Shown here: one piece after another, positions 1-64,000 of the stretch | Layout of the letters: every line of letters starts with the position of its first letter | How positions within the stretch are numbered: position 1 is the stretch's first letter | Sequence record: NC_135729.1 | Reading direction: 5' to 3' (one strand) | DNA: 64,000 bases | DNA from: a phage | Translations under genes and position numbers: made by a program | Notes under the pieces: generated by a model | Databases searched by the model: none | What the model saw: only the letters and a program-made list of their open reading frames with translations | What the model was told of the DNA's origin: nothing

Positions 1-181
1 AAATGAGAACGGTTATCATTATCATTTAAAAATTTATGCAAAAAATCCTTGCTTTCTTTGTCCTGTGTGATACTATAATAACAAGCCGGGGCAACAGGGG
101 CCGGGAGACAATCACCGGGCCTGCCCGTTATTCTGCAAACGAGAATGATTATCATTCAAAATTCTAAATGAGAACTCCTCG
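1..181. repeat. direct repeats with Fur-box-like cores in non-coding leader
   Basis: AAATGAGAAC at 1-10 and 166-175; GAGAACGGTTATCATTATC (5-23) and GAGAATGATTATCATTCAA (141-159) match the 19-bp Fur-box consensus GATAATGATAATCATTATC at about 15/19 and 14/19 positions (counted by eye); no ORF >=60 aa in 1-760. Confidence 0.4.
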
Positions 182-283
182 CATTTAATAAATTTAATTA
201 GCACGCTAATTACCCTCCGTAACAATTTCCTATAAAACAGTATCCCATAAAATATTCCCGTATAGAAATTTTAAAAATCCATT

Positions 284-449
284 TCTGAAAACGAAAAATC
301 GATTTCGTCCCCAAAAATTTTAGGCCAAGAGCCGGAGCGATTTCCAGAAAATCCGATTCAGAAAACGAAAAACAGATCGAGTACTGAGAAATTTATCGAG
401 AAAAATTTTCAGAAAATTCAATCTTTGAAACGAAAAACAGATCGAGTAC
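284..449. repeat. imperfect ~65-bp tandem repeats (iteron-like)
   Basis: identical 20-mer ACGAAAAACAGATCGAGTAC at 365-384 and 430-449; degenerate third copy CTGAAAACGAAAAATCGATTTCG at 286-308; flanking CAGAAAAT motifs also repeat. Confidence 0.6.
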
Positions 450-627
450 CTGGAAAGCTGCACCGCAACTTCAAGATAGTGGTTGGATTATTGCTATAAA
501 AGGTCAAGGGTAAGTGGAGGAAGTTCTAGTAGCGAGATGTAAGCATGTGCGGGAAATCTATAATGGTGGTCTGGAATATGGTGCAAACGGTAGGATGAGT
601 GATTCAGCTTGTCGCGCCTACTCTGAA

Positions 628-721
628 AAATCCATTTTAGTTTTCGATCCATTTTCTGATTTTCTAAGGATTTTAAAATATCCTGGCAGGTAAAATATCA
701 AAAGGAGGAAATCCATTTTAG
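628..721. repeat. direct repeats AAATCCATTTTAG
   Basis: AAATCCATTTTAG at 628-640 and 709-721; related GATCCATTTTCTG at 646-658 and AAAATCCATTTCTG near 274-287. Confidence 0.5.
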
Positions 722-760
722 AAATCCTCCTGATCTCTGGCAACCTGATAACTTAAAATA

Positions 761-1093
761 TCAGGCTCCCAGTGTGTTCTTTCCTTTGTACAACCGTAAG
801 GGTATAGTTTTTGTAACAGTCCATCTCCCCAGCCCTTCCCAGTTCCAGTTGTAGGCATGGTACCCGGTTACGCATGCACTGCTAGAGTGGTCATAGGCAT
901 AAGAGAACACTATACGCACCAAATGGAACCAGTCTTTCCACGGTTGTGGTCCGTAAGCTTTTCTCCAACACCGACACAAACTAAATGTCTCAAGAATAGG
1001 CAGGATAACAAATCCATACACCGCCACCAGAATAGCCAGCGCAATGATTGTCAGGAATACATACCCTGCAGTTGAAACGATGATCTCTGTCAT
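761..1093 (-). CDS. hypothetical membrane protein
   Basis: 110-aa ORF; hydrophobic stretch YVFLTIIALAILVAVYGFVILPIL suggests one transmembrane helix; same strand as neighbours. Confidence 0.35.
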   Translation of the reverse strand: MTEIIVSTAGYVFLTIIALAILVAVYGFVILPILETFSLCRCWRKAYGPQPWKDWFHLVRIVFSYAYDHSSSACVTGYHAYNWNWEGLGRWTVTKTIPLRLYKGKNTLGA

Positions 1094-1293
1094 TTGTCGT
1101 CCCCTTTCTTACGGATATAGATGTGAGAACCTGCCTGTATATAAATTTCTCGACCATCTTCTGCGAAGATGTGGAATACACGGTCACCTTCGTACTCAAT
1201 ACGAGATATCTTCATAATGGTCTTTCCACCTGGGATACGGATCTCGTCCCCCACAGCGATGTTCCATGCAGATTTAAGCTTAAACATCTGCAC
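1090..1293 (-). CDS. hypothetical protein
   Basis: 67-aa ORF, 4-nt overlap with downstream gene. Confidence 0.3.
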   Translation of the reverse strand: MQMFKLKSAWNIAVGDEIRIPGGKTIMKISRIEYEGDRVFHIFAEDGREIYIQAGSHIYIRKKGDDK

Positions 1294-1480
1294 CCTCCTT
1301 TGGGAACTTGAACTCTGGCATAGCCATATACGCTACAACAGGGTTGTGATCAAAGTAGAACTGACCGTTAATTATCCCTGTTTTGTCCACATAGTTACCA
1401 GATCCTGCAAGAACAACCTCGCAAGCTCCGAAATCTACATTGCCATCCTCATCAGCCATGGCTACGGATATACTTTCCAA
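1280..1480 (-). CDS. hypothetical protein
   Basis: 66-aa ORF in the minus-strand gene train; competes with plus-strand ORF 1169-1495. Confidence 0.25.
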   Translation of the reverse strand: MESISVAMADEDGNVDFGACEVVLAGSGNYVDKTGIINGQFYFDHNPVVAYMAMPEFKFPKEGADV

Positions 1481-1546
1481 GAGGCATGTTTTTAACGCCG
1501 TCTACAAATGTCCACCCTTTGCTCATACTTTATCTCCTGCGCTTTC

Positions 1547-1879
1547 TTAAGGTAACCAGTAAACAATCTCGCCTTTCAGCTTCATGTCGTTTCCAACATA
1601 AATTTCCCAGCCATCCATCTTAGCAACTGTAGGCCCAAAGTCATCCGCACCCCTTACCTCTTTCCAGGCTCCGTAGTCAGGTTGCCAGATATAGAATCCA
1701 CCTTCTTTGTCCCATGCTCCGTACACTACGTTTAACAGGTTTCCCATTGCAACAATGGTGGGCCGTGGGAATAATACATCTACAGATGCGCCACAATTTC
1801 GAGTATCTTTTAAGTTGCAATCCCAAAAGATGTCTGCCAGTGTGGCGGCGATAGCTTTACGTCTTTCCAATGTTACCAT
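1547..1879 (-). CDS. hypothetical protein
   Basis: 110-aa ORF, co-oriented with neighbours. Confidence 0.4.
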   Translation of the reverse strand: MVTLERRKAIAATLADIFWDCNLKDTRNCGASVDVLFPRPTIVAMGNLLNVVYGAWDKEGGFYIWQPDYGAWKEVRGADDFGPTVAKMDGWEIYVGNDMKLKGEIVYWLP

Positions 1880-1889
1880 GGCACGATAC

Positions 1890-2081
1890 TCACTTGTTGT
1901 TAATAAGGTCTAAAACTTTCTGTCTTACTTTGTCAAGGTCTGTTGATTCAAAAACTGTGCGATATCCCCAACTTTGCCCATAAGAGTGACTGCAATCCCC
2001 GTAGCACCATTGCTCAATTTGATAGTATTCAAGGAACGGGTGCTGTCTAACTATGATACCATCCCGGTTAAAAATTACCAT
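1890..2081 (-). CDS. hypothetical protein
   Basis: 63-aa ORF. Confidence 0.3.
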   Translation of the reverse strand: MVIFNRDGIIVRQHPFLEYYQIEQWCYGDCSHSYGQSWGYRTVFESTDLDKVRQKVLDLINNK

Positions 2082-2144
2082 AATACATCACTCTCTGTTA
2101 GTTTATGCATATATTATACACTGCAGTTTTCAGATGTCAATCTT

Positions 2145-2396
2145 TTACAGGTTACTCCAGTATAATCGGCATTTACATTTTGGGCAATGAGGTTCTTTTA
2201 TGTAATAACCATCAGTCTTTGGAACACTTTTTGGTGCAGTTTTAAGATTGTACCTGGTAAAACATCGGAAGCAGGTCACCTCTCCAACCTGTTGATCGTT
2301 GATCCACTCACCAGAGTAAAGCTCTTTCTTGTTTCTCATAATTCTCTCCCAAATCCTCTGCAATCTTATACCAAAATCTCCAGCCAGAAAGCACAC
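2145..2396 (-). CDS. hypothetical protein, possible Zn-ribbon
   Basis: CFRCF ... CPKCKC cysteine pairs; true start probably internal (MRNKKELY). Confidence 0.35.
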   Translation of the reverse strand: MCFLAGDFGIRLQRIWERIMRNKKELYSGEWINDQQVGEVTCFRCFTRYNLKTAPKSVPKTDGYYIKEPHCPKCKCRLYWSNL

Positions 2397-2590
2397 GGGA
2401 ACACTTTGAGGATTGAATCTTTACTTGGCTCGGAAGTTCTTTTTCCGTATGGTAGGTAGAAATACCCTCCTGCAGATTCGAATATAGCTCCTTCGGTTGT
2501 ATCTACCACAGCAAGAATTAAGATTCTAGTCTCCACAGTGCTCTCCTCTCTTAGTTGTTGTGGAGACTATATCACCTCAGAAGATGGTCG

Positions 2591-3049
2591 TCAACACTTT
2601 TTGTACTCTACTACAACCACATCAATATCTGTGGTTGCAAGATTAATTACATCTTCTACATGTTCCCACTTTAGACCGCCAATACCGCATCCAATTTTAG
2701 GAATGTAGAACGGCAATGACACACCTTTGAATACCTCGTTGACTCGCTCAAAACCTTTCATGATTGAGAAGTATTCAGCATTGGGCCCTGGGTAGAACTG
2801 GGTATACAGGTTGATTCCATATACGACCCTGTTCTTGGCAAAATGCTCCCAACAAGAAAACATACCCAGCTTGTCCAGATTACCATAGGCAGTCTCTTTG
2901 TCGGCTGCCAGTGCTTGAGGGAACTCACGGGCAATATCTTTCGCTATGCCTGCACCCATTGTATGAAAGCAGTTACAACCGTGGATCAGGTGACCAGCAC
3001 CGCTCTTAAAAAGGGAGATTAAATCTCCCGCTACAGTATCAATAATCAC
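2591..3049 (-). CDS. macro-domain protein, TARG1/OARD1-like (putative ADP-ribosyl hydrolase)
   Basis: GDLISLF...HLIHGCNCFHTMGAGIAKDIAREFP and LPFYIPKIGCGIGGLKWEHVEDVI align by eye with the TARG1 signatures GDLFSCP...CRMGAGIA...FKKKFG and LSMPRIGCGLDRLQWENV; length 152 aa fits a single macro fold. Confidence 0.7.
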   Translation of the reverse strand: MIIDTVAGDLISLFKSGAGHLIHGCNCFHTMGAGIAKDIAREFPQALAADKETAYGNLDKLGMFSCWEHFAKNRVVYGINLYTQFYPGPNAEYFSIMKGFERVNEVFKGVSLPFYIPKIGCGIGGLKWEHVEDVINLATTDIDVVVVEYKKC

Positions 3050-3464
3050 GGTATGTCAGCTCCTCTTCCGCAATTTCAAAAAACTCATCCCAACCTTGTG
3101 GCATATTTGAGTTGCCGAAGTGGCTTTCATAGTAAAGGTTCTCACCACTTGGGAGATAGAAATCTGTTACCTCGTAGAATCCACAATCGTCGCACTCGCC
3201 TTCTTCAAACTTGGCCTCAACCTTAATACCTAGGAAGGTGAAAAGTTTATGGATATCTTCAGTTTCGAACTCCCAGCAGATATTGTTTTCCGCATCGGTG
3301 TAGAACTGGATCAGCAGACCATTATCCAGTTTACCAAAATATTCTGTGAAGTAACTACCTTCCCAGAAATCTTTATGACAAATAATATCCATGCGCTTGC
3401 CCATGATAAAGGTGTGGGCGTTTTGGGCATCGTCACGAATCAGTTTTGGCATTTCATAGATCAT
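3039..3464 (-). CDS. hypothetical protein
   Basis: 141-aa ORF overlapping the macro-domain gene start by 11 nt (likely co-translated). Confidence 0.45.
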   Translation of the reverse strand: MIYEMPKLIRDDAQNAHTFIMGKRMDIICHKDFWEGSYFTEYFGKLDNGLLIQFYTDAENNICWEFETEDIHKLFTFLGIKVEAKFEEGECDDCGFYEVTDFYLPSGENLYYESHFGNSNMPQGWDEFFEIAEEELTYRDY

Positions 3465-3532
3465 CTTAGTTCTCCGGGTTCAACAGGTGGTGGTGCTACA
3501 GGAAGATCATAAAACATAGCTATCACAGTCTC

Positions 3533-3730
3533 TTACACAGGAATTGCTTCAAACAGGCCGTTATCTATACCGTCCTTCAGATAGAGATTATACTCTATGT
3601 CGGTATCTGTATAAAGGGCAGCATCCAGCATTCTATCTGTGAGTCCATCCATTGGGTGGAGAAACCACCACCCACGCCAGTCAAAGTAACAGCCTGGTGC
3701 ATCTTCTCTTACACGGATTCGATAAATCAT
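3533..3730 (-). CDS. hypothetical protein
   Basis: 65-aa ORF. Confidence 0.3.
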   Translation of the reverse strand: MIYRIRVREDAPGCYFDWRGWWFLHPMDGLTDRMLDAALYTDTDIEYNLYLKDGIDNGLFEAIPV

Positions 3731-3826
3731 GGGCAGTGGCCTCCTGTTAGTTATACATCCCAGTTTTCTTCGTTCATCGCGTCCTCCCGTTATATGAAGT
3801 TATAATTGCACACCTTTCAACCTGTG

Positions 3827-4243
3827 TCAACAGAAAACTTCAACAAATTCTTCCACAGTTTTAATGTCGTGGGAAAAAGGTTTACGGCTATAACGGGCAA
3901 TAGCACTATCAACCACCGCCCGGTACTCAAGATCTTCAGAGTATTTCATGAAGCATTGTAGTGTTTCTGGACAGATAGCCAGATAGCTCCACCACCCTTC
4001 ATCAGATTGATAGTCAAATCCCATACTCTCCAACCATGAAGCATATACTCCAGCACCCTCAAGCCAGTGAGTATTTTCATCCAGAAACTTGTTAACAGAC
4101 ATGTGAGCTTCTAAGCACTTGTCCAGCTCTTTTCCGTTAACCAGCCACGCACTGACCGTGGCGCATCCAAGGTCTACAGATTGAGTTGACAGGTTGTATT
4201 GGTCATAGTTCTCAGGTTTAACAATGATATCTTCTAATGTCAT
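3827..4243 (-). CDS. hypothetical protein
   Basis: 138-aa ORF. Confidence 0.45.
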   Translation of the reverse strand: MTLEDIIVKPENYDQYNLSTQSVDLGCATVSAWLVNGKELDKCLEAHMSVNKFLDENTHWLEGAGVYASWLESMGFDYQSDEGWWSYLAICPETLQCFMKYSEDLEYRAVVDSAIARYSRKPFSHDIKTVEEFVEVFC

Positions 4244-4260
4244 TTTTCAGATCTCCTTAT

Positions 4261-4290
4261 ACAAAAATGCCCCACCCTTTCGGGCAGGGC
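4261..4290 (-). terminator. rho-independent terminator
   Basis: minus-strand hairpin GCCCTGCCCGAAAGGGTGGGGC (plus 4269-4290) followed by ATTTTTGT; a second copy of the same hairpin is at 15885-15906. Confidence 0.6.
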
Positions 4291-4305
4291 TATGTTAACT
4301 AGGTG

Positions 4306-4929
4306 CTAAAAGTATTCGTAGAGGTATCCATCGGGGGCTGGAATTTTTTCATGAATGTAGTAATCAACACATATTCCGGTTTCTCTTCTACAAGAATTGT
4401 GGGATACCCATTCTTTAAGAACGTTTCCATTCATGTCCAGCCTCCTTACATTTTTACACCGTCTACCGCTGGTGCTTCTATGCAACAGAATATCCTCCGT
4501 CTGCTTGTCTTTATTTTCTCCCCAGGTCGTTAAACGGATATTATCAAAAGAGTACCCTTTGAAATCATCTATCCTGTCACAAGAAGGCTTTTTCCTTTTG
4601 TCGTATCCGCTGGCTACCCACTGGTCATACAACTCTTTGTAACCGTTCAGGTATAGCCACTCCTTAAACTCTTTTTTGGTGTAAGTCGGAGGAGGGTGAC
4701 CTCTTTGCTTGCTGTTGCACTTTTGAGCCTTGTACAACACGCGTATTACACCTTTTTCTGAAGAGTCGTGGGAAAACTGGTCAGCCTCCCTGCTGGCCTT
4801 CTTACAACACTCTTTGCACTTATTAAGATGACCGTCAGACATCTTTGGGTGTTTGTAGAACTCGGAGAGGTTTTTCACCTCTCCGCACTTGATGCACCTC
4901 TTACAATGCGTGGATTCTACTTTTGCCAT
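4306..4929 (-). CDS. HNH homing endonuclease (free-standing)
   Basis: zinc-finger-like [10 protein letters not shown]...CKECCK followed by [28 protein letters not shown] (His-Me finger, DRID-type); the track ORF starts at 5016 but an internal Met ([12 protein letters not shown]) at 4929 is more plausible. Confidence 0.65.
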
Positions 4930-6172
4930 ATTGCAAACCCACTGGAGCGAAAGGTATGTCATCACAGAAGTCATACTGTGCTGGATTCTGATCCATTGGG
5001 TCATCTTCCTCATCATTTACAGGAGGAGCGTCTACAGTGTTTTGCTGTGGAGCTGCTTCCTGTTTGGCAGCCTGAGGTTCTTGATGGTCAGTTGACCCAG
5101 CACCGTTCTTGATCCAATCGTACAACGGCTCAGCCAGATTAGTCAAGACATCTTTTGCTTCTGCAGTAATTGCCGCTGCAAAATCATCAACTTTCGTTTT
5201 CTTGTCAATACGGCGACAAGCGTTCAACACCGCATTACCGACACTGGCACCTACTTCATCTTCAGTTCGGTTGGTGGCTTGAGCATACTCTTTCTTAAGC
5301 TCAATGGTGACTACGTGCAGTGTTTTAGCCACGCCCAGTGGGTCGTCTACCTTAAACCCGCGATCCAGGATGATTTGCAACGCATTGATGCTATGCCCCG
5401 TTTCCACACCGATAGGGTCGTAAGAGGATTTACGCTTGCCACCAGAGCCTTGAGTGCCGTTCTCTGCCTTAGGGGGATAGGCCTTGAAACCACTGATAAT
5501 GTTTCCGGTGTCTTTGTCAACAATGGCTGCAACACGACCACCTACCACCAGGTCTTTAAGCTGCTCATCAGTTACAACCATAGCACCTTCGCCAATCTTG
5601 TGGTCATTAACAGTAACCACGTTGCCAACAATCTGAGTCACATCACCATAGATGCGTAAAACGTCCTGATTGGCATTCTGCTGAGGTTTCTGCTTCTGGC
5701 CTTGTGATTGTGCACCTTGTTGCTGTTTTTGCTGCTGAGTCGCTGCTGGAGCCTCTCCTGCACCCAGCTTAACCATCTTAGCCAGTGAGCCCTTGTAATA
5801 GGTCTTACCGTTATGCTCGTTTGCCTTCAAAGGGATATTTACGATCCATCCTGGCGTTACGGTTTCCCACTTGTCATCAATCTTAACAGAGACAGAGTCT
5901 TGATGACCTGGTTTAAGCAGCTTATCACCCATGCTGATCCAGACTTCTTCACCACCTTGAAGCAGGTTATCAGAGGAATCCAGTTCAGAAATCAGTAAAG
6001 AGATGGTGTGGCTGGATTCAATTTTCTTACCTTGCCACACAGTGGTTTTAATACCTGTTGTAGGATCAGCACCTTTGATAGGCTTGATGCTAACACGTTT
6101 AATCATGCCGTGAGCCAGTAAAACAGTTTCACGCGGATTCATTGGGTTAGCGAATTGTTGAATAACGCTCAT
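4901..6172 (-). CDS. protein with SSB-type acidic C-terminal motif (putative ssDNA-binding or SSB-interactome protein)
   Basis: Q-rich linker ([22 protein letters not shown]) and near-C-terminal YDFCDDIPF resembling the bacterial SSB tail MDFDDDIPF, but followed by a 15-aa extension; the N-terminal fold was not recognised. Confidence 0.4.
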
Positions 6173-6537
6173 TATTTGTCTCCTTGTTCTTCGTTAGTGT
6201 TTGCCGTGTGTGCAAACCCTGCTTGAATTAATTTGTCCTGAACTTGAGCCAACAGGCCCATTGCAAAACTTGTGGTCCCAGAGAGGGCCATCAGCATATC
6301 TCGTTGTTGAGCTACCCAACCTAAGGCATAGTCCAAACGACGATATTTTTCTTCTTCACGCAGAGCCTGAAATAATTGTTCAGCCTCCGGTTGTTGTGTG
6401 AGCTCCTGAAGTCTTCCCATGAAAGAAGAAAGCACTAGCAGAAGAGACACTTGATCTTTACTTAACCCTAAGAAAAATTCTTGAGGTTGTTCTTGCTCGT
6501 TCATCGCAACCGACGCTTGATCGTTCATTTGTTCCAT
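6172..6537 (-). CDS. hypothetical protein
   Basis: 121-aa ORF, GGAGA RBS upstream of the ATG. Confidence 0.4.
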   Translation of the reverse strand: MEQMNDQASVAMNEQEQPQEFFLGLSKDQVSLLLVLSSFMGRLQELTQQPEAEQLFQALREEEKYRRLDYALGWVAQQRDMLMALSGTTSFAMGLLAQVQDKLIQAGFAHTANTNEEQGDK

Positions 6538-6581
6538 TATGGAATCTCCGATTTTATTTGAACAACATAGAAGGAGACACT

Positions 6582-6610
6582 ATTTTAGCATCCCCTTCTG
6601 TAAATTACAA
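6582..6610 (-). promoter_or_regulatory. sigma70-like promoter
   Basis: minus strand TTGTAA - 17 nt - TAAAAT in the 83-nt gap upstream of 6172-6537. Confidence 0.35.
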
Positions 6611-6620
6611 TAGGTATTTG

Positions 6621-6866
6621 TTAGCCAATCACTTCGAAAGTTCCCCAATTCCCGTCCAGCAGGCAGGTGATCGGATCCCCATCGTCGTCAAAGATTTCAA
6701 AGTTTTCAGCATCCAGGATGTGGCCCTCGAACACAATACTTTCGTCGCCACCACCAGAGATAACAGCGTATTCCTTACCTTGAGTCAAGTTTTGACACCC
6801 TTTGCCACCAAAACCTACTTCCACACAACGTACTTTCTGTCCTGCGCGAGCAACTACTTCAGCCAT
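6621..6866 (-). CDS. hypothetical protein
   Basis: 81-aa ORF. Confidence 0.35.
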   Translation of the reverse strand: MAEVVARAGQKVRCVEVGFGGKGCQNLTQGKEYAVISGGGDESIVFEGHILDAENFEIFDDDGDPITCLLDGNWGTFEVIG

Positions 6867-6883
6867 CTTAAGGTCTCCTGATA

Positions 6884-7204
6884 TTAATCGTCAAGTTCAA
6901 AATAGATTTTAACAGCTTCATCAAAGATTGGAATCCCGATGTTGTTGATAAGCTGCCAAACTACCATATCTTTACCTGGGTCTGGGAGAATGTCAACCTT
7001 TCTCCATGCGCTGTATATCCAGTTCGGACCACCTTCTGCACTAACTGGCAGATTTTCACCAGCCTCCTGCAGATACTTATACAGCAAAAGATACTCTGGA
7101 TACTCTAGAATACTGTCCTCTGCAGTGTATAGCAGTTCACGGTATACTTTTAAGAACCCTGCGGGGGTGATGTTTTCAGTCTTCATTTGCTGCCTCTCCT
7201 GCAT
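6884..7204 (-). CDS. hypothetical protein
   Basis: 106-aa ORF. Confidence 0.4.
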   Translation of the reverse strand: MQERQQMKTENITPAGFLKVYRELLYTAEDSILEYPEYLLLYKYLQEAGENLPVSAEGGPNWIYSAWRKVDILPDPGKDMVVWQLINNIGIPIFDEAVKIYFELDD

Positions 7205-7565
7205 TCATCAGATCTGCCATAGCGTCACCAACGAAGAGAACAACCACATCGTTGACAGCGTCAGTATCATCTTTGTTGACGTTGCTGAATTTAGGACACA
7301 CAGCAATAATCATATAGACACCGTTACCAACCTGAACTGTCCGCGTGGTGCACATCATGGCTGTATTTGTACCCTCTTTGAAAGCGAATCCTTGAAGACG
7401 CTCCTCCAAAGTGTTACCGGTAGATTTCAGAAGCGCCAGCTCGTCCAAGGCATAGATGATATCTCCGGAAGTTAGTGTTGCCTTACCATCAGACACCATA
7501 ATCACTCCATCAGCACCGTCAAGCTTAGAGGCTTCAAAGATATCGATATCCCAAATATTTTTCAT
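7176..7565 (-). CDS. hypothetical protein
   Basis: 129-aa ORF. Confidence 0.4.
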   Translation of the reverse strand: MKNIWDIDIFEASKLDGADGVIMVSDGKATLTSGDIIYALDELALLKSTGNTLEERLQGFAFKEGTNTAMMCTTRTVQVGNGVYMIIAVCPKFSNVNKDDTDAVNDVVVLFVGDAMADLMNAGEAANED

Positions 7566-7882
7566 TACGCTTCCTCGTCTAAGGAGTTGAAGATTTCACC
7601 GAAGTATTCTAAGACTTCTAGCTCCCGTGTGGTGCAGAAAACACAGTCACCGTTGTCATCCTCGATAACGGCCTCTTTACCCAGCACATCTACTTCAAGT
7701 TTATCGTTCAACAGGACGGCCCCTGTGTAAACTTTGTCATCTGTGCAGTCCCGAAAAGCAGAGTCCTTCTCTAGGTAGTCTGGCTTAACCTTGGCTTTAA
7801 TTCGTTGATATTGTTTGGTCATTGCTGTGGTCCCCTTTCGTTTTGATAGGACCATTGTATTAGGTCCTATCGCTGTTGTCAA
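7565..7882 (-). CDS. hypothetical small Cys-containing protein (paralog of 7886-8140)
   Basis: shares AFRDCT and DDNGDCVFCTTRE motifs with the adjacent ORF. Confidence 0.4.
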   Translation of the reverse strand: MTTAIGPNTMVLSKRKGTTAMTKQYQRIKAKVKPDYLEKDSAFRDCTDDKVYTGAVLLNDKLEVDVLGKEAVIEDDNGDCVFCTTRELEVLEYFGEIFNSLDEEA

Positions 7883-7885
7883 GTA

Positions 7886-8140
7886 TTAATGTTCAGTTTT
7901 TACAAAAACTACTTCGTTAACAGTGCACCAGACAGAGTCTCCTTCATCATCTTTAAAGGTAAGGCACTGTGCTGAGTTTTCCAGCTCATCAAGCTCTTCT
8001 TGTGATAGAGGGGCCCCTTCTTCCAAAAGGGCTTTTACCAAAGGGTTCTCACAAAACTCTGCTTCATAAGTAGCGCCAAGTGTGCAATCTTTAAAAGCTC
8101 GGTCGTTTGCAACGCATTCTGGTTTCAACATGATTTTCAT
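7886..8140 (-). CDS. hypothetical small Cys-containing protein (paralog of 7565-7882)
   Basis: AFKDCT and DDEGDSVWCTVNE motifs. Confidence 0.4.
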   Translation of the reverse strand: MKIMLKPECVANDRAFKDCTLGATYEAEFCENPLVKALLEEGAPLSQEELDELENSAQCLTFKDDEGDSVWCTVNEVVFVKTEH

Positions 8141-8191
8141 CTTAGAGGTCTCCTTAATTATTTAACAATCAATACTCTGTTTGTGAGGAGT

Positions 8192-8220
8192 ATCTTACAT
8201 CTAACCTTACTTCTTGTCAA
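8192..8220 (-). promoter_or_regulatory. sigma70-like promoter
   Basis: minus strand TTGACA (plus 8215-8220) - 17 nt - TAAGAT (plus 8192-8197), upstream of 7886-8140. Confidence 0.45.
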
Positions 8221-8615
8221 CGACTATTTTCAATCATCCACCAAGGATCAAGGTAGGTTTGTTGACTTTTTGCCCACTGGCAAACATCTTCGTACATCTG
8301 AACTTCGTTTTCAGTCAGTTCACGAATAGGCTCATCTATACCCTCATTTTTGTGGTAATCCCAGTCGGCATCGATTTCCCACAACCATGACTTGTTGTCA
8401 CCACGCTTACGCACACAGAAGTCACCGGGACGGCCTGCCAATGCATTTAAGAACTCCTTCTCCGCTCGCTCCTGAAGAATACTAAGGAGCAAAACGTTGG
8501 AGCATGACCGTAAAATATGCTTCAGCTCACAATCATCAATCTCAACTTCAATACGTTGTTTGACTGTGTGGGTACCTTTTACTAACATCCTACCTCCTCT
8601 AAACGAACTCTGCAA
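8217..8615 (-). CDS. hypothetical protein
   Basis: 132-aa ORF. Confidence 0.4.
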   Translation of the reverse strand: MQSSFRGGRMLVKGTHTVKQRIEVEIDDCELKHILRSCSNVLLLSILQERAEKEFLNALAGRPGDFCVRKRGDNKSWLWEIDADWDYHKNEGIDEPIRELTENEVQMYEDVCQWAKSQQTYLDPWWMIENSR

Positions 8616-8811
8616 GAGTTGTGTTGTTCACTGCACCGCAGTAAATGGAGTATCCCAGCCCATTAGAGTGCAGAAACCACGGTGTGCCGAAATTATCTTT
8701 CACGTAGACATCGCCGTTGTTTGTAAATGGCCAATATTCTTCACCAAGGGTAAAATACCTATTCATACCTTCAGCAAGATACTTTACTTTCATAGGGGTC
8801 CTCTTCAACAA
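8599..8811 (-). CDS. hypothetical protein
   Basis: 70-aa ORF. Confidence 0.3.
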   Translation of the reverse strand: MLKRTPMKVKYLAEGMNRYFTLGEEYWPFTNNGDVYVKDNFGTPWFLHSNGLGYSIYCGAVNNTTLAEFV

Positions 8812-9019
8812 CTACAAACTTGGCAAGCAAAGTGGTTCCGTAGATATGATACTCACCGTTTGCCAGGTGAGAGATATACCAGTCAACCCCTTCCTCGTCT
8901 TTAATCATCTTGTTTGCACGAGCTTTATCGTAATAAACCTCGTAGGTCTTTCCTTCTTTAAAGAATGACAGGTCTGTCATCTTTTCTTCTACAAAGGTAG
9001 CTTTAACCAAAGTCGTCAT
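8771..9019 (-). CDS. hypothetical protein
   Basis: 82-aa ORF. Confidence 0.35.
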   Translation of the reverse strand: MTTLVKATFVEEKMTDLSFFKEGKTYEVYYDKARANKMIKDEEGVDWYISHLANGEYHIYGTTLLAKFVVVEEDPYESKVSC

Positions 9020-9333
9020 TGATCAGTCTCCTTCTTGTTAAGTCTGAATACTGCAATAATAGCATTCCCAAGGTGCAGTGTCAAATCATTTCCAAGATAC
9101 CACAGCATTCCACGGTCATCTTTGATGAAAGGGTAGCAATTTGGTGCCTTCCAGACATTGTACACTTTCCCAACCTGAAAGAAATCAGGCCCTGTTGGGA
9201 TTTTAGTGCCTGGCCACACTTGAGATACCTGAACACACTCCACCTGCATAATAACAGGGATAGTCATGGATGTAAATGTTTTTGTTGGTTCTACTACCAT
9301 AAAAGTCTCCTCTTTGCTCAACAACACTTCCAT
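9016..9333 (-). CDS. hypothetical protein
   Basis: track ORF 9016-9390 overlaps polymerase exon 2; internal Met (MEVLLSKEE) start at 9333 preferred. Confidence 0.3.
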   Translation of the reverse strand: MEVLLSKEETFMVVEPTKTFTSMTIPVIMQVECVQVSQVWPGTKIPTGPDFFQVGKVYNVWKAPNCYPFIKDDRGMLWYLGNDLTLHLGNAIIAVFRLNKKETDQ

Positions 9334-9349
9334 GTGTTGATAGTTTACA

Positions 9350-9703
9350 TTAGTGACAATCACCCCAATTACGACCACACAGGTATTCACCTGTGATCTG
9401 GAACGGGACGCCCATCATTTTAGAAGCTTGCCAGAAGCAATGCACCACCATTTCACCCACAGGGCTCCAGATAAGTTCAAGCTTTCCGTCATCGTTCAGG
9501 ATAGGATCGTACACCGTGTTTCCGTCTCTGTCAACCACTTCGTTTCCGTCCTCATCCTTGCGTGCCTTTTTGTACTTATGACCGTCGAACACATGAAGTT
9601 TGGCTTCCTGCTCTGCCTTAAATGCTTCCAATTCTTCAATTGTGTCGAAGGTGTACACAGTCTTATACTTAGGCGTGTCAGGGACCTGAAGTTGGTACTC
9701 ATC
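9350..9703 (-). CDS. DNA polymerase, family A, exon 2 (C-terminal)
   Basis: begins DEYQLQ..., completing motif C (H-DE) with the last His of exon 1; ends GRNWGDCH like T7 (GPNWAICH) and Klenow (GENWDQAH) C-termini. Confidence 0.75.
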   Translation of the reverse strand, partial: DEYQLQVPDTPKYKTVYTFDTIEELEAFKAEQEAKLHVFDGHKYKKARKDEDGNEVVDRDGNTVYDPILNDDGKLELIWSPVGEMVVHCFWQASKMMGVPFQITGEYLCGRNWGDCH

Positions 9704-10546
9704 CATCTGTTCAGGTAGGTCGTTAAGCTACCCCGCACCATTACGTGCATAGCCATACAGTTTCCTGTATGGATCGGACTACCTCACTGCCTTGGTAACA
9801 AGGCACCTCCCATTTCGACCGCACTTGCTGGCCTACTCTACTCGCTTCTTCACACCAACCTGTGTTGGAGCTATGCTTTCGATAGTCTCTGAACGTTACT
9901 ACCAGGTGTAGTTTTTAGAGATATGTTTCCACTGTCTTCTTTGCTTTATAGCCCTGACGGTCTCATAAGGATATCCAAGATCCCTAATCTCGCATTGTCG
10001 TAGACCACTCTGCAACAGTTCGCAAATCTCTATTACCTCATCTTCTGTCAGCACAGCGTTGGCATTATACTCACCAACTGGCCTTACTCTGAGGTCATTA
10101 TCATAGGCGTGCTTGATATTTCCACCAGGGGTGGTCCATTCCAGGTTCCAGTATGCATTGTTGTACTTATTCCCATCCTTATGGTTCACCCATGTGAGCC
10201 TTTCAGGATCTGGGTTTGATACAAAGCATTCAGCAACCAGGTGGTGGACACCTTTTGTGCACTGCTTCCCCTCGATTAGCATGGTTACGCAAAGGTAACC
10301 TCTACCATTATCAAAACAAAACATTGCTGTATGATCACGTTTCGATAAAGGTATTGTTCCATCATCAAACACGGTATACCCGTGATAATCAGCTGTTCTA
10401 GCCATTTTAACTACACCCCTTTAGTCTTCGCTGCGGATTAGCATATTGAGCTTTTACCATACTCAGGTGTAAAAGTCAACTTAGCTTTCCCGTCAATTAA
10501 AGAGGTTATTCGACATAGATCACTCTATGAAGCCACAATGTTATTT
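9704..10546 (-). mobile_element. group I self-splicing intron with HNH homing-endonuclease ORF
   Basis: minus-strand core elements: P-like TTAATTGACGGGAAAGC, Q AATCCGCAGC, R GTTCAGAGACTA, S-like AAGCATAGCTCC; exon 1 ends in U (..CAU), intron ends in G; candidate P1 pairing exon CCAU with intron GUGG (U.G at the splice site); in-frame stop right after the exon-1 His. Confidence 0.75.
9899..10405 (-). CDS. HNH homing endonuclease (intron-encoded)
   Basis: GVHHLVAECFVSNPDPERLTWVNHKDGNKYNNAYWNLEWTT = H-N-H His-Me finger motif; sits between the Q and R elements of the intron. Confidence 0.8.
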   Translation of the reverse strand: MARTADYHGYTVFDDGTIPLSKRDHTAMFCFDNGRGYLCVTMLIEGKQCTKGVHHLVAECFVSNPDPERLTWVNHKDGNKYNNAYWNLEWTTPGGNIKHAYDNDLRVRPVGEYNANAVLTEDEVIEICELLQSGLRQCEIRDLGYPYETVRAIKQRRQWKHISKNYTW

Positions 10547-12970
10547 ATGGTAATAGATAATACGACGGACACCTTCATCGTACCACCCACGCTTCACCAT
10601 TTGGTGGTGCATGAGTATCCCAACTAAGTCACACAGCGATGCACCACCATTCTGTTGGTATGCATTAAGTAAAGAGTGTTTAGATCGGGTCCAGATAGCA
10701 TGACCATCAAAAGAGTAGATAAACTTCTTACCCGTTGCTTCCCAGAATTTCTCCAGATCCTCTTTACGCCCCTTAAGACCAGGGTTGGCATCCCAAAGTG
10801 CATCGATTACCCTTTGTCCCAACTCTGGAGAGATGTCCAGCATATCTGCAACTTTATCTTTTTGTGCCCCGTACATAACCCCATACGTGATAGGTTTACC
10901 GTCGTTACGAGACACCTCTCTGCCTGCTACTTTTGTATATGCCTCAGCATTGTTTTGGTGTGCGTCCCCGTTACTTACAACATCATAATACAAGCCGTTG
11001 TCGAACTCAAAGGCACCCCAAGCCCCGATAAGCTGCTCTAAGTTGGACCCGTCAATACCGATCTCAAAGTATCCTGGAGGAACACCCCACAGACTGCGCA
11101 TCTCTTTACCCATAACCACTTTAGGAGATGGTTTAGGCATGTTTGCACAAATACTGTGTTTCTGTCGGGAAGTGTTTGTTAATCCAGAACTTTTAGCAGG
11201 AAGCTTATGGTCAATCTTCAAACGTGGGTGATTAAGAAGACCAGTATCAACCTTATCCTCCTTGATTGGATCAAGGACCGATCTGCGGTTTCGCAATGAT
11301 AACCACAAGACGATATCTTTAGCCATCTCTCCGTTCAATTTTTCAAGATTTGGGCATAGGTGTCCAAACGTATCTTTCAGCTGCGGAGAAGTAATAAGTG
11401 CTCTGGCTTTTCTACGTATTTTCCCGAATACTTCCTTTTTAATCCTTTCGGAGTTAGGAAAGCTTCGGAACTTGTGCACGGTTGTCTGAAACTTAGCATC
11501 AGTTTTGTTCCAGAAGTTGATAATTAGGTCACAATACTCTGACTCTAAAAGCTCGTCCATGTATGCATATACTCGTGCATCAACATCTGCATCAGGTAGA
11601 GCTTTCTTCTTGCTGTCTTTAGTTACATCCTTAGTTCTCCACATTGTCGGAAGCCAACCAGCACTGATCAGGTATCGCTTAATGTCGTCCTGATTGCTGA
11701 TTTTCATAGGTATCTTGCAGTCCGGCATTCGCTTCTGCTGTAGATCACTTATTGCCTGATCCATCAGCTCTTTAGGTAAAGGTTGTGGTGTGGAAGTGCC
11801 CTTAATATAGCCTCTCAAGAAATCAGCCATCTTATCAGGGTCTTTGCAGCCCATCTCTTCACACCATTTTATCCCCATCTTACTGACATCTCCTGTGGAG
11901 GTAAATGCTCGCTTAGGCGGGGCTTTGAACTCTAAAGCGCTCATGTCTACAGGATAGCCAAGCTTATCTTTTAACCATTTCCAACCATTATTGGAGATTG
12001 TCCCATCTTGGTTAAACGGCTTTTCAGGGAACTTGGGCCGCTGAGACATTGACAGCTCTTTTAAAGGTAGTTGTGGTTCAACACGATCAGCTATTTCTTT
12101 CATCCACGCATCACAACGGTCACGTAAAGCAATAGCTCCATCTATGTCAAAATACACACCCTGACGGGCCTGCAGCTCCATCAGGAAGTGCTGCAGCATG
12201 CCTCGGCATAGTGCGTTCTTCCAGGTGATCTTCTTGAACCCTTTCGGCTTCTCTTTGGCAGGATCGTACATAAAGTTCTGCATGTCAGACTTGCCGTAGA
12301 ATACACCTTTTGATTCCGCTACCAGTTCTTTCCAGAGCAGCTCCTGGATGATAACGTCCTCAAATACACGATCCACATACTTCCACAACGGAAGATCGCG
12401 CCAGTCATCAATTTGAACTTTCTGGTTACCAAGAGCATAGCCCCATGCCATAAGGCCGTGAGGACCAACAGGCTGCATTTTCTTAGTGACCGGGTTGAAT
12501 ACAGAGTCCGGACAACCTTTTGGTAAAGGGCGATCAGGCCACAAGATTCGACTCATCGCCAACGTATCAAACAGGTTAACCTGGTGGTCGTTGATAGTCC
12601 CCATGCATTTAGGATCACGGAACATGTCAAAATGAATACCGGATAATCTTTCCATCAGCATAAAGTCATAACTGTAGCAGTTATGGCAGTTCAAAGCTGT
12701 TGGTGACCAGTCAGAATTGCCTGTAAGCCAACCTTCCAACTCCGAAAAATCTGCTATGCGAACTTCAAAATCTTTATAAAGAGTTTTCTTTGCCAGAATG
12801 AAGTTCTTAGCCTTTTCTATATCCTCCTCGGAGTAGTGTGTGCGGTCATTTAGAGGAAGGAACAGCATAAAACGGTTCTTATTCAGCTCTTTAAACAGAC
12901 CGCAGTGATAATAAAGATCTGGGTCTTCCAGCAAACCGGATGACTCAAAATCGAAAGACCACATACTCAT
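10547..12970 (-). CDS. DNA polymerase, family A with 3'-5' exonuclease domain, exon 1
   Basis: Exo I FDFESSG; motif A DGSNLEQ; motif B RNDGKPITYGVMYGAQ; LNAYQQNGGASLCDL resembles Klenow INAPMQGTAADIIK; ORF stops at ..IIYYH-K-stop exactly where motif C (HDE) is expected (stop at 10541-10543 is intronic). Confidence 0.85.
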
Positions 12971-13028
12971 ATACAGTTCTCCTTAAAGGGGAGGCGGTTG
13001 TACTACCCCTCCCACTCTTTGTTAAACA

Positions 13029-15107
13029 TTAAAAAGGCGTTTCATCATCCTCAAAACCAGGGACCGGGTCAGAGGATGGATCATCGTACTGGAGGTCTTC
13101 CTGCGTGTCAACAGGCTTAACAGTAGGAGTTACAACCTTATCAGCCACAACCTTGCCCATAGGTGTTTCTACAACTGCATGCTCCTGATCCTCAAACATA
13201 GCCTGAGGTCTCCAAACAACCTCCCCACCTTCTCCGTCTGTAAACATTTGCATTTCTTTGTCCCAGTACCAATTACTGGCATCATGGAACTTACCTGTGT
13301 GCGGGTCCATAACCAAAGTGTCAGCAATACCTAGAGTTTTTGCTGGACGGTTTTTAAGACCTACCAGACGGACACGTCCACGAGAACGATCCACCATTTC
13401 TTCGGCCTCGACACCTATGACTACCCAACTCAACTGTTCAAGCCCTGCCGATCCTCGCAAATTCTCTTTTCGCACAGGATACCAGAAAGGTAACGGGTTA
13501 CCATCCTTGTCCTTAGGAGGCACAATCTCTGTACGTTTGAGGTGAGCGATCACCAAGATAAACACGTTAAACTGCTTACAAAACGCAGCCAGCTGAGTCA
13601 TAGCCATGTCCAGTTCTTTTCGCTCATCCTTAACATTAAGCCCTGAAATTACCATGGACAGGTGATCCAGCACAATATAACGGCAATGGTACAGGCAAAC
13701 CATTTGCTTAAGCTTGGTAATCAACTCGTCCACCGGAATAGATCCGAAATGTTTGAACACTTTGATTTTTCCAGCTTTTGCCCATGATTGGTGAATCTCT
13801 GCGTGTTCTTGATCAGTTAAAAACTGGCTAGGATCTTCAACAAACTCTTTAACATCAAACCCTAACTGGTTTGCATACAAGGAGTTAATTGCTTCCTCTG
13901 GGTCCTCCTCAAGATGGATCATGCATAGACGATCATCCTCTTCATAGTCATCGGCCTTCGGGCATGTCGGGTCCATTAGGTATCTTGCAATACAGTGTTC
14001 CAGTTTTTTAGCCACGGTTGTTTTACCGCCGCCTGATGGACCTGTAAGCATTACGAGTGTCCCTTTGTGCAAGCCTTTTAGCATTTTTTGCAGTTTTGGG
14101 AACTCTGCACTGATATCTACCCCGTTGGAAGTCTTTTTCCGCAAAGACTCGATAGAGAAGTCTTCTAAATCCGACACAGCATCAGGCACATATTTAACAG
14201 GGTGCCGGAACATGTTGACAATATCTTCCAGCTTTTTAGCCTTCAGCATGTCTCGGATATCTTTTACACCGTCAGGGTCATTTACTTCACCAGGGTATTC
14301 TACGTGGTAAACGTTATCAGCCATCAAAAATGCTGCGATATTGTGCGTGGCCTCAACACCTTTAATGACGTGTTTTTGCTTCTCTACCTCGTTAGCTGCA
14401 TCGTTATCCATTGCCAGCACAACTGTTCCATAGCTACGGATAAACTTCTCATTGTTTGCAAAAGTATCTACTGCGTTTGCACATCCACAGTTAATTCCAA
14501 CAAAAGGCAGGCAGGGTTTTCCTGCCAAATCACCACCGTTGATAACTGCGTCGATCCCGTCCTGGACCTCTTTAGCCCACTGCTTCACCTTTGCCGGGGC
14601 TTTAGCGTTGGTGAGAATCCCTTTTACTTGTATCTGATATGCAGCCTGCCATGCTGCAATAACATCACCTTCTCCCTCACAAACGTTAATCTGCTTACGG
14701 TTGTTGGAAGATGCACACAGCTTTTGACCAAACATCTGGGAGTTGGCCTTTACGATGCCAACAACGGAGAAATGGCCCCTTTGCTCTTTAGGAATAGTCC
14801 AGTCACGCTTTTTGAAACCAGACAGATTTCCGTAGCGGTCGTAATATGGGAAATATGTTGCAGTGACTGTCACACCGTCTTCTTGGGACAATGCTGATCG
14901 CACACCAAAATATTGTGCAGCCATCAGACCGATATTTTGTTGTGGGACAGGGACAATTTTAGTATTTTCTAAAACAGTCTCTACAGTTTCAACTTCTTTT
15001 TCATCACGATAGTCTCGTTTCACACTTCCCCCACTTTTATACTTAGTTGCTTTCGGGTTTGGCTCACCGAAACGGTTGTATGCAGATGCCATAAATTTAC
15101 TTCCCAT
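13029..15107 (-). CDS. DNA primase-helicase (T7 gp4-like: TOPRIM primase + RecA-fold/DnaB-like helicase)
   Basis: TOPRIM-like VVLAMDNDAANE; Walker A MLTGPSGGGKTT; Walker B YIVLDHLS; 692 aa. Confidence 0.8.
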   Translation of the reverse strand: MGSKFMASAYNRFGEPNPKATKYKSGGSVKRDYRDEKEVETVETVLENTKIVPVPQQNIGLMAAQYFGVRSALSQEDGVTVTATYFPYYDRYGNLSGFKKRDWTIPKEQRGHFSVVGIVKANSQMFGQKLCASSNNRKQINVCEGEGDVIAAWQAAYQIQVKGILTNAKAPAKVKQWAKEVQDGIDAVINGGDLAGKPCLPFVGINCGCANAVDTFANNEKFIRSYGTVVLAMDNDAANEVEKQKHVIKGVEATHNIAAFLMADNVYHVEYPGEVNDPDGVKDIRDMLKAKKLEDIVNMFRHPVKYVPDAVSDLEDFSIESLRKKTSNGVDISAEFPKLQKMLKGLHKGTLVMLTGPSGGGKTTVAKKLEHCIARYLMDPTCPKADDYEEDDRLCMIHLEEDPEEAINSLYANQLGFDVKEFVEDPSQFLTDQEHAEIHQSWAKAGKIKVFKHFGSIPVDELITKLKQMVCLYHCRYIVLDHLSMVISGLNVKDERKELDMAMTQLAAFCKQFNVFILVIAHLKRTEIVPPKDKDGNPLPFWYPVRKENLRGSAGLEQLSWVVIGVEAEEMVDRSRGRVRLVGLKNRPAKTLGIADTLVMDPHTGKFHDASNWYWDKEMQMFTDGEGGEVVWRPQAMFEDQEHAVVETPMGKVVADKVVTPTVKPVDTQEDLQYDDPSSDPVPGFEDDETPF

Positions 15108-15861
15108 TAATTCTGCTCCTTACTACAGGCTCGTTTGCTAAGAATACGGCTTTTGCCCAGCCACGTGGTGTGAGGCTTCGGATCATCTTCGTTCTTGCAC
15201 TCTTTCCACCCAGCTTGGCGTGTTGCATGGAATACCCGCTAACCGCGTCAACTATTTGCGGGACAGGTTTTGTGGCCGGGATTATAAATCCATTACCTAT
15301 CCAGCCGCAAGTTATTTTTGGATAGGCATCACGTGGAGCTATAAATTCAGGAAACCAAGGGTTTACATCATCCTCCGGTAAATACCCGCCATAGTCAGAA
15401 GGATGAAAACGGTAATCAGGTTTGCGCCACAGTGTGGACATAACACCAACAGGATTCTCTACATGCCACGGGCAATCGTAAATCTCTCCCAGCTCTTCCG
15501 CAACCCGAGCATCCTTTACAGCATTAATTTGGATCATGGGGTCCTTAGCCAGCTTTTTCTTAAAATGTGCAGCACCTGATACCGCTAAATGCGTGCACGG
15601 AGGAAATGCAAGAATAAAGTCTGGGGCTGGGTACATGCAAAAAGTTTCCTGAGGGAACCATGGGTCAATCCAATAATCCACATAGTGGATGTTGGGATGA
15701 TCGGTTATCACCTCTGCATAACTGCCGTGATCAGCACCTTCTGCATTGAAGCATAGGCACAGGTACCCAGCTTTTGCCCAGTCAATGACTGCACCACCAG
15801 ACCCGTCAAATAGACTCCACACAACACCTTTGTGGTAGTGTTCTTTGTAGATAAATTTCAA
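15097..15861 (-). CDS. putative DNA (cytosine-5)-methyltransferase-like protein
   Basis: motif I SLFDGSGG (FxGxGG), motif IV AFPPCTHLAVSG (PC-T instead of canonical PCQ), motif VI VENPVG (ENV); short for a MTase (about 254 aa). The track start (GTG at 15891) lies inside the terminator hairpin; TTG at 15861 with an AGGAGA RBS 7 nt upstream preferred. Confidence 0.45.
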   Translation of the reverse strand: MKFIYKEHYHKGVVWSLFDGSGGAVIDWAKAGYLCLCFNAEGADHGSYAEVITDHPNIHYVDYWIDPWFPQETFCMYPAPDFILAFPPCTHLAVSGAAHFKKKLAKDPMIQINAVKDARVAEELGEIYDCPWHVENPVGVMSTLWRKPDYRFHPSDYGGYLPEDDVNPWFPEFIAPRDAYPKITCGWIGNGFIIPATKPVPQIVDAVSGYSMQHAKLGGKSARTKMIRSLTPRGWAKAVFLANEPVVRSRINGK

Positions 15862-15878
15862 TTTGCTGTCTCCTAATG

Positions 15879-15906
15879 CAAAAAGCCCCACCCTTTCGGG
15901 CAGGGC
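15879..15906 (-). terminator. rho-independent terminator
   Basis: minus-strand GCCCTGCCCGAAAGGGTGGGGC followed by CTTTTTGC; same hairpin as at 4269-4290. Confidence 0.6.
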
Positions 15907-15912
15907 CTAGTG

Positions 15913-16395
15913 TTAAACCCGGATACCTATTGTATACTCGGTGGATACCAATGTCAAATCTAAATTTAAAATTTCTTGCATCTCATAGTATGCGTCCAGG
16001 GTGAGATACATTTCCCCATCCTTTTCTACATACTTGTCCAAGTGCTTGAGGCATTTCGGATAACTATCGAGTGCAGCTTTCAGACACTCAAACTCTGTGC
16101 TGTTGATGAGTCCTTCCATCTTGGCTACCCGTTCTGGGGTAACGATAGCACTGTAGTGAGATTTAGCTTCCTGAATGCAATGGGTCCAAGCATCAACTTT
16201 CTCTTCGAAAAGTCCGAAGAATTTCTTTTTAGTGAGCTTCAGATTCTTTAAGTGCTTAAGCACTCGGTTGCCGATCACAGCCACATCACGAAACTTAAGG
16301 ATCACTTTGTCGATATCCTCGCGGCCTATTTTCACAAAGCAAGCCTCACACATTTCAGGAGCTGCGTAACCTACTTTCCACATAAAATCTGACAT
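15913..16395 (-). CDS. hypothetical protein
   Basis: 160-aa ORF; N-terminal WKVGYAAPEMCEAC motif shared with ORF 33311-33511. Confidence 0.4.
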   Translation of the reverse strand: MSDFMWKVGYAAPEMCEACFVKIGREDIDKVILKFRDVAVIGNRVLKHLKNLKLTKKKFFGLFEEKVDAWTHCIQEAKSHYSAIVTPERVAKMEGLINSTEFECLKAALDSYPKCLKHLDKYVEKDGEMYLTLDAYYEMQEILNLDLTLVSTEYTIGIRV

Positions 16396-16407
16396 AACAC
16401 TATCTCC

Positions 16408-16806
16408 TTATTCTTCCTGAAAAGCAACGATATCATATGAACTTGCAGACGATCCTGGTGAAGAATGACTCCAGTCTAGGTCATCAGAGTAGTCAGCGTA
16501 CTGTGCACCACTACGTAGTTTATATTTTACCCACTTACCTGGTGCAGGGTTTTCACCACCTTCCCATACTTCCCAGCCTTCTGGCAGGCCGTCCTGGGGA
16601 TAGTCATCCACCTCACTAATAATCTTAGGGTTTGGCACCAAGATCCCTGCAGGCTCTTCCTTACGGATAAGTGTCCACACAACGTAGGTGTCTGAGCAGG
16701 CGCATGATAGCAAAGTATATCCACTATTCAGAACTTCTGCAAGCTCTTTTTCAGCATCTTCCAATTTGGTTAAGTGGTATTGGATAACCTTCACACCTGT
16801 AATCAT
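16408..16806 (-). CDS. hypothetical protein
   Basis: 132-aa ORF. Confidence 0.4.
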   Translation of the reverse strand: MITGVKVIQYHLTKLEDAEKELAEVLNSGYTLLSCACSDTYVVWTLIRKEEPAGILVPNPKIISEVDDYPQDGLPEGWEVWEGGENPAPGKWVKYKLRSGAQYADYSDDLDWSHSSPGSSASSYDIVAFQEE

Positions 16807-17108
16807 CAGAAACCTCCCACTTCTTCAGCAAATGCAGCTGCTGTCGTCGCCGCATCCAGATAGGACTCTAGTTCACGGGCTGCACGTTTGTAAATTGAGT
16901 GTCGCAAATCGTTTGGCAGTTGGTGGAAGTCCACCTCTTCACCGTTGTGGTAAACATGCACATCGGTAATTTGTCTAAATCCGTAATAGTCAACATCAGA
17001 ATCACGGCACTCCGGGTCTGGCAACTGGACAGCTGCCTGAGCTTCTACAGTAAACATATCGTCAAGTTCGAAATCGATTTCAAAAGTGTATGGTTTATAA
17101 CGTTTCAT
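16806..17108 (-). CDS. hypothetical protein
   Basis: 100-aa ORF; AAGGAAG RBS. Confidence 0.4.
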   Translation of the reverse strand: MKRYKPYTFEIDFELDDMFTVEAQAAVQLPDPECRDSDVDYYGFRQITDVHVYHNGEEVDFHQLPNDLRHSIYKRAARELESYLDAATTAAAFAEEVGGF

Positions 17109-17168
17109 CGTTTAGTGCTTCCTTAGTTTTTGTGGGGAGGAGTGCCTCCCCTTTAGACTCACATCTTA

Positions 17169-17510
17169 CTACTGAAGGTCTTCAGAGTCAAGCTCAAAAA
17201 GAATCAAACTGTGCATACCTGCAGAGAGATCAACACACCCTGCAACAATAAGGGTCTGATAGTAAGGTTCAGCACCCTCGATGTCTTCGTTAAAATCTAC
17301 AACAAGGTAGTCACCTTTGTTAAAGGTGTATTTGTCCGATGTAAACGCAAAACCTGCCCAGTCCCCTACTGCAGGATCTTTATCAGTCACCTTTGTTAGC
17401 AGTAGATCTTTTTCACGAGATCTTTTAGTAAAATCGTGAATCACAACATCCTTCTCTTCAGGAGTTGGATTGCCGCACACGTAGTTAACTATATTTCTCC
17501 ACAAACTCAT
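17169..17510 (-). CDS. hypothetical protein
   Basis: 113-aa ORF. Confidence 0.4.
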   Translation of the reverse strand: MSLWRNIVNYVCGNPTPEEKDVVIHDFTKRSREKDLLLTKVTDKDPAVGDWAGFAFTSDKYTFNKGDYLVVDFNEDIEGAEPYYQTLIVAGCVDLSAGMHSLILFELDSEDLQ

Positions 17511-18877
17511 ACGTCCCCCTCTTCGGCTCTGGTTTCAAAATCTTTCCTGACAATTTTGTCTAAGTCAGGGAATGTTGTATTGTAAAACTCTACGACTCGC
17601 GGGTCAACAATAATGTCAACTTCTCTTAGTGGACGCAACAAGTTTATTCCTTGTATTGTCTTAACTCTACTCAAAGCGACATACGTCATTCCAGGAGAGA
17701 AAGCTCCGTTCTTTCCAAGATCTAGGTTGTAGCAATCTAACGTAAGTCCTTGACTTTTATGAGATGTTACGGCGTACCCAGATTTCAGAGGGAGTTGCTT
17801 GTATGACCCGATCACTACCCTCTCTATAAACTTCTCCATCTTCCTTTCTGCAATGTTGTATCTCTGAGATGGCTTATACTCGTTATTTTCCCACAACCTC
17901 TGCTCTATGTCAACCTGTGTTCCATCTTCAAGCTCTACCACCACCGCCTTGTTCTTAAATTTAACAATTGTGGCACGTGTTCCGTTAACATAATAAGGTA
18001 CTTTGTGCGTCGGGTCAACATCGTTGGCGGTTATCATAACTTTCATGCCAATTTTCAACTTCATCTCCTGCTCAACTGGCAGGGTGGAGGGAAACTTACC
18101 CTTCATTTCACCAGTGTATACCTTCTCTGGGGCGTTGATGGCATCATAGAACCTTCTGTTCACTTCCTCTGCTTGTTTGTTGGTAGCGCAAATTGTGAGA
18201 GCGTCTGTTGGTACACCGCCTTTGTAACAGCGAGCATTAAGTTCTGCTACAACCTCTTTTATGCGACGACCCTCACGAACACAGTTGAGCATTGTGGCAA
18301 ATCGAATAGACTCCTGTCGGAACTGGTCTATTAGGGCTATGTTGTGAAGGTCCAGCTCTTTCCAAGATTCGGTATAGCAACATAGGTCTGTGTGGTAGAA
18401 GTTGAAGTAGGCCTCCTTCTCCATAGAAGAGACAACAGGAGGTGCCTGGTAAAAATCGCCAAACAATATGACCTGTATGCCTCCGAAAGGTTTGTCATTT
18501 TTTCGAAGGAAGCGGAGTTTCCTATCCATCTCTATAAACTTATCAGCACGGATCATAGAGATTTCATCGATAATTAGGATGGTAAATGCCTTGCTTTTCA
18601 AAGGCTTTGCTGTTTTTGCCCTTATTGCAGTCCAGTCAGACTCCATGCTCACACCTGCTGCAAGATCGAAGGTTCGGTGTGCTGTTGCTCCATTAACGTT
18701 TAAAGCGGCTACCCCTGTCGGGGCAACCGTTATGCAAGAGTCTCCATACATTGACTGGATCATGTTGATGAGGTACGTCTTCCCACAACCTGCGGGTCCT
18801 GAAACGAAGACATTCTCCCCACTCATGATTGCAACAAGGGCAGCATCTGTGCCTACATCATACTGCCCTTTTTCCAT
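17507..18877 (-). CDS. SF1B helicase, Dda/RecD/Pif1-like
   Basis: Walker A VFVSGPAGCGKT; Ia ITVAPTGVAA; Walker B LIIDEISMI; III ILFGDFYQAPPV; V YAVTSHKSQGLTLD; VI ALSRVKT. Confidence 0.85.
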   Translation of the reverse strand: MEKGQYDVGTDAALVAIMSGENVFVSGPAGCGKTYLINMIQSMYGDSCITVAPTGVAALNVNGATAHRTFDLAAGVSMESDWTAIRAKTAKPLKSKAFTILIIDEISMIRADKFIEMDRKLRFLRKNDKPFGGIQVILFGDFYQAPPVVSSMEKEAYFNFYHTDLCCYTESWKELDLHNIALIDQFRQESIRFATMLNCVREGRRIKEVVAELNARCYKGGVPTDALTICATNKQAEEVNRRFYDAINAPEKVYTGEMKGKFPSTLPVEQEMKLKIGMKVMITANDVDPTHKVPYYVNGTRATIVKFKNKAVVVELEDGTQVDIEQRLWENNEYKPSQRYNIAERKMEKFIERVVIGSYKQLPLKSGYAVTSHKSQGLTLDCYNLDLGKNGAFSPGMTYVALSRVKTIQGINLLRPLREVDIIVDPRVVEFYNTTFPDLDKIVRKDFETRAEEGDV

Positions 18878-20082
18878 TACGCCTCCTCGTAAAGAATGTC
18901 GATAGTGTTACCGTCTCGGTCAACCACGTATTCAATCGGGTCTCCGTCCTTGCGTGCTTCCGGAGCTACCACAATCTCATAGCGGCATGCACGGCACTTA
19001 GCGCTATTGTGTTGGTATGGCACACTAACCACATCTGCAGGGTCAACCATGACAGTCATTACAGTGCCGTAGCTCTTTGCATACTCCTTGCTGGCGCAGT
19101 GTAAGCCATAGGAGCACGCAGCTTCAGGATCATCCTCTACAAAGTTACGAGGCATGGATACAAAAGCACCCTGGTATTGTGGAACTTTACCACTGTGCCA
19201 ATCCACCCACTTGCTGCCGTTAAACTGAACCCCTTTGTAGCAAATGATTCGACCATCTTCTGCAATCTGGATATCGTTGGCCTGCATAAAATCGTAGAGC
19301 ATGTTTACAGATTTTGCAGAAGGATTGCGTAGCAGGCGAACGAGGAATTTCACATAGCGGTCATCCAGGGTTCCGTCTGCATAGTCTTTCTCAATTTTCT
19401 TTGCAATGGTGGATCGCATCTCTACACCGTAGTAGTAGAGCTTACCATCTTTCATGATCAGGTTGTCTGCAAGTGTGGTGAACTCATTCTTGCGTTCCAG
19501 CCAGACAAGGATTTCACCAATTGCCTCATCATATTCCTGAACAGAGATATGGTCGAAGACTTTCTGGTAAACTTCCTCACTTTCGCTGCGGCGAATTTCA
19601 AAAATGCCTTCGTTGCAGGTGATCTGGAGGAGTTCCCCACAAATAACTACTAAAGGCTCGATGCTTCGAGTCTGTTGCTGAGACACACTGCTAACCACCT
19701 CCAGCACCGGGTCTTTGACTTCTACTAAAGGTTCTTCTGACTTGATTGCCACCCCAGTGAACCCCACACCGTGAACAACACACAGTGGGTATACCACGCC
19801 CCAACGTTTAACGGAACCTTCGCCTAAGTCTAAGATCATGGCGTACTTACCATTATCTTCCAGCCCATATCGAAATAGACGAGCCTCTTCACGGGTTTCA
19901 AAATCCTCACGGGTGTAGCAGACGCTGTCACGGTCAGGATCGAACAATTCTGGGGCACCCACTGCCAGTGTCCAGGTTGTGTCACCTTTCTCAATGGCAC
20001 ATGTGAAACCCTTCTTCTCAAGTTCTGCACGGCGGTCTCGTGCTTCTTTACGAGTTTTGAAATGTTCGTAGATGAAAATCAT
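18877..20082 (-). CDS. putative rIIB-like protein (by position next to rIIA-like gene)
   Basis: 401-aa ORF immediately downstream of the GHKL ATPase; no motif recognised, assignment by synteny only. Confidence 0.3.
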   Translation of the reverse strand: MIFIYEHFKTRKEARDRRAELEKKGFTCAIEKGDTTWTLAVGAPELFDPDRDSVCYTREDFETREEARLFRYGLEDNGKYAMILDLGEGSVKRWGVVYPLCVVHGVGFTGVAIKSEEPLVEVKDPVLEVVSSVSQQQTRSIEPLVVICGELLQITCNEGIFEIRRSESEEVYQKVFDHISVQEYDEAIGEILVWLERKNEFTTLADNLIMKDGKLYYYGVEMRSTIAKKIEKDYADGTLDDRYVKFLVRLLRNPSAKSVNMLYDFMQANDIQIAEDGRIICYKGVQFNGSKWVDWHSGKVPQYQGAFVSMPRNFVEDDPEAACSYGLHCASKEYAKSYGTVMTVMVDPADVVSVPYQHNSAKCRACRYEIVVAPEARKDGDPIEYVVDRDGNTIDILYEEA

Positions 20083-20092
20083 AGCGGTCTCC

Positions 20093-22075
20093 TTATTTGG
20101 TGTTATTCTTTGTGTCGATCAGTTCACGGTATTCAATCATAGCAGGAGTGTCCCAATATTTCAAGCCTACATGCTTCAAAAGTGGGTATTTCTTTTCCAA
20201 TCTTGCAATATAGGCCTTCCCGCATTTAACTCGGTTGGCGATTAAGATTTTGGCACGATGATTTAGCTCACTGTGCTTCCACGTGGTGTTACCTTCCCAC
20301 TTGTGGAAATGTGGCCGATAATTTCCAAAATCTTGCATGGGAATAATTTTCCCTAATTGTCTATACAGGCTGTCATAAGAAGTCTCATTTGCTGCACGGG
20401 TCAGTAAGAATTTCCAAGCATCCTCTTTCAACAGGTGCTCCACATTCTTCTCTGTAACATACTGGCAATCAGGATCAGTCCAAAGCAGACGAGATTCAGA
20501 TACCAGATACAGATCTTCACCTTCAGGAATCTGAAGTGCCGCACGCACACGGTCATAATCTTGCTGGTAGATGTTACTCATCTGCCCCAGCCAACAACTT
20601 CCACGTTGGATATCACCCTCATAAGGGATGCAGTGTTTAATCTTCCGGAACTCTGCCTTAGTAATACGCTCACGGCGGAAGTAACCATCCTTCTCAAGTT
20701 TTTTAACCCAATAGCCCGGCTCATAACGAGTTTTTGTTTCACCTTTCTTGACAGGTCGGCGAGGGAGCTCTGATAACAATTTGACCGTATCTGCAAAGAA
20801 CGGGTGGTGTGCCGCTTCTTTAAACTCTTCCACCAGATCCGTGTTACGGCAATAGAAAACGTTGCGTCCGGTGATCTCGCTTAAGTAGTTACACTTATTC
20901 CGGTTATATTTGCCGTCTCCGTCGTTAAATACAAGGTATACACCTCGTAAGAACTCCGACTTTCCGTAACGAGCATAGCCTATGCGGCCTTTATTTAAGC
21001 CGCCAGCGAAAATTTCACAATCGCCTAAGTCGCCAAGCCCTGTTTCTTCCCAACGGTTCCACATAAAGTTCTTGCCGAAGATGTGTCCGAACACTCCACT
21101 ATTCTTCATCATTTCACGTGCTTCTGCGGAGGTTTTTGCCGTCTCCAGTTCTGCAACAACTTCTGCCCCGCGAAGACGTATACCTTCTTTGACAAATGCC
21201 TCCAGGCGATCCTGGAATCCACCGTCGTCATGGCCCTCTATGGTCCATTCACGCCCAGGGTTAATATTGCAATCCCCAATAGGAATTTCCACGCAGATTG
21301 CAGGGTAATCGGTCAATGTCTCCAGGAACTTGGAGCGGTAAGGTTGGTGACCCATCACAACACGGCTCTCATCAGAACTGGTATAACCTTTCAGGATGGT
21401 CATTTTCCAGCCATCCTTCTCGTAATGATACTGTGCCTCAACCTTGTCACCTTCTAACATCTTACTGGTCATGGGATCGGTGACGATGAACGGAAACTTC
21501 GCATAGCGTAAGCACGATGCAATAGCAGTGCGATATTTCAGGACATGCTCTTTCTTAACATGGAACTGAACTTTTACCCCGTTGTGCTCTTCAGTCTTCC
21601 GCTCGCGGATCTTGGTAACGTTTGGGATACCCTGATCCAAGAACAATAGATATGTGCTTTCAATACCATTGTGCACACTGATAACATCGAAAGTGTCCAC
21701 CATGCTGAACGGAGCCTTTGAACCAACACCTTTATTGCCAACCAGAGCGTTGCTGTTGCGCTTGGTTGACTCACCGAGGTTCATGAAAGTGTTGCGGACC
21801 ATCTCTTCTGACATGCCCAATCCAACGTCCTGCACAAAGAAGTATGGTTCAAGGTCTGTAGGAGAGTGAATAATGATCGGCACATCACCCCGTCCAGACT
21901 CAACATGAGAGTCCACAGCATTGAAGATTGGTTCACGGCAGCTTGCCAGCACCTTATCTTCGTAAATCCCTTTAATGATTAGCCCAAAAGTCTCTTTGTT
22001 AAGAGAAATTGAGCCCCTGGTGACCTCCATATTTCCGGTTAGCACTGCTTTAGTTTCATTACTGTTTACAATCAT
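20093..22075 (-). CDS. rIIA: rIIA-like protein with N-terminal GHKL (HATPase_c) ATPase domain
   Basis: Bergerat-fold boxes: N-box REPIFNAVDS, G1 DVGLGMS, G2 GNKGVGSKAPF; 660 aa, comparable to T4 rIIA. Confidence 0.55.
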   Translation of the reverse strand: MIVNSNETKAVLTGNMEVTRGSISLNKETFGLIIKGIYEDKVLASCREPIFNAVDSHVESGRGDVPIIIHSPTDLEPYFFVQDVGLGMSEEMVRNTFMNLGESTKRNSNALVGNKGVGSKAPFSMVDTFDVISVHNGIESTYLLFLDQGIPNVTKIRERKTEEHNGVKVQFHVKKEHVLKYRTAIASCLRYAKFPFIVTDPMTSKMLEGDKVEAQYHYEKDGWKMTILKGYTSSDESRVVMGHQPYRSKFLETLTDYPAICVEIPIGDCNINPGREWTIEGHDDGGFQDRLEAFVKEGIRLRGAEVVAELETAKTSAEAREMMKNSGVFGHIFGKNFMWNRWEETGLGDLGDCEIFAGGLNKGRIGYARYGKSEFLRGVYLVFNDGDGKYNRNKCNYLSEITGRNVFYCRNTDLVEEFKEAAHHPFFADTVKLLSELPRRPVKKGETKTRYEPGYWVKKLEKDGYFRRERITKAEFRKIKHCIPYEGDIQRGSCWLGQMSNIYQQDYDRVRAALQIPEGEDLYLVSESRLLWTDPDCQYVTEKNVEHLLKEDAWKFLLTRAANETSYDSLYRQLGKIIPMQDFGNYRPHFHKWEGNTTWKHSELNHRAKILIANRVKCGKAYIARLEKKYPLLKHVGLKYWDTPAMIEYRELIDTKNNTK

Positions 22076-22572
22076 TTATTGCGCTCCTTGTAGTAGATAT
22101 GACTCCCGAATTGAGCTGTCCTCTGCATCTTTTTTGCCCATTTCGGTCGTACTTTGGTTGTATGGTAGTGTGTTGCTCCACCTGTTATGTCCATAGCCAT
22201 GTATGCAACATGGTTGTTATTATAGACCTTTAGAAGCATCTTTGCAAGACTTTTAGCGTGATCCCATGAATCTTTTTCTGTCACCTTAAAAGTTTTGCCG
22301 TGGTTTGTCCACGAAAACTGGTTAGGTTGGTAGACAATCTTTCTTATAGTGTCTGGGTATTTGGGGTGAGATTTCCTGTTTAGTGTGGCAAACCCTGATG
22401 CCAGCATACCCATCGTGCCATCCCCTCTAGCCTCCCTGTAGATATTGCATGCCAGAATGTTTTCCTTAGTATCTGAGGGCTTGCAAGTATGATATACTTT
22501 TTGTTTTGGTGCTGCAACAACAGGCAGCGATAAAAATGCGCTCAAAATAATAGCAAAGATCTTAATTTTCAC
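22072..22572 (-). CDS. secreted cell-wall hydrolase, SleB/Hydrolase_2 family (candidate lysin)
   Basis: signal peptide MKIKIFAIILSAFLSLPVVAAP; family signature CNIYREARGDG...ATLNRKSHPKYPDTIRKIVYQPNQFSW. Confidence 0.75.
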   Translation of the reverse strand: MKIKIFAIILSAFLSLPVVAAPKQKVYHTCKPSDTKENILACNIYREARGDGTMGMLASGFATLNRKSHPKYPDTIRKIVYQPNQFSWTNHGKTFKVTEKDSWDHAKSLAKMLLKVYNNNHVAYMAMDITGGATHYHTTKVRPKWAKKMQRTAQFGSHIYYKERNK

Positions 22573-22582
22573 AATAACTCCA

Positions 22583-22610
22583 AATAGAAAATCCCCGCCG
22601 AAGCGGGGGA
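22583..22610 (-). terminator. rho-independent terminator
   Basis: minus-strand CCCCGC-TTCG-GCGGGG hairpin followed by ATTTTCTATTT; same hairpin at 48721-48736. Confidence 0.65.
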
Positions 22611-22621
22611 GGTCTTAGAAA

Positions 22622-23002
22622 TTAATCGTAGTGTGCCAAAATCTCTCCATCGTTGCAAGTTCCCTCTACAAAGTTATGAAGATTCATGCACTCATCTTGA
22701 TAGAAGAATTTACCGCTTTTCAGCCGTAAGCCAAACAACTCCGCATCTCCACGATGGCAAGCCTCTACAAGTTCATAGATTTCATACGGCAACTCTCCGT
22801 CGTCATGGAAGAACCCAGCCTTATCGTTGACATAGATGAAGAAATAATCACTGCTATCGCAAGCGTCCAATATTTTAAACCAGATTTCATCTACATCTTT
22901 TTCTCGGATATCAATCACGCAAGTGGAGCTGCATTCGTACTCCTTCTCCGGCTCCTCGGTCAATACCACCCGGTAATTTCCCCGCTTACCTACTTTAGCC
23001 AT
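22622..23002 (-). CDS. hypothetical protein
   Basis: 126-aa ORF. Confidence 0.4.
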   Translation of the reverse strand: MAKVGKRGNYRVVLTEEPEKEYECSSTCVIDIREKDVDEIWFKILDACDSSDYFFIYVNDKAGFFHDDGELPYEIYELVEACHRGDAELFGLRLKSGKFFYQDECMNLHNFVEGTCNDGEILAHYD

Positions 23003-23011
23003 ACAACCCCC

Positions 23012-24196
23012 TTAAGCTTTAGCTAAAATGGCGCTAAACTCTTCACCAAACTCTTTTACAATCTTCATCAGGTTTGGGTACGCTTTGATCAGTTGAGCAA
23101 CGATCTTGTCACGCCCTTTACCGATAAGCAAGGCATTTCCTAAGGCGTTAGGTTTCATCATCGCCATAAAGACTGAGAATACAAAATCTCGGTTCTCGTC
23201 CTTGAAATTTTCCCAAAGGAAATCGAGGAAGTTTGCCACACAGCTAACAAGATCTTCGTCAGAGATACTTGCATTTTCCATCATATTACGAATAGCGATA
23301 CAACCTTCAGACCCAAGAATCCACAAGATGTCTGGCTGCTTAGGCCCTACGTATTCTTTGCAACCCCCTGCCATAATCCGACCGATTTCCGGTAAATTGC
23401 GTTTCTTGGTGTGGTAGGTCCAGATCTCTACCGCTGCAGTGTGACCAATAGCACCTTGCAGAAGAACACGGGCCATAGCGTCAGAAATAATACCGCTGTC
23501 AAAATCGTGCAGGATATCAGATGCAGCAACCCAAGATCGCGGTGTGGCAAAAGATGGGCAATTAATCTCAGCCATAGCCTCATAATTATCAATAGCTGAC
23601 GGAACTCTTTTCAGATACCCAATTACAGAGGAGTGCACTCCATTAAGGAATGCGTAGTCCTCAATAAACACCTCTGCATTGCTTGTAACTTCTACAATGA
23701 TAAAACGGTTAGCCAGAGGGGCTTCAAGCGCCGAAAGAACCGCACCATCTGTAGAACGGTTACCTGCAGCTACAAAAACAGAGCCCTTAGGGAATGCATA
23801 GGTGCCGCACTTGTGGTCGAGCATAATTTGCATTGCAACCTTTTGCAGGTAACTATCTGCATGAGTAAGCTCATCCAGAAATATAATTCCGCTCCAGTCC
23901 GGATCTGCAGGCCAGAATTCTGGAATTGCAAACACTGTACGTGCAGTTCCATCCGCTTCTACAGGGATAGGTAGCCCAGATAAGTCGGCAGGATCTTTAT
24001 CTGACAGTCGCACGTCAACCAGGTTGTCATCTCGCTCACCGAACATATTATCGGCGATCTGCTTCATCACCTGGCTCTTCCCCACGCCCATTGGTCCTAA
24101 AATCAGGACAGATCGGTTATGACGTTGGGCAAACTGAATGATAGCTGGCAACTCACGGACAGTGATTTGACCACTTTCAAATACGTTTCTTGACAT
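23012..24196 (-). CDS. AAA+ ATPase, MoxR-like (AAA_5)
   Basis: Walker A LILGPMGVGKSQ; Walker B IIFLDELTHA; sensor-1-like VFVAAGN; LANRFIIVEV. Confidence 0.75.
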   Translation of the reverse strand: MSRNVFESGQITVRELPAIIQFAQRHNRSVLILGPMGVGKSQVMKQIADNMFGERDDNLVDVRLSDKDPADLSGLPIPVEADGTARTVFAIPEFWPADPDWSGIIFLDELTHADSYLQKVAMQIMLDHKCGTYAFPKGSVFVAAGNRSTDGAVLSALEAPLANRFIIVEVTSNAEVFIEDYAFLNGVHSSVIGYLKRVPSAIDNYEAMAEINCPSFATPRSWVAASDILHDFDSGIISDAMARVLLQGAIGHTAAVEIWTYHTKKRNLPEIGRIMAGGCKEYVGPKQPDILWILGSEGCIAIRNMMENASISDEDLVSCVANFLDFLWENFKDENRDFVFSVFMAMMKPNALGNALLIGKGRDKIVAQLIKAYPNLMKIVKEFGEEFSAILAKA

Positions 24197-24504
24197 TAGT
24201 AAAAGTCCTCTACTTGTGTGTAAGTGTTTTCAAAGTTTTCCAAAACAGATGCCACATCGGATCTGTCAATATCGTACACAACTTCCCAGTTGTATGCAAC
24301 CCTTTCTGCTGTTGCTTCTTCAGGACTTAGCCGTCTACTGGGGTGAAAGAATGTTGGGGTACACCTTCTTAGTTGTCTTCCGGTTTTCCCATAACAATAT
24401 CTGTGGATAACTTTGTCAAAATTTAACTCTTTTTCTGCACAAAGTTCGTGTTTCTGGTATAACATGTTTATTACTCTTCTAAGCGGCATCCCTGCCACCA
24501 CCAC
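24196..24504 (-). CDS. hypothetical protein
   Basis: 102-aa ORF. Confidence 0.35.
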   Translation of the reverse strand: MVVAGMPLRRVINMLYQKHELCAEKELNFDKVIHRYCYGKTGRQLRRCTPTFFHPSRRLSPEEATAERVAYNWEVVYDIDRSDVASVLENFENTYTQVEDFY

Positions 24505-24507
24505 CTG

Positions 24508-24888
24508 CTAGAATGCAGTTCGAATCCAGACAAGGTTCTTATCTGCCCAATCATAGAGGCAAGTCATTGCGCTATTGAATTGCTCACACGGAGGATAATC
24601 TTCTTCCATCTGGCGCATAGCAGAGCCTTGTGGGTAAAGCTCCCGTGCTGCAAGCCACGCATCGTAGTCATCCACGGTATCGAAGTAGTATACAACATCC
24701 TCCAACTCAGGATCGAACTTTGAATTATCAGGATCCAGTTGTTCAGGGAACTTGGAGCGTAACTTGCCAGCCACAATGCTTGCCAACTCGCTAACATGCT
24801 TATTGTCCCACTCTACTAGTTTCCCGTCTTCAGCGATGCGTCCTAACCACTGATCATGAAGGTCAACTGTTGTCTTCCACCGGGCCAT
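24508..24888 (-). CDS. hypothetical protein
   Basis: 126-aa ORF. Confidence 0.4.
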   Translation of the reverse strand: MARWKTTVDLHDQWLGRIAEDGKLVEWDNKHVSELASIVAGKLRSKFPEQLDPDNSKFDPELEDVVYYFDTVDDYDAWLAARELYPQGSAMRQMEEDYPPCEQFNSAMTCLYDWADKNLVWIRTAF

Positions 24889-24890
24889 TA

Positions 24891-25148
24891 TCAGTCCACC
24901 TCTTCTTCTCGTTGCAGTTCAAGATACCCGTAGGTCTGGATATCTTCAAGGGTGTGGAAATCCCCATCTGCCGCTAAGGCACGAACAACTTGGCACAAAA
25001 CCTTATGAGGAACTTCATCCAGACCAAGATTCAGTGCAGGAAACACCTTATCTAAGTCAACAAAATAAACGAACTGTAGCTCACCAGCTTCAAAAGGTGT
25101 ATCTTCAATAAACATCTTCTCGGCATTAGTCAAGATCTGCACTTTCAT
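24891..25148 (-). CDS. hypothetical protein
   Basis: 85-aa ORF. Confidence 0.35.
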   Translation of the reverse strand: MKVQILTNAEKMFIEDTPFEAGELQFVYFVDLDKVFPALNLGLDEVPHKVLCQVVRALAADGDFHTLEDIQTYGYLELQREEEVD

Positions 25149-25525
25149 TATTCTGCCTCCTCTTCTTTTTCTTCGGCGTTAGTTTCAGTGCTACCCCACT
25201 CTGGAGTTTCCACCCCGATAGTAAACTCACGCACTACACGGTAATTGCCCATGAAGCGCTCCACCTCGTCAAGGCTTATGGCGAGGCCATTGGAAACCAG
25301 GTCTGCAGCACCCTCTTCTACCAGATAGTCCAGATTGGCTTCCAAAGCTTCAGGCTCGAACCCTGTCAATGCAATCAGATAACCTTCCCCTTCATCAGGG
25401 AGGACAATACAGCCCAATTGATTTTCTTTAAAAAGGCAGTGACCATCATTATTGATTGGGTGTTCATTGCAGTAAATAGCTGCACGATAAGTAACTTTAG
25501 ACATCGGTAAGGTCTCCTTAGGCAA
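25148..25525 (-). CDS. hypothetical protein
   Basis: 125-aa ORF, acidic C-terminus. Confidence 0.35.
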   Translation of the reverse strand: MPKETLPMSKVTYRAAIYCNEHPINNDGHCLFKENQLGCIVLPDEGEGYLIALTGFEPEALEANLDYLVEEGAADLVSNGLAISLDEVERFMGNYRVVREFTIGVETPEWGSTETNAEEKEEEAE

Positions 25526-25808
25526 TTGTCATTTTACATTCTTGAAATTTTAACACAAGACGGTGATTGTGTCTAGTGTCTAAAAAGATTTTTTCAACCA
25601 TCAGGCACACGGTATAACCGTCCATCTTGTTGACAACAAAATCTCCAGGATGAGGGAGGATGTCTCCCGGATTGGGGAAACATAGTCCACTCAGAAAGGC
25701 ATCGTCAGTGGTGGACTTAATAGATTTCCACACACTGTCTGCCTGAACATGTTCACCGACGTAATATACATTACCACATGCCTTCATCATAGTCAAACCC
25801 TCGCACAA
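25518..25808 (-). CDS. hypothetical protein
   Basis: 96-aa ORF. Confidence 0.35.
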   Translation of the reverse strand: MCEGLTMMKACGNVYYVGEHVQADSVWKSIKSTTDDAFLSGLCFPNPGDILPHPGDFVVNKMDGYTVCLMVEKIFLDTRHNHRLVLKFQECKMTIA

Positions 25809-26692
25809 ATTAAACTTGTATCAGTATACTTCTTTAATGGGTAAATATCCTGTCCATAGATGCAATCATTAAACACCTCATCTACCCAAAGGCTACACTT
25901 ATATCCCATCATTTCTAAAACGCCCATCTCTTCTTCGGTGAACTTATCACCGCTCTTGCAAGATGTCAATACCTCATTCTGTACTCTTGCTACCTCGAAG
26001 CGGTTATTGGCAATATCACTATTGGCAATCAAATACTCACCTAAAGGGTGTGCAGCATTAAAGATGCACAGTGGACGGTTGACGTAATAGTCTCCCGGTG
26101 TATAAAAATTGTTGAGATCCTTCACCAGAACATTCTTATCAGTCACTTCATTTATAACATCATGCATATCACACATCTTTATATGTTTGAGGATTCCATC
26201 CCCCATCACAAAATAAAAACTTGCTGAGACACTCTCGGCATAGATCTTACTAGATCCGTTGTAGTTGTATTTTACGCGAATGCTTACAGGGGTTTTGCCT
26301 GTCGCGTTAGCCATCATCCAAAGGAACGGAAGTTCAAACCTCTCCTCTGAGGAAACAAAAGGTGAAGTTGCCAGAGATCGGAAACCTCCAGAAAAGTTGA
26401 AAGTTACAGAGCCGCTCCGGCGATATGATACCGCATATTCTACTTTTATATCGACGTACCCATTGGAATAGGTGTGTCCTTCATTATCTAAATATGTCCA
26501 CTTATCAGATCCGGATACCAGCCTACGCTCAATAACCTTCATTACTATAGGAATTAGCGGGTTGGTACAAACCGATTTTGAAGTAGCTTTATCATCTAAA
26601 GCCTCGTAAATTGCAGAAAGGATGTCTCCAGCTGAAAGATTGGTTGTTATATCCTGTTGCCACCGCGTACTAAAACTGTTAAGATTTGCCAT
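25793..26692 (-). CDS. hypothetical protein (first gene of leftward operon)
   Basis: 299-aa ORF; GGAG RBS; directly downstream of the divergent promoter. Confidence 0.45.
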   Translation of the reverse strand: MANLNSFSTRWQQDITTNLSAGDILSAIYEALDDKATSKSVCTNPLIPIVMKVIERRLVSGSDKWTYLDNEGHTYSNGYVDIKVEYAVSYRRSGSVTFNFSGGFRSLATSPFVSSEERFELPFLWMMANATGKTPVSIRVKYNYNGSSKIYAESVSASFYFVMGDGILKHIKMCDMHDVINEVTDKNVLVKDLNNFYTPGDYYVNRPLCIFNAAHPLGEYLIANSDIANNRFEVARVQNEVLTSCKSGDKFTEEEMGVLEMMGYKCSLWVDEVFNDCIYGQDIYPLKKYTDTSLICARV

Positions 26693-26728
26693 GAGTGCTC
26701 CTATGTTAGTTTTCTTTCGAATGGGTGC

Positions 26729-26757
26729 ACTATATCGGAGATTTAGAGTAAAGTCAA
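26729..26757 (-). promoter_or_regulatory. sigma70-like promoter (leftward)
   Basis: minus strand TTGACT (plus 26752-26757) - 17 nt - TATAGT (plus 26729-26734). Confidence 0.45.
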
Positions 26758-26770
26758 CACGTTTTTGATG

Positions 26771-26799
26771 TTGACATCTGTTGAGACAATTGATAAGAT
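26771..26799 (+). promoter_or_regulatory. sigma70-like promoter (rightward)
   Basis: TTGACA (26771-26776) - 17 nt - TAAGAT (26794-26799); its -35 and the leftward -35 are the two arms of the inverted repeat GTCAACA-N9-TGTTGAC (26753-26776). Confidence 0.5.
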
Positions 26800-26830
26800 T
26801 TCTTCACTTACAGAGCACGAGAGACAACTC

Positions 26831-27808
26831 ATGAATCTTGAAAAATATTATACACCAGAAGAGTTAGAGCGCCTGCTCAAAAAATATAGACGCAAACAGA
26901 ATAATGCACGGAAACGAGATATAGAGTTCGACCTGTCGTGGGAAGAATACCTACTATTTGGTAAAAAACTTTTAGGGGAAGGGGTATGCGACTACACCCT
27001 TATACCTTTCGACATGCACACAGATGAAAACGGACTGGGAAATCCTTTCTATCCATCTCTGGAGCGGATAGATGATGAAGGTCCTTACGCAATTGATAAT
27101 TGTTGTGTGGTAGGGTTGAGGTGCAACGCTCTGAAGGACTGTCTGGTAGATAAAAAGACTGCAATATTGATAAAAGACAAAACTGATCGAAAAATTGTCC
27201 AGCAGATGATGCTCCACCTGAGCGAAGAGCGTATGGAGAAATTGAAAGGTGATTATACTTTCGAAGATTTCATCTTGCAATACGGGACAGAAGAAGATAA
27301 ACTAGCACTTTTTGACGAAGAGGAAGAAGATATGTCACCAATGCAGGACTTTAAAAATTTCATGGCTGATCGTGCAGCCAACAAACACATTTCAGATATC
27401 GTAAACGAAACTGTGACAGAAGAAATTGAAGAACAGAACTCTGAAGAGGAAAAAGAGCCTCAGGAGGTCGAAGAGGAGATTGCAGAAGAGGTTCCTGCAC
27501 TGCCTGATGATGTTGAGGTTGCTAAGGCTTACACTTTCTATTGTCAAACGTTCTACGATGCAGGTATGAAAGTTGATCTGTCGTTCAGCCAATTTAAGAG
27601 TTCATATATTCGCAAATGCTGTGCTTTAACTGGTGAACGTCTCGGAGCTGGACTTAAACCGCTGTTGGTGACCGACTGGAATAAAGGTTTCACTAAAGGA
27701 AACTTTATGGTAGTATCTCCAATTATGGAAAAAGCCATGACGGATCTTATGAAGACCACTCGCATGACAATGACTGAGTTGGCAGGTATTTTCAAACACG
27801 TTAAATAA
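26831..27808 (+). CDS. protein with two degenerate HNH-like (DRID-type) modules and an acidic linker
   Basis: N-module PSLERIDDEGPYAIDNCCVVGLRCNALKD and C-module KPLLVTDWNKGFTKGNFMVVSPIMEKAM both resemble [28 protein letters not shown] of the HNH endonuclease at 4306-4929; acidic stretch EEEEDMSP...EEIEEQNSEEEKEPQEVEEE; ATG at 26831 preferred over the TTG at 26765 that lies inside the promoter. Confidence 0.4.
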   Translation: MNLEKYYTPEELERLLKKYRRKQNNARKRDIEFDLSWEEYLLFGKKLLGEGVCDYTLIPFDMHTDENGLGNPFYPSLERIDDEGPYAIDNCCVVGLRCNALKDCLVDKKTAILIKDKTDRKIVQQMMLHLSEERMEKLKGDYTFEDFILQYGTEEDKLALFDEEEEDMSPMQDFKNFMADRAANKHISDIVNETVTEEIEEQNSEEEKEPQEVEEEIAEEVPALPDDVEVAKAYTFYCQTFYDAGMKVDLSFSQFKSSYIRKCCALTGERLGAGLKPLLVTDWNKGFTKGNFMVVSPIMEKAMTDLMKTTRMTMTELAGIFKHVK

Positions 27809-27820
27809 TGACAGGGGCCA

Positions 27821-29302
27821 ATGGCCCCTTCTGGAGTTTTAATGGATAGCAGAAGTTCAGAAATCGTTGCCTCACAGAAAGATGATGCCCTGAGAATGTT
27901 GCAGGCTGCACGTATGTATCTCCTTGAAAAGCTGCCGTTTTATGGCACACTGCTGTCAGGGTTGCAGTTCGTAGAAAACCACACATGGTGCTCCACCATG
28001 GCAACCGACCATAAACGCATCTATTACAGCCCTGAGTTCATTATGGGATTGGCTGATGAACGCAAGGCTATTCTTAAGGCCTCTCTAACTGACAAGCAGT
28101 TTGAGATGGCTGAGGTTTTCTATTCCCCCAAATCTGTGAAAGAGGTGGCCTTTCTTCTGTCGCATGAGGTGGGGCATATTATCTGTGATCACCTGGTCCG
28201 TGGTAAAAGCTTTGAGCCGGAACTGTTCAATATTGCTTGTGATCACGTTATCAACACAGGCCTTGTGGTTGACTTTAGCAAACCTCCTTGTGTTTTCTTC
28301 TCGAAGGGGAAAAGCACTACGTTCGTGAAAGGTAAGCCTTTTGGCTTCTTAGCCAGCTGCTACTGCGACATGAAGTTTCATGGATGGATTGCTGAGAACG
28401 TTTATGCAGTTCTTGATAAGCAAAGAGATCAGAATAACGGTAAAAGTAAGAGCGGTAAAGGTGAGAACTCTCAAGAAGATAAGCGACAAACCGATGATCA
28501 CATGAGTGGTAACGGTGGCACCAGTGATGATCTTGGAAAGGCTATGGGGTATGATCAGCCACAACCTGTAATCAGTCAATCTGATAAAGATCAGGCCATG
28601 CAGGACTCTGGTGACATGCTGGAGGCAGCAATGCAAGCTTCCGGAGGCCGTTGCCCTGAGGCGGTTCGTGAGTTTGTCAAGAATAGAGGTAAGCCTGTAA
28701 TTAATTATATAGACATCATCAAGCAACGCATGTTGTCTAAACGAAAGGCTGAACTGACCTACAGAAAACCTGGTCGCCGATCTGGGTCTTTGACCAGCAC
28801 AATGCGAAAAGTTGGGGCTATAAACAAGAACCAGCACGTTATTGTTCCTGGTCGTAATCCGGAAAACACCATAGATATTGTGGTAGCTTTAGACGTTTCT
28901 GGCTCGATCTCTCAAAGAACTTTAAAGAAAATGTTCAATGAAATCACCGGATTGTGCAATCTGTATAAAGAGTTTAAGGTTACAATGTTCTGTTGGTCAA
29001 CTGAAGTCGGAGAGGTTAAAGTATACACTCGCGGCAACATAGACGAGATGATCAACTATGAGGTACACTCAACATGGGGCACAACAGCTGCTTGCGTGTT
29101 CGAGTATCTGGATGCCAACATACCGAATGCAAAAGATGTCATCGTCCTGACCGACCTATACTTTGAGCATAACTTTGAACAAAAGGCTGTTGACAACAAG
29201 TGGAAAAAGTACGATACTTTATGGGTTCTCACCGAAGGGTATAATAAAAATTATATCCCTAGCTTTGGGAAAACTGTGGAATTAATCGAGTACGCTAAGT
29301 AA
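27821..29302 (+). CDS. putative metallopeptidase (HExxH) fused to vWA domain (COG3864/DUF2201-like, MoxR partner type)
   Basis: HExxH LLSHEVGHIICDH; vWA MIDAS motif VVALDVSGSIS (DxSxS); 493 aa. Confidence 0.7.
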   Translation: MAPSGVLMDSRSSEIVASQKDDALRMLQAARMYLLEKLPFYGTLLSGLQFVENHTWCSTMATDHKRIYYSPEFIMGLADERKAILKASLTDKQFEMAEVFYSPKSVKEVAFLLSHEVGHIICDHLVRGKSFEPELFNIACDHVINTGLVVDFSKPPCVFFSKGKSTTFVKGKPFGFLASCYCDMKFHGWIAENVYAVLDKQRDQNNGKSKSGKGENSQEDKRQTDDHMSGNGGTSDDLGKAMGYDQPQPVISQSDKDQAMQDSGDMLEAAMQASGGRCPEAVREFVKNRGKPVINYIDIIKQRMLSKRKAELTYRKPGRRSGSLTSTMRKVGAINKNQHVIVPGRNPENTIDIVVALDVSGSISQRTLKKMFNEITGLCNLYKEFKVTMFCWSTEVGEVKVYTRGNIDEMINYEVHSTWGTTAACVFEYLDANIPNAKDVIVLTDLYFEHNFEQKAVDNKWKKYDTLWVLTEGYNKNYIPSFGKTVELIEYAK

Positions 29303-29308
29303 GAGAGG

Positions 29309-29575
29309 ATGTTATTTATGGCAACAGAGGTAGTAATTAAAGCTGAACGCCCAGTTAAAAAAGCTATCAACACGTTCCCTGTGGGAACCATTGTGAGCAT
29401 GATCACAGAGTCAGGTCGTGTATCTACGCTGCTGATTGTGAAATCTGCATGTTCTTCTTGTGTGTGGGCTTACGATCTGGACAAGAAAGAACTAAAATAT
29501 TTTGTTGGGGAGCTGAAAGCAACCGAGCTCGATGCTCGTATCGAAGTATTTGGTGAAACTATGGAGGAAGAGTAA
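29309..29575 (+). CDS. hypothetical small protein (paralog family, member 1)
   Basis: FPVGTIVSMITESG... ; 4-nt ATGA-type overlap with next gene. Confidence 0.4.
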   Translation: MLFMATEVVIKAERPVKKAINTFPVGTIVSMITESGRVSTLLIVKSACSSCVWAYDLDKKELKYFVGELKATELDARIEVFGETMEEE

Positions 29576-29838
29576 TGACCACGAAAATCACTATTGCAGA
29601 ACCGAAAGCTAACACGCAACCTATCGAAAAATTTAAATGTGGTGAGGTGGTAACATTTACACCAGATAATGAAGATGCTAAGATTTTCGCCATGGTCACA
29701 GCTGAGTGGATGTGCGACAATACCACACAGGTTCTGCGTTTTGACACCTATCTTACCGATGAAATCAGGAACGACAAGATCGTGACTGGTGTTGATACTG
29801 AAATTATTTTCTACAAGAGCTTTTTAGAGGGTTTCTGA
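29575..29838 (+). CDS. hypothetical small protein (paralog family, member 2)
   Basis: FKCGEVVTFTPDNED... similar architecture to neighbours. Confidence 0.4.
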   Translation: MTTKITIAEPKANTQPIEKFKCGEVVTFTPDNEDAKIFAMVTAEWMCDNTTQVLRFDTYLTDEIRNDKIVTGVDTEIIFYKSFLEGF

Positions 29839-29839
29839 T

Positions 29840-30073
29840 ATGGCAAAAATTCGTAAATTATCCAGCAATCAGGTTGTGAAAGACTTTGAATCTGGAGAGA
29901 TTCTGTATGTTCGTGATGCAGATGACGAAGTTGAAGATCTTGTTATGTTGGTGGGGCACGCTGAGGACGGATGCATCCAAGCTGTTTTTCTTGAAACAGC
30001 TATGGTGCACTGGATAGAGCTGGACTTGAAAGCACGAAAACCTAAAGCAGAAATCCTGATTTACGAAGATTAA
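29840..30073 (+). CDS. hypothetical small protein (paralog family, member 3)
   Basis: FESGEILYVRDADDE... Confidence 0.4.
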   Translation: MAKIRKLSSNQVVKDFESGEILYVRDADDEVEDLVMLVGHAEDGCIQAVFLETAMVHWIELDLKARKPKAEILIYED

Positions 30074-30089
30074 CAAAAAGGAGATAGCC

Positions 30090-30539
30090 GTGTTGAGCAA
30101 GCGTGAATGCGACAGCATTAGCCTGAATTCTTATAAGAAACAATGGTTTGGGGTAGAAGTTTGCCGACTGCGGCTAGGCTCCTACCTGAACTTCGTTTAT
30201 TATGAGAGCGATAGTCGTATCGTTTCTTATGAAGTGTTCTACACTAAGAACACCTTCGAACTGCGCCGTAAAGTGGATGGTGGGAGAACTACCCCCCAGA
30301 ATAATTGGGAAACTATCCTACCTACAGATGTTATAGGAAGTCCCCTGAATGTATCTGAAGATGAAAATCTTATGGTTCATGCTATGATGGGACTTGACAG
30401 CTTAGAGCTGGCGATCTATGATATGTCCATCGAAGCAGTTAAGCTGGACTACATCGAAAACACTTTAGAGGAAGGTATCAAGAAGTTTCTCAGTGAGAAA
30501 TTAAAAGACCACTTTCATAAGGAGCTATATCTGTTATGA
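30090..30539 (+). CDS. hypothetical protein
   Basis: 149-aa ORF. Confidence 0.4.
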   Translation: MLSKRECDSISLNSYKKQWFGVEVCRLRLGSYLNFVYYESDSRIVSYEVFYTKNTFELRRKVDGGRTTPQNNWETILPTDVIGSPLNVSEDENLMVHAMMGLDSLELAIYDMSIEAVKLDYIENTLEEGIKKFLSEKLKDHFHKELYLL

Positions 30540-30781
30540 AGACCCGTAAAGAACGTAACAAAATTTTACCTGGAGCTCTCGAACACCTGATGAAGTGCAG
30601 ATCTATTTGGCACTCTGCCAAGGAAGGGCAGAAGGTGGTTGTGGTTAGTGACAATACCAACCCGTTTGGAGATTATACCACCATGATGGCCCCATATGTC
30701 CGTGATGGCGTTGTAGAAGTGGTCCCTTACAACGGTTTGCATGAACGGCACTTTGAAAGCACTTTGCTAGTGGAGCTATAG
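30536..30781 (+). CDS. hypothetical protein
   Basis: 81-aa ORF, 4-nt overlap. Confidence 0.4.
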   Translation: MKTRKERNKILPGALEHLMKCRSIWHSAKEGQKVVVVSDNTNPFGDYTTMMAPYVRDGVVEVVPYNGLHERHFESTLLVEL

Positions 30782-30783
30782 TC

Positions 30784-31350
30784 ATGGCGGTCAATGTGGC
30801 TTACAACACAGGAAAGCTTGACAGAGACATTGGGTGTCTTGTCCTTTCAGATACAGAAGAGTATTGGGGCTATGGGTTGCTGTCAGACCCACACCCGAGC
30901 AACCTTGTATCAACGGTGCTATACCGCTACGACCCCGTGCCAACTGTACACGACAAAGACATTCACGACCTTCGGATCAAGTGTCTGGAAGATCTGCTGA
31001 ACAATGGTTGCAATGATCTGCGGGTAGCCAAAGAGAAGCTTACAAACATTCACAAAGAGGAAGTGATGAGCACCCTCAGTAAGAGATCAGTGCACAAAAA
31101 GATGATGCTGAACTTTGCAATGGGTATCTACATGGATGGGTATAAGGGCGGGGACCCGATTCTCAAGCTTCGCTGCCCAACACTGTGGGAAAGGGTGGTT
31201 GACAGTAAGGACGGCACTGCCCTGCTTGAGCTTCACACTGCAGGTTGGATATGGCGGTATGTTGATGGATACCCTCTATGGGCATGTGGGCCTGGGGAAT
31301 TTGTTGACAGGCCTAGTGCGGTGGTGGACTTGCTATTGCAGTTTGAATAA
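30784..31350 (+). CDS. hypothetical protein
   Basis: 188-aa ORF. Confidence 0.4.
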   Translation: MAVNVAYNTGKLDRDIGCLVLSDTEEYWGYGLLSDPHPSNLVSTVLYRYDPVPTVHDKDIHDLRIKCLEDLLNNGCNDLRVAKEKLTNIHKEEVMSTLSKRSVHKKMMLNFAMGIYMDGYKGGDPILKLRCPTLWERVVDSKDGTALLELHTAGWIWRYVDGYPLWACGPGEFVDRPSAVVDLLLQFE

Positions 31351-31405
31351 AAGTGAGATATAAGGTGTTCATGCACCTACCAACAATACAACAAGAGAGA
31401 CTGAG

Positions 31406-31681
31406 ATGACGAAAGAAGAAGCTGACGTATTAGACTTTGCACTGGAGGCTACGCAAGAGGCTCTGGTGTTAGCTTGGAAAATGAACCAGCGTGCTGCAGA
31501 ATGCAACCGCCGAATCAATGAGATTCTGGGCATGTCTATGTATGATTTCACTATGCATGCCGGAGAGATTCCTGAATTAACTGCAGAGATGAATGATCTT
31601 GACAATAAGATTAATATCATTCTGAAGACAGCAGAAACAACTCACCAAACCGCCCGTAAATTTATCAACGAGAAGGTGTGA
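31406..31681 (+). CDS. hypothetical protein
   Basis: 91-aa ORF. Confidence 0.4.
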   Translation: MTKEEADVLDFALEATQEALVLAWKMNQRAAECNRRINEILGMSMYDFTMHAGEIPELTAEMNDLDNKINIILKTAETTHQTARKFINEKV

Positions 31682-32157
31682 ATATGGACTACAGCTACTG
31701 CGGGGAAGAAGTTCCTTTTAACTACAGCAATCTTACCACAAGCAATCCATATGAGACTCGCCACGGCACGCACATCATTGCCATTGACTTTGATGGAACG
31801 TTTAATGCGAGCCCTTTCATCTTCTCCCGCCTGATCAGGGATCTGAAGAAGGAGGGGTGGACAGTCTACCTTGTGACTTTCCGATTCATTACTCAAGACA
31901 ATGTAGACATTGAGTATTGGCGCAAGGAGCTTGATGTTGGTGTGTTTTATACTGGAGGTGTTCAGAAGGCAGCCTATCTGGCTCAGTTTGATATCTACCC
32001 AGATATCTGGATTGATGATTCTCCGGCATGTATTCCGGCTAAGAATCAATTAGAGTTTGCAATGAAGGAGATTAAGTATAAGTCTGAAGCAAAGCGTAAT
32101 GGATGGCCTTTTATTATTGAAGATTACCCAGATCCTGAACCGGAGAAAGAGCCATGA
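31678..32157 (+). CDS. HAD-superfamily hydrolase, putative 5'(3')-deoxyribonucleotidase-like
   Basis: HAD motif I HIIAIDFDGTF (DxDGT); motif IV-like IWIDDSP; about 160 aa as in NT5C-type nucleotidases. Confidence 0.5.
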   Translation: MNMDYSYCGEEVPFNYSNLTTSNPYETRHGTHIIAIDFDGTFNASPFIFSRLIRDLKKEGWTVYLVTFRFITQDNVDIEYWRKELDVGVFYTGGVQKAAYLAQFDIYPDIWIDDSPACIPAKNQLEFAMKEIKYKSEAKRNGWPFIIEDYPDPEPEKEP

Positions 32158-32324
32158 GGCTAAGATATCATTACCTGATGTGGAAGTTATATCATGGTGC
32201 TGCTAAAGCTTACCGCACCGTGTTTGGTAATGACAATAACTGCATTATGTTACACCTTACCGCCATTGAACATCACAATGAGTGGATTCGTGCAATCGTA
32301 ATAGGTGACAAAGATTTTAAGTAA
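32154..32324 (+). CDS. small hypothetical protein (below ORF-track threshold)
   Basis: 56-aa ORF MRLRYHYLMWKLYHGAAKAY...; ATG overlaps the stop of the upstream gene (ATGA), suggesting translational coupling. Confidence 0.3.
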   Translation: MRLRYHYLMWKLYHGAAKAYRTVFGNDNNCIMLHLTAIEHHNEWIRAIVIGDKDFK

Positions 32325-32354
32325 AGTATTGCTTTCTAGATGGAGACTGATTAA

Positions 32355-32735
32355 ATGTGCAAGTGTAAATCCTATAATTGGAAAGTGAAAGGTGCCAAGC
32401 ATCAAAATGTTATCGTTGATGTGCCTAAAAAGCTCCGTGACGGCAAAAAACGTGTGTGCCTTGATAAGTGCATGGCTAAGCCTATCATGAGTCTATGGGC
32501 GGCAGGATTGAAAACGCTAAACTGCTGCTGTGGTCATAACAAAGATGTTCCAAGCATCATTATCCCAGAAGATGCAGATCCTAAAGCTTATGCCAAAATA
32601 CTGACCCGCTATCCCAGCACCTTCCTGATCGGAAAATGGTGTCACGATGAACTTCAATGGTGGATAGCCTATGGTAGTATAGGCACTACTTTTGGCTTCC
32701 CAGCTTTGTCAGAGCGCTATGTCAAAGTGTCATAA
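32355..32735 (+). CDS. hypothetical Cys-rich protein
   Basis: MCKCKSY...CLDKC...NCCCGHNKD; GGAG RBS. Confidence 0.4.
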   Translation: MCKCKSYNWKVKGAKHQNVIVDVPKKLRDGKKRVCLDKCMAKPIMSLWAAGLKTLNCCCGHNKDVPSIIIPEDADPKAYAKILTRYPSTFLIGKWCHDELQWWIAYGSIGTTFGFPALSERYVKVS

Positions 32736-32860
32736 TAGAATTTAAGGCCTCAAACGAGGCCTGTGCCTTCATAAATTGCCCTACCCTGTGTGATTACCCT
32801 CCTGAACAAAATACCTCCCCAGAATCGCTTAAAATTAAACTTGACACCAACACCAGATCT

Positions 32861-33307
32861 ATGTATGATTATCTCACCAACCGAACAGAGGAGATCGTCA
32901 TGGATAATCTTGCGGATGTAAATGTCGAAATTGTTAAACTAAAGTTCTTAGGCTTTCGAGACCCTTATTCTTTAACAGCTATACTAATGGACACTCACTT
33001 CACACCAGGTAAAGAGTACACTGCCTTCCGTTATATTTGCGGAGATCACGAATCAGCTTATAGTGTGAATACAAACCTCGGTGAGGGATATTTCATCAGA
33101 GATATCACAGATCACTTGTGGGGTATGTGGGAGTTGGTGGAGGAAGAGAATAAATCCCTTCCTAAAGAGATTTGGGTGCACACCTTCCACACAGGTAAGT
33201 TTGGAGGTACGGAACATAAATCTATCCACTATGATGAAGAAAGTGCCATTAAACAACAAGCTGTGCTTGGTGGATCTGTAGAAAAATTTGTTAAATGCGA
33301 GGACTGA
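32861..33307 (+). CDS. hypothetical protein
   Basis: 148-aa ORF. Confidence 0.4.
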   Translation: MYDYLTNRTEEIVMDNLADVNVEIVKLKFLGFRDPYSLTAILMDTHFTPGKEYTAFRYICGDHESAYSVNTNLGEGYFIRDITDHLWGMWELVEEENKSLPKEIWVHTFHTGKFGGTEHKSIHYDEESAIKQQAVLGGSVEKFVKCED

Positions 33308-33310
33308 GAA

Positions 33311-33511
33311 ATGGCTGATTTTTGCAAAGATTGTTCTGAAGAGTTGTTTGGTCGTGACTGCGGAGATCTGAAAGGACTGATCACAGAGGACCAGTGGAAG
33401 GAAGGTTATGCGGCCCCTGTTATCTGTGAAGGCTGTGGTTACACCTATGTCGATCATGAAGGTAAGCGTGTCCAGCCGTCTGAAGATGGGTCGTGTTGGG
33501 AATATTACTAA
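33311..33511 (+). CDS. hypothetical Zn-ribbon-like protein
   Basis: CKDC...CEGCGY cysteine pairs; WKEGYAAPVICEGC motif shared with 15913-16395. Confidence 0.4.
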   Translation: MADFCKDCSEELFGRDCGDLKGLITEDQWKEGYAAPVICEGCGYTYVDHEGKRVQPSEDGSCWEYY

Positions 33512-33550
33512 TTATAAAAAGAAAGGGGCCGTCTGGCCCCTTTTTATTTG
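33511..33550. terminator. bidirectional rho-independent terminator between convergent operons
   Basis: GGGGCC-GTCT-GGCCCC hairpin (33525-33540) flanked by AAAAAGAAA upstream and TTTTTATTTG downstream. Confidence 0.7.
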
Positions 33551-33557
33551 CCTCCTG

Positions 33558-36500
33558 TTAACTAGGGAAGTTTGTATAAGCTTCGAGATGGTATTGCTGG
33601 TTACCAGGTAGCATAACACCTATGCTTGCAACACCTAATGTTCTACCACCAGGGTTCCACTGAAACTTAAATCCAATCCAACCCGAGCTTCTGGCTGCAT
33701 CAATGTTGTCACTGTACCCAAAAGTGGCTAGACCATCAACACCTGCTCCGAAAAGCAGTTGTATCTGGTTCCTTGGTAGGCCAATAATTTCAGGTATGTA
33801 AGCACCAAAAAATGTAGGGTTGGTGGTTGTGGTCGGATTGTTCATGACCGGACCGGTAAAGACCCTCATATTGGACGTTCCTGCAGGTCTAGGGTAAGCC
33901 CCGTCAAGAGGATTTCCTTCCCAAATAAACCACTGAGGTGCCATCTGTCTGACAGTAAACGATGTTGAAGACGTTTTGCGGCCTGCATCATCTCTAACTA
34001 CAAACTTTATGGTGACATTCCCAGTAGCTTTAAATGTTACCAGCCCCGTGGTGGCATCCACTGTTGCAATGTTGGTATTACTACTTTCCCAAGTCTTTCT
34101 AATCCCTGATACGTTGGAAGGGGTGATAGAAGGTTCCTGCATCTGCAGTTTACCGCCCACAATCCCTATGCCGTTGCCCGGATTATACAGCACACCGACC
34201 TCGTCTATAATGTTCCCTGCTTTGAGACTATACTTCCTTGAGAAGTTGTAAGTTCCGTTATAAGTGTGTGTCCCTGAGAATGTGACATCTGCCTTCCCGT
34301 AAGAGATGCAAACCAAAGCATACTTCCTGTCAGGCAACGTTTCTCCAGTCTCTGGGTGAGTTTTACCCACCTGGAACACGCTCGGGTCGGTAGAGTCGTG
34401 ACTATCGCTAATGGAGCTTGTACCGCCCATCAACTGTGACAAACAATTCCTTACCCATGTCCAGTTATTATCACTGGAGAAGTCCACAGTCAAATCAAAC
34501 ACAACCCACTCATTCGGCTTCCACACAGGTGTTGCAATGGACTTGCCTACACCGCCTCCTTGGAGTGTTGCCGACTGTTCGGTGATCAGTGCCGCATAGG
34601 CCAGAGTTCCTAAACTCAGAGTCTGGCTTGCTGTCCTCACTACCTTAGAATCAGCATCTGTGAAGTTGTTGATGATTTGGAATGTGCCATAAGTGTTTTT
34701 ACAGGTAATTCTGGCGTTCAGTGTGTCAATCTTCCTCACATCTGCCATAGCAGTGTTAGACACAGAGAAGTCAGAAGCTTTAGCTGAGTTTGCCGCAACA
34801 GCAGGATCAACGTTAAGAGTTGCGTTGAACTGACAGGCAGGGGTAACCAGCAGCTTGTTATCACCTATTTGCCTCCATGAAACACTTTGAACAGGAAGAT
34901 TCCATTTAATACCTGAGAAAACCTTAGCAACCCTTGGCCCCAAAGCTCCAGTCCTGTTGTCTTTACAGCACATAGACATGGTGATCGTTGACGGAGTGGC
35001 CTGACCAAATAATTGCTGTGCTTTTGCAGAGGACATAGTGTAGAAATTGTCCTTAACAAACTCATCAGCAGCTAAAGATCCATCAGGTCTCCACCACTGA
35101 ACCTGATACCCTGTTTTATCCCAACCACCGACCTGCTTCAAGTCCTCCCAAGAGATTTCCAGATCCCCCGTGGTCGGGTTGATTGCAGCAGTTCCTGGTG
35201 TACCGGATGACCACAATGGGATATCAAACCACGCAGGTTTAACAGATTGCACTGCATTAGGACCTATTGCAGCAGCAAGTTGTTGACCCATCAGCACGCG
35301 AGCATCTTTCACCAGACCCCATTCTATCATAGACCCAGAGTAACCTTCTTTCTTGTAGGCCGAAGATCCGTTCAAATGGATAAGTCTGCTGCAGTCGAAA
35401 CCATACGCCCCGCCACCGTTAGGATCTGCAAAGTTAGTTATGATTCTATCCCTTATATTTTTCCATGCCCTGCCTCCAATCTCATAGTCATGGTCATAAC
35501 ATCTCTGCAGCGTTGTCCAGCAAATGATTGCCATTCTTCTGCCACCAGTAAACCCGAAAGCGCCGTCATTCAACTCTTTCCACAGATAGCAGTTAGTTGC
35601 CCACATAGCTCTGTGGATATTGAACCAGTTTATAGACTTAGCAGAATTGTCCCACTGAGTTCCCGGTAATTCAGGCCACACCGCATTCACCAGCATATCC
35701 TCTGTGCCAGCATCGACCAGGAAGCCTCTTACCTTCCTACCCATCCCTTCTCTGTCTTTAGCAATCCAATTGCCAAACAGCCTCAGTTTTGGACCATAAA
35801 CAACATCTTCAGGGTGCTCAAAAGAAACATACTTCAAGTATACCGTAGGATCACCGTAGGTGCCATCACAAACACTTTTATGCATGTTCTCACCCAGGTC
35901 TAGACGAAGTCCTGTCACCACTTTAGATGTGTCGGTGAATTTGTCTGTTAAGTCAAATTCATACCACCACCACCCGCCACCTAGCATAAATTTCTTGCAT
36001 CGCACAGCGTCTGTGTCAGATATTCTCTTATCCCCTGCAAAAGGTGAATCAGCAAACTGATAGTGCAGAGCAGTCTCAAATAGGTGGGTGGAAGTTCCGT
36101 TCTCTGCAAGAACTTGCTTACCTATCAGATCGCACTTAATGATCATCACAACACGCTTGTATCCGTTTGTTACCGGAACTTGCATAGATATGGATGTTCC
36201 ATCCATGTTCGATCTTAGATCACTCATGATGATATAGGGGTCGACAGCGTTACCTAAAGTTTCAGGCCCTGGAATTATCTTGTATTTCTTGACCTGGCCC
36301 ATAAATCTGTCACTGGCGTAAGTTGCAGCCTCAAAACAAGAGCCACCACCAGGTAATTCTCCAGGTCCCCAGAAAAATGCCCCATAGCAGTTATAGAACC
36401 ACTTATTAGGGTCGTATTTGTTCTTGAAGGTCTGGACCTCGTTGGCCTGTTTTGTCAAGAAAACCTGCGTATCTGTAAAGATTGCAGGATTTACCCTTGC

Positions 36501-39185
36501 CTGACGCGGAGGGTAACCTGTAGTTTGGTTAAACCACAAATTACAAGAGTAATCCCTCATATAGTCATAATCAGAGTATTTGTTTACATCTTCGTTCCAA
36601 CACATGTTTAGGTTGGTACCGCCCATGCATACAATATATTCTGCGACATACTTATCACTTCTGGCAGGAATACCTATGAACCATCTGTTAACAGGCTCAT
36701 CCCAAGCTGTGCGCTCATCTTTAACGCAGATAGCAATCCAATCATGTGTTCCTGTTTTCTTGCACACATCTCGCTTCATACCATAGTAGAACTCTTTAGT
36801 ATTTGGCTCAGGTGCATTTATCAGGTAACTCCATGCCTGATTTGCATAAGTCCCATTGGTGCGCGGATCATGATCAAAGGCATACATGATGATCCTTTCC
36901 CCACCAAGATGTTCGCCAAGAGTAACTTTGACATTCACATCGCCGTAACCGTTGCGAACAACATCCATATTGTCAATAGAGATGCCTCTAGGAGTGTAGG
37001 CAATTTTCAGTGAGTTATCCTCACTAGTGCCACCAAGAGTGATCCCTATGTTGTTTGTTGTCCCGTCGGCATATCTTACTGTAGCTTCCCAGCGTATTCC
37101 GAAATATCCTACATCATGGCTGACAATTTTCAGTGTACGAGCGCCAGGGTGAGGTTTTCCAGGATCAGGCCAAGGATCTGGATGTTCGTGGACAGTCAAC
37201 GACGTTCCGTTTTGCTCGTTAACCTGCAACATTTTACCACCTCTGCCGTTAGGGTTGAACTCCCATACGGCCTGTGTCTGCACCAAGTTGTTGTAGGTAT
37301 TTCGTCTCTGATCATAAATCTCTTGGGTAACATCATAAGTGACTGATCCAGCATCCATTCTGTGGAGTCGGACCATATACGATGTATCCCCTTCTACTGC
37401 AGGCTGAGTCCCATTCAGTCCGAAGTATACAGTATCGTTAACATGGAACTGTTTGTTTCTACCGACAGTATGCCACTTGCCGTTGGACGGATACGCAGGA
37501 ACTATAGTGTTCCAGTTCAAAGTCCTTGTCGTATAGGTTCTTCCAGTGCCATGCTTGTCATGGTAGGTGATCTTGATAGAATACAAACCACGTCTGTTGA
37601 TGTTACGGTTATACTGGGTGACCACAACTTCGTTAGCACCACCATGGTTCCAGTTAGTGGAGAACTGATAGTTTGCATCTGTAACAACAGTGCCTGCAGC
37701 ATTTACCAACTCAATCTTGTCAATAATGAACGTAGCACCCTCCGGCTGAGGTTTCAATTTCATCTTGACAGTATCTCCGATGTAAATGTTGCTAACATTG
37801 CTCACACCATTGACATCAAAGATGTCTTCGATACCCCAGCTATCTACCGGGACATTTTTATACCAATTCTCCGGAATCTCTGTGAACCCTTGGCTGTTAA
37901 GTCTGCCGCCAAAGAGGTTATTAGATCCTGAAAAACTTCCCCTTGGGATGCCTGACCACCAAAGTTTACCATTAACAACAGTAAAGGTCCCTAAGAAACC
38001 TTCTCTATGGATGCCTTGGAAATAAACACTCTCTGTCCAGCTAACTGGCAGGCGTTGCTCAACATATTTAGCTGTAGCAAGAGCTTGATAGTGGATAAAA
38101 TCGGACCTAGGACTATTGTTTGCAGATTGTGCACCAATATCATTACACAAGTTGCGAGAGAATCCACGATACTGCTTGGTGCCATTATTGAAGAAAATGC
38201 CACTTGTGCCGTACCCACGAGCCATTATTACCTCATGGGTGTAGGTGATATTCAGTTCCCGCCATGTATCATCTCCCCAAATGTTTTGACCATAAAATAC
38301 GTTAACAAGCTGCTGGTCATCGGGTCTATGCATCCTCTGTGTGGCAATTATTGCCCCGTTAGGACCGCACATAAACCCTTTCCACTCCTCATCTGCAGGA
38401 ATGCCCCTCAAATCGTTACGAGTAATCTGCACAGGAGGCCAAACAAGGTCGTTTCTACTGTTATTTCTCAGAAAGTCGTATCCAGCAATCCAGAAACCTC
38501 TAGGACCACCGAAAATAACAGAGTTGTCATGCACCTCGCAGTTGATGCTTGGGTTTTTCCAAGGACCTGTTTCAGGATTTTCCGATGTCTCACCAATCTT
38601 TACAGGGGTTGCATGCTGATTTTTGTCAACATGAAGAGAGCCGTAAGTATTATTGCCAGAGCCGTACAGGTGAAGCATACCATCAGCCTCTGGTGCAGCA
38701 ATTACCCACACTGTATTGTTTACGCCACCCATTACTTCAACAAGTCTCTCAGGATGGGTGTCCAAATGCAACCCTGTTACGATCTGTTCCGGCAAAGGTG
38801 TCCACTCTCTGACACAAACATCGTTTCCACCTGCTGCCTCCGATCCGATAAGACCAGCTGTGCAACCAATATAGAAAAATTTATTATCGAATGTGCGGAT
38901 TACAAATGCACGGTCAGCTCTCCAAACATGGTCTACGTTCCAAGCTGCCTCATTAGGATAGTTTATTGTATCAAGATCTCCAGTCCGACACTCTCCGAAC
39001 CTATTATAGCCAGTAATATTAAGCTGACCATCATCAAAAAGTATAGCTAAGCTATTTACATAGGATACTGTGTTGCTTGTACCATCACTGTTGTCTATTG
39101 GGTATGACAGAACAGCAAGTTCCTTAATTCCACCCCTCTTATCGAGGAAATGACGACCAAGTTTTAGCAAAGGGATTGGAAGCAT
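33558..39185 (-). CDS. giant tail-associated adhesin/fibre-like protein (1875 aa)
   Basis: N-terminal RCC1-like repeat signatures (YGSGNNTYGSLHVD); Big_2-type Ig-like segment (SNVSGIRKTWESSNTNIATVDATTGLVTFKATGNVTIKFVVRDDAG); last gene of the late operon. Confidence 0.5.
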   Translation of the reverse strand: MLPIPLLKLGRHFLDKRGGIKELAVLSYPIDNSDGTSNTVSYVNSLAILFDDGQLNITGYNRFGECRTGDLDTINYPNEAAWNVDHVWRADRAFVIRTFDNKFFYIGCTAGLIGSEAAGGNDVCVREWTPLPEQIVTGLHLDTHPERLVEVMGGVNNTVWVIAAPEADGMLHLYGSGNNTYGSLHVDKNQHATPVKIGETSENPETGPWKNPSINCEVHDNSVIFGGPRGFWIAGYDFLRNNSRNDLVWPPVQITRNDLRGIPADEEWKGFMCGPNGAIIATQRMHRPDDQQLVNVFYGQNIWGDDTWRELNITYTHEVIMARGYGTSGIFFNNGTKQYRGFSRNLCNDIGAQSANNSPRSDFIHYQALATAKYVEQRLPVSWTESVYFQGIHREGFLGTFTVVNGKLWWSGIPRGSFSGSNNLFGGRLNSQGFTEIPENWYKNVPVDSWGIEDIFDVNGVSNVSNIYIGDTVKMKLKPQPEGATFIIDKIELVNAAGTVVTDANYQFSTNWNHGGANEVVVTQYNRNINRRGLYSIKITYHDKHGTGRTYTTRTLNWNTIVPAYPSNGKWHTVGRNKQFHVNDTVYFGLNGTQPAVEGDTSYMVRLHRMDAGSVTYDVTQEIYDQRRNTYNNLVQTQAVWEFNPNGRGGKMLQVNEQNGTSLTVHEHPDPWPDPGKPHPGARTLKIVSHDVGYFGIRWEATVRYADGTTNNIGITLGGTSEDNSLKIAYTPRGISIDNMDVVRNGYGDVNVKVTLGEHLGGERIIMYAFDHDPRTNGTYANQAWSYLINAPEPNTKEFYYGMKRDVCKKTGTHDWIAICVKDERTAWDEPVNRWFIGIPARSDKYVAEYIVCMGGTNLNMCWNEDVNKYSDYDYMRDYSCNLWFNQTTGYPPRQARVNPAIFTDTQVFLTKQANEVQTFKNKYDPNKWFYNCYGAFFWGPGELPGGGSCFEAATYASDRFMGQVKKYKIIPGPETLGNAVDPYIIMSDLRSNMDGTSISMQVPVTNGYKRVVMIIKCDLIGKQVLAENGTSTHLFETALHYQFADSPFAGDKRISDTDAVRCKKFMLGGGWWWYEFDLTDKFTDTSKVVTGLRLDLGENMHKSVCDGTYGDPTVYLKYVSFEHPEDVVYGPKLRLFGNWIAKDREGMGRKVRGFLVDAGTEDMLVNAVWPELPGTQWDNSAKSINWFNIHRAMWATNCYLWKELNDGAFGFTGGRRMAIICWTTLQRCYDHDYEIGGRAWKNIRDRIITNFADPNGGGAYGFDCSRLIHLNGSSAYKKEGYSGSMIEWGLVKDARVLMGQQLAAAIGPNAVQSVKPAWFDIPLWSSGTPGTAAINPTTGDLEISWEDLKQVGGWDKTGYQVQWWRPDGSLAADEFVKDNFYTMSSAKAQQLFGQATPSTITMSMCCKDNRTGALGPRVAKVFSGIKWNLPVQSVSWRQIGDNKLLVTPACQFNATLNVDPAVAANSAKASDFSVSNTAMADVRKIDTLNARITCKNTYGTFQIINNFTDADSKVVRTASQTLSLGTLAYAALITEQSATLQGGGVGKSIATPVWKPNEWVVFDLTVDFSSDNNWTWVRNCLSQLMGGTSSISDSHDSTDPSVFQVGKTHPETGETLPDRKYALVCISYGKADVTFSGTHTYNGTYNFSRKYSLKAGNIIDEVGVLYNPGNGIGIVGGKLQMQEPSITPSNVSGIRKTWESSNTNIATVDATTGLVTFKATGNVTIKFVVRDDAGRKTSSTSFTVRQMAPQWFIWEGNPLDGAYPRPAGTSNMRVFTGPVMNNPTTTTNPTFFGAYIPEIIGLPRNQIQLLFGAGVDGLATFGYSDNIDAARSSGWIGFKFQWNPGGRTLGVASIGVMLPGNQQYHLEAYTNFPS

Positions 39186-39195
39186 TGTGTTCTCC

Positions 39196-39227
39196 AGATA
39201 AGAAAACCGCCCCGTCAGGAGCGGTTA
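39196..39227 (-). terminator. rho-independent terminator or attenuator
   Basis: minus-strand AACCGCTCCTGACGGGGCGGTT hairpin followed by TTCTTATCT. Confidence 0.45.
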
Positions 39228-39235
39228 GATATATA

Positions 39236-40981
39236 TTAACGTTGTGCAATTACTACGTCTACGATATCACCAACACCACAATATGTTAATTGCAGCAAGG
39301 TAACACTATTAGCCTTGTTATTAATAACAGGCGTTGCCGACAGGATAGCATACTTATCGTGCAAAGTCACGTTGTGACCTACAGCATCCTGAATGACATA
39401 GATAACCGCAGTGAATGGATAAGGTTTATCTTCCGCTGATGTACCAGGCCATTGTCCTATTGTAAAATCCCCTTTCGCGTGGACAACATACATACTGGCC
39501 TGCCCGTTAGGTGTCCATGTCCCACTGGACGCGTCAACCTCCTCTAAATCAAAATCTACCTTTCCTGCGTGGAAAGTAGGGGCAGTAATGGTTTTACCCG
39601 CCTCAATTTCTTGAGAGGTGGTTATCTTGCCACTGGAGTTAATGCCATTACAAACAAAGTTGACATTAGAGAAGTCTGGCAGCCACCCAGTCACTGTGCC
39701 GGATATTTCAAGGTTGTGAAGGTAGGTGGTGCCCGTCCCTGCTGCGTTTAAACTAACATCTCCATTTACCTGCAAGTTTCTGGTAACGTTGCAGTTTTCA
39801 GAGTTTGCAGTTGTTGCAGTTAAAGTAGTGGTTGTCAGCTCGGTAATTACACCTTTGTTGGCTGTAAGCCCTTCCCCTTCAAAAGTTGCACGCTCATTGA
39901 CTCTTAGGGTATTCAGAGCTATGTTTTGGATAGAGGCTGTACCTCGAATAACTACAGATCCGCCAACTTCTAAATCACCATTTATTAATGCGTCCCCCGT
40001 GCTTTCAATATAGCTAGGGTAAATCATGGTGCCATCGACAGAGTAGGTTATCCCTGTAACAGTGCCTGTCACCTCAAGGTTCTTAACCCTGGTGGTTCCA
40101 TCTACCTGCAATGTCGGTTCTGTTGCTGCCTTCATGGCATTACCACGAATGTACACGTAGTCAAAAAAGTTATTACCTAGACCATCAAAATGCACATCGT
40201 TATTATTAGCCACTGGTTTCCCAGAAGTTATAGTGTCAGCTATAACCCTGTGGGTGGACACTTCATGAGGTTGCAGCTCTGTGCTTCTCCAGTCTGCATG
40301 CTTAGGATCACTCCACGCAAAAGTAAGTGTAGAAGTATTTGCCGTGAGGATTAGGTTCCTGAAGCGTGCAGTAGAATCTGCTCCATTAACAGGCCCATGT
40401 AAGGTGAGTGTGCCACCAACTATAGTGTTAGCAAGTTCTGTAAGACCTTTTACCACCAAAGACCCTACAGTAACTTTCATTCCCTCCATGGCTTCAAATA
40501 TGCTATCCACATAGTCAACAACAAACTCTGTGTTTGCTATAGACTCGGATTTGTCGTCCATTGGAGGCGTAGGTACTCGCGGGTCACCTTCGAACCTCGG
40601 ACTGTTAAGTTTTGCGTAGTATTTTGCCATTACTGCAGAATCGGTATATAATCTCCAGTTTGGAGATTGTGAAGGATCTGCTGGCATTCTAACCGGGTTA
40701 GATTTTGATGCTGCGGGAGCGTACCACCACTGAGGGCCTGTGTCCCCTTTAAACTCGTACAGCTGGTTAAAAACTGTTGTGGATGCACCATACGCCCAAG
40801 GGATTGGTGGCGTTTTAAAATAAAGGGTGTCAAGCATGGCTTTTCGTACCGTAGGGATGGTGGTCCCATCCTCTACGACAACTTCATCCACAGCGTTACC
40901 GTTGACAATCAGGTGCAAACGTTCAGAATCAACAATTACTTGATCTACCGCCTGCTCAAAGCTTGTCATGTCTTGCGCCAT
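39236..40981 (-). CDS. tail fibre protein
   Basis: 581 aa, Gly/Thr/Asn-rich beta-structure-like repeats (NLEVTGTVTGITYSVDG, NLEISGTVTG). Confidence 0.45.
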   Translation of the reverse strand: MAQDMTSFEQAVDQVIVDSERLHLIVNGNAVDEVVVEDGTTIPTVRKAMLDTLYFKTPPIPWAYGASTTVFNQLYEFKGDTGPQWWYAPAASKSNPVRMPADPSQSPNWRLYTDSAVMAKYYAKLNSPRFEGDPRVPTPPMDDKSESIANTEFVVDYVDSIFEAMEGMKVTVGSLVVKGLTELANTIVGGTLTLHGPVNGADSTARFRNLILTANTSTLTFAWSDPKHADWRSTELQPHEVSTHRVIADTITSGKPVANNNDVHFDGLGNNFFDYVYIRGNAMKAATEPTLQVDGTTRVKNLEVTGTVTGITYSVDGTMIYPSYIESTGDALINGDLEVGGSVVIRGTASIQNIALNTLRVNERATFEGEGLTANKGVITELTTTTLTATTANSENCNVTRNLQVNGDVSLNAAGTGTTYLHNLEISGTVTGWLPDFSNVNFVCNGINSSGKITTSQEIEAGKTITAPTFHAGKVDFDLEEVDASSGTWTPNGQASMYVVHAKGDFTIGQWPGTSAEDKPYPFTAVIYVIQDAVGHNVTLHDKYAILSATPVINNKANSVTLLQLTYCGVGDIVDVVIAQR

Positions 40982-40990
40982 GATTTCTCC

Positions 40991-41257
40991 TTAAGCTTTT
41001 TGCTCTTCGTTTTTAACGTGGTCAGGGTGCTGGCAACCCCACCGGAGCGAGATGAATTTGCTAATAAGCTGGGGGCAAGCTACTGAAGGCGCGTATATCC
41101 ACGCATACCATTCAGGAAGCGTATCATTATACCCCATATGAATAAACACCCCAGTCATCACCGCCATGCCTATGTTCGACCATAGCTTAGATTGGGACAC
41201 TTTCGTAGGGTCATCAGATGCCGCAACCAGTCCCCATAAAAACTGAGTTAGTTTCAT
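40991..41257 (-). CDS. small membrane protein (holin-like candidate)
   Basis: 88 aa with hydrophobic segments (FLWGLVAAS, GMAVMTGVFIHMG). Confidence 0.3.
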   Translation of the reverse strand: MKLTQFLWGLVAASDDPTKVSQSKLWSNIGMAVMTGVFIHMGYNDTLPEWYAWIYAPSVACPQLISKFISLRWGCQHPDHVKNEEQKA

Positions 41258-41268
41258 TTACCCTCTTT

Positions 41269-42315
41269 TTAAGCATAAGATATAGTGATCCATTGACCAT
41301 TTACAAGTTTTTGGATAGCACCTGTCCAGTAATCACCTTGATAAGGGTGTTTATAAGCGTAGTTACCAGAGCACATCACATGTCCAGGGTAGACTCTTGA
41401 CTCTCTATAGGTGGTTTTGAAACGGTTTGCTATCCTTACATCATCAACCCCTCTGCTGGGCATAGGGATAGTAAGGTTACCACTAACGTCTGCGCTGTTA
41501 CCATTTACCCTGCGGACAACGTTTCTTCCACCAACTGTTGCATATTGTCCCCTGACGGTTTCATCGTTACAATCAACTCTTCCACCTATTTGGGCGCTTC
41601 CACAGGATTGTTGTCCATTAACAGTGGCTCTTGGTATCGTGACCGCATTGGCATTTGCAGAGGAACTTTTTGCATCGTTGCATTCAAGATTTCCTTGGAT
41701 AGCCAGTCTTGCACGGTTGGCAGTTATAGCATTGAGCTTCATAGCCGAAAACACAGGATGCCCACCAGAAGGTTGAAATCTCCAACGGAACCCGTCTATT
41801 TGGTGAGAAGGATCATCAAGGTCTGTGCCGTCAGCACCACCGATGTTGTCCATAATCCAGAAGTCCATCGTCGTCTTGTCTGGAGTTATGGTGGTATATA
41901 TTGCCGCATTGTCTGTTGACGCAGATGCAAACTCGATTCTTTGAAGGCCTAAAGTTTGAGTCTGAGTCATTATGTCTCCAGACTTGTCAACATACAGATC
42001 GTCCATTTCTTCAGGCGAGTATACATTGAGAACTTGACGTGCAGCAGCTTTGTCTGGAACGTCTGCTAGATTATTAGTGACCCTTAAGAATCTATTATCC
42101 CATCCTGGGACAACATCTTCTGTTAAATGCTTTAACCACGCAGAAAGCATGTGAAGTTCAAAGTTAACAACTTCACATGCCACTCTTTGTGTCATATCCC
42201 AACCTTTCAATCTCTCTTCTTTTTTTGGTTGAGACTTATTCAACTCTCCCGTATTTTCAAGCACAACATCCTGATTGGCCCAAATATCAAGAGGGATAAC
42301 TGGTTTAGTCATCAC
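41269..42315 (-). CDS. tail fibre protein (paralog A)
   Basis: N-terminus PLDIWANQDVVL; C-terminus GAIQKLVNGQWITISYA; paralogous to 43327-44367. Confidence 0.55.
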   Translation of the reverse strand: MMTKPVIPLDIWANQDVVLENTGELNKSQPKKEERLKGWDMTQRVACEVVNFELHMLSAWLKHLTEDVVPGWDNRFLRVTNNLADVPDKAAARQVLNVYSPEEMDDLYVDKSGDIMTQTQTLGLQRIEFASASTDNAAIYTTITPDKTTMDFWIMDNIGGADGTDLDDPSHQIDGFRWRFQPSGGHPVFSAMKLNAITANRARLAIQGNLECNDAKSSSANANAVTIPRATVNGQQSCGSAQIGGRVDCNDETVRGQYATVGGRNVVRRVNGNSADVSGNLTIPMPSRGVDDVRIANRFKTTYRESRVYPGHVMCSGNYAYKHPYQGDYWTGAIQKLVNGQWITISYA

Positions 42316-42360
42316 GTTCTCCTGAGAAAATTCCTTAGGACTATTTTAACACTTTAGGGA

Positions 42361-42393
42361 ACAAAATGCAAGAACGGAGTCCTTTCCGTTCTG
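42361..42393 (-). terminator. rho-independent terminator
   Basis: hairpin AGAACGGA/TCCGTTCT (42371-42392) followed on the minus strand by ATTTTGTTCCC. Confidence 0.5.
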
Positions 42394-42401
42394 ACCTTTG
42401 T

Positions 42402-42716
42402 TTACCTTTTACTATGCTCTACGAGCATGTGCAAAATCTTTTGTACATCGGCTCTGATGCCGGAGACATCTGTCCTGACATCCTGCTTAAGGTCGTTAAT
42501 ATCGGCCTCTAGCTTGCTTAACCGGGTCTCTATAACGGAATCAAGTTTATCTTTTGTAACCATACTGTTTTTCACTAAGATGAGGTCTTTCTCCAGCTCA
42601 TCCAACCTCTTGGAAATGCCTTTCCATTTGGTGTGCCACTGGTTGAAAGCCCATACACAGATCGGGACAACGGTACCCATGCAGATACCGTACAATGCCG
42701 CCAAATCCAACTCCAC
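42402..42716 (-). CDS. membrane-anchored coiled-coil protein
   Basis: N-terminal TM-like LAALYGICMGTVVPICVWAF followed by a heptad-like charged segment. Confidence 0.35.
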   Translation of the reverse strand: MELDLAALYGICMGTVVPICVWAFNQWHTKWKGISKRLDELEKDLILVKNSMVTKDKLDSVIETRLSKLEADINDLKQDVRTDVSGIRADVQKILHMLVEHSKR

Positions 42717-42727
42717 AACACCTCCTC

Positions 42728-43312
42728 TTAGAGGGTAGGTCGCTCCGGGAAGAAAATGTCAGGGGCTTTAGATGTATCTATTTCAAGAAGTTTTACCCTG
42801 TACATTTTCAAATCTCTGATGTTACGTTTCTGGTCATCAGTAAGATCATATTCAAGGTCAATCATGTCTTGATAGGCACCAATTCTAGCAGTAGCCCAAG
42901 CAAGTTCTGTCTCTATGACACCCTCTGCCTGTTGAACAAAGAATTCATTGTCTGTGACAAATTCATCACCAACTAAACGCAAAGCGTCGTGGTGAAGCAT
43001 AATGTTTTCTGGTACCTCTTCTTTTTTGGCGATAACCACACGAAGACCTGGAGCAGGCCATAAGGCATCAGGTTCTTCTGTAGATGTCTTAAGAATTCCC
43101 TTCTCGTCAACAAGTAGGAAGATACACCCTGGATTTTCTTGTCGTAATGTTCGTGACTGCACATACCAATCACCATCATCATTACGTAAAAAATACCCAG
43201 TGTATGCGGTGTAATCCTCAACCTCTTGAGGGGTCAGCTCCTTGGTTTCCTTGTTGGAGTGGTATTCGCCAGATCCCGGTTGGTAAAGTTTAAACTCTTG
43301 AAGTATTTTCAT
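42728..43312 (-). CDS. tail fibre assembly chaperone (Tfa/Caudo_TAP-like)
   Basis: C-terminal signature MYRVKLLEIDTSKAPDIFFPERP (YR..L..ID.S.AP.I.FP..P). Confidence 0.6.
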   Translation of the reverse strand: MKILQEFKLYQPGSGEYHSNKETKELTPQEVEDYTAYTGYFLRNDDGDWYVQSRTLRQENPGCIFLLVDEKGILKTSTEEPDALWPAPGLRVVIAKKEEVPENIMLHHDALRLVGDEFVTDNEFFVQQAEGVIETELAWATARIGAYQDMIDLEYDLTDDQKRNIRDLKMYRVKLLEIDTSKAPDIFFPERPTL

Positions 43313-43326
43313 GCTAGTCCTCCGAT

Positions 43327-44367
43327 CTATGCATAATTAACAGTGATCCATTGACCGTTTACAAGTTTTTGTAAAGGTCCTGCCCAGTAGGTTGAACCAC
43401 GCATCTCTTTTTTGTCACCGAAATGCCAGCCTGTGACAACGTAGCCGTTGCGAATTGGAGATTCGGAAACGCCGTCAACAAGTCTTGCACCGATTCTGAT
43501 GTCTTGCACACCTGTCTGCGGGATAGTGATTGTTACATCACCGTTACCGTTAGCCGTCACTCCATTCACAGAGCGCACCACATTTCTGTTACCGACAACA
43601 CAGTGCTGACTTCTTACAACCATACTGTCACAACTTGCACCTCCATTAACATACACTGACCCAGTCGTCAACTGACTAGCCACATTACAGTTGGTGAATG
43701 TTGCTGTATTGCTGATAGTAAGGTTATTGCACCTCATGTTATCGACAACTTCAACATTGCCTACCACTTTCAACAGCGCACGATTAGCCGTGATCGCGTT
43801 AAGGTACATCAAAGTGAACTCTGGATTAATATCCGGCTGAGTTGGCTGGAATCTCCAACGAAACGCATCTACTGTAGATGTACCACCATCATCAAACGAC
43901 CCTGTATTATCACTTAACCCAAAGTCGAGAGTTGTCTTATCTGGGCCAATAGTTGTCTCTATCCAAGCCTTATCTGTCTCGGCAGCTTTAAAGTTGATAC
44001 GTTGCAACCCCAAGGGGCCTGTCATTGTATCACCTGTAACTTTTACATACCTGGCGTCTGCCTCTTCCTTAGTGATAATCCCAAGGTTTCTACGGGCAAC
44101 AGGGATGTTCAAAAGATCGCTCAAGTTATTATCACGTACCAGATAACGGCCTTCTTGAGCGGGGATCTGCTCGTCAGCAATGTATTTTGCCCAAGTTCCG
44201 AGCATATTGAAAATATAGTTAAGTTCTTCACATGAGGGCTTTTGACCAAGATCCCAACCTTTTCTCCACAAATCATCAATCGGGCGTAGCCTGTTCTGTC
44301 TGTGGGTGTTAGGCAGAACCTGATCCTCCTCTGCCCAAATCTCTAATGGAAAACTAGGTTTTGACAT
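43327..44367 (-). CDS. tail fibre protein (paralog B)
   Basis: N-terminus PLEIWAEEDQVL; tail-fibre hallmark VKVTGDTMTGPLGL; C-terminus GPLQKLVNGQWITVNYA. Confidence 0.6.
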   Translation of the reverse strand: MSKPSFPLEIWAEEDQVLPNTHRQNRLRPIDDLWRKGWDLGQKPSCEELNYIFNMLGTWAKYIADEQIPAQEGRYLVRDNNLSDLLNIPVARRNLGIITKEEADARYVKVTGDTMTGPLGLQRINFKAAETDKAWIETTIGPDKTTLDFGLSDNTGSFDDGGTSTVDAFRWRFQPTQPDINPEFTLMYLNAITANRALLKVVGNVEVVDNMRCNNLTISNTATFTNCNVASQLTTGSVYVNGGASCDSMVVRSQHCVVGNRNVVRSVNGVTANGNGDVTITIPQTGVQDIRIGARLVDGVSESPIRNGYVVTGWHFGDKKEMRGSTYWAGPLQKLVNGQWITVNYA

Positions 44368-44379
44368 TTTATCTCCTGA

Positions 44380-46452
44380 TTATGAGAAGTCTGGCGGGAC
44401 AACATCCTCTACATACCCTTTCAGAGCAACCTGCCCCATATGAAGCACGGTAGAATCTCTAGCGGTAACAGTGATGCTGTCAGACATTACTTGCGGGTAT
44501 GCCCACACATACTGTTTTACCTCAGGGTATCTATACTCTATAGTTGCCATGTTTCCGCAAATACATCTCCATAAAAATTCTTGGTAATTCCTGGTTGGGT
44601 CGTAGCCATATACCGGAGCAAGCTCTTTACTAGGAACGAACCCTGCAAGGTATTGTATTTCAGACGGTTGCCAACCTAACTTAACGATAGGTATGTTTAC
44701 AGACTCTTTTGCCTTTTCAATACCTCCCTGCATCACCCAATCGTAGCACTCGGTGCAGAAGAAATCAAGAGCACCTGCTTCCTTTTTATATTGGTCAGCA
44801 AGGTTCAGCTTTTGCGTAAGCTCGGTTTCCATGATGGTTGGGAAAAACAGCAAAGCTGTCATCTGAGCTGATGCAGCGTGTGCCTTTATTGCCTTTGAAA
44901 TAGCCGCAATACGAGCGCCAAGCTTACCACGACAAAATGCTACATACTTGTCGTAAACACCGCCAGTTTTAGGATCGTCAATAGTCCCAATATCTAATGC
45001 ATACTCACCTGTCTCATCATAAAACGCCTGCTTTGTAGGGTAATCATAAATACAAGGTCTACGAGTATCGGTATTGTACCACCACCACGGTTCACCAACC
45101 TGCATAATCACTGGCAGGTTGTTTCTCATAGCGGCTGATGCAAAATTCTTAAATACTGCAGTAAGGAAATTCATACCCTCTTCAATGGTTGGAGACAGGA
45201 GGTAGCTACAGGGTGTATACCCTGTTTTAGCGTAGTTATCGTTCCAGTCTCTTTGGGTCCATTCCAACGGGCAGGCATCGCTGAAAAGCTCAAAACTTAC
45301 AGATTGCATAACGTCGAAGTTATGTCGTTTGGCATTGTACATAAAATCATCATGCCATTTATAAGCTGCAGCGTTTAGCGCCCCTGTTCTGTTTATAGAC
45401 CATTGGGTTCCTGACCATGTGTAGTCATAATAATGACTCATACCAACATAATGGTTTATGGTTCCGGTATAGCCCAGACGCTTGATATTGTTCAACACCC
45501 TTAAAGGAGATACGTTCCACATATCGTCATATGCGGTGCAGATCCCAACGTCGTGCTCTTTAACCTGAATATTGTTAAGTTGCATCATTTTCCAGCCTGT
45601 GTCTGGCTGAAGCAGATCTAGGCGCAACTCACACTCTACATTTTCCGTTCTCGGGTCTGTGCTATTACTTACCCAGTCTTTAGGCATGAGTGGTATTAAA
45701 ATCCTTCTCACCTGCCGAGGATCAACACCCATCATGTTGTTGTTCTGGTCCATCCCGACGCAGTCCTCAAAATCAATATGAATTTCTGCAACATTCTTAT
45801 CCTCTGAGATGCTGACAGCATATTGAGCTAAAGGAACATAGATGATTGTGCCATCAACAAGGTCTACAGTCATAATCATCTTTTCAGGAGTGGAGAAGTT
45901 GCTGGCGTTGGTTATTGACATTCTGAACCAGAGCTTGGTGTTTCTCATCTCATAGTGATCATCAAACCCAATGCCGAAATGGTCATACTTGTCAACTGTT
46001 TCCCAAATACACCCAGCCATACCTCCATATGTTCTTGACACTAAACGGTTAATACAACAGTTGTTATCTGCAACAATACAGGTACTTTCAGTCTGCTGAG
46101 TAGTTGTAACCCAATACCTTGGGTGAAACATTCTCTCCTCAACAGTATCCCAAGATATCCTGTCAAGATTCTCATCTGAAACTATTGTACATTTCGCCCT
46201 TTGTGTTCCAATCATTACCCCTTGGGATTTTGATGAAAACTCCATAAAGAAGCTTCTTGGCAACCTGTTGGGTAATTTGTCAACAATTTCCACGGGGATC
46301 TCAATACTTGTTGCCCCAACTGGGATAGTTATATCGCCCTCAACATGATTATAATCCCTACCAGGAACGGCAGTATCCTGAACTGTTCGGTAATGAAACT
46401 GTGCAGCCATTGTAGAGTAATCACGGTAAGGTTTAAAAACAGCTGTTGCCAT
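44380..46452 (-). CDS. structural (baseplate/tail-associated) protein
   Basis: 690 aa; N-terminal Calx-beta-like segment (AVPGRDYNHVEGDITIPVGATSIEIPVEIVD); no catalytic motif recognised. Confidence 0.35.
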   Translation of the reverse strand: MATAVFKPYRDYSTMAAQFHYRTVQDTAVPGRDYNHVEGDITIPVGATSIEIPVEIVDKLPNRLPRSFFMEFSSKSQGVMIGTQRAKCTIVSDENLDRISWDTVEERMFHPRYWVTTTQQTESTCIVADNNCCINRLVSRTYGGMAGCIWETVDKYDHFGIGFDDHYEMRNTKLWFRMSITNASNFSTPEKMIMTVDLVDGTIIYVPLAQYAVSISEDKNVAEIHIDFEDCVGMDQNNNMMGVDPRQVRRILIPLMPKDWVSNSTDPRTENVECELRLDLLQPDTGWKMMQLNNIQVKEHDVGICTAYDDMWNVSPLRVLNNIKRLGYTGTINHYVGMSHYYDYTWSGTQWSINRTGALNAAAYKWHDDFMYNAKRHNFDVMQSVSFELFSDACPLEWTQRDWNDNYAKTGYTPCSYLLSPTIEEGMNFLTAVFKNFASAAMRNNLPVIMQVGEPWWWYNTDTRRPCIYDYPTKQAFYDETGEYALDIGTIDDPKTGGVYDKYVAFCRGKLGARIAAISKAIKAHAASAQMTALLFFPTIMETELTQKLNLADQYKKEAGALDFFCTECYDWVMQGGIEKAKESVNIPIVKLGWQPSEIQYLAGFVPSKELAPVYGYDPTRNYQEFLWRCICGNMATIEYRYPEVKQYVWAYPQVMSDSITVTARDSTVLHMGQVALKGYVEDVVPPDFS

Positions 46453-47138
46453 TAACCCTCCTGTCTAGTTGCGTTTACTGTAATACTTTCACAATAAATG
46501 GTTGTGGTGTCCCAATCAGGTCTTACGTCAGGAACATATAGCAAAGTAGCCAGCCCACCAACTCCGAATTGGATTTCTTCCCACACTGATCCGAAGCCAA
46601 GAGCTGTAGAGTCCCCTTCAAAACCAAAAGCTTGCCCTTGCGATTCTGTAAGACGCAAATGACAAGGTAATGGTAGCATATCTAAGATCTGATCGATAGA
46701 CTGCAATATGTCAAAGCAAGTTTTTCTAATATTTATGTCAAACCTGAAGTTGTCTCCTTTCCACGTATCGAAATTGTCTCTTCCGAACAATTGTCGCAAG
46801 GTGGAGATGACATCTTCTCGAGTCCCGCCCCTTGATGCTGCAGCCTGCTGAATAATTAGTGTGGCACGAAAATCAGCATCTGAAAGTCCATTCCTAAGAA
46901 TACCAAGCTGATTACCAACTTCGTCAAGGTATCTTCCGCTGGCATTGTTAAGCAATCTTCCTTCAGCCAAACCTACCAGCATCTTATCAACATCCTCCAA
47001 CCTTTTAAGGTACACGGTTAAGAATGTGACTAAATTAACCTTCTCAGCCAGAAAATCTCCAGGCAGGTAGTCAAGACCTCCCTGAACAAAATCTGGCAGA
47101 GTGTGGATGTGGTTAACATCCGACTTAATCTCTGCCAT
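46452..47138 (-). CDS. baseplate/tail-associated protein (positional)
   Basis: 228 aa, directly downstream of the baseplate J-like gene with 1-nt overlap. Confidence 0.3.
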   Translation of the reverse strand: MAEIKSDVNHIHTLPDFVQGGLDYLPGDFLAEKVNLVTFLTVYLKRLEDVDKMLVGLAEGRLLNNASGRYLDEVGNQLGILRNGLSDADFRATLIIQQAAASRGGTREDVISTLRQLFGRDNFDTWKGDNFRFDINIRKTCFDILQSIDQILDMLPLPCHLRLTESQGQAFGFEGDSTALGFGSVWEEIQFGVGGLATLLYVPDVRPDWDTTTIYCESITVNATRQEG

Positions 47139-47149
47139 ATCTCGCCGCC

Positions 47150-48640
47150 TTAAATAGTTTGTTGGAAAGTTATATTACTTTCGTCGAGGTCAAACACCTC
47201 GGTCATGTTCGCAACAATATCGTTTGTAGTGTAAGCTTCATCAGAAGCTCCTACTGGTTTAACTTGAATTACCAGTCTATTAAATCTGCCTATTGACACA
47301 GCAGCAGATGCAGCACCGACCAATTGGATATTGTACAACGTATCTGCAACATCCAGTCCGTTAACAACCTGTAAAAGAGCCTCTACAATGGCATCTTTTT
47401 CGGTTGTGGAAAGCGCAGCACCGGAATAGGTAATTCTTACATCTAGGCGGTAGGTATTCGCCTTGGAGTAATAAATTCTTTCAGTTTGACCGTCAGATGT
47501 AGTGACATCGTAGAAAATATTACCATAAGTCCTGTTCGTACAGGCTATAGTTTGGTAAAGTGCTTGGCAAATGTCCTCCGTTGCACCACCAAACACAACC
47601 ACTTGGAACTTGTAAGGAGGTATACCTTTAGCATCAGTTTTATCAGTGTTGTTGGAGAACACTCTCACTTTCTCAACACCTTTCACCTCGCTTACAGCGC
47701 TAAGGATTGCAGGACGGGTAGCCTTCGATGTTAACTGTTTTGTGCTGGAAGCTCTTAAGCGATACTCGGAATCTTTCTCAACATCCCTGCCCTCGTTGAA
47801 TCTTTCTCGGTTGGTAAGCTTGATAAATCCGCTGGGAGTAGGTGACATTGTTGTCACGGTCTCTGCCTCTCTTGACAGCTCACCAGCCTCGTTAGCTATA
47901 ACATCTAGGGTGATAGTTCTTTCCCCTACAATCGGGGATACTCTGAAATCTACCCTACTATTAAGTCCAACTTGATCAAGATTCGAATTGTACCCTATCC
48001 ACAACGTTCCTGTCAACATATCGATCTGAATCAAATCGTCGTTCAACAGGGTTGTATTATCGACAATGAACTGCTTAATCTCTCCGTAAAAGCTTGGCAG
48101 ATCAGAAGAGTCCAGAGACTTATCTGTTAAAACCAGACTTTTTGTTTTGATACTTCCATCTGTCTGGTTGGTGATTTGAAAGTTGTATTTACCAATCCTT
48201 AGGTCTGGAGCATTTATTCTGTGGGCAATAAGATTCCCTGCCACCTGCACATCATTGCTAAGAACAAAGTTGCCACTATCCAGCGTATAAGTTTTGGAAT
48301 CATAAATCATATTGTACGGCACAGTTGTGTTGATTGTCAACTGGCAGGTACCTGATGATTTAGAACGGCCTCTTCGGTAAATACCCTGTCTTCCAAGAAG
48401 CTCATCCAGGTAAATACCTTCTGCCCCATACAGCGTCTGTGATGCGTATACAGATGCTGCCATAAGAATAAGTTGATACTCTCGCTCGTTGAAGATAGTG
48501 GTCAGCTTATCTGCAACGGAGTTACTCTGTACGTTGAAGTTTTCGCCAAAAGCACGGATCAGGCTTTGCTTAGTTTCAACGATTAGGTCATTTAGGGTTG
48601 GTATAACGAAACCAGCCTCTGTCAATCCATACTTAGCCAC
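47150..48640 (-). CDS. baseplate J-like (wedge) protein
   Basis: N-terminal FVIPTLNDLIVETKQSLIRAFG and YLDELLGRQGIYRRGRSKSSG resemble the Baseplate_J family signature (P.L.ELI ... LD.L..G..R....G). Confidence 0.45.
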   Translation of the reverse strand: MAKYGLTEAGFVIPTLNDLIVETKQSLIRAFGENFNVQSNSVADKLTTIFNEREYQLILMAASVYASQTLYGAEGIYLDELLGRQGIYRRGRSKSSGTCQLTINTTVPYNMIYDSKTYTLDSGNFVLSNDVQVAGNLIAHRINAPDLRIGKYNFQITNQTDGSIKTKSLVLTDKSLDSSDLPSFYGEIKQFIVDNTTLLNDDLIQIDMLTGTLWIGYNSNLDQVGLNSRVDFRVSPIVGERTITLDVIANEAGELSREAETVTTMSPTPSGFIKLTNRERFNEGRDVEKDSEYRLRASSTKQLTSKATRPAILSAVSEVKGVEKVRVFSNNTDKTDAKGIPPYKFQVVVFGGATEDICQALYQTIACTNRTYGNIFYDVTTSDGQTERIYYSKANTYRLDVRITYSGAALSTTEKDAIVEALLQVVNGLDVADTLYNIQLVGAASAAVSIGRFNRLVIQVKPVGASDEAYTTNDIVANMTEVFDLDESNITFQQTI

Positions 48641-48673
48641 GTCACTCCTCCGGTATGAAAATCTCTACAAGGT

Positions 48674-48702
48674 ATTTTACCAAATTTTGTAACAATAGTC
48701 AA
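48674..48702 (-). promoter_or_regulatory. sigma70-like promoter with extended -10
   Basis: minus strand TTGACT - 17 nt - TGG-TAAAAT; directly follows the terminator at 48709-48738. Confidence 0.45.
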
Positions 48703-48708
48703 TCTGAG

Positions 48709-48738
48709 CATAAAAATAAACCCCGCCGAAGCGGGGCT
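48709..48738 (-). terminator. rho-independent terminator
   Basis: minus-strand CCCCGC-TTCG-GCGGGG hairpin followed by TTTATTTTTA. Confidence 0.7.
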
Positions 48739-48745
48739 TTAAAGG

Positions 48746-51700
48746 TTAGTCGTGAGACTCGTTCCAAGGTCCCTGGAAGCTTGAGTTAGAACGACTAACG
48801 ATCACAGTGGGACAGGAGATTGTGACACCTGTCACGTTCGACGTTGACCACGGTGTGTAAATCTCGATAACAATGTCTATAGTTTGTTCACCCAGACCTG
48901 TTATCCCTACCGCACACATACCGTTGTTGTCGTTAAAATACTTCTTGCCAGCAAGGATCTGATGACCAGCTATCCATGCATTCAGTTGGGAGCCGGCAAG
49001 AGTACCATTCAGTTTAAAGAAGAATGTTACGTTCTTACCCTGACCTGAAACGTTATCTACGTATCTCCACCTCCAACGGCAAACCCTTTGCCGGGAGTTA
49101 TATACTGGAGCACAATCTCCGTAAGTCCTGTGTGCAACAATTGCACCTTCGAACTGGTTAGCGCGGATAACAGAAGCTTCTACACGACCACGGAAGGTAC
49201 CTCCGGTTGCATCTATGGTGCCTCTAAAGCTGCCATTATTGGCATAAACATCTCCACGGAAGGTACCACTAGTGGCGTTAACTGCCCCTGTGAAGTTACC
49301 AGAACTGGCGTTGATGTTGCCTTTCACCCACACATCCATAAATTGGGCGTGCCCGTTCTTATTAATATACCAACCGTATTTATGGTACCCGTTGCCATCG
49401 TAGTTGTTTGACGAAATTTCTTGTGCGATCTTGGCAGAGGAGATCGTGCCATTCTCTATAAAAGCGTCTTTCAAGAACGCTTGGTTGTTCTTGATTGCGA
49501 AAGCAAGGGTTGCTGTTCCATTTCCTGGGTTGTATACCGCAAAATTGTTTGCACTAACCATGAAGTAGGATTGAACTTGGCCCCCAGACCCTTCCATCCC
49601 CAGCTGGATACCTGCAACATATTTATTCCCTGCGGAGTCTACCTGTATTTTTGTGCCCCATTGAGCATTTACTTTACCCTCTAAGTCGGTTACAGCCTTA
49701 GATGTTGTAGCTACTGCAGCCCTGATCTCAGACACATCCCCAACATCATCAATGATCTCCTGCTTAGCAACAGCAAGTTCTTGACGAATAGCTGACGCTG
49801 TGCCGTTGATAAGGTCCACAGCGGCTTTGTTGGTATCGGAAATTGTAGCATCCAGCGCTGTTTTTGTGGAGGTCAGTTTTCCATCCAAAGCATCAATCGC
49901 TTGCTTGTTGGTAGAAATCTCCCCACGTGCAGAAGTTATCTGCTCTGACAGTGCAGATGTTTTCTGATTCAGCAGGTCAGTGGTGGCCTTGTTGGTATTG
50001 GCAATCAAGGTGTTGAGGTCAGTTTTTGCGGTAGTTATCTTTCCGTCAAGGGTGGTATAGTTTTTAGATACCGTCGCGTTTGTCTGACTAATCTTTTGAT
50101 CCAGAGTTTCAGATGTCCTGTTCAAAAGATCCACAGTGGCTTGGTTGGTGCTCAAGATGCTTGCGTCAAGTTCTGTTCTCTGAGTATTGATCTTACCATC
50201 TAGAGTTTTATCTCCGGCTAAATACCCGCTCTCAACTCCCTCTATCTGCTCTACCAGTTCACCTTTGGCGGCAACCAATTTCTCATCTAAAGCCTCTGTC
50301 TTTTTGTTCAGAAGATCAGTAGTTGCTTTATTGGTTGTCTCAATCAGAGATGCCAATCTTCCACTTTCAGTGTTCAGATCGTTGGTGAACTTGTTCTGTG
50401 CAGCAACAAGTTTCCTATCCAGCGCTGTGATATTGCCATTGACATCCTCAAACTTCTGAGTTGTCTCTGTAACTACCGCACCTATTCTGTCTCCAAGTTG
50501 CTGGAATGCCTCATCTACCCTACCATCCATGTATTTATTAAGCTCTGTGACACGATTTTCAACCTCTTCAATAGAGGAATCCAAAGTGCTCATCAACTCT
50601 TTATAAGTTTCTGTCTTTTTGAATTCAGCATCTATCTGAGGCATCAAATCCTCGATAGAGGTGTAGCAGCGTGCAGCGCATTCTACAAACTGAGAGCTAC
50701 CAAAAGCGTTTGTGGTTCGAATATACCAATAATAAACCTTATCGTTCTGCAGGCCTTCAGATGTCCAAGTTGAACCAACACCCATACGGGTGGCTTTTGA
50801 AGTAACGGTTGCATCACTGGTATCTGGCAATCTTGTCATCCCAGATGTCCAAAAGTCATATTGGGTGCTTACACTGGCCAAGTCTCTGCTGTGCGGGATC
50901 AGGGTAATAGCAAAGTATCCCTGTTTAACTTCTACAGAAACCGGAGCCTCAGGTGCCTGAATGTTAAACTCACAGTATGCTTCTGGAGATACACCACCTT
51001 TATAAGATGTTGCAACAACAGTGGCTGTGTAGGAACCTTTAGTCAGACCTTCAACACGGACAAACTGCTCAACTGTCTGCGCTGTCCAGACAATCTCTCC
51101 GTTTTTCCTGACCTGCACAATGTTTTGAGCATAAGTCCCAACGTTGTCCCAAGCCAAAACACCGTGAGTTACTTCTCCAGCTTGGAGAACGGAATATCTG
51201 AAGTTTTGCGGTTGAGCTACACCAGATGGAGATATCGGAATATCTACATCGCCAGAATCCGGAAGTTGCCCTGTGGCATCATTCCACTCTTTAGCATCTT
51301 GACGAAGTTTTACCTTGACACCACCCTTTTTGGTAAACTCCCATTCAAGAACTCTCATTTCTTGGCCCACTATACCAATACTTGGGAGGTCCATTGTAAC
51401 GTAACGACCAGGTTTAAATTTGAAACCTCGCATATTGCAGGTGACTTCAATAATCCTGCCAGCTCTGGCACGTCTTAGGAAGATTGCAGAAACACGTTGA
51501 GCTTGATAAGGACTGGTAACAAAGCGATAGTCTATATCGATTATCTTTCTTTCTCCATCCTTCTCTATCCACTCTGGGACAAACACTGATGGAAAATCTG
51601 TTTCAGAATACCCTTTGGTCGGACTAGTGAATCTGCCAGTTATTGTGTTGGATCTTTTGTCAAATGAGGCTTCCGGATAGATCTTGACCTCACCACAGAC

Positions 51701-52585
51701 ACAATCCTCACTCAGTGTCATTGTTGCCGGGCCATAGTATGCACCAACCAACAAACCATACTTACCAGCTACATAACTAAGATCTGCACCGCAAGCTTTC
51801 AGCATTTCTGCCATAATACTTGCTGGGGCCTCATCCATGTCAAACTCACCGTTAATGGTGTAACGGCGCTCACTGGTTCCGTCTGCGTTTTTTACCGCCT
51901 CGTCGCATATGTTGGCAGCCTCCTTGAAGGACTCCCAGTTGATGGTTTCGTCAGGACATTTAAGGTACGTTCTTAAATAGTCTAGGATCACCAAGGCAGC
52001 GTTATTGGTGTACACCTCTTTACTGATACGAGGATCATAGCATTTTTTACCAATCTTGACGAGTGTAACGTTTGGCAACCCAAAAGGAAACTTGTTAGGG
52101 TCAAACCTGAAGCTGGCACGTAGCCAACTGATCCCTCTACCTATCATGTCAGGTGACCATGATGGGCAGTGTGTACCCATGAAAGGATCAGATGTTTTTC
52201 TGTCGTTATGTAGCTCCCACGATACCAGATCTCCATACGAGGAAATAGGATTACCGTCGATAAGTATATCTTCTATACCTTCCAGAGGGTGATTGGCAAG
52301 AACAATAGCACAATGGAGGGTTCTGTCGCTATCCTGCTCCAAAAACGCAAGCAATCCAGATGTGCGTGTCTTCCCATACACTACAGAGCAAGGTGCAGCA
52401 GAAGATCTGAGAAGATTTTGTCTATCTTGCTGACTTCTGTAAGATTTGTTGCCCTCAAAAATCTTATCCAAAGTTCTGGTGGTCACAGTGTTCAGGCTGT
52501 CAGCCAGAGCTGCCTTGGATGCGTTCCAGTCATAACTTGAAGATCTTGCAGAAGCAACGATGTTATCAATCATTGCAATTGGCAT
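48746..52585 (-). CDS. host-specificity / central tail fibre protein with lambda gpJ-like FN3 and distal regions
   Basis: GYFAITLIPHS and YYWYIRTTNAFGSSQFVE vs lambda J GYFQITATPH and YYFYIRSVNTVGKSAFVE; NKYVAGIQLGMEG...FMVSANNFAVYNPGNG vs KHYVAGIGLSMED...FLVAANRIAFIDPANG; central repeat array (TDLLN-containing heptad-like units). Confidence 0.65.
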   Translation of the reverse strand: MPIAMIDNIVASARSSSYDWNASKAALADSLNTVTTRTLDKIFEGNKSYRSQQDRQNLLRSSAAPCSVVYGKTRTSGLLAFLEQDSDRTLHCAIVLANHPLEGIEDILIDGNPISSYGDLVSWELHNDRKTSDPFMGTHCPSWSPDMIGRGISWLRASFRFDPNKFPFGLPNVTLVKIGKKCYDPRISKEVYTNNAALVILDYLRTYLKCPDETINWESFKEAANICDEAVKNADGTSERRYTINGEFDMDEAPASIMAEMLKACGADLSYVAGKYGLLVGAYYGPATMTLSEDCVCGEVKIYPEASFDKRSNTITGRFTSPTKGYSETDFPSVFVPEWIEKDGERKIIDIDYRFVTSPYQAQRVSAIFLRRARAGRIIEVTCNMRGFKFKPGRYVTMDLPSIGIVGQEMRVLEWEFTKKGGVKVKLRQDAKEWNDATGQLPDSGDVDIPISPSGVAQPQNFRYSVLQAGEVTHGVLAWDNVGTYAQNIVQVRKNGEIVWTAQTVEQFVRVEGLTKGSYTATVVATSYKGGVSPEAYCEFNIQAPEAPVSVEVKQGYFAITLIPHSRDLASVSTQYDFWTSGMTRLPDTSDATVTSKATRMGVGSTWTSEGLQNDKVYYWYIRTTNAFGSSQFVECAARCYTSIEDLMPQIDAEFKKTETYKELMSTLDSSIEEVENRVTELNKYMDGRVDEAFQQLGDRIGAVVTETTQKFEDVNGNITALDRKLVAAQNKFTNDLNTESGRLASLIETTNKATTDLLNKKTEALDEKLVAAKGELVEQIEGVESGYLAGDKTLDGKINTQRTELDASILSTNQATVDLLNRTSETLDQKISQTNATVSKNYTTLDGKITTAKTDLNTLIANTNKATTDLLNQKTSALSEQITSARGEISTNKQAIDALDGKLTSTKTALDATISDTNKAAVDLINGTASAIRQELAVAKQEIIDDVGDVSEIRAAVATTSKAVTDLEGKVNAQWGTKIQVDSAGNKYVAGIQLGMEGSGGQVQSYFMVSANNFAVYNPGNGTATLAFAIKNNQAFLKDAFIENGTISSAKIAQEISSNNYDGNGYHKYGWYINKNGHAQFMDVWVKGNINASSGNFTGAVNATSGTFRGDVYANNGSFRGTIDATGGTFRGRVEASVIRANQFEGAIVAHRTYGDCAPVYNSRQRVCRWRWRYVDNVSGQGKNVTFFFKLNGTLAGSQLNAWIAGHQILAGKKYFNDNNGMCAVGITGLGEQTIDIVIEIYTPWSTSNVTGVTISCPTVIVSRSNSSFQGPWNESHD

Positions 52586-53022
52586 TAATACCTCCAGACA
52601 TCAACAACGATAGAATCTTTCATGTCGAACATAAAGACCCCTTTATCACCTTTCGCCCAAATCTGGTTGTTCCAGAACACACCAGCGGTGAGCCCGTTCA
52701 GACCTTCGAAAATAACAATATCGCCACGCTGAACCTGTTTAGGAGTATCCAGTCGAGTCATAAAGAGATCAAAAATAGTAGGCAGGTGTGTAGTTTTGAA
52801 ACGAAGCATGCACCATCTTTTGCTTTCCAACTCTGTTTTATACGTTCCTTCGAAGTTGGAAAGAAAATCTGTTCCGTATTGGGCATCAACACACTTAGCC
52901 GCAAAGGTGCAACAATCGTGGAATCCCCATTCAAAAGGTATGGTGGCCTCTTCGTCAAACACTTTCCACAATCTTTCTTGCCAATCCACTAAACGAGGGT
53001 GTGTGCTCATTAAACCTCCCAA
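52585..53022 (-). CDS. tail assembly protein, NlpC/P60-like (gpK-like) candidate
   Basis: GFHDCCTF (Cys motif) and RGDIVIFEG resemble NlpC/P60 DCS and GDLVYF; no clear catalytic His seen. Confidence 0.3.
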   Translation of the reverse strand: MGGLMSTHPRLVDWQERLWKVFDEEATIPFEWGFHDCCTFAAKCVDAQYGTDFLSNFEGTYKTELESKRWCMLRFKTTHLPTIFDLFMTRLDTPKQVQRGDIVIFEGLNGLTAGVFWNNQIWAKGDKGVFMFDMKDSIVVDVWRY

Positions 53023-53576
53023 ATGATCGGGCGGCTCGCCACCTGATCCACATATTTAAAAAATCTGTCATTATCGTTTCTTGAGCTGTGGCTTTCCTCC
53101 GTGTACCGATAAGGAAAACCTCTTAACCAACTGTTGAAGATGGAAGAGATGGATATTGACAAAGCACTATTCTCACCTGTCTGAATAGCCATATCTGTTA
53201 TAAGGCCGTCAAACAAGCCATTAGTTGTGACAGGTAGACCATTCTCCATAGCGGTAATGTACAACGTGGCACGACAACCAGAATACTCCGTCTTCAGCAG
53301 ATCACCCACATACTTAGGATCAAACCCGTTCAATGTTGCTACCACAGATCCGAAGTTGGTGGCATCTTTCTCAGACACAGCAGTTAATGTTGCTGATCCC
53401 CCTATCCCTATAAAATGTTGCCCCTCAATTACTACAACACCAGTGCCTGAGCACACCCTGACAGTTCCTGTCGGTAGCTCCAGCTTTGCAGCAATTAAGA
53501 TCTCAACACCATCAAGCTCCAGCTTTTCAAGAAATAAATTATCTAATGGCGCTCTGATCATCTTAGAAATCCTCAA
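53010..53576 (-). CDS. tail protein (positional)
   Basis: 188 aa, overlaps neighbours by 13-14 nt in the tail operon. Confidence 0.3.
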   Translation of the reverse strand: MRISKMIRAPLDNLFLEKLELDGVEILIAAKLELPTGTVRVCSGTGVVVIEGQHFIGIGGSATLTAVSEKDATNFGSVVATLNGFDPKYVGDLLKTEYSGCRATLYITAMENGLPVTTNGLFDGLITDMAIQTGENSALSISISSIFNSWLRGFPYRYTEESHSSRNDNDRFFKYVDQVASRPIIWEV

Positions 53577-54153
53577 AGAAGTTGATAACTATATTATCAC
53601 CTTTTTGCATAGCATCGACTTTTTGCTTAATTTTATAAATATCTCTGATATGAAACCTACCCTTCGGGGATTGAGTTATTATCTTCATAGTGTCCCCTGC
53701 GGCAATAGGTTTTCTAAGTCTTGGAGATATGCTTATAACAGCAGACCCAACACCATCGCTACGCACTGGAGCTGTTACCACTTTCAATTCATCATTGACA
53801 GATATTTTATCCCCAGCTCTGGCTATGTCTCTGTTTGGCTCCCACCCAACCGTCTTCAAAAAATCGTCGTTACCAGTAGGCCCAAGGGCGATTGGCTCAT
53901 TAGCTGTAACTGAGTGACCGTAAGTTTTAATAAGAAAGATGTTTCCATCTTTATACACCTGATCAACAAAGCTCTTAAGCTCTAGCAACTGTGACTCGCT
54001 GATATTGGAAACCGTCAAAGTGCCTTTCCAGTTAGGTGTGGCATAGGTTACTTTTTGCGTTTTACCTGTAAACGGACTTTTAAACGTAACAATATCTGCC
54101 AGCAGCTCCAATCTAATATCTGGAAGGTATCTAGGCCTTTCCCATAAAAACAT
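53563..54153 (-). CDS. tail protein (positional)
   Basis: 196 aa, first gene after the promoter at 54185-54213. Confidence 0.3.
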   Translation of the reverse strand: MFLWERPRYLPDIRLELLADIVTFKSPFTGKTQKVTYATPNWKGTLTVSNISESQLLELKSFVDQVYKDGNIFLIKTYGHSVTANEPIALGPTGNDDFLKTVGWEPNRDIARAGDKISVNDELKVVTAPVRSDGVGSAVISISPRLRKPIAAGDTMKIITQSPKGRFHIRDIYKIKQKVDAMQKGDNIVINFFEDF

Positions 54154-54184
54154 TGTGCCTCCAGGTTAAACAATCATGATAGTT

Positions 54185-54213
54185 ATTTTACCAGATTTTG
54201 AGTTAATACGCAA
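54185..54213 (-). promoter_or_regulatory. sigma70-like promoter with extended -10
   Basis: minus strand TTGCGT - 17 nt - TGG-TAAAAT; same CAAAATYTGGTAAAATA block as at 48674-48690. Confidence 0.4.
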
Positions 54214-54245
54214 TACAAACAAAAAGCCCCCGCCGAAGCGAGGGC
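54214..54245 (-). terminator. rho-independent terminator
   Basis: minus-strand GCCCUCGC-UUCG-GCGGGGGC hairpin (one G.U pair) followed by TTTTTGTTTG. Confidence 0.65.
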
Positions 54246-54252
54246 AAAACAG

Positions 54253-57200
54253 TTACTTCAGTTTCTCTTGCAACCCAGTAACAACCTCTGTCAATTTTTT
54301 AACCTGCTCCTCAAGGGCGGTTATTTTATCGTCCTGTTCCCTGCAAACCTGGACAAGCAAGCCTGTTACGGCTGCGTAATCCACGCTGTAGAATCTTTCC
54401 TCTGTTATCAAAGGAGTTCCATCTTGATCAGGGTTTGGGATTTCCTTTCTTTGCACGAAAGAGCTAACTGCTTCCGGCAGCGCTTCAAGCACTTCTTGTG
54501 CTATAACACCTGCATAAGGCATACCGTTCTCTTTAAGAGTGTAAGTATAACCCTTCATCTTCCGGATAGCTTCTAACGCATCAGGAATAACAGCTATGTT
54601 ATCTTTCAGATCTCTGTCAGAACTCTGATTGACAGATGTGCAATTCACAGCGCCGTTTACAGAAAGATATCTTGATTTATCTGGCAAGGTACCGCAATGC
54701 CATACCCAATTTGATTGAGACTCGTCAAGAACCTTAAACTCTAACACGTTTGGACGATCTCCTGTGCTGCCGTTACCCCAATAATACATATGGGCGGCAT
54801 TAGCAGGCATGTTGCCACCGTTATTAGTAACATGACTTCCAGAAATATATACCTTTAACTCTGGGGTTGGTATTTCCCCTTCCGGGGTTGTTCCTCCATA
54901 CCTGAAGCTAACACCATTACCACCTGTTTGGGTCCACGGGCCCCAAGTGAAGACCTGTTTCACCATATTCCCATAACGTGTAAATCTATCGCCATGGTAG
55001 GTAATATATTCTTGAACACACCCATTACCGTTATTGGCGTTATTTTGCAACACAATAAGTGTTCCGGCCTCATTTACGGGATAATGACGATCATATGTTG
55101 CATCATTATTTGCAGGCTGATGGTAAATACCTTCCCACAATCCGTGATAGGTGTTAAGGTCTGAAGAACCAAGACCTTGACCCCTGTGTTGCATAGCCTT
55201 ATTCCAGGGATGGTGATTACCACCTTCTATAGACCTGGTGTATAAGTTACTTTGTCTGCCAGCAATCTGGAAAGCGTAGTTTCCCGAGAATCCTACAGAT
55301 AACCCGCCTACAACCATGGTATCTTGTGGGCCGTTAACATTACCAGCTATTATTTTTGACGGGTTGTTAGGCCCGAACTGGTTGTTCCAGTCTGCACCTG
55401 TGTGGCATACAAAACCACCTGGTGCTGAGAAAGTACCATCTTTGTTGAAGTTGTAGAATCTATGAGCTGTGCCTACAACATCACGAACAATAACTTGACC
55501 AGCCTCTGGAGTAGATCTGAACTCTGCTTGACCTTTAAGGCCAGCACCATTACCGCATTTAGAGGTAAACGTGCCGTTAGTTAGATCCTCTGTTCCATCT
55601 GATGCACACTGGAATCCTGCGTTAGAGAATAGCGCCTTTCTAGGACCACTGTAGCACAAATAGTCAAAACCGTCAGCCCATAGCTCTACTTTAGGCATGT
55701 TCATTTTGCTCATTATCGCATAGCGTTCAGCAGTGCCTATATAGTGCCACTGTGTGCCGCCGCCAGTGTAGAACCCTGAAGTGCCTTTGAAGTCAACAAT
55801 AGGTCTGGTATTGGTATTGTTATCTCCAAGAACAGCTAGATTCAAGTCTGCTGATTGAAGAGGTGCAACGAACTTAACCCCATCCTGATTGTTTGTTACA
55901 GAGCCGACTTGATAATCTTGCTCTCTGGTAAACACTTCGACAACATTTCTACTTGCGTATATGCTGACAGGGAAAGCACGAGCCTCTGCATAGAAAGCAA
56001 CATACTCTTGTTTACCCCTTGTTGGAGCAACCATCCCAAGAAGTGCTTTTTCATTCTTCTGGTAGAAATTTACTACCCCGTAGAAAGAGTCTCCCCTGTC
56101 CGTCCAGCCGCCAGTTCTATAGTGACACTGCAGGGTGGCACAGTTCATAGGGTCATTTCCAGATGAAAACCTGGTGACTATAGTAATATCAGTGCCAGTT
56201 GCTGGAGCATAGTACGGATCTGTTCTAACGATGATTGGGTAGTATTTCCCATCTTCCATCCCTGCGGTTCTTGGCAGTGTTAAGAAGTCTTTTACACCTG
56301 CCGCTATAGGAACTTTGAACAGATTCTGAGCATCTGCTAAAGTTGTAGCTCCAGTGCCACCTGCGGCTTGAGGTAAAGGTTCCCACTTGGCCTTCCGGTT
56401 GTTATAAACACCCCACTCCAAAGTGCCGTTACCGGATTCGTCCATCCCACCATCCCAGATAACCATCTTGGCGGCTTTCTTGGACCCCCAGAAGCCTCTT
56501 TCTGCTCCTGAACTACGGATCCACTCTCCAAGTCCCCAGTTTGTCAGCTGACCAGTAAGATCCCCAACCTGCATATATTTAGGGCAGTCTAATACTCCGT
56601 CTTCGCGGAAACCTAAATATCTGTGAGTTTCAGATCCTTTTGCACCTTTGTGCAGGTGGATTGTCAACCAAGCTTTATTGTCGTTTCTTACCTCAGAGTA
56701 GATCCTATAACCATGCTCAAGGACACCGTCAGCGTTGTATTTGTCCCCGTTAACAATACCTGATGCTGACTTAACATCAGCAGAACTTTGAGACAGGTAA
56801 AGGTGCCCGAAGGTAGGGGAATTTCTAGACCCGAGACCGATGTGCGATCTAAAGGTATCATCGTTACGAGGTCTGACCATCGGCTGCCATGCAGTCCACT
56901 GGTTTGTGTTGGCTTGATAGGTTCTCAAATACCAAACATCTACGTTAGAGAATGGATAGTATTCCTGACGACAACCTGTACCGCCGTTAGCATTGTTCTG
57001 CCAAACAATCAAGTGACCAGCACCAGAACCTGCAGGGTAACCATTTTCCTCAGTTGCATAAGCAGTCATCGGCTGGTAGTATACACCATCCTGATTACCA
57101 GTCAAGTTATTGATATTGAAATTTGGCTCAAGGGCTGCACGTTGCTTATAGAAAGCCCCGATATTGATACGGACTCCAGCGGCATCTCTGGCCCCTGTAC

Positions 57201-58068
57201 CGCCTTGCTCTATAGCAAGAGGTTGCCACGAGGCTGTTTGTTGGTTCCACATACCCCAACGGCCTGTTGCATCAAGCTGCAAGTACCCTGCCGTGTTTAA
57301 ATCATCTCCAGCACGGATAACTGTTCTTGTTGGGTTGTTTGCCTCCAGGCGTTTAAATTCATCACGAAGTGCTATTCTTTTTGTTGTCGCTACACCGTTG
57401 GTTACTGAGATGGTATACATAGCTCCGGAGGTAGCTCCACGGAAAATACCATCAACAGTTGTAGTATCACGACGAGATACCACACCGTTCAGAAATTTTT
57501 CACCAGCTGCTACAGAGGGATAGTTGGTGGTTCTTCCCTCTTCAATAACTGCAGGGCCAACAAAGTTATCAAGGTGGATAACATCACTTACAGTGTGCAC
57601 TGTACCAAAATCTACACGCTGTGCAAGGGCTTTAGCATCGTTAGCTGTCTGAACAGTAACATCCATTACATCCTGGACAGACTGCCCTTCGGCTGTCATG
57701 ATCATAGATGCGCCAATGGTAGATTCCAACTCCTCCCTTAAGGACGGGTCAGTATATACCATCCATGCAGCGTCAGTAATCCCACCATCAGCGTACGGTG
57801 AAGATAGTGCAGGAACAGTGTGTGGAAATTCGCCTTTCCAACGCAGGTAGAGGTCTTCCTCTTCGAAGTAGGCAAAATCCATTGGGCCGTTTAACTTACC
57901 ACCTTCCTTAAAGGAGATTACATGAGAAACAGTCCCATCCACATGGACAACATCGCCAATTTTTACACGACGGGTCAGGTCTGGTTGTTGAACAACCAGG
58001 TAATCATCCTCTGTCACTGCGGTAGTGGCAGGAAGAGATTCAATTCTGACAACTTTAATATCAGCCAT
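54253..58068 (-). CDS. tail fibre/tailspike with C-terminal intramolecular chaperone (Peptidase_S74) domain
   Basis: C-terminus SSDRDLKDNIAVIPDALEAIRKMKGYTYTLKENGMPYAGVIAQEVLEALPEAV (S74 auto-processing signature); N-terminal anchor module shared with 60703-61371. Confidence 0.7.
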   Translation of the reverse strand: MADIKVVRIESLPATTAVTEDDYLVVQQPDLTRRVKIGDVVHVDGTVSHVISFKEGGKLNGPMDFAYFEEEDLYLRWKGEFPHTVPALSSPYADGGITDAAWMVYTDPSLREELESTIGASMIMTAEGQSVQDVMDVTVQTANDAKALAQRVDFGTVHTVSDVIHLDNFVGPAVIEEGRTTNYPSVAAGEKFLNGVVSRRDTTTVDGIFRGATSGAMYTISVTNGVATTKRIALRDEFKRLEANNPTRTVIRAGDDLNTAGYLQLDATGRWGMWNQQTASWQPLAIEQGGTGARDAAGVRINIGAFYKQRAALEPNFNINNLTGNQDGVYYQPMTAYATEENGYPAGSGAGHLIVWQNNANGGTGCRQEYYPFSNVDVWYLRTYQANTNQWTAWQPMVRPRNDDTFRSHIGLGSRNSPTFGHLYLSQSSADVKSASGIVNGDKYNADGVLEHGYRIYSEVRNDNKAWLTIHLHKGAKGSETHRYLGFREDGVLDCPKYMQVGDLTGQLTNWGLGEWIRSSGAERGFWGSKKAAKMVIWDGGMDESGNGTLEWGVYNNRKAKWEPLPQAAGGTGATTLADAQNLFKVPIAAGVKDFLTLPRTAGMEDGKYYPIIVRTDPYYAPATGTDITIVTRFSSGNDPMNCATLQCHYRTGGWTDRGDSFYGVVNFYQKNEKALLGMVAPTRGKQEYVAFYAEARAFPVSIYASRNVVEVFTREQDYQVGSVTNNQDGVKFVAPLQSADLNLAVLGDNNTNTRPIVDFKGTSGFYTGGGTQWHYIGTAERYAIMSKMNMPKVELWADGFDYLCYSGPRKALFSNAGFQCASDGTEDLTNGTFTSKCGNGAGLKGQAEFRSTPEAGQVIVRDVVGTAHRFYNFNKDGTFSAPGGFVCHTGADWNNQFGPNNPSKIIAGNVNGPQDTMVVGGLSVGFSGNYAFQIAGRQSNLYTRSIEGGNHHPWNKAMQHRGQGLGSSDLNTYHGLWEGIYHQPANNDATYDRHYPVNEAGTLIVLQNNANNGNGCVQEYITYHGDRFTRYGNMVKQVFTWGPWTQTGGNGVSFRYGGTTPEGEIPTPELKVYISGSHVTNNGGNMPANAAHMYYWGNGSTGDRPNVLEFKVLDESQSNWVWHCGTLPDKSRYLSVNGAVNCTSVNQSSDRDLKDNIAVIPDALEAIRKMKGYTYTLKENGMPYAGVIAQEVLEALPEAVSSFVQRKEIPNPDQDGTPLITEERFYSVDYAAVTGLLVQVCREQDDKITALEEQVKKLTEVVTGLQEKLK

Positions 58069-58083
58069 TCTTTCTCCTGAAAG

Positions 58084-58100
58084 GGGGCAAACAGCCCCCT
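58084..58100 (-). terminator. intergenic hairpin (possible attenuator)
   Basis: GGGGGC-AAACA-GCCCCC; weak T-tract on the minus strand, so terminator function uncertain. Confidence 0.3.
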
Positions 58101-58103
58101 ATG

Positions 58104-60701
58104 TTAAAGGTACAATCCACGGTATTGAGCATAAAGGCCCAGACCGCGAAGGATTTCGCCAGAGTGATAGCCCACCGGATCAGAAACTGCCCAGCAGCCG
58201 TTTAAAACATTATCCCCATTGATGAAGTGGTGCTTTTGCAGTAGCTTCACGCAGGCTTCTACAACAATATCTATTTGAGGTATTGTCTCTGAATACCCGC
58301 ACAGACCTAGCCAGCAGCAACCTGCAAGCCATTCACCTACCACCCACATCCTGTCTCCTCTGTCCTGATAAGAATATCCCCCAGAGGTGTTAAAGTCTGT
58401 AGGTAGATTTCCTGAATGAGATGACTGGAATCTGTTGAGGAACCATGCCCATTTCTGGCAGAACAGGAATAATCTTTCATCAACAGGTTCTTTATGTTTC
58501 TTGAGCTCATAGATTGTGCGGCACGCAGCAACAAAAGATCTTGACTGGAGCTTAGAGTTATCTACCATCTCCCACCAACCAGTCAGCCCTTCATTACCTC
58601 TCTGCCATACATAACGCGAGGCAACTGGACCCTCTGTCTTAAATGTATTATTATACCAGACTTGAGCGTCATACAGAAAGCCTATTGTATTTGACAATCT
58701 ATGGCGATCTATGTTTTCTGCACCCATGCAGTAGACTGCTGGGTATTGCATGCCTGGGTAGGGCCAATTTGGCCTTTCCTCTAAGAGATAGTTTTCCTTA
58801 TCTATCACCTTTCCGGCAGGGAACACACCTGGTGTGTGCCTGTATGCACCTTGCTTGTAGTTTCTGACATAGCAATCACCAACCTTAGCGGTTGATTCTG
58901 TCTTGCTTGCCATCCATACGCTAAACCAGATTAGATAAGCATCCCTATCTGCAATATAGAATTGCGGCAGTGTGTTGACGCAATATAGATCAAACAAGCC
59001 ATTACCTATCTGCCTGTCGCTTAGGCTGAAATCTACAGAGGTGAGTCCCTTAGGATTAGCAAAGAAAGGTTTAATCTCTTCTTCAGTGTGATGAGGTTGT
59101 GTCGGATCTAGTTTGAAATCTCCTAGAGTAAGAGTTTCTGTTACCCATTGTCCATTAGTGGCATATAGATCAGCATACCATAACCACCTGTCTTTGTCAA
59201 GAAATTTGACCCTTACCATCTCATCATCTGATCGATAAGTTACTGAGTTTAAAGAAATCTCTCTTCCAAAATTGAAAGTTACTTTGCCTCTTGCTATATT
59301 ACAACGGGTGAAGTTGTCAGAGTGGTTGTAAATGTCAGTATCGTACTGCATGCTAACACTGGCACCACCGCTCACGGCAATGTTTTCCTCTTTAGGTAAG
59401 AGGTACGGATTACCGTCTTTACCAACTACCTCTACGAAATCAGTAACCTTGGCAACTATTTCTGTTACCTCTGCCCCTCCAAAAGGAACCCCTATCCTGT
59501 ACTGTTTTTTGTTATTGTTGCCATCATTAAGGATGAAATGTGGCTGGAACAGAACCCCCTCTCCTCCGAAATTCATAACAATTTCAGCATCTCTGCCTAT
59601 TTTGTATGTAGTCCCTTTTTGGATTATTTCGCAAGGCTGGCGTGCGTTCATTCTAAAATTGATATACCCGTCACTGTCCCTGCTCATGACAGGAACTGTT
59701 CCTGCAACAAGACAAGTACCATCTGTAAACGGTGCCTTAATCAACGTGGTCTTTCTAAACAGTTTGTCGTATGCGTTTATATCACTGAAATTAAGCAACT
59801 TGTTGTAAGACTGTTCAAACGCGGTGTAATACTTTTCCTCACCTGTCAAGGTGTAGAGTTGATAACAAGCGTCACACCACATTTCTTCCCCGTCCAACTC
59901 TGGGGCCTGATTATCTGCAACCACGTTTATAGGATTTACAATTACAGGGGATCCAGCAGGTATCACCGATCCACCCTGCTCTTGAGGTAATCTTACACAA
60001 TAGGTCACCTTGTGGCTTCCTGTAACACCCTTATCTTGTAATTGGATTGTGCCGAACTCTATAGACGTATGCCCACTGTCGGCTATGCTTCCGTTAGCCC
60101 AATAGCGGTTACCATCCCATGCTATGTACCACTCAACCCACCAACTTAATCCGGATGTTGTCCAATCTGGGTTAGCATCTGTGCCACCGTAAACATCAGA
60201 GTCTACAGTGTTTCTTCCTAACACACCGTTATACGCTTGGAATGCCTTGTCCAGGTATTCCCCCCATGTCGGAGATCCAGCTGGGATTTTTCCTCTACCG
60301 TTGGTAAAAGACACCACCACATCTTTAAACCCACCGTGTGATGGAACCCCATCTGTGGATAGAGGGTAGTGGGACAATCTTTGCATTTTACTTTCTACGG
60401 CATATGCACCCAGAAGATGACTATTGTAAGATTCCCAAGCATCTTTTGCCCTATCCAGATAGAAATCGCTTTTCGATGCCCTGTATGCTTCAATGTATCC
60501 CAGAATCAACACAGCTTGGGACTCATGCATTGCCCAATCGTTATTTATCTTATTACCTGCCCACCCTGCAGCTATAAGACCATCAGGGTTTACTAGCTTA
60601 TTTTGTGTAGGTGTGTTGGTAATACCTGTGTTGTTATCGAGGCACTTCCTGTGCCCCTCAATCATCTGAAATACGTTATCAATGTTGTGTTGAATACGCA
60701 T
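58104..60701 (-). CDS. putative tailspike/tail fibre protein with enzyme-like domain
   Basis: 865 aa; Trp/Tyr-rich segments reminiscent of glycosidase-like folds; no catalytic motif identified. Confidence 0.35.
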   Translation of the reverse strand: MRIQHNIDNVFQMIEGHRKCLDNNTGITNTPTQNKLVNPDGLIAAGWAGNKINNDWAMHESQAVLILGYIEAYRASKSDFYLDRAKDAWESYNSHLLGAYAVESKMQRLSHYPLSTDGVPSHGGFKDVVVSFTNGRGKIPAGSPTWGEYLDKAFQAYNGVLGRNTVDSDVYGGTDANPDWTTSGLSWWVEWYIAWDGNRYWANGSIADSGHTSIEFGTIQLQDKGVTGSHKVTYCVRLPQEQGGSVIPAGSPVIVNPINVVADNQAPELDGEEMWCDACYQLYTLTGEEKYYTAFEQSYNKLLNFSDINAYDKLFRKTTLIKAPFTDGTCLVAGTVPVMSRDSDGYINFRMNARQPCEIIQKGTTYKIGRDAEIVMNFGGEGVLFQPHFILNDGNNNKKQYRIGVPFGGAEVTEIVAKVTDFVEVVGKDGNPYLLPKEENIAVSGGASVSMQYDTDIYNHSDNFTRCNIARGKVTFNFGREISLNSVTYRSDDEMVRVKFLDKDRWLWYADLYATNGQWVTETLTLGDFKLDPTQPHHTEEEIKPFFANPKGLTSVDFSLSDRQIGNGLFDLYCVNTLPQFYIADRDAYLIWFSVWMASKTESTAKVGDCYVRNYKQGAYRHTPGVFPAGKVIDKENYLLEERPNWPYPGMQYPAVYCMGAENIDRHRLSNTIGFLYDAQVWYNNTFKTEGPVASRYVWQRGNEGLTGWWEMVDNSKLQSRSFVAACRTIYELKKHKEPVDERLFLFCQKWAWFLNRFQSSHSGNLPTDFNTSGGYSYQDRGDRMWVVGEWLAGCCWLGLCGYSETIPQIDIVVEACVKLLQKHHFINGDNVLNGCWAVSDPVGYHSGEILRGLGLYAQYRGLYL

Positions 60702-60702
60702 C

Positions 60703-61371
60703 TTAGATAGCTCCTGCGATAATCAGTGCCCCGTACCAAGTTAACCCGTTGTCGTAGGTTTCCAACTTGAAAATGTCTGTTGCACCAGCTGTAAATGTTA
60801 GGATAGGATCTCTTCCGTAGGACCATTTAACATTACCAGGCCAATAGACTTTGTTGCCGCCAGAGGTCTGAGTAATGCATACAGTTATAGTTCTCGCCAC
60901 CCCTTCAAGACCTTCTGTTTGATTTTCAAAAGAGATTGTGGTATTTGAAGTTAGTCGAACCTTAAAGGTATCCGCAACTTCAAGATCCATATCAAGCTGA
61001 CCACCGATAGATCCGTAATCAACTATTCTGCCAGAAGAAGTTGCAGCAAGCTCACCAAAAACAGACCAGGCATTTGCAGACACACCTCCAGCACCCTCTA
61101 CAGTGGAGTCTGGGAGGATTATTTTAGGATAATCCCCGTTCCACGTGTAGTAGCGCTTAGTTTCTGGGTCATAAGCAAAGTCCTTCTTGCTCTTAAGATA
61201 ACCACCCTCTGTGAAATAGACTATCTTGGTAATGCTAAGATCGTTGACAACATCGTCAATCTTAGCCTTTCTTGTCCCATCAGTCTGGTTGACAACCAAG
61301 AAGTCATCACTCAGGACTGTTTCTGCATCTTCAAGATCTGGAATTGGTATTGTAGGATAAGCTACAGCCAT
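60703..61371 (-). CDS. short fibre-adaptor-like protein carrying the shared fibre N-terminal module
   Basis: LSDDFLVVNQTDGTRKAKIDDVV...FTEGGYLKSKKDFAY aligns with TEDDYLVVQQPDLTRRVKIGDVV...FKEGGKLNGPMDFAY of 54253-58068. Confidence 0.4.
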   Translation of the reverse strand: MAVAYPTIPIPDLEDAETVLSDDFLVVNQTDGTRKAKIDDVVNDLSITKIVYFTEGGYLKSKKDFAYDPETKRYYTWNGDYPKIILPDSTVEGAGGVSANAWSVFGELAATSSGRIVDYGSIGGQLDMDLEVADTFKVRLTSNTTISFENQTEGLEGVARTITVCITQTSGGNKVYWPGNVKWSYGRDPILTFTAGATDIFKLETYDNGLTWYGALIIAGAI

Positions 61372-61380
61372 GATTTCTCC

Positions 61381-62097
61381 TTAGTTAACATCAATAGCAC
61401 GACCAGACTGGTTGGCAATAGCCTCATCATTGGAGGTAGCAATAACACCAGAGTATTCGCGCTCATCTGGAGCAAGCGTCCAGGTATTGCGGTTAATGGT
61501 TTGTTCTGCCTCAGTCATCAGCAGATCTTTATCCTGAGTCAACAGAGAGCCTACAGGGATCGGGTTTTCCATCTCAGGACCAGCATACTGGTTCCACCAT
61601 GTGGCATCTCCGGTTCTAGGTAATCTGAAGTTGATCAGATAGTACAGTTTATTAGCCCACTTAATCCAACCCTCATCATCACAGAGAGAGGTTGTCCCAG
61701 AATCAGGCTGTGGGTAGGTGAACTGATCAAGACCTACGAAAGCCAGCCTTACAATCTCGTTCTCTTTGGTAACAACCTCAAAGAACGCTTGGTATGTTCT
61801 CGATCTTCGATCCATGGTAGACTGGAAGTTTATGATGTTTAACACATCCGGCTCTTGTCTTGCCACTTCCATGATCTTGTTATCAAGAACAGTCTTCATG
61901 ACCTTCTTACTGAGAAAGTCCATATAAGGGAAGCCAAACAACTCGTCGAAGTACCAGCTCCCCTTCCACGTATTAAACCTCATCCACAAGCGCTGGCGCA
62001 GACTTACTTGGTTTGAATCTATCAACTCAAGACCTTTGTCTATCGCCAAATCGCCTGTCTGCGGGTCCATCAATATATCACTATAAAGCGTAGCCAT
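61381..62097 (-). CDS. structural protein (baseplate/tail, positional)
   Basis: 238-aa ORF in the tail operon. Confidence 0.3.
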   Translation of the reverse strand: MATLYSDILMDPQTGDLAIDKGLELIDSNQVSLRQRLWMRFNTWKGSWYFDELFGFPYMDFLSKKVMKTVLDNKIMEVARQEPDVLNIINFQSTMDRRSRTYQAFFEVVTKENEIVRLAFVGLDQFTYPQPDSGTTSLCDDEGWIKWANKLYYLINFRLPRTGDATWWNQYAGPEMENPIPVGSLLTQDKDLLMTEAEQTINRNTWTLAPDEREYSGVIATSNDEAIANQSGRAIDVN

Positions 62098-62109
62098 GAA
62101 AGCCCTCTA

Positions 62110-62787
62110 TTAGTGCGGTCCACTTGTCTCGCCATCAGGGCAAGAGTGGGTATGACCTTTATATTCTGCATAGAATGAATCCAAATCCACGCCAGCAGCA
62201 GTTATAATTCTACCAGATGGGTCTATTGTAGCACCATTCATTCTGATATTCCCATCCACAGCAGCTCGCAAATTGGCAGCCCCGTTAGTGAAAGAAAACT
62301 CCCCGCTGCTGTCGCACCGTAATGTCCCACCAGGTGTTTGAAGCTCAAAATCGCCAGAAGGTGTCAGTTTAAAATAAACCCTATCATTCCATAACTCTAC
62401 GTTATCAGGATCGATCTGTAAAGCGTTTGAGTCTGAATGGACAGAGGTGATTGCCCACCCTGGAAACAGGCCGTGAGTTTGTTGATCGTCGTTATTGTTT
62501 TCATTTCTCTCTGAAAACTGTAATCCTACAACATCTCCGGCCTTAATAGGAAGTGTTAACCTTGCCTTTCCGCTGTTTGCAGACATCACCTGAATTGGAA
62601 CGTCATAGATAAGAGGGTATCTCTCCACATCTCCGTCATCAAACGTAGTTTCAGCTATTGGCTGCACGGCTGCAGAAGGTATACTGTAGTCAACACTGAC
62701 AACTCTGGCCCTGATACTGGTGTGGTAGTCCCTCATTATTTTTTCTATAAAGGATCTTACAGCAGCATCTTTCCTATTTATTGCCAT
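62110..62787 (-). CDS. putative baseplate central spike (gpV/gp5-like)
   Basis: N-terminal OB-like region (LTLPIKAGDVVGLQF) and C-terminal GHTHSCPDGETSGPH resembling HxH metal-binding spike tips. Confidence 0.35.
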   Translation of the reverse strand: MAINRKDAAVRSFIEKIMRDYHTSIRARVVSVDYSIPSAAVQPIAETTFDDGDVERYPLIYDVPIQVMSANSGKARLTLPIKAGDVVGLQFSERNENNNDDQQTHGLFPGWAITSVHSDSNALQIDPDNVELWNDRVYFKLTPSGDFELQTPGGTLRCDSSGEFSFTNGAANLRAAVDGNIRMNGATIDPSGRIITAAGVDLDSFYAEYKGHTHSCPDGETSGPH

Positions 62788-63791
62788 TATACCTCCTCAG
62801 TTTTGTCAACAACTCCACCCACTGTTTCCCCAAGGCCAAGCTCTGTAGTGTAATCACCTCCTTCTATGGTGCCCTTATGATGCACCGTGATCACCTTATA
62901 GAATCCTGTATATTGCTTGCTTTTAAGATAAATAGTGGACTCTGGGAGGATAGCTCCGTTAAGGCATGTGGTTACAGTAAGGCCAACATCCTCTCTCGGG
63001 TTTTTCTTTTTCTTTTTAGATGTCGAACCACCTTTGGCAGCAGCTTTAGCTTTTCGTTTTTTAGCAGGTTCTGGGTTTTTAGGGGTAGGAGATCCGTGCA
63101 TCCCAGACTCTGCACTTATTTCAAACACAGAGTCTTTGAACCTTTTTCCAACCTTGGTCCAATACAAAGCCCCATCCTGAACGCTAAATGTTGAGTTGGT
63201 CAGCCTTGCAAACCTGCGGAGGTTCTCTGCAGTGTTTCCAGAGAAAGCCATAGAGTATTGCAAAGTCTGGTTTCCAAAACCAACAACCCTACCTTTTGGC
63301 AAGTTCATATCCTTCAGCAGGTCATTAAGCACAGAGTTCAGAGGTGTGCCTTTCTGATAAGATCTTGTGCTTTGGCACTTAATGATATTCTCAGTGCCAT
63401 CTCCAAAGATGAACTTAGTTTTTCTGGTCGGACCTTCCCATCTGTCTTCAACAAACTCCACAGTTCCGGAGAATATCAACTGGTTCTCATTATCATAGCC
63501 AGCTTCAAACATAACTGCAAGGGCATCAGCCTGATGCATATCCAGATAGTTAACTGTATCGTCAGACAGGTTGTAAACTGTCACATAACCTTTGTTTGGC
63601 TCTTTGGTATTGTCCTTTTGTATATCAAACTCTATATTGGCAGCACCAGTGTCCGAGCTAACTTCATAAACTCCGGAATCACTCTCCCCTTTCTTTTCAA
63701 CAGATTTTGGGATATTGGTTTTTGATTTACCGCCATGTTCTACAGGACGACCAAACAATAATCGCCATGTTCTACGTCTGTACTCTGCCAT
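62787..63791 (-). CDS. structural protein (baseplate hub/tail, positional)
   Basis: 334 aa; lysine-rich low-complexity stretch KKRKAKAAAKGGSTSKKKKKNP; start overlaps the stop of the upstream partial ORF (TAATG). Confidence 0.3.
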   Translation of the reverse strand: MAEYRRRTWRLLFGRPVEHGGKSKTNIPKSVEKKGESDSGVYEVSSDTGAANIEFDIQKDNTKEPNKGYVTVYNLSDDTVNYLDMHQADALAVMFEAGYDNENQLIFSGTVEFVEDRWEGPTRKTKFIFGDGTENIIKCQSTRSYQKGTPLNSVLNDLLKDMNLPKGRVVGFGNQTLQYSMAFSGNTAENLRRFARLTNSTFSVQDGALYWTKVGKRFKDSVFEISAESGMHGSPTPKNPEPAKKRKAKAAAKGGSTSKKKKKNPREDVGLTVTTCLNGAILPESTIYLKSKQYTGFYKVITVHHKGTIEGGDYTTELGLGETVGGVVDKTEEV

Positions 63792-64000
63792 TATTCTAAC
63801 CCTTGCTGTTCCTTGTAAAGATCAACCGGGGTGCCGTATACAAGTTGTAGCTCAGATCTCGCCCCAAGGTTATATCTTCCAACCCTGCCCCAATATTGAT
63901 CGTCTTTAAACGACAGCGCCATCAGTCTACCTTTCGGTAAATCATCTCGGTAATGCAGTCCGTCTAAAATATCTTGACAAGCTGTTACTTTTCTGGTTAC
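63791..64000 (-). CDS. partial CDS (3' end of an upstream structural gene running off the window)
   Basis: open minus-strand frame from the window edge to the TAA at 63791-63793 (...LVYGTPVDLYKEQQGLE*), hand-translated. Confidence 0.35.
   Translation of the reverse strand, partial: VTRKVTACQDILDGLHYRDDLPKGRLMALSFKDDQYWGRVGRYNLGARSELQLVYGTPVDLYKEQQGLE

Follow-up and report, generated by a model that had tools for sequence, protein, structure and literature searches.

The window analysed here, a stretch of 64,000 nt of phage DNA (record NC_135729.1), contains a strand switch at 26692/26831, and the ORF list leaves 26693-26830 as the sole non-coding gap there. We compared a 2.2-kb query around this site with phage records and obtained 117 matching records at 90-98% identity, nearly all of them Vequintavirus (rV5-like coliphages). 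The gene order around the junction was the same in annotated relatives, and these matches identify the interval as the gene 10/gene 11 junction of a Vequintavirus, an rV5-like phage of E. coli. In the relatives, the leftward side carries gp10 ('putative alpha 1-3 fucosyltransferase'), small ORFs, a MoxR-like ATPase, a SleB-like hydrolase and rIIA/rIIB, and the rightward side carries gp11 ('Srd-like anti-sigma factor' or 'HNH endonuclease') and then gp12. The genes and unit ends that bear on the junction are as follows.

22593-22608, minus strand: intrinsic terminator, CCCCGCTTCGGCGGGG then ATTTTCTATT, equivalent to rV5 t003.
23012-24196, minus strand: MoxR-like AAA+ ATPase of the leftward unit (weak Pfam AAA match, PHROG 1297 'ATPase', annotation of relatives).
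25793-26692, minus strand: gp10 homologue, first gene of the leftward unit (ORF list, annotation of relatives).
26698-26702, minus strand: Shine-Dalgarno sequence AGGAG of gp10, 5 nt before the ATG at 26692-26690 (read from the sequence).
26831-27808, plus strand: gp11 homologue, Srd-like, first gene of the rightward unit (ORF list, PHROG, annotation of relatives).
27821-29302, plus strand: gp12, second gene of the rightward unit, with DUF2201_N metallopeptidase and DUF2201 VWA-like domains (Pfam).
33522-33543, no strand assigned: GC-rich hairpin between converging units, equivalent to the rV5 bidirectional terminator t026/t027.

The leftward unit likely ends at the terminator at 22593-22608 and the rightward unit at the hairpin at 33522-33543. 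Two presumably early units are thereby fixed, one of ~4.1 kb running leftward with the MoxR-like ATPase and one of ~6.7 kb running rightward with the Srd-like and VWA proteins. The first-pass annotation had called them the ATPase operon and the vWA operon; both proteins do lie in the units, but the first genes are gp10 and gp11 instead. MoxR-like AAA+ ATPases and DUF2201 metallopeptidase/VWA proteins usually act as partners. Here the ATPase (23012-24196, minus strand) and the DUF2201/VWA protein (27821-29302, plus strand) flank the divergent promoters on opposite sides, so a bidirectional cassette may co-express them early.

The gp10 homologue matched PHROG 12338 (unknown function), and the Pfam scan gave no match for it (25793-26692) or for gp11 (26831-27808). 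Labels for gp11 differ by record and include anti-sigma factor (Srd-like), HNH endonuclease, anti-termination protein and sigma-70 decoy; in PHROG it matched families named 'HNH endonuclease', 'endonuclease VII', 'decoy of host sigma70' and 'Srd', with most of the matches covering residues 13-120. Some records (e.g. navn, MN850642) start gp11 at TTG 26765, a codon inside the inverted repeat listed below, which would extend the coding sequence over a promoter. We rejected this start, because distant homologues align from residue 1-2 of the protein begun at ATG 26831 and because the TTG codon sits within the promoter; ATG 26831 is the likely start and TTG 26765 is probably an annotation error.

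Within the gap, two predicted sigma-70-type promoters face outward from abutting -35 boxes. Their elements are listed below, and conservation refers to a junction alignment of 16 sequences, made of 12 Vequintavirus genomes and 4 IMG/VR contigs that represent a sister clade (gp11 ~64% identical). The IMG/VR search found 6 related loci, enough for the sister clade and too few for a deep alignment.

26722, minus strand: predicted leftward start, an A 7 nt past the -10 hexamer, giving a 5' UTR of ~30 nt.
26729-26734, minus strand: -10 hexamer TATAGT of the leftward promoter, rV5 P010 (consensus scan; rV5 Table S4).
26735-26751, minus strand: 17-bp spacer of the leftward promoter; length 17 in 16/16 sequences, 12/17 columns variable.
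26752-26757, minus strand: -35 hexamer TTGACT of the leftward promoter (consensus scan; rV5 Table S4), invariant in 16/16.
26753-26775, no strand assigned: inverted repeat GTCAACA-N9-TGTTGAC, whose arms are bases -37 to -31 of both promoters.
26762-26766, minus strand: A5 tract (T5 on the plus strand), covering -40 to -44 of either promoter and retained in 16/16.
26771-26776, plus strand: -35 hexamer TTGACA of the rightward promoter, rV5 P011 (consensus scan; rV5 Table S4), invariant in 16/16.
26777-26793, plus strand: 17-bp spacer of the rightward promoter with an extended -10 TG at 26791-26792; length 17 in 16/16.
26794-26799, plus strand: -10 hexamer TAAGAT of the rightward promoter (consensus scan); TACGAT in rV5, FFH2 and Gotham.
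26806, plus strand: predicted rightward start, an A 7 nt past the -10 hexamer, giving a 5' UTR of ~25 nt.

The first-pass annotation had proposed these same hexamer pairs, TTGACT/TATAGT leftward and TTGACA/TAAGAT rightward, both with 17-nt spacers, and an independent promoter scan recovered them at 10/12 each against the sigma-70 consensus. By hexamer, the match was 5/6 for TTGACT, 6/6 for TTGACA, 5/6 for TATAGT and 4/6 for TAAGAT, which has the TG of an extended -10 beside it; both -10 hexamers have A at position 2 and T at position 6. The core elements, 26729-26757 (minus) and 26771-26799 (plus), do not overlap; the -35 hexamers are separated by 13 bp and the predicted starts by ~84 bp. A Markov-1 simulation put at ~1.6e-4 the probability that 138 bp contain sites scoring 10/12 or better on both strands; the pair therefore exceeds chance. 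Across the 64-kb window, 41 sites reached at least 10/12 against 15.1 ± 3.5 simulated (a 2.7-fold excess), and such sites ran with the local genes in 31 cases vs 6 against, the structural-gene block included. Lowering the threshold to 9/12 in a 6-kb scan gave 16 sites vs 11.6 expected; consensus scans return many false positives. The window-wide excess and co-orientation of sigma-70-like sites agree with the view of the rV5 authors that host-type promoters are distributed over the whole genome (Kropinski et al. 2013, Virol J 10:76).

A further site scoring 9/12, TTGCCA-17-TAAGAT with an extended -10 TG, was seen at 26657-26685 (plus strand) inside the gp10 coding sequence and pointing toward gp11; if active, it would transcribe over the palindrome. 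The discriminators of the two main promoters also differ, the leftward one being the GC-rich GCACCC whereas the rightward one reads TTCTTC, and the promoters may differ in sensitivity to supercoiling or ppGpp.

Both divergent promoters are already known, having been published as predictions for rV5, where Table S4 lists P010 (6636..6681, minus strand, CAAAAACGTG TTGACT TTACTCTAAATCTCCGA TATAGT) and P011 (6685..6713, plus strand, TTGACA...TGATACGAT) (Kropinski et al. 2013, Virol J 10:76). The promoter feature 'P11' is annotated in GenBank DQ832317 (rV5), and both 29-bp promoters are annotated in MT682716 (phage Gotham). The rV5 genome is 96-98% identical and the locus is the same: the -35 hexamer, spacer length and -10 hexamer of P010 and the -35 hexamer of P011 are shared, and the 34-bp core with the perfect palindrome is identical. 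Two differences were found: the -10 hexamer of P011 is TACGAT in rV5 vs TAAGAT here, and the rV5 paper, which predicted the promoters, is silent on the inverted repeat between P010 and P011 (Kropinski et al. 2013). A literature search for transcription start site, transcriptome or 5'-end mapping data on rV5-like phages found none, and the single paper pairing Vequintavirinae with RNA-seq had sequenced a T5-like phage. Since 5'-end mapping was not found, we used comparative evidence to judge whether the promoters are real, and this evidence is now added to promoters formerly predicted by consensus alone.

Among the 12 Vequintavirus genomes, 1/24 hexamer columns vs 20/34 spacer columns were variable (Fisher p = 1.5e-5). 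The single change lies in the -10 hexamers (1/12 columns variable within the genus), and the leftward TATAGT was kept in 12/12 genomes, with TATTCT in the sister clade. Spacer variability matched that of third codon positions in the flanking genes (40-52%), a drift close to neutral, and the hexamers resembled second codon positions. The rightward spacer had 8/17 variable columns and kept its extended -10 TG in 16/16 sequences. Between the -35 hexamers, 4/13 columns were variable, fewer than in the promoter spacers, and the separation was 13 bp, rarely 14, in Vequintavirus and the sister clade. The leftward 5' UTR region (26693-26728) was far more conserved than the promoter spacers, with 5/36 columns variable. 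Judged from this alignment, spacers fixed in length and free in sequence, together with kept hexamers, are the signature of functional sigma-70 promoters. The divergent-promoter reading of the first-pass annotation is thus well supported, both by the conservation among the 16 relatives and by the earlier prediction of P010 and P011.

The tract between the -35 boxes was T5, or T6 in two of the 16 sequences. The leftward strand reads CAAAAACGTG-TTGACT, and the rightward promoter sees T5. At -45..-36, A4 or longer occurred in 12/26 published rV5 promoters vs 3.2% of background 10-mers, and T-tracts occurred in 2/26. Given this position and the recurrence of A-tracts before rV5 -35 boxes, the A5 tract is most likely an UP-like element, mainly for the leftward promoter. 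The UP element of Ross, Estrem and Gourse is an A/T-rich contact of alpha-CTD upstream of the -35 box, and the proximal subsite of the Estrem/Gourse consensus lies at -46..-41. The tract here resembles it in that A5 stands just upstream of the leftward -35 box on the non-template strand, as similar tracts do in about half of the rV5 promoters. It differs in lying at -44..-40, ~2 bp nearer the -35 box than the consensus proximal subsite, and in belonging equally to the rightward promoter, which sees it as T5.

We consider it very probable that the junction consists of two ordinary sigma-70 promoters placed back to back, with the palindrome as a by-product and no dedicated regulator needed. The host RNA polymerase holoenzyme would use both promoters right after infection, the early timing being inferred. 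From TTGACT-17-TATAGT, transcription would start near 26722 and proceed through gp10 and the MoxR-like ATPase to the terminator at ~22600. From TTGACA-17-TGaTAAGAT, it would start near 26806 and cover the Srd-like gp11 and the VWA/metallopeptidase gp12 on the way toward the terminator at ~33530. The A5 tract between the boxes would act as an UP-like A-tract for the leftward promoter.

The perfect inverted repeat that the first-pass annotation had pointed out was confirmed at 26753-26775, as GTCAACA (26753-26759), a 9-nt spacer CGTTTTTGA (26760-26768) and TGTTGAC (26769-26775); the end formerly given, 26776, is the last A of TTGACA. The exact palindrome occurred once in the 64 kb (0 expected from shuffled sequence), and near-copies, allowing three mismatches or fewer, were no more frequent in the same window than by chance (4 vs 4.1 expected). 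Two back-to-back TTGAC boxes on opposite strands make 5-bp arms automatic, and the arms extend to 7 bp because TG stands at -37/-36 in both promoters. No dinucleotide stands before TTGAC more often in the window than TG (30/192 vs 7% expected, p = 4e-5), TG also precedes TTGAC in 8/26 published rV5 promoters, and the bases at -37/-36 are common to 10-11% of random pairs of those promoters. About 10% of this phage's promoter pairs would carry 7-bp arms. With TG so common and pairs so often sharing these bases, the perfection of the palindrome is not beyond chance.

Variation within the repeat was consistent with this account. At the seventh arm base (26769), 74 phage records had T and 31 had G, and the sister clade had A. 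Contig L016 carried a C-to-T change at 26758; in neither case did the opposite arm show a compensating change. Sequences L015 and L018, with T6 for T5, have a shifted half-site spacing. The G at -36 was nearly invariant (15/16 and 16/16 for the two promoters), and the 6-bp arms are thus conserved. These results indicate that the inverted repeat is a by-product of two preferred extended -35 motifs (TGTTGAC) standing back to back around an A-tract. What is conserved is a pair of outward promoters with abutting -35 boxes and not a dyad of fixed geometry. More generally, back-to-back -35 boxes make inverted repeats something to expect at divergent junctions, and an operator reading needs conservation beyond the hexamers.

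Other genera of the Vequintavirinae keep parts of this arrangement. Upstream of the gp11 homologue, Seuna-, Mydo-, Henuna- and Avunavirus likewise have a rightward TTGACA. At the gp11 junction of Seuna-, Mydo- and Avunavirus, a strong promoter points rightward and a candidate back to back with it points leftward, with 3 bp between the hexamers in place of 13 (AATCAA-GTG-TTGACA; AGTCAA-CGC-TTGACA). The leftward candidates were weak in Seuna- and Mydovirus (8/12); at the same junction none was found in NINP13076 and none in the right position in Hena1. In three Seunavirus sequences (L006, L007 and L008), the rightward promoter has AAAAATTTTGAAA ahead of it, about 20-10 nt before TTGACA (roughly -55 to -43). 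This stretch is similar to a complete UP-element consensus, and it shares bases with the leftward candidate's spacer.

The two promoters could also be coupled without a regulator, either by competition, with partly exclusive firing, or by supercoiling-driven mutual stimulation, and we hold this as a tentative possibility. The -40 to -60 contact zone of each polymerase is the -35 box and spacer of the other promoter, and this makes interference or supercoiling coupling plausible. The 13 bp between the hexamers, the ~84 bp between predicted starts and the single A5/T5 tract serving both promoters point the same way, as does the retention of the 13-bp (rarely 14-bp) separation in Vequintavirus and the sister clade. 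For divergent promoters placed back to back, topological coupling has been documented (PMC5175336). Like other back-to-back divergent pairs (Beck and Warren 1988; dmp Po/Pr, PMC5175336), the promoters here face outward from abutting upstream regions and share no hexamers, and coupling by negative supercoiling would be possible at this junction, dmp Po/Pr being a topologically coupled pair. Unlike dmp Po/Pr, the present pair belongs to a lytic phage, consists of two sigma-70-type promoters with similar predicted strengths, and has no regulator gene taking part. The argument for coupling is one of geometry, however, and the 3-bp separation in other genera means that no particular spacing is essential. 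Coupling would in any case refine the explanation by two ordinary promoters rather than replace it.

The lambda PR/PRM pair is an example of partly exclusive firing. PR and PRM start 82 bp apart, and polymerase bound at PR reportedly slows open-complex formation at PRM. The -35 region of PR reads GTGTTGACT; within the lambda interval CI and Cro bind at three operators (OR1-3), and PRM needs activation. The present junction is alike in its divergent back-to-back layout, in the distance between starts (~84 bp predicted here vs ~82 bp) and in containing GTGTTGACT. It differs in that no operator-like conservation, site repeats or repressor candidate were found at the junction, in the 64-kb window and among 16 neighbouring proteins, respectively.

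It is very unlikely that only one of the two sites is a working promoter, most plausibly the rightward one, which is conserved in the subfamily, with the other a chance or vestigial site and the leftward genes transcribed from elsewhere. Consensus scans do over-predict, and the leftward candidates of other genera are weak or missing, as described above. Against this, Vequintavirus and the sister clade share one and the same leftward -35 hexamer and an almost constant -10 hexamer; the leftward spacer stays at 17 bp although 12 of its 17 columns vary; and the leftward site carries the A-tract and TG typical of this phage. Moreover, no upstream transcript can enter gp10, since the gap is the sole non-coding stretch upstream and the genes beyond it run in the opposite direction.

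The first-pass annotation had further suggested that the palindrome could be an operator for a dimeric regulator, and this part is not supported. Under that reading, a phage- or host-encoded dimer bound to the repeat would occlude both -35 boxes and so shut off or coordinate both units, an economical switch with one site over both boxes. The perfect 7-N9-7 repeat is unique in the window, its 6-bp arms GTCAAC/GTTGAC are kept in 15/16 relatives, the sister clade included, and the region between the hexamers varies less than the promoter spacers. Were the -35 boxes and the G at -36 part of a protein-binding site as well, they would be just as invariant, and their conservation by itself does not speak against a superimposed operator. 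Against an operator, the extra arm bases change by lineage without compensation, the T5/T6 indels alter the half-site spacing, near-copies do not recur above chance in the window, and other genera keep the divergent layout with a different dyad geometry. No half-site conservation was found beyond what the promoters need, the constant parts being the -35 hexamers and the G at -36, and the -35 boxes, this G and the A-tract explain the conserved positions fully. Pfam scans found no DNA-binding domain in 16 neighbouring proteins, ten small ORFs and gp10-gp12 among them; most of the 16 are small orphans, so that this is weak evidence. We therefore regard an operator as very improbable. A narrower version, in which the GTCAAC-N11-GTTGAC core with its A5/T5 centre is the site of a host factor, or of a small early protein of the phage that has escaped recognition, which covers both -35 boxes and silences the two units together, seems to us more doubtful still; if the core were such a site, the 13-bp hexamer separation of Vequintavirus (3 bp in sister genera) would have evolved for that factor.

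We give almost no credence to an action of the repeat through nucleic-acid structure (cruciform, RNA hairpin or terminator), for although the terminator scan reported an 8-pair stem on the minus strand, the stem has 3 GC pairs and no T-run follows the repeat on either strand, the DNA hairpin is weak and not significant (-5.4 kcal/mol, z = -1.66; 14/200 shuffles fold as well), the repeat lies upstream of both predicted starts with no gene converging on it, and the arm changes are uncompensated. At a permissive threshold, Rfam gave only sub-threshold noise elsewhere in 26300-27200.

The significance of two back-to-back sigma-70 promoters at this junction is mostly one of annotation. For Vequintavirus phages that are therapeutic candidates, the junction would also offer a compact, conserved bidirectional early promoter cassette of ~80 bp for the insertion of a reporter or payload.

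A second divergent junction, between rV5 genes 81 and 82 (rV5_ev168, LR694610, 603-620), showed a back-to-back TTTCAA-GTG-TTGACA, the same 3-bp layout as the Seunavirus gp11 junction. Its rightward TTGACA had no good -10 hexamer at 16-18 bp, and of the two directions the rV5 paper gave a promoter for the leftward one alone, P081 (Kropinski et al. 2013). Among the matches to the 2.2-kb query were 16 records named 'Campylobacter phage', with identities up to 98%, of which A141 at least is marked UNVERIFIED. The MG0656xx records (H1-H3, H5, H6, H26, H27, H50) were 96-98% identical, like rV5-like coliphages, and the Campylobacter-named records are probably mislabelled or contaminant assemblies. 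Finally, a second perfect 7-nt inverted repeat, CATGAGT/ACTCATG at 26690-26696 and 26827-26833, bounds the intergenic region. It arises from ACTCATG at the starts of both genes and looks fortuitous, because relatives carry a 4-bp insertion and substitutions beside the left copy.

Follow-up and report, generated by a model that had tools for sequence, protein, structure and literature searches.

The gene at 26831-27808 raises the question of whether its product is a nuclease, a binding protein or a regulator of host functions. Existing records call it 'anti-sigma factor', 'anti-termination protein', 'HNH endonuclease' or 'hypothetical protein', labels that come without a structural rationale. 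A sequence-only reading of the window, the whole 64,000-nt stretch of NC_135729.1 that was analysed, had proposed that the protein is built from two degenerate HNH-like modules joined by an acidic linker, and that it might be a domesticated homing-endonuclease fold serving in DNA binding or regulation.

The reading frame runs from an ATG at 26831 to a stop codon at 27806-27808 and encodes 325 aa. A longer ORF, beginning with TTG at 26765, contains it. We take ATG 26831 as the start because a sigma-70-like site lies inside the longer TTG ORF and because distant homologues start at a Met equivalent to this ATG. The features of the locus, together with a free-standing paralogue elsewhere in the window, are as follows.

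26771-26799, + strand: candidate promoter, sigma-70-like and TG-extended (TTGACA at 26771, 17 nt, TAAGAT), upstream of the ATG
26831-27808, + strand: coding sequence of the Srd-like/PacI-like two-module protein, a 325-aa ORF, phrog_3118
26852-27166, + strand: N-module, aa 8-112, a beta-beta-alpha-metal module of PacI type that retains the set of active-site residues
27062-27136, + strand: active-site segment E78-R79-I-D81 ... Y86 ... N90 ... N99-x-x-K102, from alignment with PacI
27167-27286, + strand: helical region after the N-module, aa 113-152, with helices running on to about aa 183
27287-27505, + strand: acidic spacer, aa 153-225
27506-27805, + strand: C-module, aa 226-310 with a final helix that extends to aa 325, a copy of the N-module predicted to lack catalytic activity
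4306-4929, - strand: free-standing paralogue, a PacI-like endonuclease labelled 'endonuclease VII' (phrog_1035, E=4e-41)

A PHROGs profile search showed that phrog_3118 covers the protein over its full length (E=7e-111). The protein is matched by 204 phage records, 194 of them at a coverage of at least 80%, and its gene is present in 117 of about 120 rV5-like records. Homologues in other Vequintavirinae genera occupy the same position at 37-41% identity, which argues for vertical inheritance; in GAP31 and Hena1 the homologue sits at the same divergent-promoter position. The sporadic presence and absence among close relatives that is a trait of homing endonucleases was not seen for this gene. 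We conclude that it is a conserved, syntenic core gene of an rV5-like (Vequintavirus) phage of E. coli and not a mobile element. It is probably expressed early.

To relate the two halves, profiles were needed: comparing them directly by BLASTP gave no significant match (E=1.1). When the N profile was aligned with the C profile by hhalign, the match reached 97.8% (E=6.9e-13), and 97.6% (E=3e-12) in a second run; its score of 64.3 compares with at most 13.6 (E at least 0.049) for 30 column-shuffled controls. Consistent with this, the C-module matched the N-module of T4 Srd (BLASTP E=1e-3; profile 96.4%, E=1e-9), and the N and C HMMs cross-match both positions in several relatives. When the full-length protein was searched against PHROGs, phrog_4592 matched in two stretches, with a gain of about 13 bits; the C-module alone matched only its own family, phrog_3118. 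The two halves are homologous and represent a tandem duplication. The proposed arrangement of two modules joined by an acidic linker was thus borne out, with profile homology at E values of 3e-12 to 7e-13 and a net linker charge of -22, and it is conserved, the two-module layout being kept in well over 100 diverse relatives.

Mean pairwise identity is 31% in the N-module, 25% in the C-module and 11% in the acidic spacer, the least conserved region. Between the modules, the model predicts helices at aa 117-129, 132-138, 144-151, 154-165 and 170-183, and Y142 in this helical region is nearly invariant; the phrog_1400 (Srd) profile match reaches as far as aa 217. The spacer contains 27 D/E among its 73 residues. 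Its pLDDT is 47-71 over aa 161-220, aa 184-225 carry no predicted secondary structure, and the spacer is predicted to be disordered from about aa 184.

The AF2 model of the protein (pLDDT 89.7, pTM 0.57) shows the same helix-strand-helix-beta-beta-alpha order in both modules, with the C-module elements at aa 226-243 (helix), 252-259 (helix), 278-280 (strand), 292-294 (strand) and 297-310 (helix). The core that characterizes the His-Me superfamily, a beta-hairpin followed by an alpha-helix, is present as the beta-beta-alpha part of this order. In a Foldseek search against the PDB, the match list consisted mostly of HNH nucleases; the structure matches in BFVD were Srd-like phage proteins and giant-virus HNH proteins. 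The closest solved structure is PacI. PacI (PDB 3ldy/3m7k) belongs to His-Me finger group 20 of Jablonska et al. 2017 (PMC5714182), a group whose stated make-up is giant viruses. By sequence alone the link to PacI is weak (phmmer E=0.17; hhalign 84.6% against the single sequence), and the C-module profile gave no significant match to the PacI sequence; the His-Me assignment of the C-module follows from its homology to the N-module and its predicted topology. Pfam HNH families (HNH, HNH_3, HNH_5, Endonuclease_7 and others) matched neither this protein nor the 4306-4929 protein at E<=1, nor any of 136 relatives at E<=0.01-0.1. Searches of the protein against Pfam, NCBIfam and PDB sequences returned nothing relevant, only weak coiled-coil or low-complexity matches in the acidic spacer that fell below family cut-offs. 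Profile comparison thus did not support an HNH_3-type fold: there is no Pfam HNH match, and the fold is PacI-like. Both modules have the PacI-type fold, a histidine-less His-Me finger, and it is in this form that the HNH-like similarity claimed for both halves stands, as His-Me finger modules of the 'DRID' kind that the 4306-4929 gene also has. Since pTM is only 0.57, the model does not establish a PacI-dimer-like packing of the two modules.

The two modules differ sharply in the residues they retain. In the PacI group, the active configuration has an Arg in place of the catalytic His together with a Tyr in the loop that joins the two strands (PMC5714182, PMC4081073). In PacI itself the metal is served by Asp and Asn, and the Tyr stands in for the His (PMC4081073, PMC5714182); PMC11529989 lists the 'DR', Tyr and 'CxxCN' residues. 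The N-module matches the PacI pattern DR-x-D-x4-Y-x3-N-x8-N motif for motif, as E78, R79, D81, Y86, N90 and N99 align with PacI D92, R93, D95, Y100, N104 and N113. Among 126 relatives, R79, Y86 and N90 are the only invariant columns (126/126 each, against a mean column identity of 15%). N99 is Asn in 122/126 and His in 4/126, K102 is kept in 123/126, and position 78 is Glu in 112/126 and Asp in 14/126. The full PacI-type residue set is thus the norm for the N-module branch.

In the C-module, the equivalents of E, R, Y, N and K are V280, T281, F287, E300 and M303, at positions that are unconserved across the family. Feature by feature, the DR dipeptide that closes strand 1 is E78-R79 in the N-module, with a conservative Asp-to-Glu change, and V280-T281 in the C-module, so the site of the catalytic His carries R79 in one copy and T281 in the other; the Tyr in the following loop, a PacI-group feature, is present as Y86 and replaced by F287 at a variable position; and the metal-ligand Asn/His on the core helix is present as N99 and replaced by E300. 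The C-module keeps C264, D282 and N291. The paralogous C-module therefore serves as an internal control that separates structural residues (C264, D282, N291) from functional ones (the lost E, R, Y, N and K), a sorting obtained without experiment. The earlier claim that both modules are degenerate at key positions, with ERIDD (aa 78-82) and VTDWNKG (aa 280-286) as the altered motifs, holds for the C-module, which has lost E, R, Y, N and K; it fails for the N-module, which keeps all PacI equivalents. Judged by its residues, the N-module does not look degenerate, and only the C-module appears to be a dead copy. The C-module is nonetheless still under selection. A purely non-catalytic, domesticated fold is accordingly not the best reading of a protein in which the active-site residues of one module are invariant or nearly so.

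The free-standing gene at 4306-4929 provides a comparison within the same window. Its protein combines an N-terminal Cys4 zinc ribbon with a DRID...GY...N...N..K motif, giving the signature D-R-D-Y-N-N-K, and its phmmer alignment with PacI 3ldy_A is weak (E=0.17) but runs motif for motif. It shares the PacI-type module with the two-module protein: both match phrog_1035 over the same profile positions, the N-module finds it in a local BLASTP match (E=0.004), and the broad N HMM matches its aa 63-143. The resemblance to this endonuclease that had been claimed for both halves is therefore direct for the N-module, whereas for the C-module it is only indirect, through the N-module. Because Arg plus the loop Tyr constitutes the active PacI configuration, the 'ERID' of the N-module departs from the DRID of the 4306-4929 gene only by Asp to Glu. 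Unlike the two-module protein, the 4306-4929 protein has a single module, a PacI-like zinc ribbon and Asp rather than Glu, and its distribution looks mobile: the gene occurs in about 51 genomes and then scattered among unrelated phages, a patchy spread that looks typical of a mobile endonuclease.

PacI itself differs from the two-module protein in several respects. It is a restriction enzyme of bacteria, a homodimer of 142 aa in which each subunit has two Cys4 zinc sites, whereas the phage protein is the product of a core gene and has neither zinc site. Only C53 and C264 are conserved, one Cys per module, and the places of PacI C66, C109 and C112 are taken by T56 and by positions that are variable or not Cys. 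Glu stands in the phage protein where PacI has Asp92. The phage protein also carries its two modules in one chain, the second predicted to be inactive, with about 110 residues of helices and acidic spacer between them. Some relatives with tandem modules (P0115, P0129, P0138, P0139, P0145, P0166, P0168) likewise have two PacI-type modules per chain; they keep DRxD..Y..N..N in both, while the family studied here has lost these residues in its second copy. These relatives support the idea of a single-chain dimer. Inactive His-Me fingers used for binding are known from Smad MH1 and the Enpp nuclease-like domain (PMC5714182). The C-module resembles them in lacking both the His and its Tyr substitute while the fold is kept and conserved; in contrast to them, and without any sequence relationship to them, it shares its chain with a paralogous copy that looks live.

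T4 Srd (NP_049634; phrog_1400) begins with a module homologous to the N-module (BLASTP E=5e-7; hhalign 98.7%, E=2.5e-16), and the two-module protein also matches phrog_1400 and phrog_4592. The N-module of Srd has the same predicted topology and shares the signature E-R-x-D...Y...N...N..R/K, and both genes lie in genome regions given to early functions. The rest differs. T4 Srd lacks a second module and continues, after its single one, with three long helices (aa 122-222); its model is all-helical after aa 93, neither profile comparison nor structure prediction found a cryptic second module in it, and its aa 95-248 showed no similarity to aa 108-325 of the two-module protein (hhalign 0.1%). T4 Srd is reported to bind the catalytic N-terminal half of RNase E and to stimulate host mRNA decay (Qi et al. 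2015, cited in PMC7430671, PMC13232886 and PMC4980113). This stimulation is known only for T4, and the published activity is not a nuclease action of Srd itself. In the literature we found no link of Srd to HNH or PacI and no function for the rV5 homologue. Through this homology a regulatory or host-takeover role is plausible, but transfer of function from Srd is uncertain, as only the N-module is common to the two proteins. The conserved active site of the PacI-type module in both proteins offers a testable handle on Srd-like host-takeover proteins.

Our preferred reading, which we put at about an even chance, is that the protein is PacI-like but asymmetric, with both modules in a single chain, and that it binds or cleaves nucleic acid while the phage takes over the host. 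The protein would be the single-chain counterpart of the PacI homodimer: with its live N-copy it would bind the phosphate backbone and probably cleave a single strand of DNA or RNA, and its dead C-copy would provide a second binding surface for substrate or partner. Its action would come early in infection, as part of host takeover, just as T4 Srd speeds host mRNA decay through RNase E. By pairing a live copy with a dead one in its chain, the protein would be a natural example of a dimeric restriction-enzyme-like fold turned into an asymmetric single-chain protein. Several observations count against this reading: the metal-binding Asp is Glu in most relatives, a change that could alter or abolish catalysis; both PacI Cys4 zinc sites are absent; the pTM of the model is low and the sequence link to PacI weak; and T4 Srd has only the N-module in common with the protein, its published activity being RNase E stimulation. 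A bolder version, distinctly unlikely in our estimate, is that Srd-family proteins, T4 Srd included, are active Tyr-dependent beta-beta-alpha-metal endonucleases, that the 'stimulation' of RNase E comes at least partly from Srd's own cuts, and that the rV5 two-module form is a single-chain asymmetric nickase. His-Me nucleases leave 5'-phosphate ends, which are the preferred entry point of RNase E.

Among the alternatives, a non-catalytic adaptor of the T4 Srd type is possible but clearly less probable than our preferred reading. The conserved pocket of the N-module would be a surface for binding protein or RNA; it would dock on the catalytic N-terminal half of host RNase E and stimulate host mRNA decay, and neither module would cut. 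Homology to Srd, with its reported binding to the RNase E NTD and its effect on RNase E activity, favours such a role, the change of Asp to Glu and the missing zinc sites, both relative to PacI, could mark lost catalysis, and Smad MH1 and Enpp provide precedents. Yet R79, Y86, N99 and K102 show little or no variation in the N-module, while the C-module of these very proteins has lost them freely, a contrast that points to a working active-site pattern rather than a generic interface; moreover, the protein and T4 Srd differ completely outside the N-module, and the family is found in phages of many hosts.

The acidic spacer might instead be the functional part, imitating nucleic acid so as to titrate host proteins that bind DNA or RNA, with the modules as mere scaffolds. 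Its charge and predicted disorder would suit such a role, but strong acidity is restricted to the rV5-like clade, linkers across the family have a median charge of -1, and it is the modules, not the spacer, that are conserved; we regard this as very unlikely. An equally slim chance is given to a mobile, selfish, free-standing homing endonuclease with a duplicated domain, like the 4306-4929 gene. PHROG and several GenBank records do say 'HNH endonuclease', and the module is common to both genes; against this stand the near-universal presence of the gene in rV5-like genomes at one position across Vequintavirinae genera, and the contrasting spread of the 4306-4929 gene, which jumps to unrelated phages. 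Slimmer still, and close to negligible, is the case for an anti-sigma factor or sigma-70/sigma-S decoy that binds core RNA polymerase or sigma and shuts off host transcription. It has annotation only in its favour: many GenBank records carry the labels 'anti-sigma factor' or 'decoy of host sigma70', which were carried over from T4 srd, where a note reads 'postulated decoy of sigma factors RpoD and RpoS'. Neither the protein nor any of 126 relatives matches a Pfam sigma-70 region, known anti-sigma domains in Pfam and NCBIfam do not match the protein, the fold is a His-Me finger, and the one function of Srd for which experiments are cited involves RNase E and not sigma. The sigma-decoy annotation is thereby corrected.

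At the locus itself, the promoter candidate agrees with the consensus at 10 of 12 positions, as a pattern match in a consensus scan. A palindrome at the promoter occurs once in the window, and a match at such stringency is not beyond chance. The gene is the first of a + strand block extending from 26831 to about 33307, with - strand genes on both flanks, and a vWA/metallopeptidase gene (27821-29302) begins 13 nt downstream of the ORF; the placement of the two-module gene at the head of a rightward island, directly before the vWA protein, had been described correctly. We considered a functional link with this neighbour and rejected it, as the adjacency is absent from Aeromonas phage phiA009. 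Within Vequintavirinae the adjacency persists, with a small ORF in between in GAP31 and Hena1, and given its absence in phiA009 it looks like lineage synteny.

The protein under study (325 aa; N-module, aa 8-112; acidic spacer, aa 153-225; C-module, aa 226-310) is encoded by an rV5-like (Vequintavirus) myophage of E. coli, a segment of which makes up the window; ~120 phage records share 90-98% nucleotide identity with bases 24000-30000. Genes to its left (25793-26692 and beyond) lie on the minus strand, and those from 26831 to ~33307 on the plus strand. The vWA gene, with a DUF2201_N metallopeptidase domain and a VWA-like DUF2201 domain, lies 13 nt downstream. Given this strand switch and spacing, an earlier sequence-only reading was correct in placing the gene at the head of the plus-strand block, immediately before the vWA gene.

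Coding sequence and candidate promoter
26831-27808, plus strand: ORF of 325 aa, ATG at 26831, stop at 27806-27808, nested within a longer TTG ORF starting at 26765
26771-26799, plus strand: sigma-70-like promoter candidate, TTGACA-17-TAAGAT, TG-extended, inside the longer TTG ORF

We favour 26831 as the start because the sigma-70-like site falls inside the longer ORF and distant homologues have the equivalent Met as their first residue.

For the two related modules proposed by the sequence-only reading, a BLASTP comparison of one half with the other was not significant (E=1.1) and by itself would have sunk the claim; further comparisons establish it. In an exhaustive profile search 1831 relatives scored E <=1e-3, and most of the best 150 of these, typically 230-310 aa long, match in two stretches. 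With one HMM built on aa 8-112 (N part) and another on aa 222-325 (C part), the N HMM matched both module positions in nine relatives, and the C HMM matched the N-terminal module of four relatives and phage T4 Srd. Compared profile to profile, the N and C alignments gave 97.8% probability (E=6.9e-13, 77 columns), and an independently built 126-sequence alignment gave 97.6% (E=3e-12); the top score among 30 column-shuffled controls was 13.6, versus 64.3 for the real comparison. On these sequence comparisons, we conclude that the protein contains a genuine and old internal duplication.

The free-standing PacI-like endonuclease of the window (4306-4929, minus strand; motif DRID), to which both modules had been likened, picks PacI in a phmmer search of the PDB (E=0.17), aligning a 14-residue stretch followed by x8-N with C-x3-DRSDSFEGYSPQN-x8-N of PacI. 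The N-module profile aligned with PacI in the same register at 84.6% (E=6.8e-6); PacI residues 3-114 were compared, and PacI numbering derives from that part.

N-module residues and their PacI equivalents in the profile alignment
E78: PacI D92
R79: PacI R93
D81: PacI D95
Y86: PacI Y100
N90: PacI N104
N99: PacI N113
C53-x-Y55-T56-G57: PacI C63-G-Y65-C66-G67

PacI is an exception among HNH enzymes in that the catalytic His is absent and a loop Tyr takes its role, and its single metal ion is held by Asp and Asn (PMC5714182; PMC4081073; PMC3384342); its 'DR', Tyr and 'CxxCN' residues are given in PMC11529989. Because PacI lacks the His and uses the loop Tyr, the 'DRID type' is, by its motif, a predicted active PacI-type configuration and not a degenerate HNH. 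The target differs from PacI in having lost both zinc sites, in joining two modules in one chain where PacI is a homodimer, and in carrying Glu78 in place of Asp92, a swap that may alter or eliminate catalysis.

Across the 126-sequence alignment, mean column identity is 15%; R79, Y86 and N90 are the only invariant columns, and K22, R29, C53, Y55, N99, K102, Y142, Y234, C264 and N291 are nearly invariant. Position 99 is Asn in 122 of the 126 sequences and His in 4, while position 78 is Glu in 112 and Asp in 14. Asp to Glu is the sole N-module difference from the PacI/DRID set and recurs in T4 Srd (LERFD...GY...N...N..R). The C-module equivalents are V280, T281, F287, E300 and M303, at positions variable family-wide, with C264, D282 and N291 kept. 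The description of both modules as degenerate thus survives for the C-module and fails for the N-module. The paralogous C-copy provides a control within the protein: residues shared by both copies would be structural, and those retained in the N-copy only would be functional. Both modules are constrained, with a mean pairwise identity of 31% in the N-module, 25% in the C-module and 11% in the spacer, the least conserved part.

Membership in HNH_3, suggested by the sequence-only reading, did not hold: Pfam gave no HNH family match, HNH_3 included, for the target, for the free-standing protein or among 136 relatives. Sequence searches of NCBIfam and the PDB with the target returned nothing. An AlphaFold2 model from the 126-sequence alignment was of high confidence (mean pLDDT 89.7); its pTM of 0.57 leaves the relative orientation of the modules unfixed. 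In this model both modules share one order of elements (long helix, short strand, helix, short strands, beta-hairpin, helix), closing with E75-79, E91-95 and H96-107 in the N-module and E278-280, E292-294 and H297-310 in the C-module. Foldseek against the PDB gave no match at E <=1e-3; HNH nucleases made up nearly all of its list, in which PacI had probability 1.00. Structure matches in BFVD were phage 'anti-sigma factor' (Srd-like) and giant-virus 'HNH endonuclease' proteins, and the PacI group of the His-Me classification consists mostly of giant-virus proteins (PMC5714182).

Existing catalogues already include this family, under the loose labels HNH endonuclease or anti-sigma factor. The target falls in phrog_3118 ('HNH endonuclease', E=7e-111), with secondary matches to phrog_3322, phrog_1035, phrog_4592 ('decoy of host sigma70', two stretches) and phrog_1400 ('Srd anti-sigma factor'); phrog_1035 is the family of the free-standing gene, which bears out, for the N-module, the resemblance noted earlier. 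The N-module is homologous to the T4 Srd module (BLASTP E=5e-7; hhalign 98.7%, E=2.5e-16), and the C-module aligns with that same single module (BLASTP E=1e-3; profile 96.4%, E=1e-9). Because the remainder of Srd is unrelated to the target by profile (0.1%) and its model (pLDDT 86.9) has one module and then three long helices where the target has a second module, the target is a relative of Srd and not an orthologue. T4 srd itself (L001:3040-3786, minus strand) keeps all PacI-type equivalents (E64, R65, D67, Y72, N76, N85, R88), invariant in the T4-like homologues aligned except D67 (Asn in some); the literature searched mentioned no nuclease fold for Srd. The searchable literature likewise yielded no PacI-type, Tyr-dependent assignment of the target's family and T4 Srd, no account of an internal duplication that pairs a live site with a dead one, and no relatives with two live sites.

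Relatives P0115, P0129, P0138, P0139, P0145, P0166 and P0168 carry two tandem modules, each with DRxD..Y..N..N, which makes them candidates for naturally occurring single-chain PacI-like dimers. The target's lineage likely passed through such a tandem form of the dimeric enzyme before its second site was inactivated. These relatives are metagenomic, and some (P0129) have an N-terminal zinc-ribbon-like segment.

The target gene is conserved and has a sigma-70-type promoter candidate, and its product joins one PacI-type module with an intact active-site set to a dead conserved copy through helices and a disordered spacer. We judge the chances evenly balanced that this is an early host-takeover protein whose N-copy binds and probably cuts while the C-copy forms a second half. 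The N-copy would bind the phosphate backbone and probably cut it via Tyr86 and a metal that Glu78 and Asn99 coordinate; the C-copy would supply the other half of what in PacI is a homodimer, giving an asymmetric single-active-site enzyme or a binding protein. By analogy with Srd, it would act early in host takeover. Srd binds the catalytic N-terminal half of RNase E and accelerates host mRNA decay, according to accounts citing Qi et al. 2015 (PMC7430671, PMC13232886, PMC4980113, PMC9409239), and an Srd-like RNase E adaptor with no catalysis of its own is a less probable reading that we hold unlikely. An anti-sigma role, as in the family's labels, is very improbable: Pfam detected no sigma-like domain in the target or relatives, and the T4 record words its 'sigma decoy' label as 'postulated'.

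A mobile homing endonuclease is hardly credible for a gene so distributed. By tblastn it occurs in 204 phage records, 117 of them at >=80% identity, a number that covers essentially every rV5-like genome, and in other Vequintavirinae genera at 37-41% identity in the same place. In GAP31 and Hena1 it leads the rightward genes at the divergent junction, lies downstream of the leftward MoxR-containing block and is separated from the vWA gene by a small ORF; in Aeromonas phage phiA009 the context differs. The free-standing gene reaches >=80% identity in only ~51 records and recurs in siphophages, podophages and N4-like phages that are unrelated, a distribution that fits a mobile homing endonuclease. 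We give equally little credence to a DNA mimic. The acidic linker described earlier is confirmed, with 27 Asp/Glu among the 73 residues of aa 153-225 (net charge -22); aa 113-183 are predicted helical and aa 184-225 disordered, with pLDDT 47-71 across aa 161-220. Because median linker charge is only -1 among 139 two-module relatives and the spacer is so poorly conserved, its acidity is a trait of the rV5-like clade and not of the whole family.

The ~51 records carrying the free-standing gene are rV5-like, and the unrelated carriers are Vibrio, Ralstonia, Acinetobacter and Shigella phages. This gene, with a longer ORF to 5016, encodes an N-terminal Cys4 zinc ribbon, and its 5' end overlaps the 3' end of an upstream 423-aa ORF (4901-6172). 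Sixteen records named 'Campylobacter phage' (MG065682, MG065658, MG065661 and others; host C. jejuni) share 97-100% identity with the E. coli rV5-like phage studied here, and their host label looks doubtful.

The vWA gene (27821-29302, plus strand) is named 'HNH endonuclease' by phrog_1314 and the GAP31 and Hena1 GenBank records despite its Pfam matches (8e-29 and 3e-11 for DUF2201_N, with HExxH-like HEVGH, and VWA-like DUF2201), probably a propagated mis-annotation. Its usual partner, a MoxR-like AAA+ ATPase gene (phrog_1297; 23012-24196, minus strand), lies ~3.6 kb away on the opposite strand, the two flanking the divergent promoter region; Cronobacter phage GAP31 and Erwinia phage Hena1 keep this split. 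Within the 138-nt divergent intergenic region, a perfect palindrome (GTCAACA-N9-TGTTGAC, 26753-26775) overlaps the -35 hexamers of rightward (26771) and leftward (26757) promoter candidates and could be an operator for divergent early promoters. It occurs once in the window, and chance alone can yield a single match this stringent (37/100 shuffles). The octamer TGTTGACA occurs 13 times in the window (e.g. 3825, 5515, 13106, 26769, 29188, 31302) versus 3.95 expected, a count reached in 0/100 shuffles, which suggests a shared extended -35 element of this phage's promoters.

What the first reader, a model, noticed from the sequence alone, without database searches (positions are those of the whole stretch)
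33558..39185. 1875-aa terminal gene of the late operon with RCC1-like and Ig-like segments
By far the largest ORF in the window, bracketed by terminators, with an N-terminal RCC1-like repeat region, a Big_2-type Ig-like segment near the C-terminus and extensive Trp/Tyr/Asn-rich sequence in between. It could be a decorated fibre, an adhesin with enzymatic activity or an ejected protein.
Basis: partly seen in the sequence, partly recalled or inferred. Interest (0 to 1): 0.45.

Follow-up and report, generated by a model that had tools for sequence, protein, structure and literature searches.

The report
Giant accessory adhesin of rV5-like phage
The 1875-residue gene is real and intact; it is the already catalogued but functionally unstudied "gp27" of rV5-like E. 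coli phages, most likely a dispensable virion adhesin built from an RCC1-like propeller, a long chain of Ig-like and sugar-binding-like domains, and a swappable tip.

Summary
There is one intact 1875-codon ORF at 33558..39185, on the minus strand. It is the largest in the window and is flanked by two hairpin terminators. The window is a Vequintavirus (98.6% nt identity to phage PDX), and the gene is the orthologue of rV5 gp27, annotated by BASEL as "lateral tail fiber protein with intimin domain".

- **Confirmed:** Big_2 domain at residues 1682-1733.
- **Supported only indirectly:** the RCC1-like N-terminus. Smaller positional homologues in related genera pass Pfam's RCC1 threshold, and a joint profile hits HERC1/HERC2/RPGR/UVR8 propellers.
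- **C-terminal ~550 residues:** a string of Ig-like domains. The last ~124 residues are an allelic cassette with two types.
- **Residues 841-1330:** no detectable homologue outside the family among 1.84 billion representative proteins. One sub-domain is probably CBM-like.
- **Catalytic, trimerisation or ejection signatures:** none found.

Published data add that three gp27 peptides were found in rV5 virions and that the orthologue is dispensable on E. coli K-12. Several deposited genomes carry it disrupted. Even so, dN/dS is 0.03-0.15 along its whole length.

Best reading: a low-copy, conditionally useful glycan-binding adhesin or side fibre. It is a known gene of unknown function, of modest interest.

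The parts
33558..39185 (-). Complete CDS, 1875 aa plus stop; orthologue of rV5 gp27 / bas54_0041 / bas56_0040
   Evidence: PHROG 15684 matched end to end
39192..39195 (-). Shine-Dalgarno GGAG, 6 nt upstream of the ATG
   Evidence: read from the sequence
39205..39226 (-). Intrinsic-terminator-like hairpin (9 bp stem, 6 GC pairs, T-rich tail) between the upstream 581-aa gene and this gene; equals rV5 t028. The gene has no late-promoter motif of its own, so expression probably needs read-through (inference).
33522..33543 (-). Terminator-like hairpin after the stop codon, shared with the convergent plus-strand genes; equals rV5 t027/t026
39138..39185 (-). Residues 1-16, N-terminal peptide with the M-x-P-I-P motif. 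It is conserved in all positional homologues, and phi92 gp152 keeps it even though it has lost the propeller. Candidate attachment peptide (inference).
37851..39128 (-). Residues ~20-445, RCC1-like beta-propeller region and the most conserved part of the family. Residues 1-197 are 41% identical to the Phapecoctavirus homologue.
36666..37838 (-). Residues 450-840, all-beta region with Ig-like sandwiches (model of modest confidence). Weak Bact_surface_Ig-like hits in 12 of 16 family members.
35196..36665 (-). Residues 841-1330, family-specific orphan module with no homologue outside the gp27 family in an exhaustive HMMER search; dN/dS ~0.03
35814..36281 (-). [not shown]
35235..35810 (-). Residues 1126-1317, Trp-rich and highly conserved (motifs GTEDMLVNAVWP, INWFNxHRAMW, EGYSGSMIEWG). 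Predicted helical, but pLDDT is below 30, so the fold is unknown.
34146..35201 (-). Residues 1329-1680, three Ig/FN3-like beta-sandwich domains (pLDDT 56-93); the most variable region across the family
33951..34142 (-). Residues 1682-1745, Big_2 (bacterial Ig-like group 2) domain; this is the 'intimin domain' of the BASEL annotation
33561..33929 (-). Residues 1753-1875, C-terminal tip domain. It is an allelic cassette with two types among Vequintaviruses (37 records >=95% identical, 76 records 60-80%), exchanged independently of the rest, and absent outside this family in the phage collection.

Best explanation
This is the Vequintavirus orthologue of rV5 gp27. It is a virion-associated accessory adhesin, or 'side fibre', that the phage does not need on E. 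coli K-12. It is the greatly expanded member of a conserved family of 'RCC1-like propeller + Big_2' tail proteins. That family occupies the last position of the tail-fibre gene cluster in rV5-like, PVP-SE1-like and phAPEC8-like phages. The proposed working is as follows. The conserved N-terminal end (the M-x-P-I-P peptide and/or the propeller) holds the protein on the virion, probably at the baseplate and fibre periphery. A chain of Ig-like sandwiches, the family-specific central module (with a probable CBM-like sandwich) and further Ig/FN3/Big_2 domains project outward as beads on a string. The exchangeable C-terminal ~124-residue tip, together with the Ig/CBM-like domains, makes weak multivalent contacts with surface polysaccharides of particular hosts or environments. 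This would raise adsorption or extend host range. Shown here or in the literature: ORF integrity, domain content, synteny, mosaicism, purifying selection, presence in virions, and dispensability on K-12. Inferred: location on the tail, glycan binding, monomeric state, and low expression by terminator read-through.
For: - **Identity and annotation:**
- **Virion presence:** 3 peptides (3.1% coverage) of gp27 in rV5 virion mass spectrometry (PMC3606486 Table S5).
- **Dispensability:** bas54_0041, 94% nt identical to this gene, tolerates transposon insertions on K-12 (preprint 10.1101/2025.11.20.689424). Deposited genomes carry it disrupted: magaca has TAT->TAG at codon 617 and DrSchubert has a 1-nt deletion. 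About 10 of about 44 listed annotated records have it split, and split fragments appear in BFVD.
- **Maintained in nature:** dN/dS is 0.03-0.15 in every segment.
- **Family and synteny:** it is the last gene of the fibre cluster in a 40%-identical metagenomic relative. The same position holds in Phapecoctavirus (891 aa; RCC1-like + 2 Big_2 + a C-terminus like the RcGTA head-spike fibre) and in Seunavirus (567-604 aa; RCC1 above Pfam's cut-off + Big_2).
- **Propeller:** 41% identity over residues 1-197, E 2e-27. The joint profile hits HERC1 at E 3e-9, plus HERC2, RPGR, UVR8 and RCC2.
- **Receptor-binding-type variation:** the N-terminus is conserved, the C-terminus is variable, and the tip cassette has two alleles and a mosaic distribution.
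Against: - No experiment places the protein on the tail. Cryo-EM of Bas54 and Bas49 resolved only 3 of 9 annotated fibres and did not assign this one (PMC12143355).
- Mass-spectrometry support is thin (3 peptides).
- No ligand is known.
- The model of residues 1-1000 is poor (mean pLDDT 40), and residues 838-968 and 1126-1317 modelled poorly, so about a third of the protein has no fold assignment.
- The C-terminal domain of the Phapecoctavirus homologue resembles a head-spike fibre, and PHROG 215 (Ig part) is filed under 'head and packaging'. A capsid location is therefore not excluded.
Confidence: 0.55

Rival explanations
1. A capsid or neck decoration protein in the manner of T4 Hoc. It would be anchored on the head and display Ig-like domains that bind mucus or other environmental glycans, rather than acting as a tail fibre.
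For: The Ig-like array resembles Hoc and other Ig-bearing head and tail-tube proteins. PHROG 215, 'structural protein with Ig domain', is filed under head and packaging. The C-terminus of the Phapecoctavirus homologue is homologous to the RcGTA head-spike fibre (6tb9, E 4e-14). The gene is dispensable, like hoc. It was not found among the baseplate fibres in Bas54 cryo-EM.
Against: The gene always sits at the end of the tail-fibre cluster, far from the capsid genes, in four genera. PHROG 11922, which covers the N-terminus, is filed as a tail protein. An allelic tip and a mosaic pattern are typical of host-receptor binders.
Confidence: 0.15
2. An enzymatically active fibre. The orphan central module (residues 841-1330), especially the conserved Trp- and acid-rich helical part, would be a new glycan-degrading or glycan-modifying domain, fitting the 'Swiss army knife' fibre set of these phages.
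For: This is the most strongly constrained part of the gene (dN/dS ~0.03). It has invariant acidic and aromatic motifs, and a probable CBM-like sandwich lies next to it. Neighbouring fibre genes carry glycosidase or deacetylase domains.
Against: No catalytic family was detected by Pfam, NCBIfam, PDB sequence or fold searches. No homologue of any kind exists outside the family. The helical model is unreliable.
Confidence: 0.12
3. An internal or ejected protein that is delivered into the host with the DNA.
For: It is very large and present in virions at low abundance.
Against: Its domain content is that of extracellular display proteins: Ig-like, Big_2 and probable CBM-like domains plus an RCC1-like propeller. 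Virions without it are infective. It is encoded with the fibres, not with head-internal proteins.
Confidence: 0.02
4. A decaying or artefactual ORF: a fusion of several genes, or a pseudogene in progress.
For: It is split into 2-4 CDSs in about 10 of the listed genomes and is dispensable on K-12.
Against: It is intact here and in most of 107 near-full-length matches. It stays full length down to 40% identity. Purifying selection is strong over all segments.
Confidence: 0.02

Closest known systems
rV5 gp27 and its Vequintavirus orthologues (PHROG 15684; BASEL 'lateral tail fiber protein with intimin domain', e.g. bas54_0041, bas56_0040)
   Same: It is the same gene: 94% aa identity to the rV5-type cluster, 98.6% nt identity to phage PDX, the same flanking terminators and the same position.
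   Different: The window carries the PDX/AlexBoehm type of the C-terminal ~124-residue tip, not the rV5 type (about 62% identity).
'Tail protein' of Seunavirus (4MG gp038, PVP-SE1 gp040 type) and Phapecoctavirus (JR319_gp042); PHROG 11922
   Same: The position is the same (last gene of the fibre cluster). They share the M-x-P-I-P N-terminus, an RCC1-like propeller and Big_2 domains towards the C-terminus.
   Different: Those proteins are 567-891 aa long. The Vequintavirus protein has about 1200 extra residues between the propeller and the Big_2 (Ig-like sandwiches, the orphan module, FN3/Ig-like domains) and a different tip. phi92 gp152 has lost the propeller.
Ig-like-domain accessory proteins of tailed phages (T4 Hoc, lambda gpV C-terminal domain, N4 gp65 sheath Ig domains)
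   Same: They share surface-displayed Ig-like/Big_2 domains, dispensability, and presumed weak carbohydrate binding (the general role rests on established knowledge, not tested here).
   Different: This protein is far larger and combines the Ig array with a propeller, an orphan module and an allelic tip. It is encoded with the fibres.
Intimin/invasin family of bacterial adhesins
   Different: There is no beta-barrel anchor, LysM or C-type-lectin tip. The NCBIfam intimin score is 21 bits against a cut-off of 1400. The 'intimin domain' label means only Big_2.
Eukaryotic RCC1-like domains (HERC1/2, RPGR, UVR8, RCC2)
   Same: The blade motif (YGSGxNxxGxLG) is shared, and a profile that includes this protein hits these seven-bladed propellers.
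   Different: The relationship is only remote. This sequence alone does not reach any Pfam threshold. Blade number and closure are unverified because the model is poor.

Membership tests
RCC1-like repeat beta-propeller (Pfam PF00415 / PF25390) | The sequence reaches the family's curated Pfam score | tested here: not met
   There is no RCC1 hit on the window protein at E<=1. 12 of 16 family members give sub-threshold PF25390 hits (best E 1e-4) and 4 of 16 hit PF00415.
RCC1-like repeat beta-propeller (Pfam PF00415 / PF25390) | Demonstrable homology to proteins that do pass the threshold, and profile hits to solved RCC1-like domains | tested here: met
   Residues 1-197 are 41% identical (E 2e-27) to a protein with PF00415 above its cut-off and PF25390 at E 7e-11. 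Seunavirus homologues score 28-37 bits against a cut-off of 21.7. The joint profile hits HERC1 at E 3e-9, plus HERC2, RPGR, UVR8 and RCC2.
RCC1-like repeat beta-propeller (Pfam PF00415 / PF25390) | Seven ~50-60-residue blades closing into a propeller | tested here: inconclusive
   The AF2 model of residues 1-1000 has pLDDT below 50 over residues 144-450. Self-comparison with hhalign found no significant internal repeat. A motif scan finds 4 clear blade motifs.
Big_2 bacterial Ig-like domain (PF02368) | Pfam gathering score; Ig-like beta-sandwich | tested here: met
   34.7 bits against a cut-off of 22.8, residues 1682-1733. Modelled at pLDDT 77-93. Structural matches to intimin, Lig, Sap and lambda gpV-C.
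Classical trimeric phage tail fibre / tailspike | Trimerising elements: coiled coil, triple beta-helix, collagen repeats, C-terminal intramolecular chaperone, or a dedicated assembly chaperone next to the gene | tested here: not met
   Pfam and NCBIfam find none. Fold matches are to monomeric Ig-domain strings. The Caudo_TAP chaperone gene lies about 3.5 kb upstream, beside the short-fibre genes, not next to this gene. Neighbouring genuine fibres do show Peptidase_S74 or Tail_spike_N.
Classical trimeric phage tail fibre / tailspike | Located on the baseplate of the virion | not testable with these tools
   The only data are 3 peptides in rV5 virions and no assignment in Bas54/Bas49 cryo-EM.
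Ig-decorated accessory phage adhesins (Hoc-like) | Structural protein bearing exposed Ig-like domains and dispensable for infectivity in the laboratory | tested here: met
   Ig-like array. Dispensability comes from the literature and from natural nonsense and frameshift variants.
Ig-decorated accessory phage adhesins (Hoc-like) | Binds glycans or mucin | not testable with these tools
   There is only a structural resemblance of one sandwich to CBMs.
Intimin / invasin | Full-length equivalog score; N-terminal beta-barrel anchor and C-terminal lectin-like domain | tested here: not met
   NCBIfam intimin_all scores 21.3 bits against a cut-off of 1400, and only residues 1696-1734 align.
Glycan depolymerase / deacetylase fibre | A recognisable catalytic domain | tested here: not met
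   None found by sequence or fold. The orphan region has no homologues, so a novel enzyme is not excluded.

The most novel reading that the evidence does not exclude
gp27 would not be a trimeric fibre at all. It would be a monomeric, beads-on-a-string giant adhesin held on a myovirus by a short N-terminal peptide or an RCC1-like propeller, which would be a distinct architectural class of receptor-binding protein. In this reading its strongly constrained 490-residue orphan module (residues 841-1330, with no homologue among 1.84 billion representative proteins) is a new fold with its own binding or catalytic activity. That activity would decide infection of particular natural hosts.
Probability: 0.2. 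Interest if true: 0.55.

Novelty: already known. Interest (0 to 1): 0.28.

Why it matters
rV5-like phages are used against pathogenic E. coli, including O157, and carry an unusually large set of fibres. It is still unclear which gene makes which fibre. This gene is the largest of the set and the least understood. Three points give concrete handles for host-range engineering and for assigning the unresolved densities in Vequintavirus baseplates:

- It is an expanded "propeller + Ig" tail protein.
- It has a swappable tip with two alleles.
- It is dispensable on K-12 yet strongly conserved in nature.

The orphan central module is also a clean target for structure determination.

Tried and rejected
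- **Direct domain parsing of the full protein** (Pfam, NCBIfam, PDB phmmer, and a full-length family profile against PDB) found only Big_2.
- **AF2 on residues 1-1000** with the 16-sequence family alignment gave a mean pLDDT of 40, unusable for fold search.
- **hhalign self-comparison** of the N-terminal 460 residues found no significant internal repeats.
- **Word-indexed homologue searches** with the N-terminal 460 aa and with the C-terminal 123 aa returned only fragments of the same family.
- **Exhaustive HMMER** with residues 841-1330 returned only the family itself.
- **The published remark** that LL12 gp27 resembles the N-terminus of phi92 gp150 (PMC7229145) was not reproduced. BLASTP against phi92 gp150 gives nothing better than E 6.5. 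The true phi92 counterpart is gp152, which has lost the propeller.
- **'Several genes fused by sequencing error'** was rejected.
- **'Intimin-like'** was rejected as a family assignment.

Full report
**Observation.** The window holds one uninterrupted 1875-codon ORF on the minus strand, 33558..39185, with an ATG start. It is the largest ORF in the window; the next are 1279 and 1271 aa.
- A GGAG ribosome-binding site lies 6 nt upstream of the ATG.
- One G+C-rich hairpin followed by T's lies between the preceding gene and the start (39226-39205). Another lies just after the stop (33543-33522).
- The gene closes the minus-strand structural block and converges on a plus-strand block of small genes.
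- Trp, Asn and Gly are enriched relative to the window's other long ORFs. Tyr is not.

**Identity.** The gene is 98.6% identical in DNA to phage PDX and 86-96% identical to more than 100 Vequintavirus (rV5-like) genomes.
- It is the orthologue of rV5 gp27 (1878 aa, 208 kDa). That protein was listed in 2013 as a conserved hypothetical protein with Big_2, and the same two terminators (t028, t027/t026) were already predicted there (PMC3606486 Tables S3 and S4).
- The BASEL collection annotates it as "lateral tail fiber protein with intimin domain" (bas56_0040, bas54_0041). PHROG 15684 matches it end to end.
- The object is therefore already catalogued. Its function is not known.

**Published data on the protein.**
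- Three gp27 peptides (3.1% coverage) were found in purified rV5 virions (PMC3606486 Table S5).
- In transposon mapping of phage Bas54, bas54_0041 tolerated disruptive insertions. It is therefore dispensable for infecting E. coli K-12 and for making infective virions (preprint 10.1101/2025.11.20.689424). I confirmed that bas54_0041 is the orthologue.
- Cryo-EM of Bas54 and Bas49 found density for only three of the nine annotated fibres and did not assign this one (PMC12143355).
- The BASEL paper notes moderate allelic variation in this gene (PMC8594841).

**Integrity and selection.**
- The orthologues in AlexBoehm, MaxTheCat and MaxBurger are intact.
- Phage magaca has a TAT->TAG nonsense change at codon 617. 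DrSchubert has a 1-nt deletion near nt 5375 that truncates the protein to 1818 aa.
- In a spread list of 60 records, about 10 of about 44 annotated near-full-length records have the gene split into two or more CDSs. BFVD holds such fragments from phages ime, V18 and APECc02. Some of these splits may be sequencing errors.
- Pairwise dN/dS between the window and four orthologues is 0.03-0.15 in every segment, and lowest (0.03) in the central module. dS varies from 0.03 to 0.50 between segments, a sign of mosaic recombination.
- The gene is thus expendable in the laboratory but maintained as a whole in nature.

**N-terminus.** Pfam gives no RCC1 hit on this sequence. The family and its relatives do give such hits.
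- 12 of 16 family members give sub-threshold hits to the RCC1-like domain PF25390.
- tblastn with residues 1-460 finds the first ~200 residues, at 30-41% identity, in "tail proteins" of Phapecoctavirus, Seunavirus (4MG, PVP-SE1-like) and Cronobacter phages.
- Those genes are also the last of their tail-fibre clusters. Their architecture is RCC1-like propeller + two Big_2. PF00415 scores 24-37 bits against a cut-off of 21.7.
- The Phapecoctavirus protein adds a C-terminal domain homologous to the RcGTA head-spike fibre (6tb9, E 4e-14).
- The window protein aligns with these propellers over its first ~440 residues. A profile of that alignment hits the RCC1-like domains of HERC1 (E 3e-9), HERC2, RPGR, UVR8 and RCC2.
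- The RCC1-like assignment is therefore supported by transitive homology, although the blade count could not be verified.
- phi92 gp152 keeps the first 16 residues and the two Big_2 domains but has cleanly lost the propeller. This hints that the M-x-P-I-P peptide matters for attachment.
- The published similarity to phi92 gp150 was not reproduced.

**Body and C-terminus.** Only 15 homologous clusters exist in the 5.8-billion-sequence collection. All are full length (40-94% identity) and come from ~110-140 kb contigs with the same gene order. Conservation falls from the N-terminus (about 75-85% column identity) to the C-terminal third (25-45%). The AF2 model of residues 760-1875 has a mean pLDDT of 57.
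- It gives usable beta-sandwich domains at residues 969-1124, 1329-1439, 1449-1569 and 1589-1759 (the last includes the Big_2).
- It gives a weaker C-terminal domain.
- It fails on residues 838-968 and on the helical, Trp-rich stretch 1126-1317.

An independent BFVD model of a 293-residue C-terminal fragment superposes on it with TM 0.87.
- Foldseek against PDB and BFVD returns strings of Ig-like domains: NUP210, cadherins, S-layer proteins, Hoc, and Ig-bearing tail proteins.
- No catalytic fold appears.

**Orphan module.** An exhaustive HMMER search used a profile of residues 840-1330 against 1.84 billion cluster representatives. It found only the family itself.

**Tip.**
- Many Vequintavirus records match only nt 1-5256 of the gene. 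The last ~124 residues, just after the Big_2, exist in two types: 37 records are at least 95% identical to the window and 76 records are 60-80% identical.
- The tip type does not follow the rest of the gene. The rV5-type cluster is 94-100% identical except in the tip (50-76%). A 76%-identical cluster has a 96-98% identical tip.
- The tip occurs nowhere else in the phage collection.

**Expression (inference).** The rV5 late-promoter motif occurs upstream of the genes that end at 42315, 48640 and 54153. It does not occur in the 50-nt gap before this gene, which holds a terminator instead. The gene is probably expressed by read-through at a low level, which would fit the sparse mass-spectrometry signal.

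**Interpretation.** The best-supported reading is a low-copy accessory adhesin (confidence about 0.55).
- It would have a conserved N-terminal attachment and propeller end, a long stalk of Ig-like and CBM-like domains with a family-specific core, and an exchangeable tip.
- It would bind surface glycans of certain hosts and would not be needed on K-12.
- It lacks every hallmark of a trimeric fibre that its neighbours show.
- The rivals are a head decoration, a novel enzyme in the orphan module, an ejected protein, and a decaying gene. They are weighed in the rivals section.
- The object is already known as a gene. What this analysis adds is its family context, its domain map, the orphan module, the tip cassette, and the contrast between laboratory dispensability and natural constraint.

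Noticed in passing
public records matching window 33558-39185: 15-16 GenBank records named 'Campylobacter phage' (MG0656xx, host C. jejuni, unannotated) are 93-98% identical to this E. coli Vequintavirus gene over its full length. They look like mislabelled or contaminant rV5-like coliphages.
   Followed up: no
P0018: A 318-aa 'hypothetical protein, partial [Eggerthella lenta]' from NCBI is 96% identical to part of the N-terminus of this phage protein. It is probably phage contamination of a bacterial assembly.
   Followed up: no
L009:6321-7983 (phi92 gp152-gp153): In phi92 the positional counterpart is a 202-aa protein that keeps the first 16 residues and two Big_2 domains but has cleanly lost the ~400-residue propeller. 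It is followed by a 295-aa ORF annotated with 'no RBS, weak prodigal statistics', which has no similarity to the Phapecoctavirus protein.
   Followed up: partly
window 44380-46452 (-): A 690-aa fibre protein has an N4 gp65-type 'non-contractile tail sheath' N-domain and TIM barrel (PF23844/PF23845, E 4e-80) plus Calx-beta. This is the deacetylase-like fibre that BASEL links to enterobacterial common antigen recognition.
   Followed up: no
window 39236-40981 (-): The 581-aa upstream neighbour has no hit in the local Pfam copy. Its 584-aa homologue in L005 carries precomputed PF26208/PF26209 (Phage_phiTE_241 N and C domains), which links it to a protein of the Certrevirus phiTE.
   Followed up: no
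window 38007-39050 (+): A 347-aa antisense ORF, with several others of 140-190 aa, lies wholly inside the gene on the opposite strand. It is most likely a by-product of the gene's codon composition. The strong purifying selection on the minus-strand frame supports that frame as the coding one.
   Followed up: no
window 42342-42351, 48673-48682, 54184-54193 (-): The rV5 late-promoter core TGGTAAAATA (one copy TGTTAAAATA) sits just upstream of three fibre/baseplate genes. With one mismatch allowed, the motif occurs 17 times in the window against 5.6 expected by chance.
   Followed up: partly
L007:6001-8676 (Phapecoctavirus JR319_gp042): Residues 580-831 of this 891-aa tail protein are homologous to the Rhodobacter gene-transfer-agent head-spike fibre Rcc01080 (PDB 6tb9, E 4e-14). 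This is an unexpected link between a coliphage tail-cluster protein and a GTA capsid adhesin.
   Followed up: no

Follow-up and report, generated by a model that had tools for sequence, protein, structure and literature searches.

What small membrane proteins might do inside a tail fibre gene cluster is a question raised by one locus in a 64,000-nucleotide stretch of phage DNA (sequence record NC_135729.1; referred to here as the window). The window comes from a Vequintavirus (i.e., an rV5-like coliphage) and has 99% identity to published genomes. The five ORFs that an earlier note had reported from the sequence alone were all recovered at the same coordinates, and all lie on the minus strand. 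They encode the short tail fibre A (43327..44367; 346 aa; rV5 gp33), a tail fibre assembly chaperone, Tfa (42728..43312; 194 aa; rV5 gp32), a 104-aa protein (42402..42716; rV5 gp31), the short tail fibre B (41269..42315; rV5 gp30; 348 aa with a GTG start or 347 aa with the ATG start chosen in GenBank), and an 88-aa membrane protein (40991..41257; rV5 gp29). Elsewhere in the window, three ORFs of ~87 aa each, arranged in tandem (29309-30073), had no significant similarity to each other.

The fibre pair and its chaperone are already in print for rV5-like phages (Maffei 2021; Kropinski 2013). We read the region as two layers, namely, this known fibre layer, which as a whole we hold with near certainty, and a new lysis layer formed by gp29; for the joint statement of the two, the balance tips only slightly toward acceptance. 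The novelty of the region is gp29, and the fibre part is new only in that the second fibre has replaced a membrane gene.

Judged from their sequences, fibres A and B are clear paralogues. They share 43% identity (BLASTP E value, 1e-94) and both match phrog_4465 (E values of 1e-171 for fibre A and 3e-165 for fibre B), which bears out the proposed duplication. The accompanying picture of shared ends and a divergent middle did not survive pairwise alignment. Identity in 30-residue windows ranged from 27 to 67%, with a peak at residues ~106 to 150 and minima at residues ~46 to 90, 211 to 255, and 301 to 345, and near-identity was confined to the last ~15 residues. Nor is the receptor-binding part central, as had been suggested, since the Mu S-like tip is C-terminal: residues 286 to 343 of fibre A matched the tip of the Mu tail fibre S (5yvq_A, residues 440 to 501; E value, 1.7e-6). 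Fibre B had no direct match to 5yvq; it aligned with fibre A across the Mu S-like tip region, and the last ~15 residues are common to both. At the other end, residues 1 to 108 of fibre A matched the phiTE short tail fibre (9cuy; E value, 1.4e-19), as did the N terminus of fibre B (E value, 1.9e-8). The N terminus of the phiTE fibre binds the wedge (PMC11972413). By these homologies, fibre A is composed of an N-terminal baseplate attachment domain and a C-terminal Mu S-like tip. Its Bas48 counterpart is annotated as a "short tail fiber protein," and cryo-EM density exists for the short-fibre class of fibres A and B (PMC12143355).

The assignment of a Tfa-type chaperone after the first fibre was confirmed by matches to the Pfam family Caudo_TAP (PF02413; E value, 9e-12; 45.7 bits versus a curated cutoff of 22.1) and to phrog_136 (E value, 2e-36). 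The chaperone gene lies immediately downstream of fibre A only, not of fibre B. Mass spectrometry detected gp30, gp32, and gp33 in rV5 virions (PMC3606486), and the multivalent adsorption apparatus proposed earlier is likewise described in the literature for rV5-like phages (PMC8594841, S5D Fig; PMC3606486; PMC12143355). Both fibres would plug into the baseplate wedge by their N-terminal domains and would terminate in a Mu S-like tip dependent on the Tfa encoded after fibre A. Because the tips differ most at residues ~300 to 330, the pair probably recognises two variants of the lipopolysaccharide (LPS) core, which is the terminal receptor (PMC8594841). The arrangement resembles that of Mu, where the tip of S (gp49) is homologous to that of fibre A, the Caudo_TAP gene of the chaperone U (gp50) directly follows the fibre gene as it does after fibre A, and the chaperone is present in virions as in rV5. 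The N-terminal domain of the fibres in the window is, in turn, homologous to the end by which the short fibre of phiTE binds the wedge. Unlike Mu S/U and the fibres of phi92, Bas48-59, and phiTE, this locus combines two paralogues (43% identity) with one chaperone gene, and fibre B has its own late promoter and stands in place of a gene for a membrane protein with four transmembrane (TM) segments. Furthermore, Mu has an invertible segment, whereas the rV5-like fibre locus has none.

The boundary between the two fibre units lies at 42316..42401 (minus strand), where a hairpin (AGAACGGAAAGGACTCCGTTCT) is followed by a late-promoter-like motif (TGTTAAAATA) that is identical to the putative late promoter P030 of Kropinski Table S4. 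The hairpin and the P030-like motif divide a unit of fibre A, Tfa, and gp31 from a unit of fibre B, gp29, and gp28. In single-fibre relatives, synteny places the 4-TM membrane protein in the slot held here by fibre B. Its gene was not found in the window or in Vequintavirus sensu stricto, no relic of it was detected in the window or in 85 kb of rV5, and the protein had no Pfam or NCBIfam match. The small membrane genes in the fibre cluster are conserved across Vequintavirinae and relatives; therefore, such genes are not unusual for this lineage, contrary to the earlier note.

Among these small proteins, gp29 is moderately hydrophobic, with its best 19-residue Kyte-Doolittle average (KD19, 1.05) at residues 25 to 43 and a weaker segment at residues 49 to 69. 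The AlphaFold2 (AF2) model placed helices at residues 22 to 43 and 47 to 72 with low confidence (pLDDT, 60). gp29 is a small protein with at least one predicted TM segment and a charged, hydrophilic C terminus; given that the hydrophobicity is only moderate, we treat membrane insertion as predicted. Over its full length, gp29 belongs to phrog_1322 (E value, 2.7e-32), its only PHROG match, which PHROG labels "membrane protein" and places in the category "moron/host takeover." A profile built from rV5-type sequences only and searched against 1.8 billion proteins (E value, ≤1e-3) matched 68 clusters, and all of the 65 tested belonged to phrog_1322. The same rV5-only profile matched 69 of 74 IMG/VR homologues, and the distant phrog_1322 member P0108 retrieved PVP-SE1 gp42 and its relatives by tblastn. 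Five of 65 relatives weakly matched the Pfam family DUF2644 (best E value, 2e-4), while gp29 of the window itself did not; neither DUF2644 nor phrog_1322 has an assigned function. Family members are 70 to 160 aa long, with two weakly hydrophobic helices and a charged C-terminal tail of variable length, and about 12 of 65 carry an extra N-terminal TM domain. These traits are typical of holins. No match was obtained between gp29 and a curated holin family (Pfam, NCBIfam, or PHROGs labelled holin) or, by hhalign, between gp29 and Mu gp18, gp19, gp20, gp23, gp24, or gp25.

In the Mu-like phages RS138 and Bise and at no fewer than 20 unrelated IMG/VR loci, phrog_1322 homologues immediately follow soluble endolysins (five enzyme families in all) and immediately precede Rz-like spanins. 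With the crude ORF calling applied to the IMG/VR loci, peptidoglycan hydrolases (five Pfam families) accounted for 15 of the 32 distinct upstream neighbours, and a hydrolase was present within two ORFs upstream at at least 20 loci (i.e., 20 of the 31 loci with a family ORF of ≤100 aa); at about a third of these short-ORF loci, no neighbouring endolysin was recognised. Rz-like spanin families, a dozen in all, dominated the matches of the 30 distinct downstream neighbours, 9 of which matched phrog_1403. In the annotated genomes of RS138 and Bise, the gene order is late activator, endolysin, phrog_1322 gene, and spanin; their endolysins are soluble, and no further TM protein is encoded between endolysin and spanin. 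No N-terminal TM or signal-anchor-release (SAR) segment was found in the cassette endolysins of the homologues or in the rV5 endolysin, gp89.

The holin of V5-like phages is without identification in the literature (PMC6658697; PMC7344957), in which the rV5 spanin pair is ORF67 and ORF66 (gp66/67), beside the terminase. gp89 has no export signal. Given that homologues of gp29 occur between endolysin and spanin, that gp89 lacks an export signal, that the spanins are encoded elsewhere, and that no holin has been identified, gp29 is most likely the holin or a close holin partner. A role as a lysis protein is probable; whether gp29 forms the hole itself seems to us evenly balanced. The suggestion that the small membrane proteins could be holin-like finds support for the 88-aa protein in the gene context of its homologues. 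As we infer the course of events, late expression of the P030 unit would supply gp29 along with fibre B, and gp29 would enter the inner membrane as a helical hairpin of N-in/C-in topology whose C-terminal tail is charged. By permeabilising the membrane at a fixed moment, it would give the soluble gp89 access to the wall, and the spanins gp66/67 would then complete lysis.

In the window, gp29 is encoded ~50 kb from the endolysin, outside any lysis cassette. In T4, the holin gene t follows just after the fibre genes 37 and 38, within a late structural operon and at a distance from the endolysin gene, a placement much like that of gp29. The predicted two-helix N-in/C-in hairpin, the weak hydrophobicity, and the charged C-terminal tail are shared with class II holins of the phage 21 S68 type, from which gp29 differs in lacking a curated holin family match and a dual-start motif. 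S68 pinholins serve SAR endolysins, whereas the partner endolysin of gp29 is soluble.

The 104-aa gp31, a member of phrog_5345 (function not annotated), has one hydrophobic segment at residues ~3 to 25 (KD19, up to 1.9). Its AF2 model consists of helices at residues 5 to 50 and 55 to 103 (pLDDT, 88), and 71% of the a/d positions in one heptad phase are L, I, V, M, or F, compared with 35% overall, i.e., a predicted N-terminal TM helix and a helical coiled-coil hairpin. Homologues directly follow Tfa in Seunavirus, Mydovirus, Certrevirus, Phapecoctavirus, and an Aeromonas phage, and most have an acidic N terminus and basic residues after the helix. gp31 resembles the Mu releasin gp25 (DUF2730; PMC9239132) in its length of ~100 aa, its N-terminal TM domain, and the basic residues that follow this helix, from which the positive-inside rule would predict an N-out/C-in topology; the helices of gp31 break near residue 52. 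In Mu-like cassettes, the phrog_1322 gene co-occurs with a gene for a protein of this architecture. We tentatively propose gp31 as a membrane-tethered lysis accessory of releasin-like architecture, a proposal we rate somewhat below even; we infer that such a coiled-coil protein may modulate the lysis step in the manner of DUF2730 "releasin"-type proteins in Mu-like phages.

Comparisons made to test homology to the releasin did not bear it out. An initial hhalign comparison of gp31 with DUF2730 gave an E value of 1.3e-3, which none of 100 column shuffles equalled, but the score fell from 23.7 for the raw alignment to 17.6 without gappy columns and was no better than those of heptad-block shuffles (15.9 ± 1.4) and of the unrelated TM and coiled-coil proteins YhcB (20.8) and AtpF (17.7). 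None of 10 gp31 family members matched DUF2730 in Pfam at an E value of ≤10. We also treat homology to Bise-type proteins as undemonstrated, since the probability of 75% was equalled by 4 of 60 shuffles. gp31 had no Pfam or NCBIfam match, and Foldseek comparison of its model with viral structures returned no match below an E value of 0.3. Unlike the Mu releasin, gp31 is not encoded within five genes of an endolysin, and the rV5-like phage is not transposable. An i-spanin was also considered; no lipobox ORF lies nearby, and this reading was rejected because the spanins are ORF66/67.

gp29 might instead regulate lysis, as an antiholin, a pinholin-type depolariser, or a holin partner, with the true holin being, for example, gp129 or ORF90. 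The weakly hydrophobic helices of gp29 are SAR-like, and phrog_1322 could be an antiholin or partner because at least one cassette also encodes a canonical holin PHROG, which is located two genes downstream of the phrog_1322 gene. The two TM domains of gp129, an earlier holin guess for V5-like phages, are strongly hydrophobic, and its tail is basic; however, the protein occurs in a single genus (Vequintavirus sensu stricto) and lacks a lysis-gene context. ORF90, the immediate downstream neighbour of the endolysin gene, resembles a signal-peptide protein. The soluble endolysins of RS138 and Bise, with no other TM protein between endolysin and spanin, also count against this alternative, which we regard as unlikely.

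Two further explanations tie the small proteins to the fibres. Exclusion genes are known beside receptor-binding genes, and T4 Imm is similar to gp29 in size and TM count; together with the "moron/host takeover" category of phrog_1322, these parallels would fit fibre-linked factors that exclude superinfection or block injection as T5 Llp, T1/phi80 Cor, or T4 Imm/Sp do; superinfection exclusion had been considered in the earlier note. However, the genes are in late units with the fibres, which would be too late to exclude, and neither gp29 nor gp31 has a lipobox. No match to exclusion families (Llp, Cor, Imm, or Sp type) was found for the small proteins in PHROG, Pfam, or NCBIfam. The proteins are kept while fibre tips and receptors change completely, their homologues in Mu-like phages adjoin lysis genes rather than fibres, and a terminal receptor in the LPS core cannot be masked by an inner-membrane protein. 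We give exclusion hardly any credence. A role in assembly, in which gp31 and perhaps gp29 are membrane-anchored short-fibre/baseplate factors tethering Tfa-assisted folding to the inner membrane, draws on gp31 homologues keeping their place immediately behind Tfa even in genomes with a relocated gp29 (e.g., phAPEC8), on the tightly coupled start and stop codons in PVP-SE1, and on records that label gp31 "tail fiber" or "structural protein." These labels reflect annotation transfer, not data, and the linkage of Tfa and gp31 holds across fibres whose bodies are unrelated and range from 232 to 551 aa in length. We know of no Tfa system that needs a membrane partner. Neither gp29 nor gp31 is among the rV5 virion proteins detected by mass spectrometry, and the CB7 counterparts are likewise undetected in CB7 virions, which is weak evidence because only 19 rV5 virion proteins are listed. 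Overall, an assembly role appears improbable.

More broadly, the three small membrane genes after Tfa could form an old lysis-timing module within baseplate and fibre operons, in which the TM and coiled-coil protein would be a releasin-like tether, the 4-TM protein a P2 LysA-like antiholin, and the phrog_1322 protein a new holin family that Mu-like phages with soluble endolysins also have. Vequintavirus would have exchanged the 4-TM regulator for a second short fibre under a late promoter of its own. We consider this scenario speculative and rather unlikely; if true, the exchange altered adsorption and lysis control in one step. The holin sets lysis time and burst size. rV5-like phages, which are components of therapy and biocontrol cocktails, rank among the coliphages isolated most often. 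A concrete holin candidate opens lysis timing in these phages to study and engineering. In the CRISPRi-ART paper, EdH4 was covered as single genes only. If correct, the assignment of gp29 would also give a function to phrog_1322/DUF2644, which recurs in lysis cassettes of Mu-like phages, among them phages in which a soluble endolysin leaves the DUF2730 protein with no settled role (PMC9239132).

Alignment with the rV5 record established the gene equivalences of the cassette, namely, fibre A (gp33; 43327-44367; 346 aa), Tfa (gp32; 42728-43312; 194 aa), a protein with a transmembrane (TM) segment and a coiled coil (gp31; 42402-42716; 104 aa), fibre B (gp30; 41269-42315; 348 aa), and a membrane protein (gp29; 40991-41257; 88 aa). 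The duplicated fibre cassette with small ORFs described in the earlier note is real, and all of its ORFs are present on the minus strand. Published Vequintavirus genomes (rV5_ev146, Mangalyan, and CarlMeissner/Bas48) were 99% identical to the 3.5 kb around the cassette, and at least 80% of this query was covered in 112 phage records. Identity of >90% to the query was also found for 16 GenBank "Campylobacter phage" records (MG0656xx; host, C. jejuni), reaching ~99% in the 8 of them among the matches listed; the C. jejuni host labels look doubtful.

The two fibres are paralogous, as the earlier note proposed (43% identity; E = 1e-94), both matching phrog_4465 over their full length; Kropinski et al. 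had reported gp30 and gp33 as two similar fibres (42.3% identity; PMC3606486). The description of common ends around a different center holds loosely: the last ~15 residues are near-identical, while identity ranges from 27 to 67% along the entire length. Over their first ~100 residues, fibre A (E = 1.4e-19) and fibre B (E = 1.9e-8) match the phiTE short fibre (9cuy) at the N-terminal end that attaches to the baseplate wedge (PMC11972413). Further along, fibre A matches the Mu fibre S tip at residues 286 to 343 (5yvq; E = 1.7e-6); thus, the receptor-binding part is C-terminal rather than central as had been claimed. The stretch at ~300 to 330, just ahead of the conserved end, is among the most diverged between the paralogues. 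Tfa clears the curated Pfam threshold for Caudo_TAP, in line with its proposed role as a Tfa-type chaperone. Our profile matches for the phiTE N-terminus and the Mu S tip agree with the published reading of the rV5 fibres, which relates the pair to Mu S/U and to the one locus that phi92-like phages have and names the lipopolysaccharide (LPS) outer core as the terminal receptor (PMC8594841). Moreover, gp30, gp32, and gp33 were detected in rV5 virions (Kropinski et al., PMC3606486), and cryo-EM density was seen for the same fibre class in the RBPseg study (PMC12143355). The fibre part of the cassette is known biology, already explained in the literature.

Homologues of gp31 and gp29 were present in 223 and 368 phage records, respectively, from Vequintavirinae, Phapecoctavirus, and Aeromonas phages of 115 to 155 kb. 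PVP-SE1, KNP2, PBES 02, W70, and Aeromonas phage 2L372D share the order baseplate wedge, baseplate protein, one short fibre (232 to 551 aa), Tfa, gp31-like protein, 4-TM protein, gp29-like protein, and next fibre. The 4-TM protein (152 to 157 aa) is conserved between the gp31-like and gp29-like genes of these one-fibre relatives (fetched loci L006 and L007, 4312-4785; L008, 4336-4794; L011, 4330-4788; L010, about 4480-4950); its gene was left unannotated in 2L372D. Given that neither the window nor any Vequintavirus sensu stricto record contains this gene, fibre B occupies exactly the 4-TM slot. In phAPEC8, the gp31-like gene still follows Tfa, with the gp29-like gene located ahead of the wedge gene instead. 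The 86-nt gap between gp31 and fibre B (42316-42401, minus strand) contains a hairpin and then a T4-late-like motif, TGTTAAAATA, identical to Kropinski's putative late promoter P030 of rV5. On the basis of these elements, fibre B starts its own late unit, and the region reads as two late units, one ending in gp34, fibre A, Tfa, and gp31 and the other composed of fibre B, gp29, and gp28.

The gp29 protein has a moderately hydrophobic segment (residues 25 to 43) and a weaker one (49 to 69), and its AF2 model is helical with low confidence. Pfam and NCBIfam searches gave no match; in PHROGs, gp29 falls in phrog_1322, labelled "membrane protein." A profile built from rV5-type sequences alone retrieved 68 clusters (E ≤ 1e-3) among 1.8 billion proteins; all 65 tested clusters belonged to phrog_1322, and 5 clusters weakly matched DUF2644. 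Family members (70 to 160 aa) have a conserved motif, SHTKxW(S/A)N(I/V)(G/A), leading into helix 1, a short loop, a helix 2 ending in SKF(L/I)S(L)(K/R)(Y/W)G, and a charged, hydrophilic C-tail of highly variable length; ~12 of 65 carry an additional N-terminal TM helix. A tblastn search with a distant member (P0108) recovered PVP-SE1 gp42 and its relatives.

We fetched 80 IMG/VR loci with distant family members and called the surrounding ORFs by a simple procedure; the rV5-only profile recognized 69 of the 74 family ORFs. Peptidoglycan hydrolases accounted for 15 of 32 distinct upstream neighbors and represented five Pfam families (Peptidase_M15_4/VanY, Amidase_2, Peptidase_M15_3, Phage_lysozyme, and Glyco_hydro_19), and Rz-like spanin PHROGs dominated the matches of the 30 distinct downstream neighbors (phrog_1403 alone matched nine). 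By a conservative local count, an endolysin-like gene lay within three ORFs of the family ORF in 20 loci (one or two ORFs upstream in 19), all within the 31 loci whose family ORF was ≤100 aa. This arrangement recurs in two annotated Mu-like phages: Ralstonia phage RS138 encodes, in order, a late activator, an endolysin, ORF27, and an Rz-like spanin, and Pseudomonas phage Bise encodes Mor, an M15 peptidase, an 80-aa ORF, and a spanin; ORF27 and the 80-aa ORF belong to phrog_1322 (E = 9e-23 and 1e-19). The endolysins of these cassettes had no N-terminal TM or SAR segment.

The rV5 endolysin gp89 starts with MKLDKNVQRKAFLDMIAYSEGTD and is without a TM segment; because it is soluble, rV5 needs a holin. 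The i-spanin (ORF67) and the lipobox o-spanin (ORF66) both adjoin terminase, an assignment consistent with PMC7344957 and PMC6658697. Kropinski's holin guess, gp129, is confined to the genus and has no lysis context. The sole small membrane protein of the phage with homologues in lysis cassettes is gp29. Neither gp29 nor gp31 was among the 19 proteins detected in rV5 virions, and their counterparts were not detected in CB7 virions. Together, the soluble endolysin, the spanins located elsewhere, the lack of lysis context for gp129, the cassette homologues, and the nondetection in virions indicate that gp29 is probably a lysis protein and make it a candidate hole-forming holin, at roughly even chances. 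Against the holin role stand its weakly hydrophobic helices, the lack of a match to any curated holin family, one cassette whose second gene after the phrog_1322 member matches a canonical holin PHROG, and the roughly one-third of short-ORF loci without a recognized endolysin, together with the simple ORF calling. Comparative gene context bears out, for gp29, the earlier suggestion that small membrane ORFs of the cassette could act like holins, and gp29 offers a testable candidate for the holin gap remarked on in several genome papers of this phage group. A 68-aa ORF with a signal-peptide-like N-terminus (rV5 ORF90; phrog_4641; L013, 22110-22316) directly follows the endolysin gene.

For gp31, a single strongly hydrophobic N-terminal segment, an AF2 model of two long helices (5 to 50 and 55 to 103; pLDDT, 88), and one heptad phase with LIVMF at 71% of a/d positions (35% overall) agree on a TM/coiled-coil protein, as first described. 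This architecture is that of the Mu gp25 "releasin" (~100 aa; PMC9239132) in size, N-terminal TM domain, predicted N-out/C-in topology, and cytoplasmic helical domain. Proteins with this architecture follow the spanins in several Mu-like cassettes holding a phrog_1322 gene, including a DUF2730 match in one locus (L062; E = 8e-8) and a 92-aa ORF in Bise (phrog_462, whose "lipoprotein" label looks like a misnomer). Sequence homology of gp31 to releasins was not demonstrable: the hhalign score of the raw alignment against a DUF2730 alignment, 23.7, fell to 17.6 without gappy columns, a value that compares with 15.9 ± 1.4 for heptad-preserving shuffles and is equalled or exceeded by the unrelated YhcB (20.8) and AtpF (17.7), and the match to Bise-type proteins (probability, 75%; E = 2.6e-5) was equalled by 4 of 60 shuffles. 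A releasin-like lysis accessory is tentatively the most likely role for gp31, at somewhat less than even odds; the main alternative is a membrane-anchored fibre-assembly factor. The 92-aa Bise ORF is one of a set of proteins (92 to 119 aa) encoded just after the spanins of Mu-like phrog_1322 cassettes, with an N-terminal TM helix, a coiled coil, and the motif LPxxY(V/Q)xREDxIR (L095, 3234-3512; L047, 4677-4985; L048, 5033-5380; L055, 4905-5258; L058, 4824-5183; L086, 4449-4769).

Three successive small ORFs (88, 87, and 77 aa) at 29309-30073 (plus strand) have the look of a tandem array and show no significant similarity to one another (best E = 0.015). The neighboring gp34 (690 aa; 44380-46452, minus strand) contains Calx-beta, NCTSP_N, and NCTSP TIM-barrel domains (Pfam E = 4e-80) and resembles the N4 gp65 sheath protein in its domains; a 2026 preprint assigned the gp34 fibre to the NGR polysaccharide receptor.
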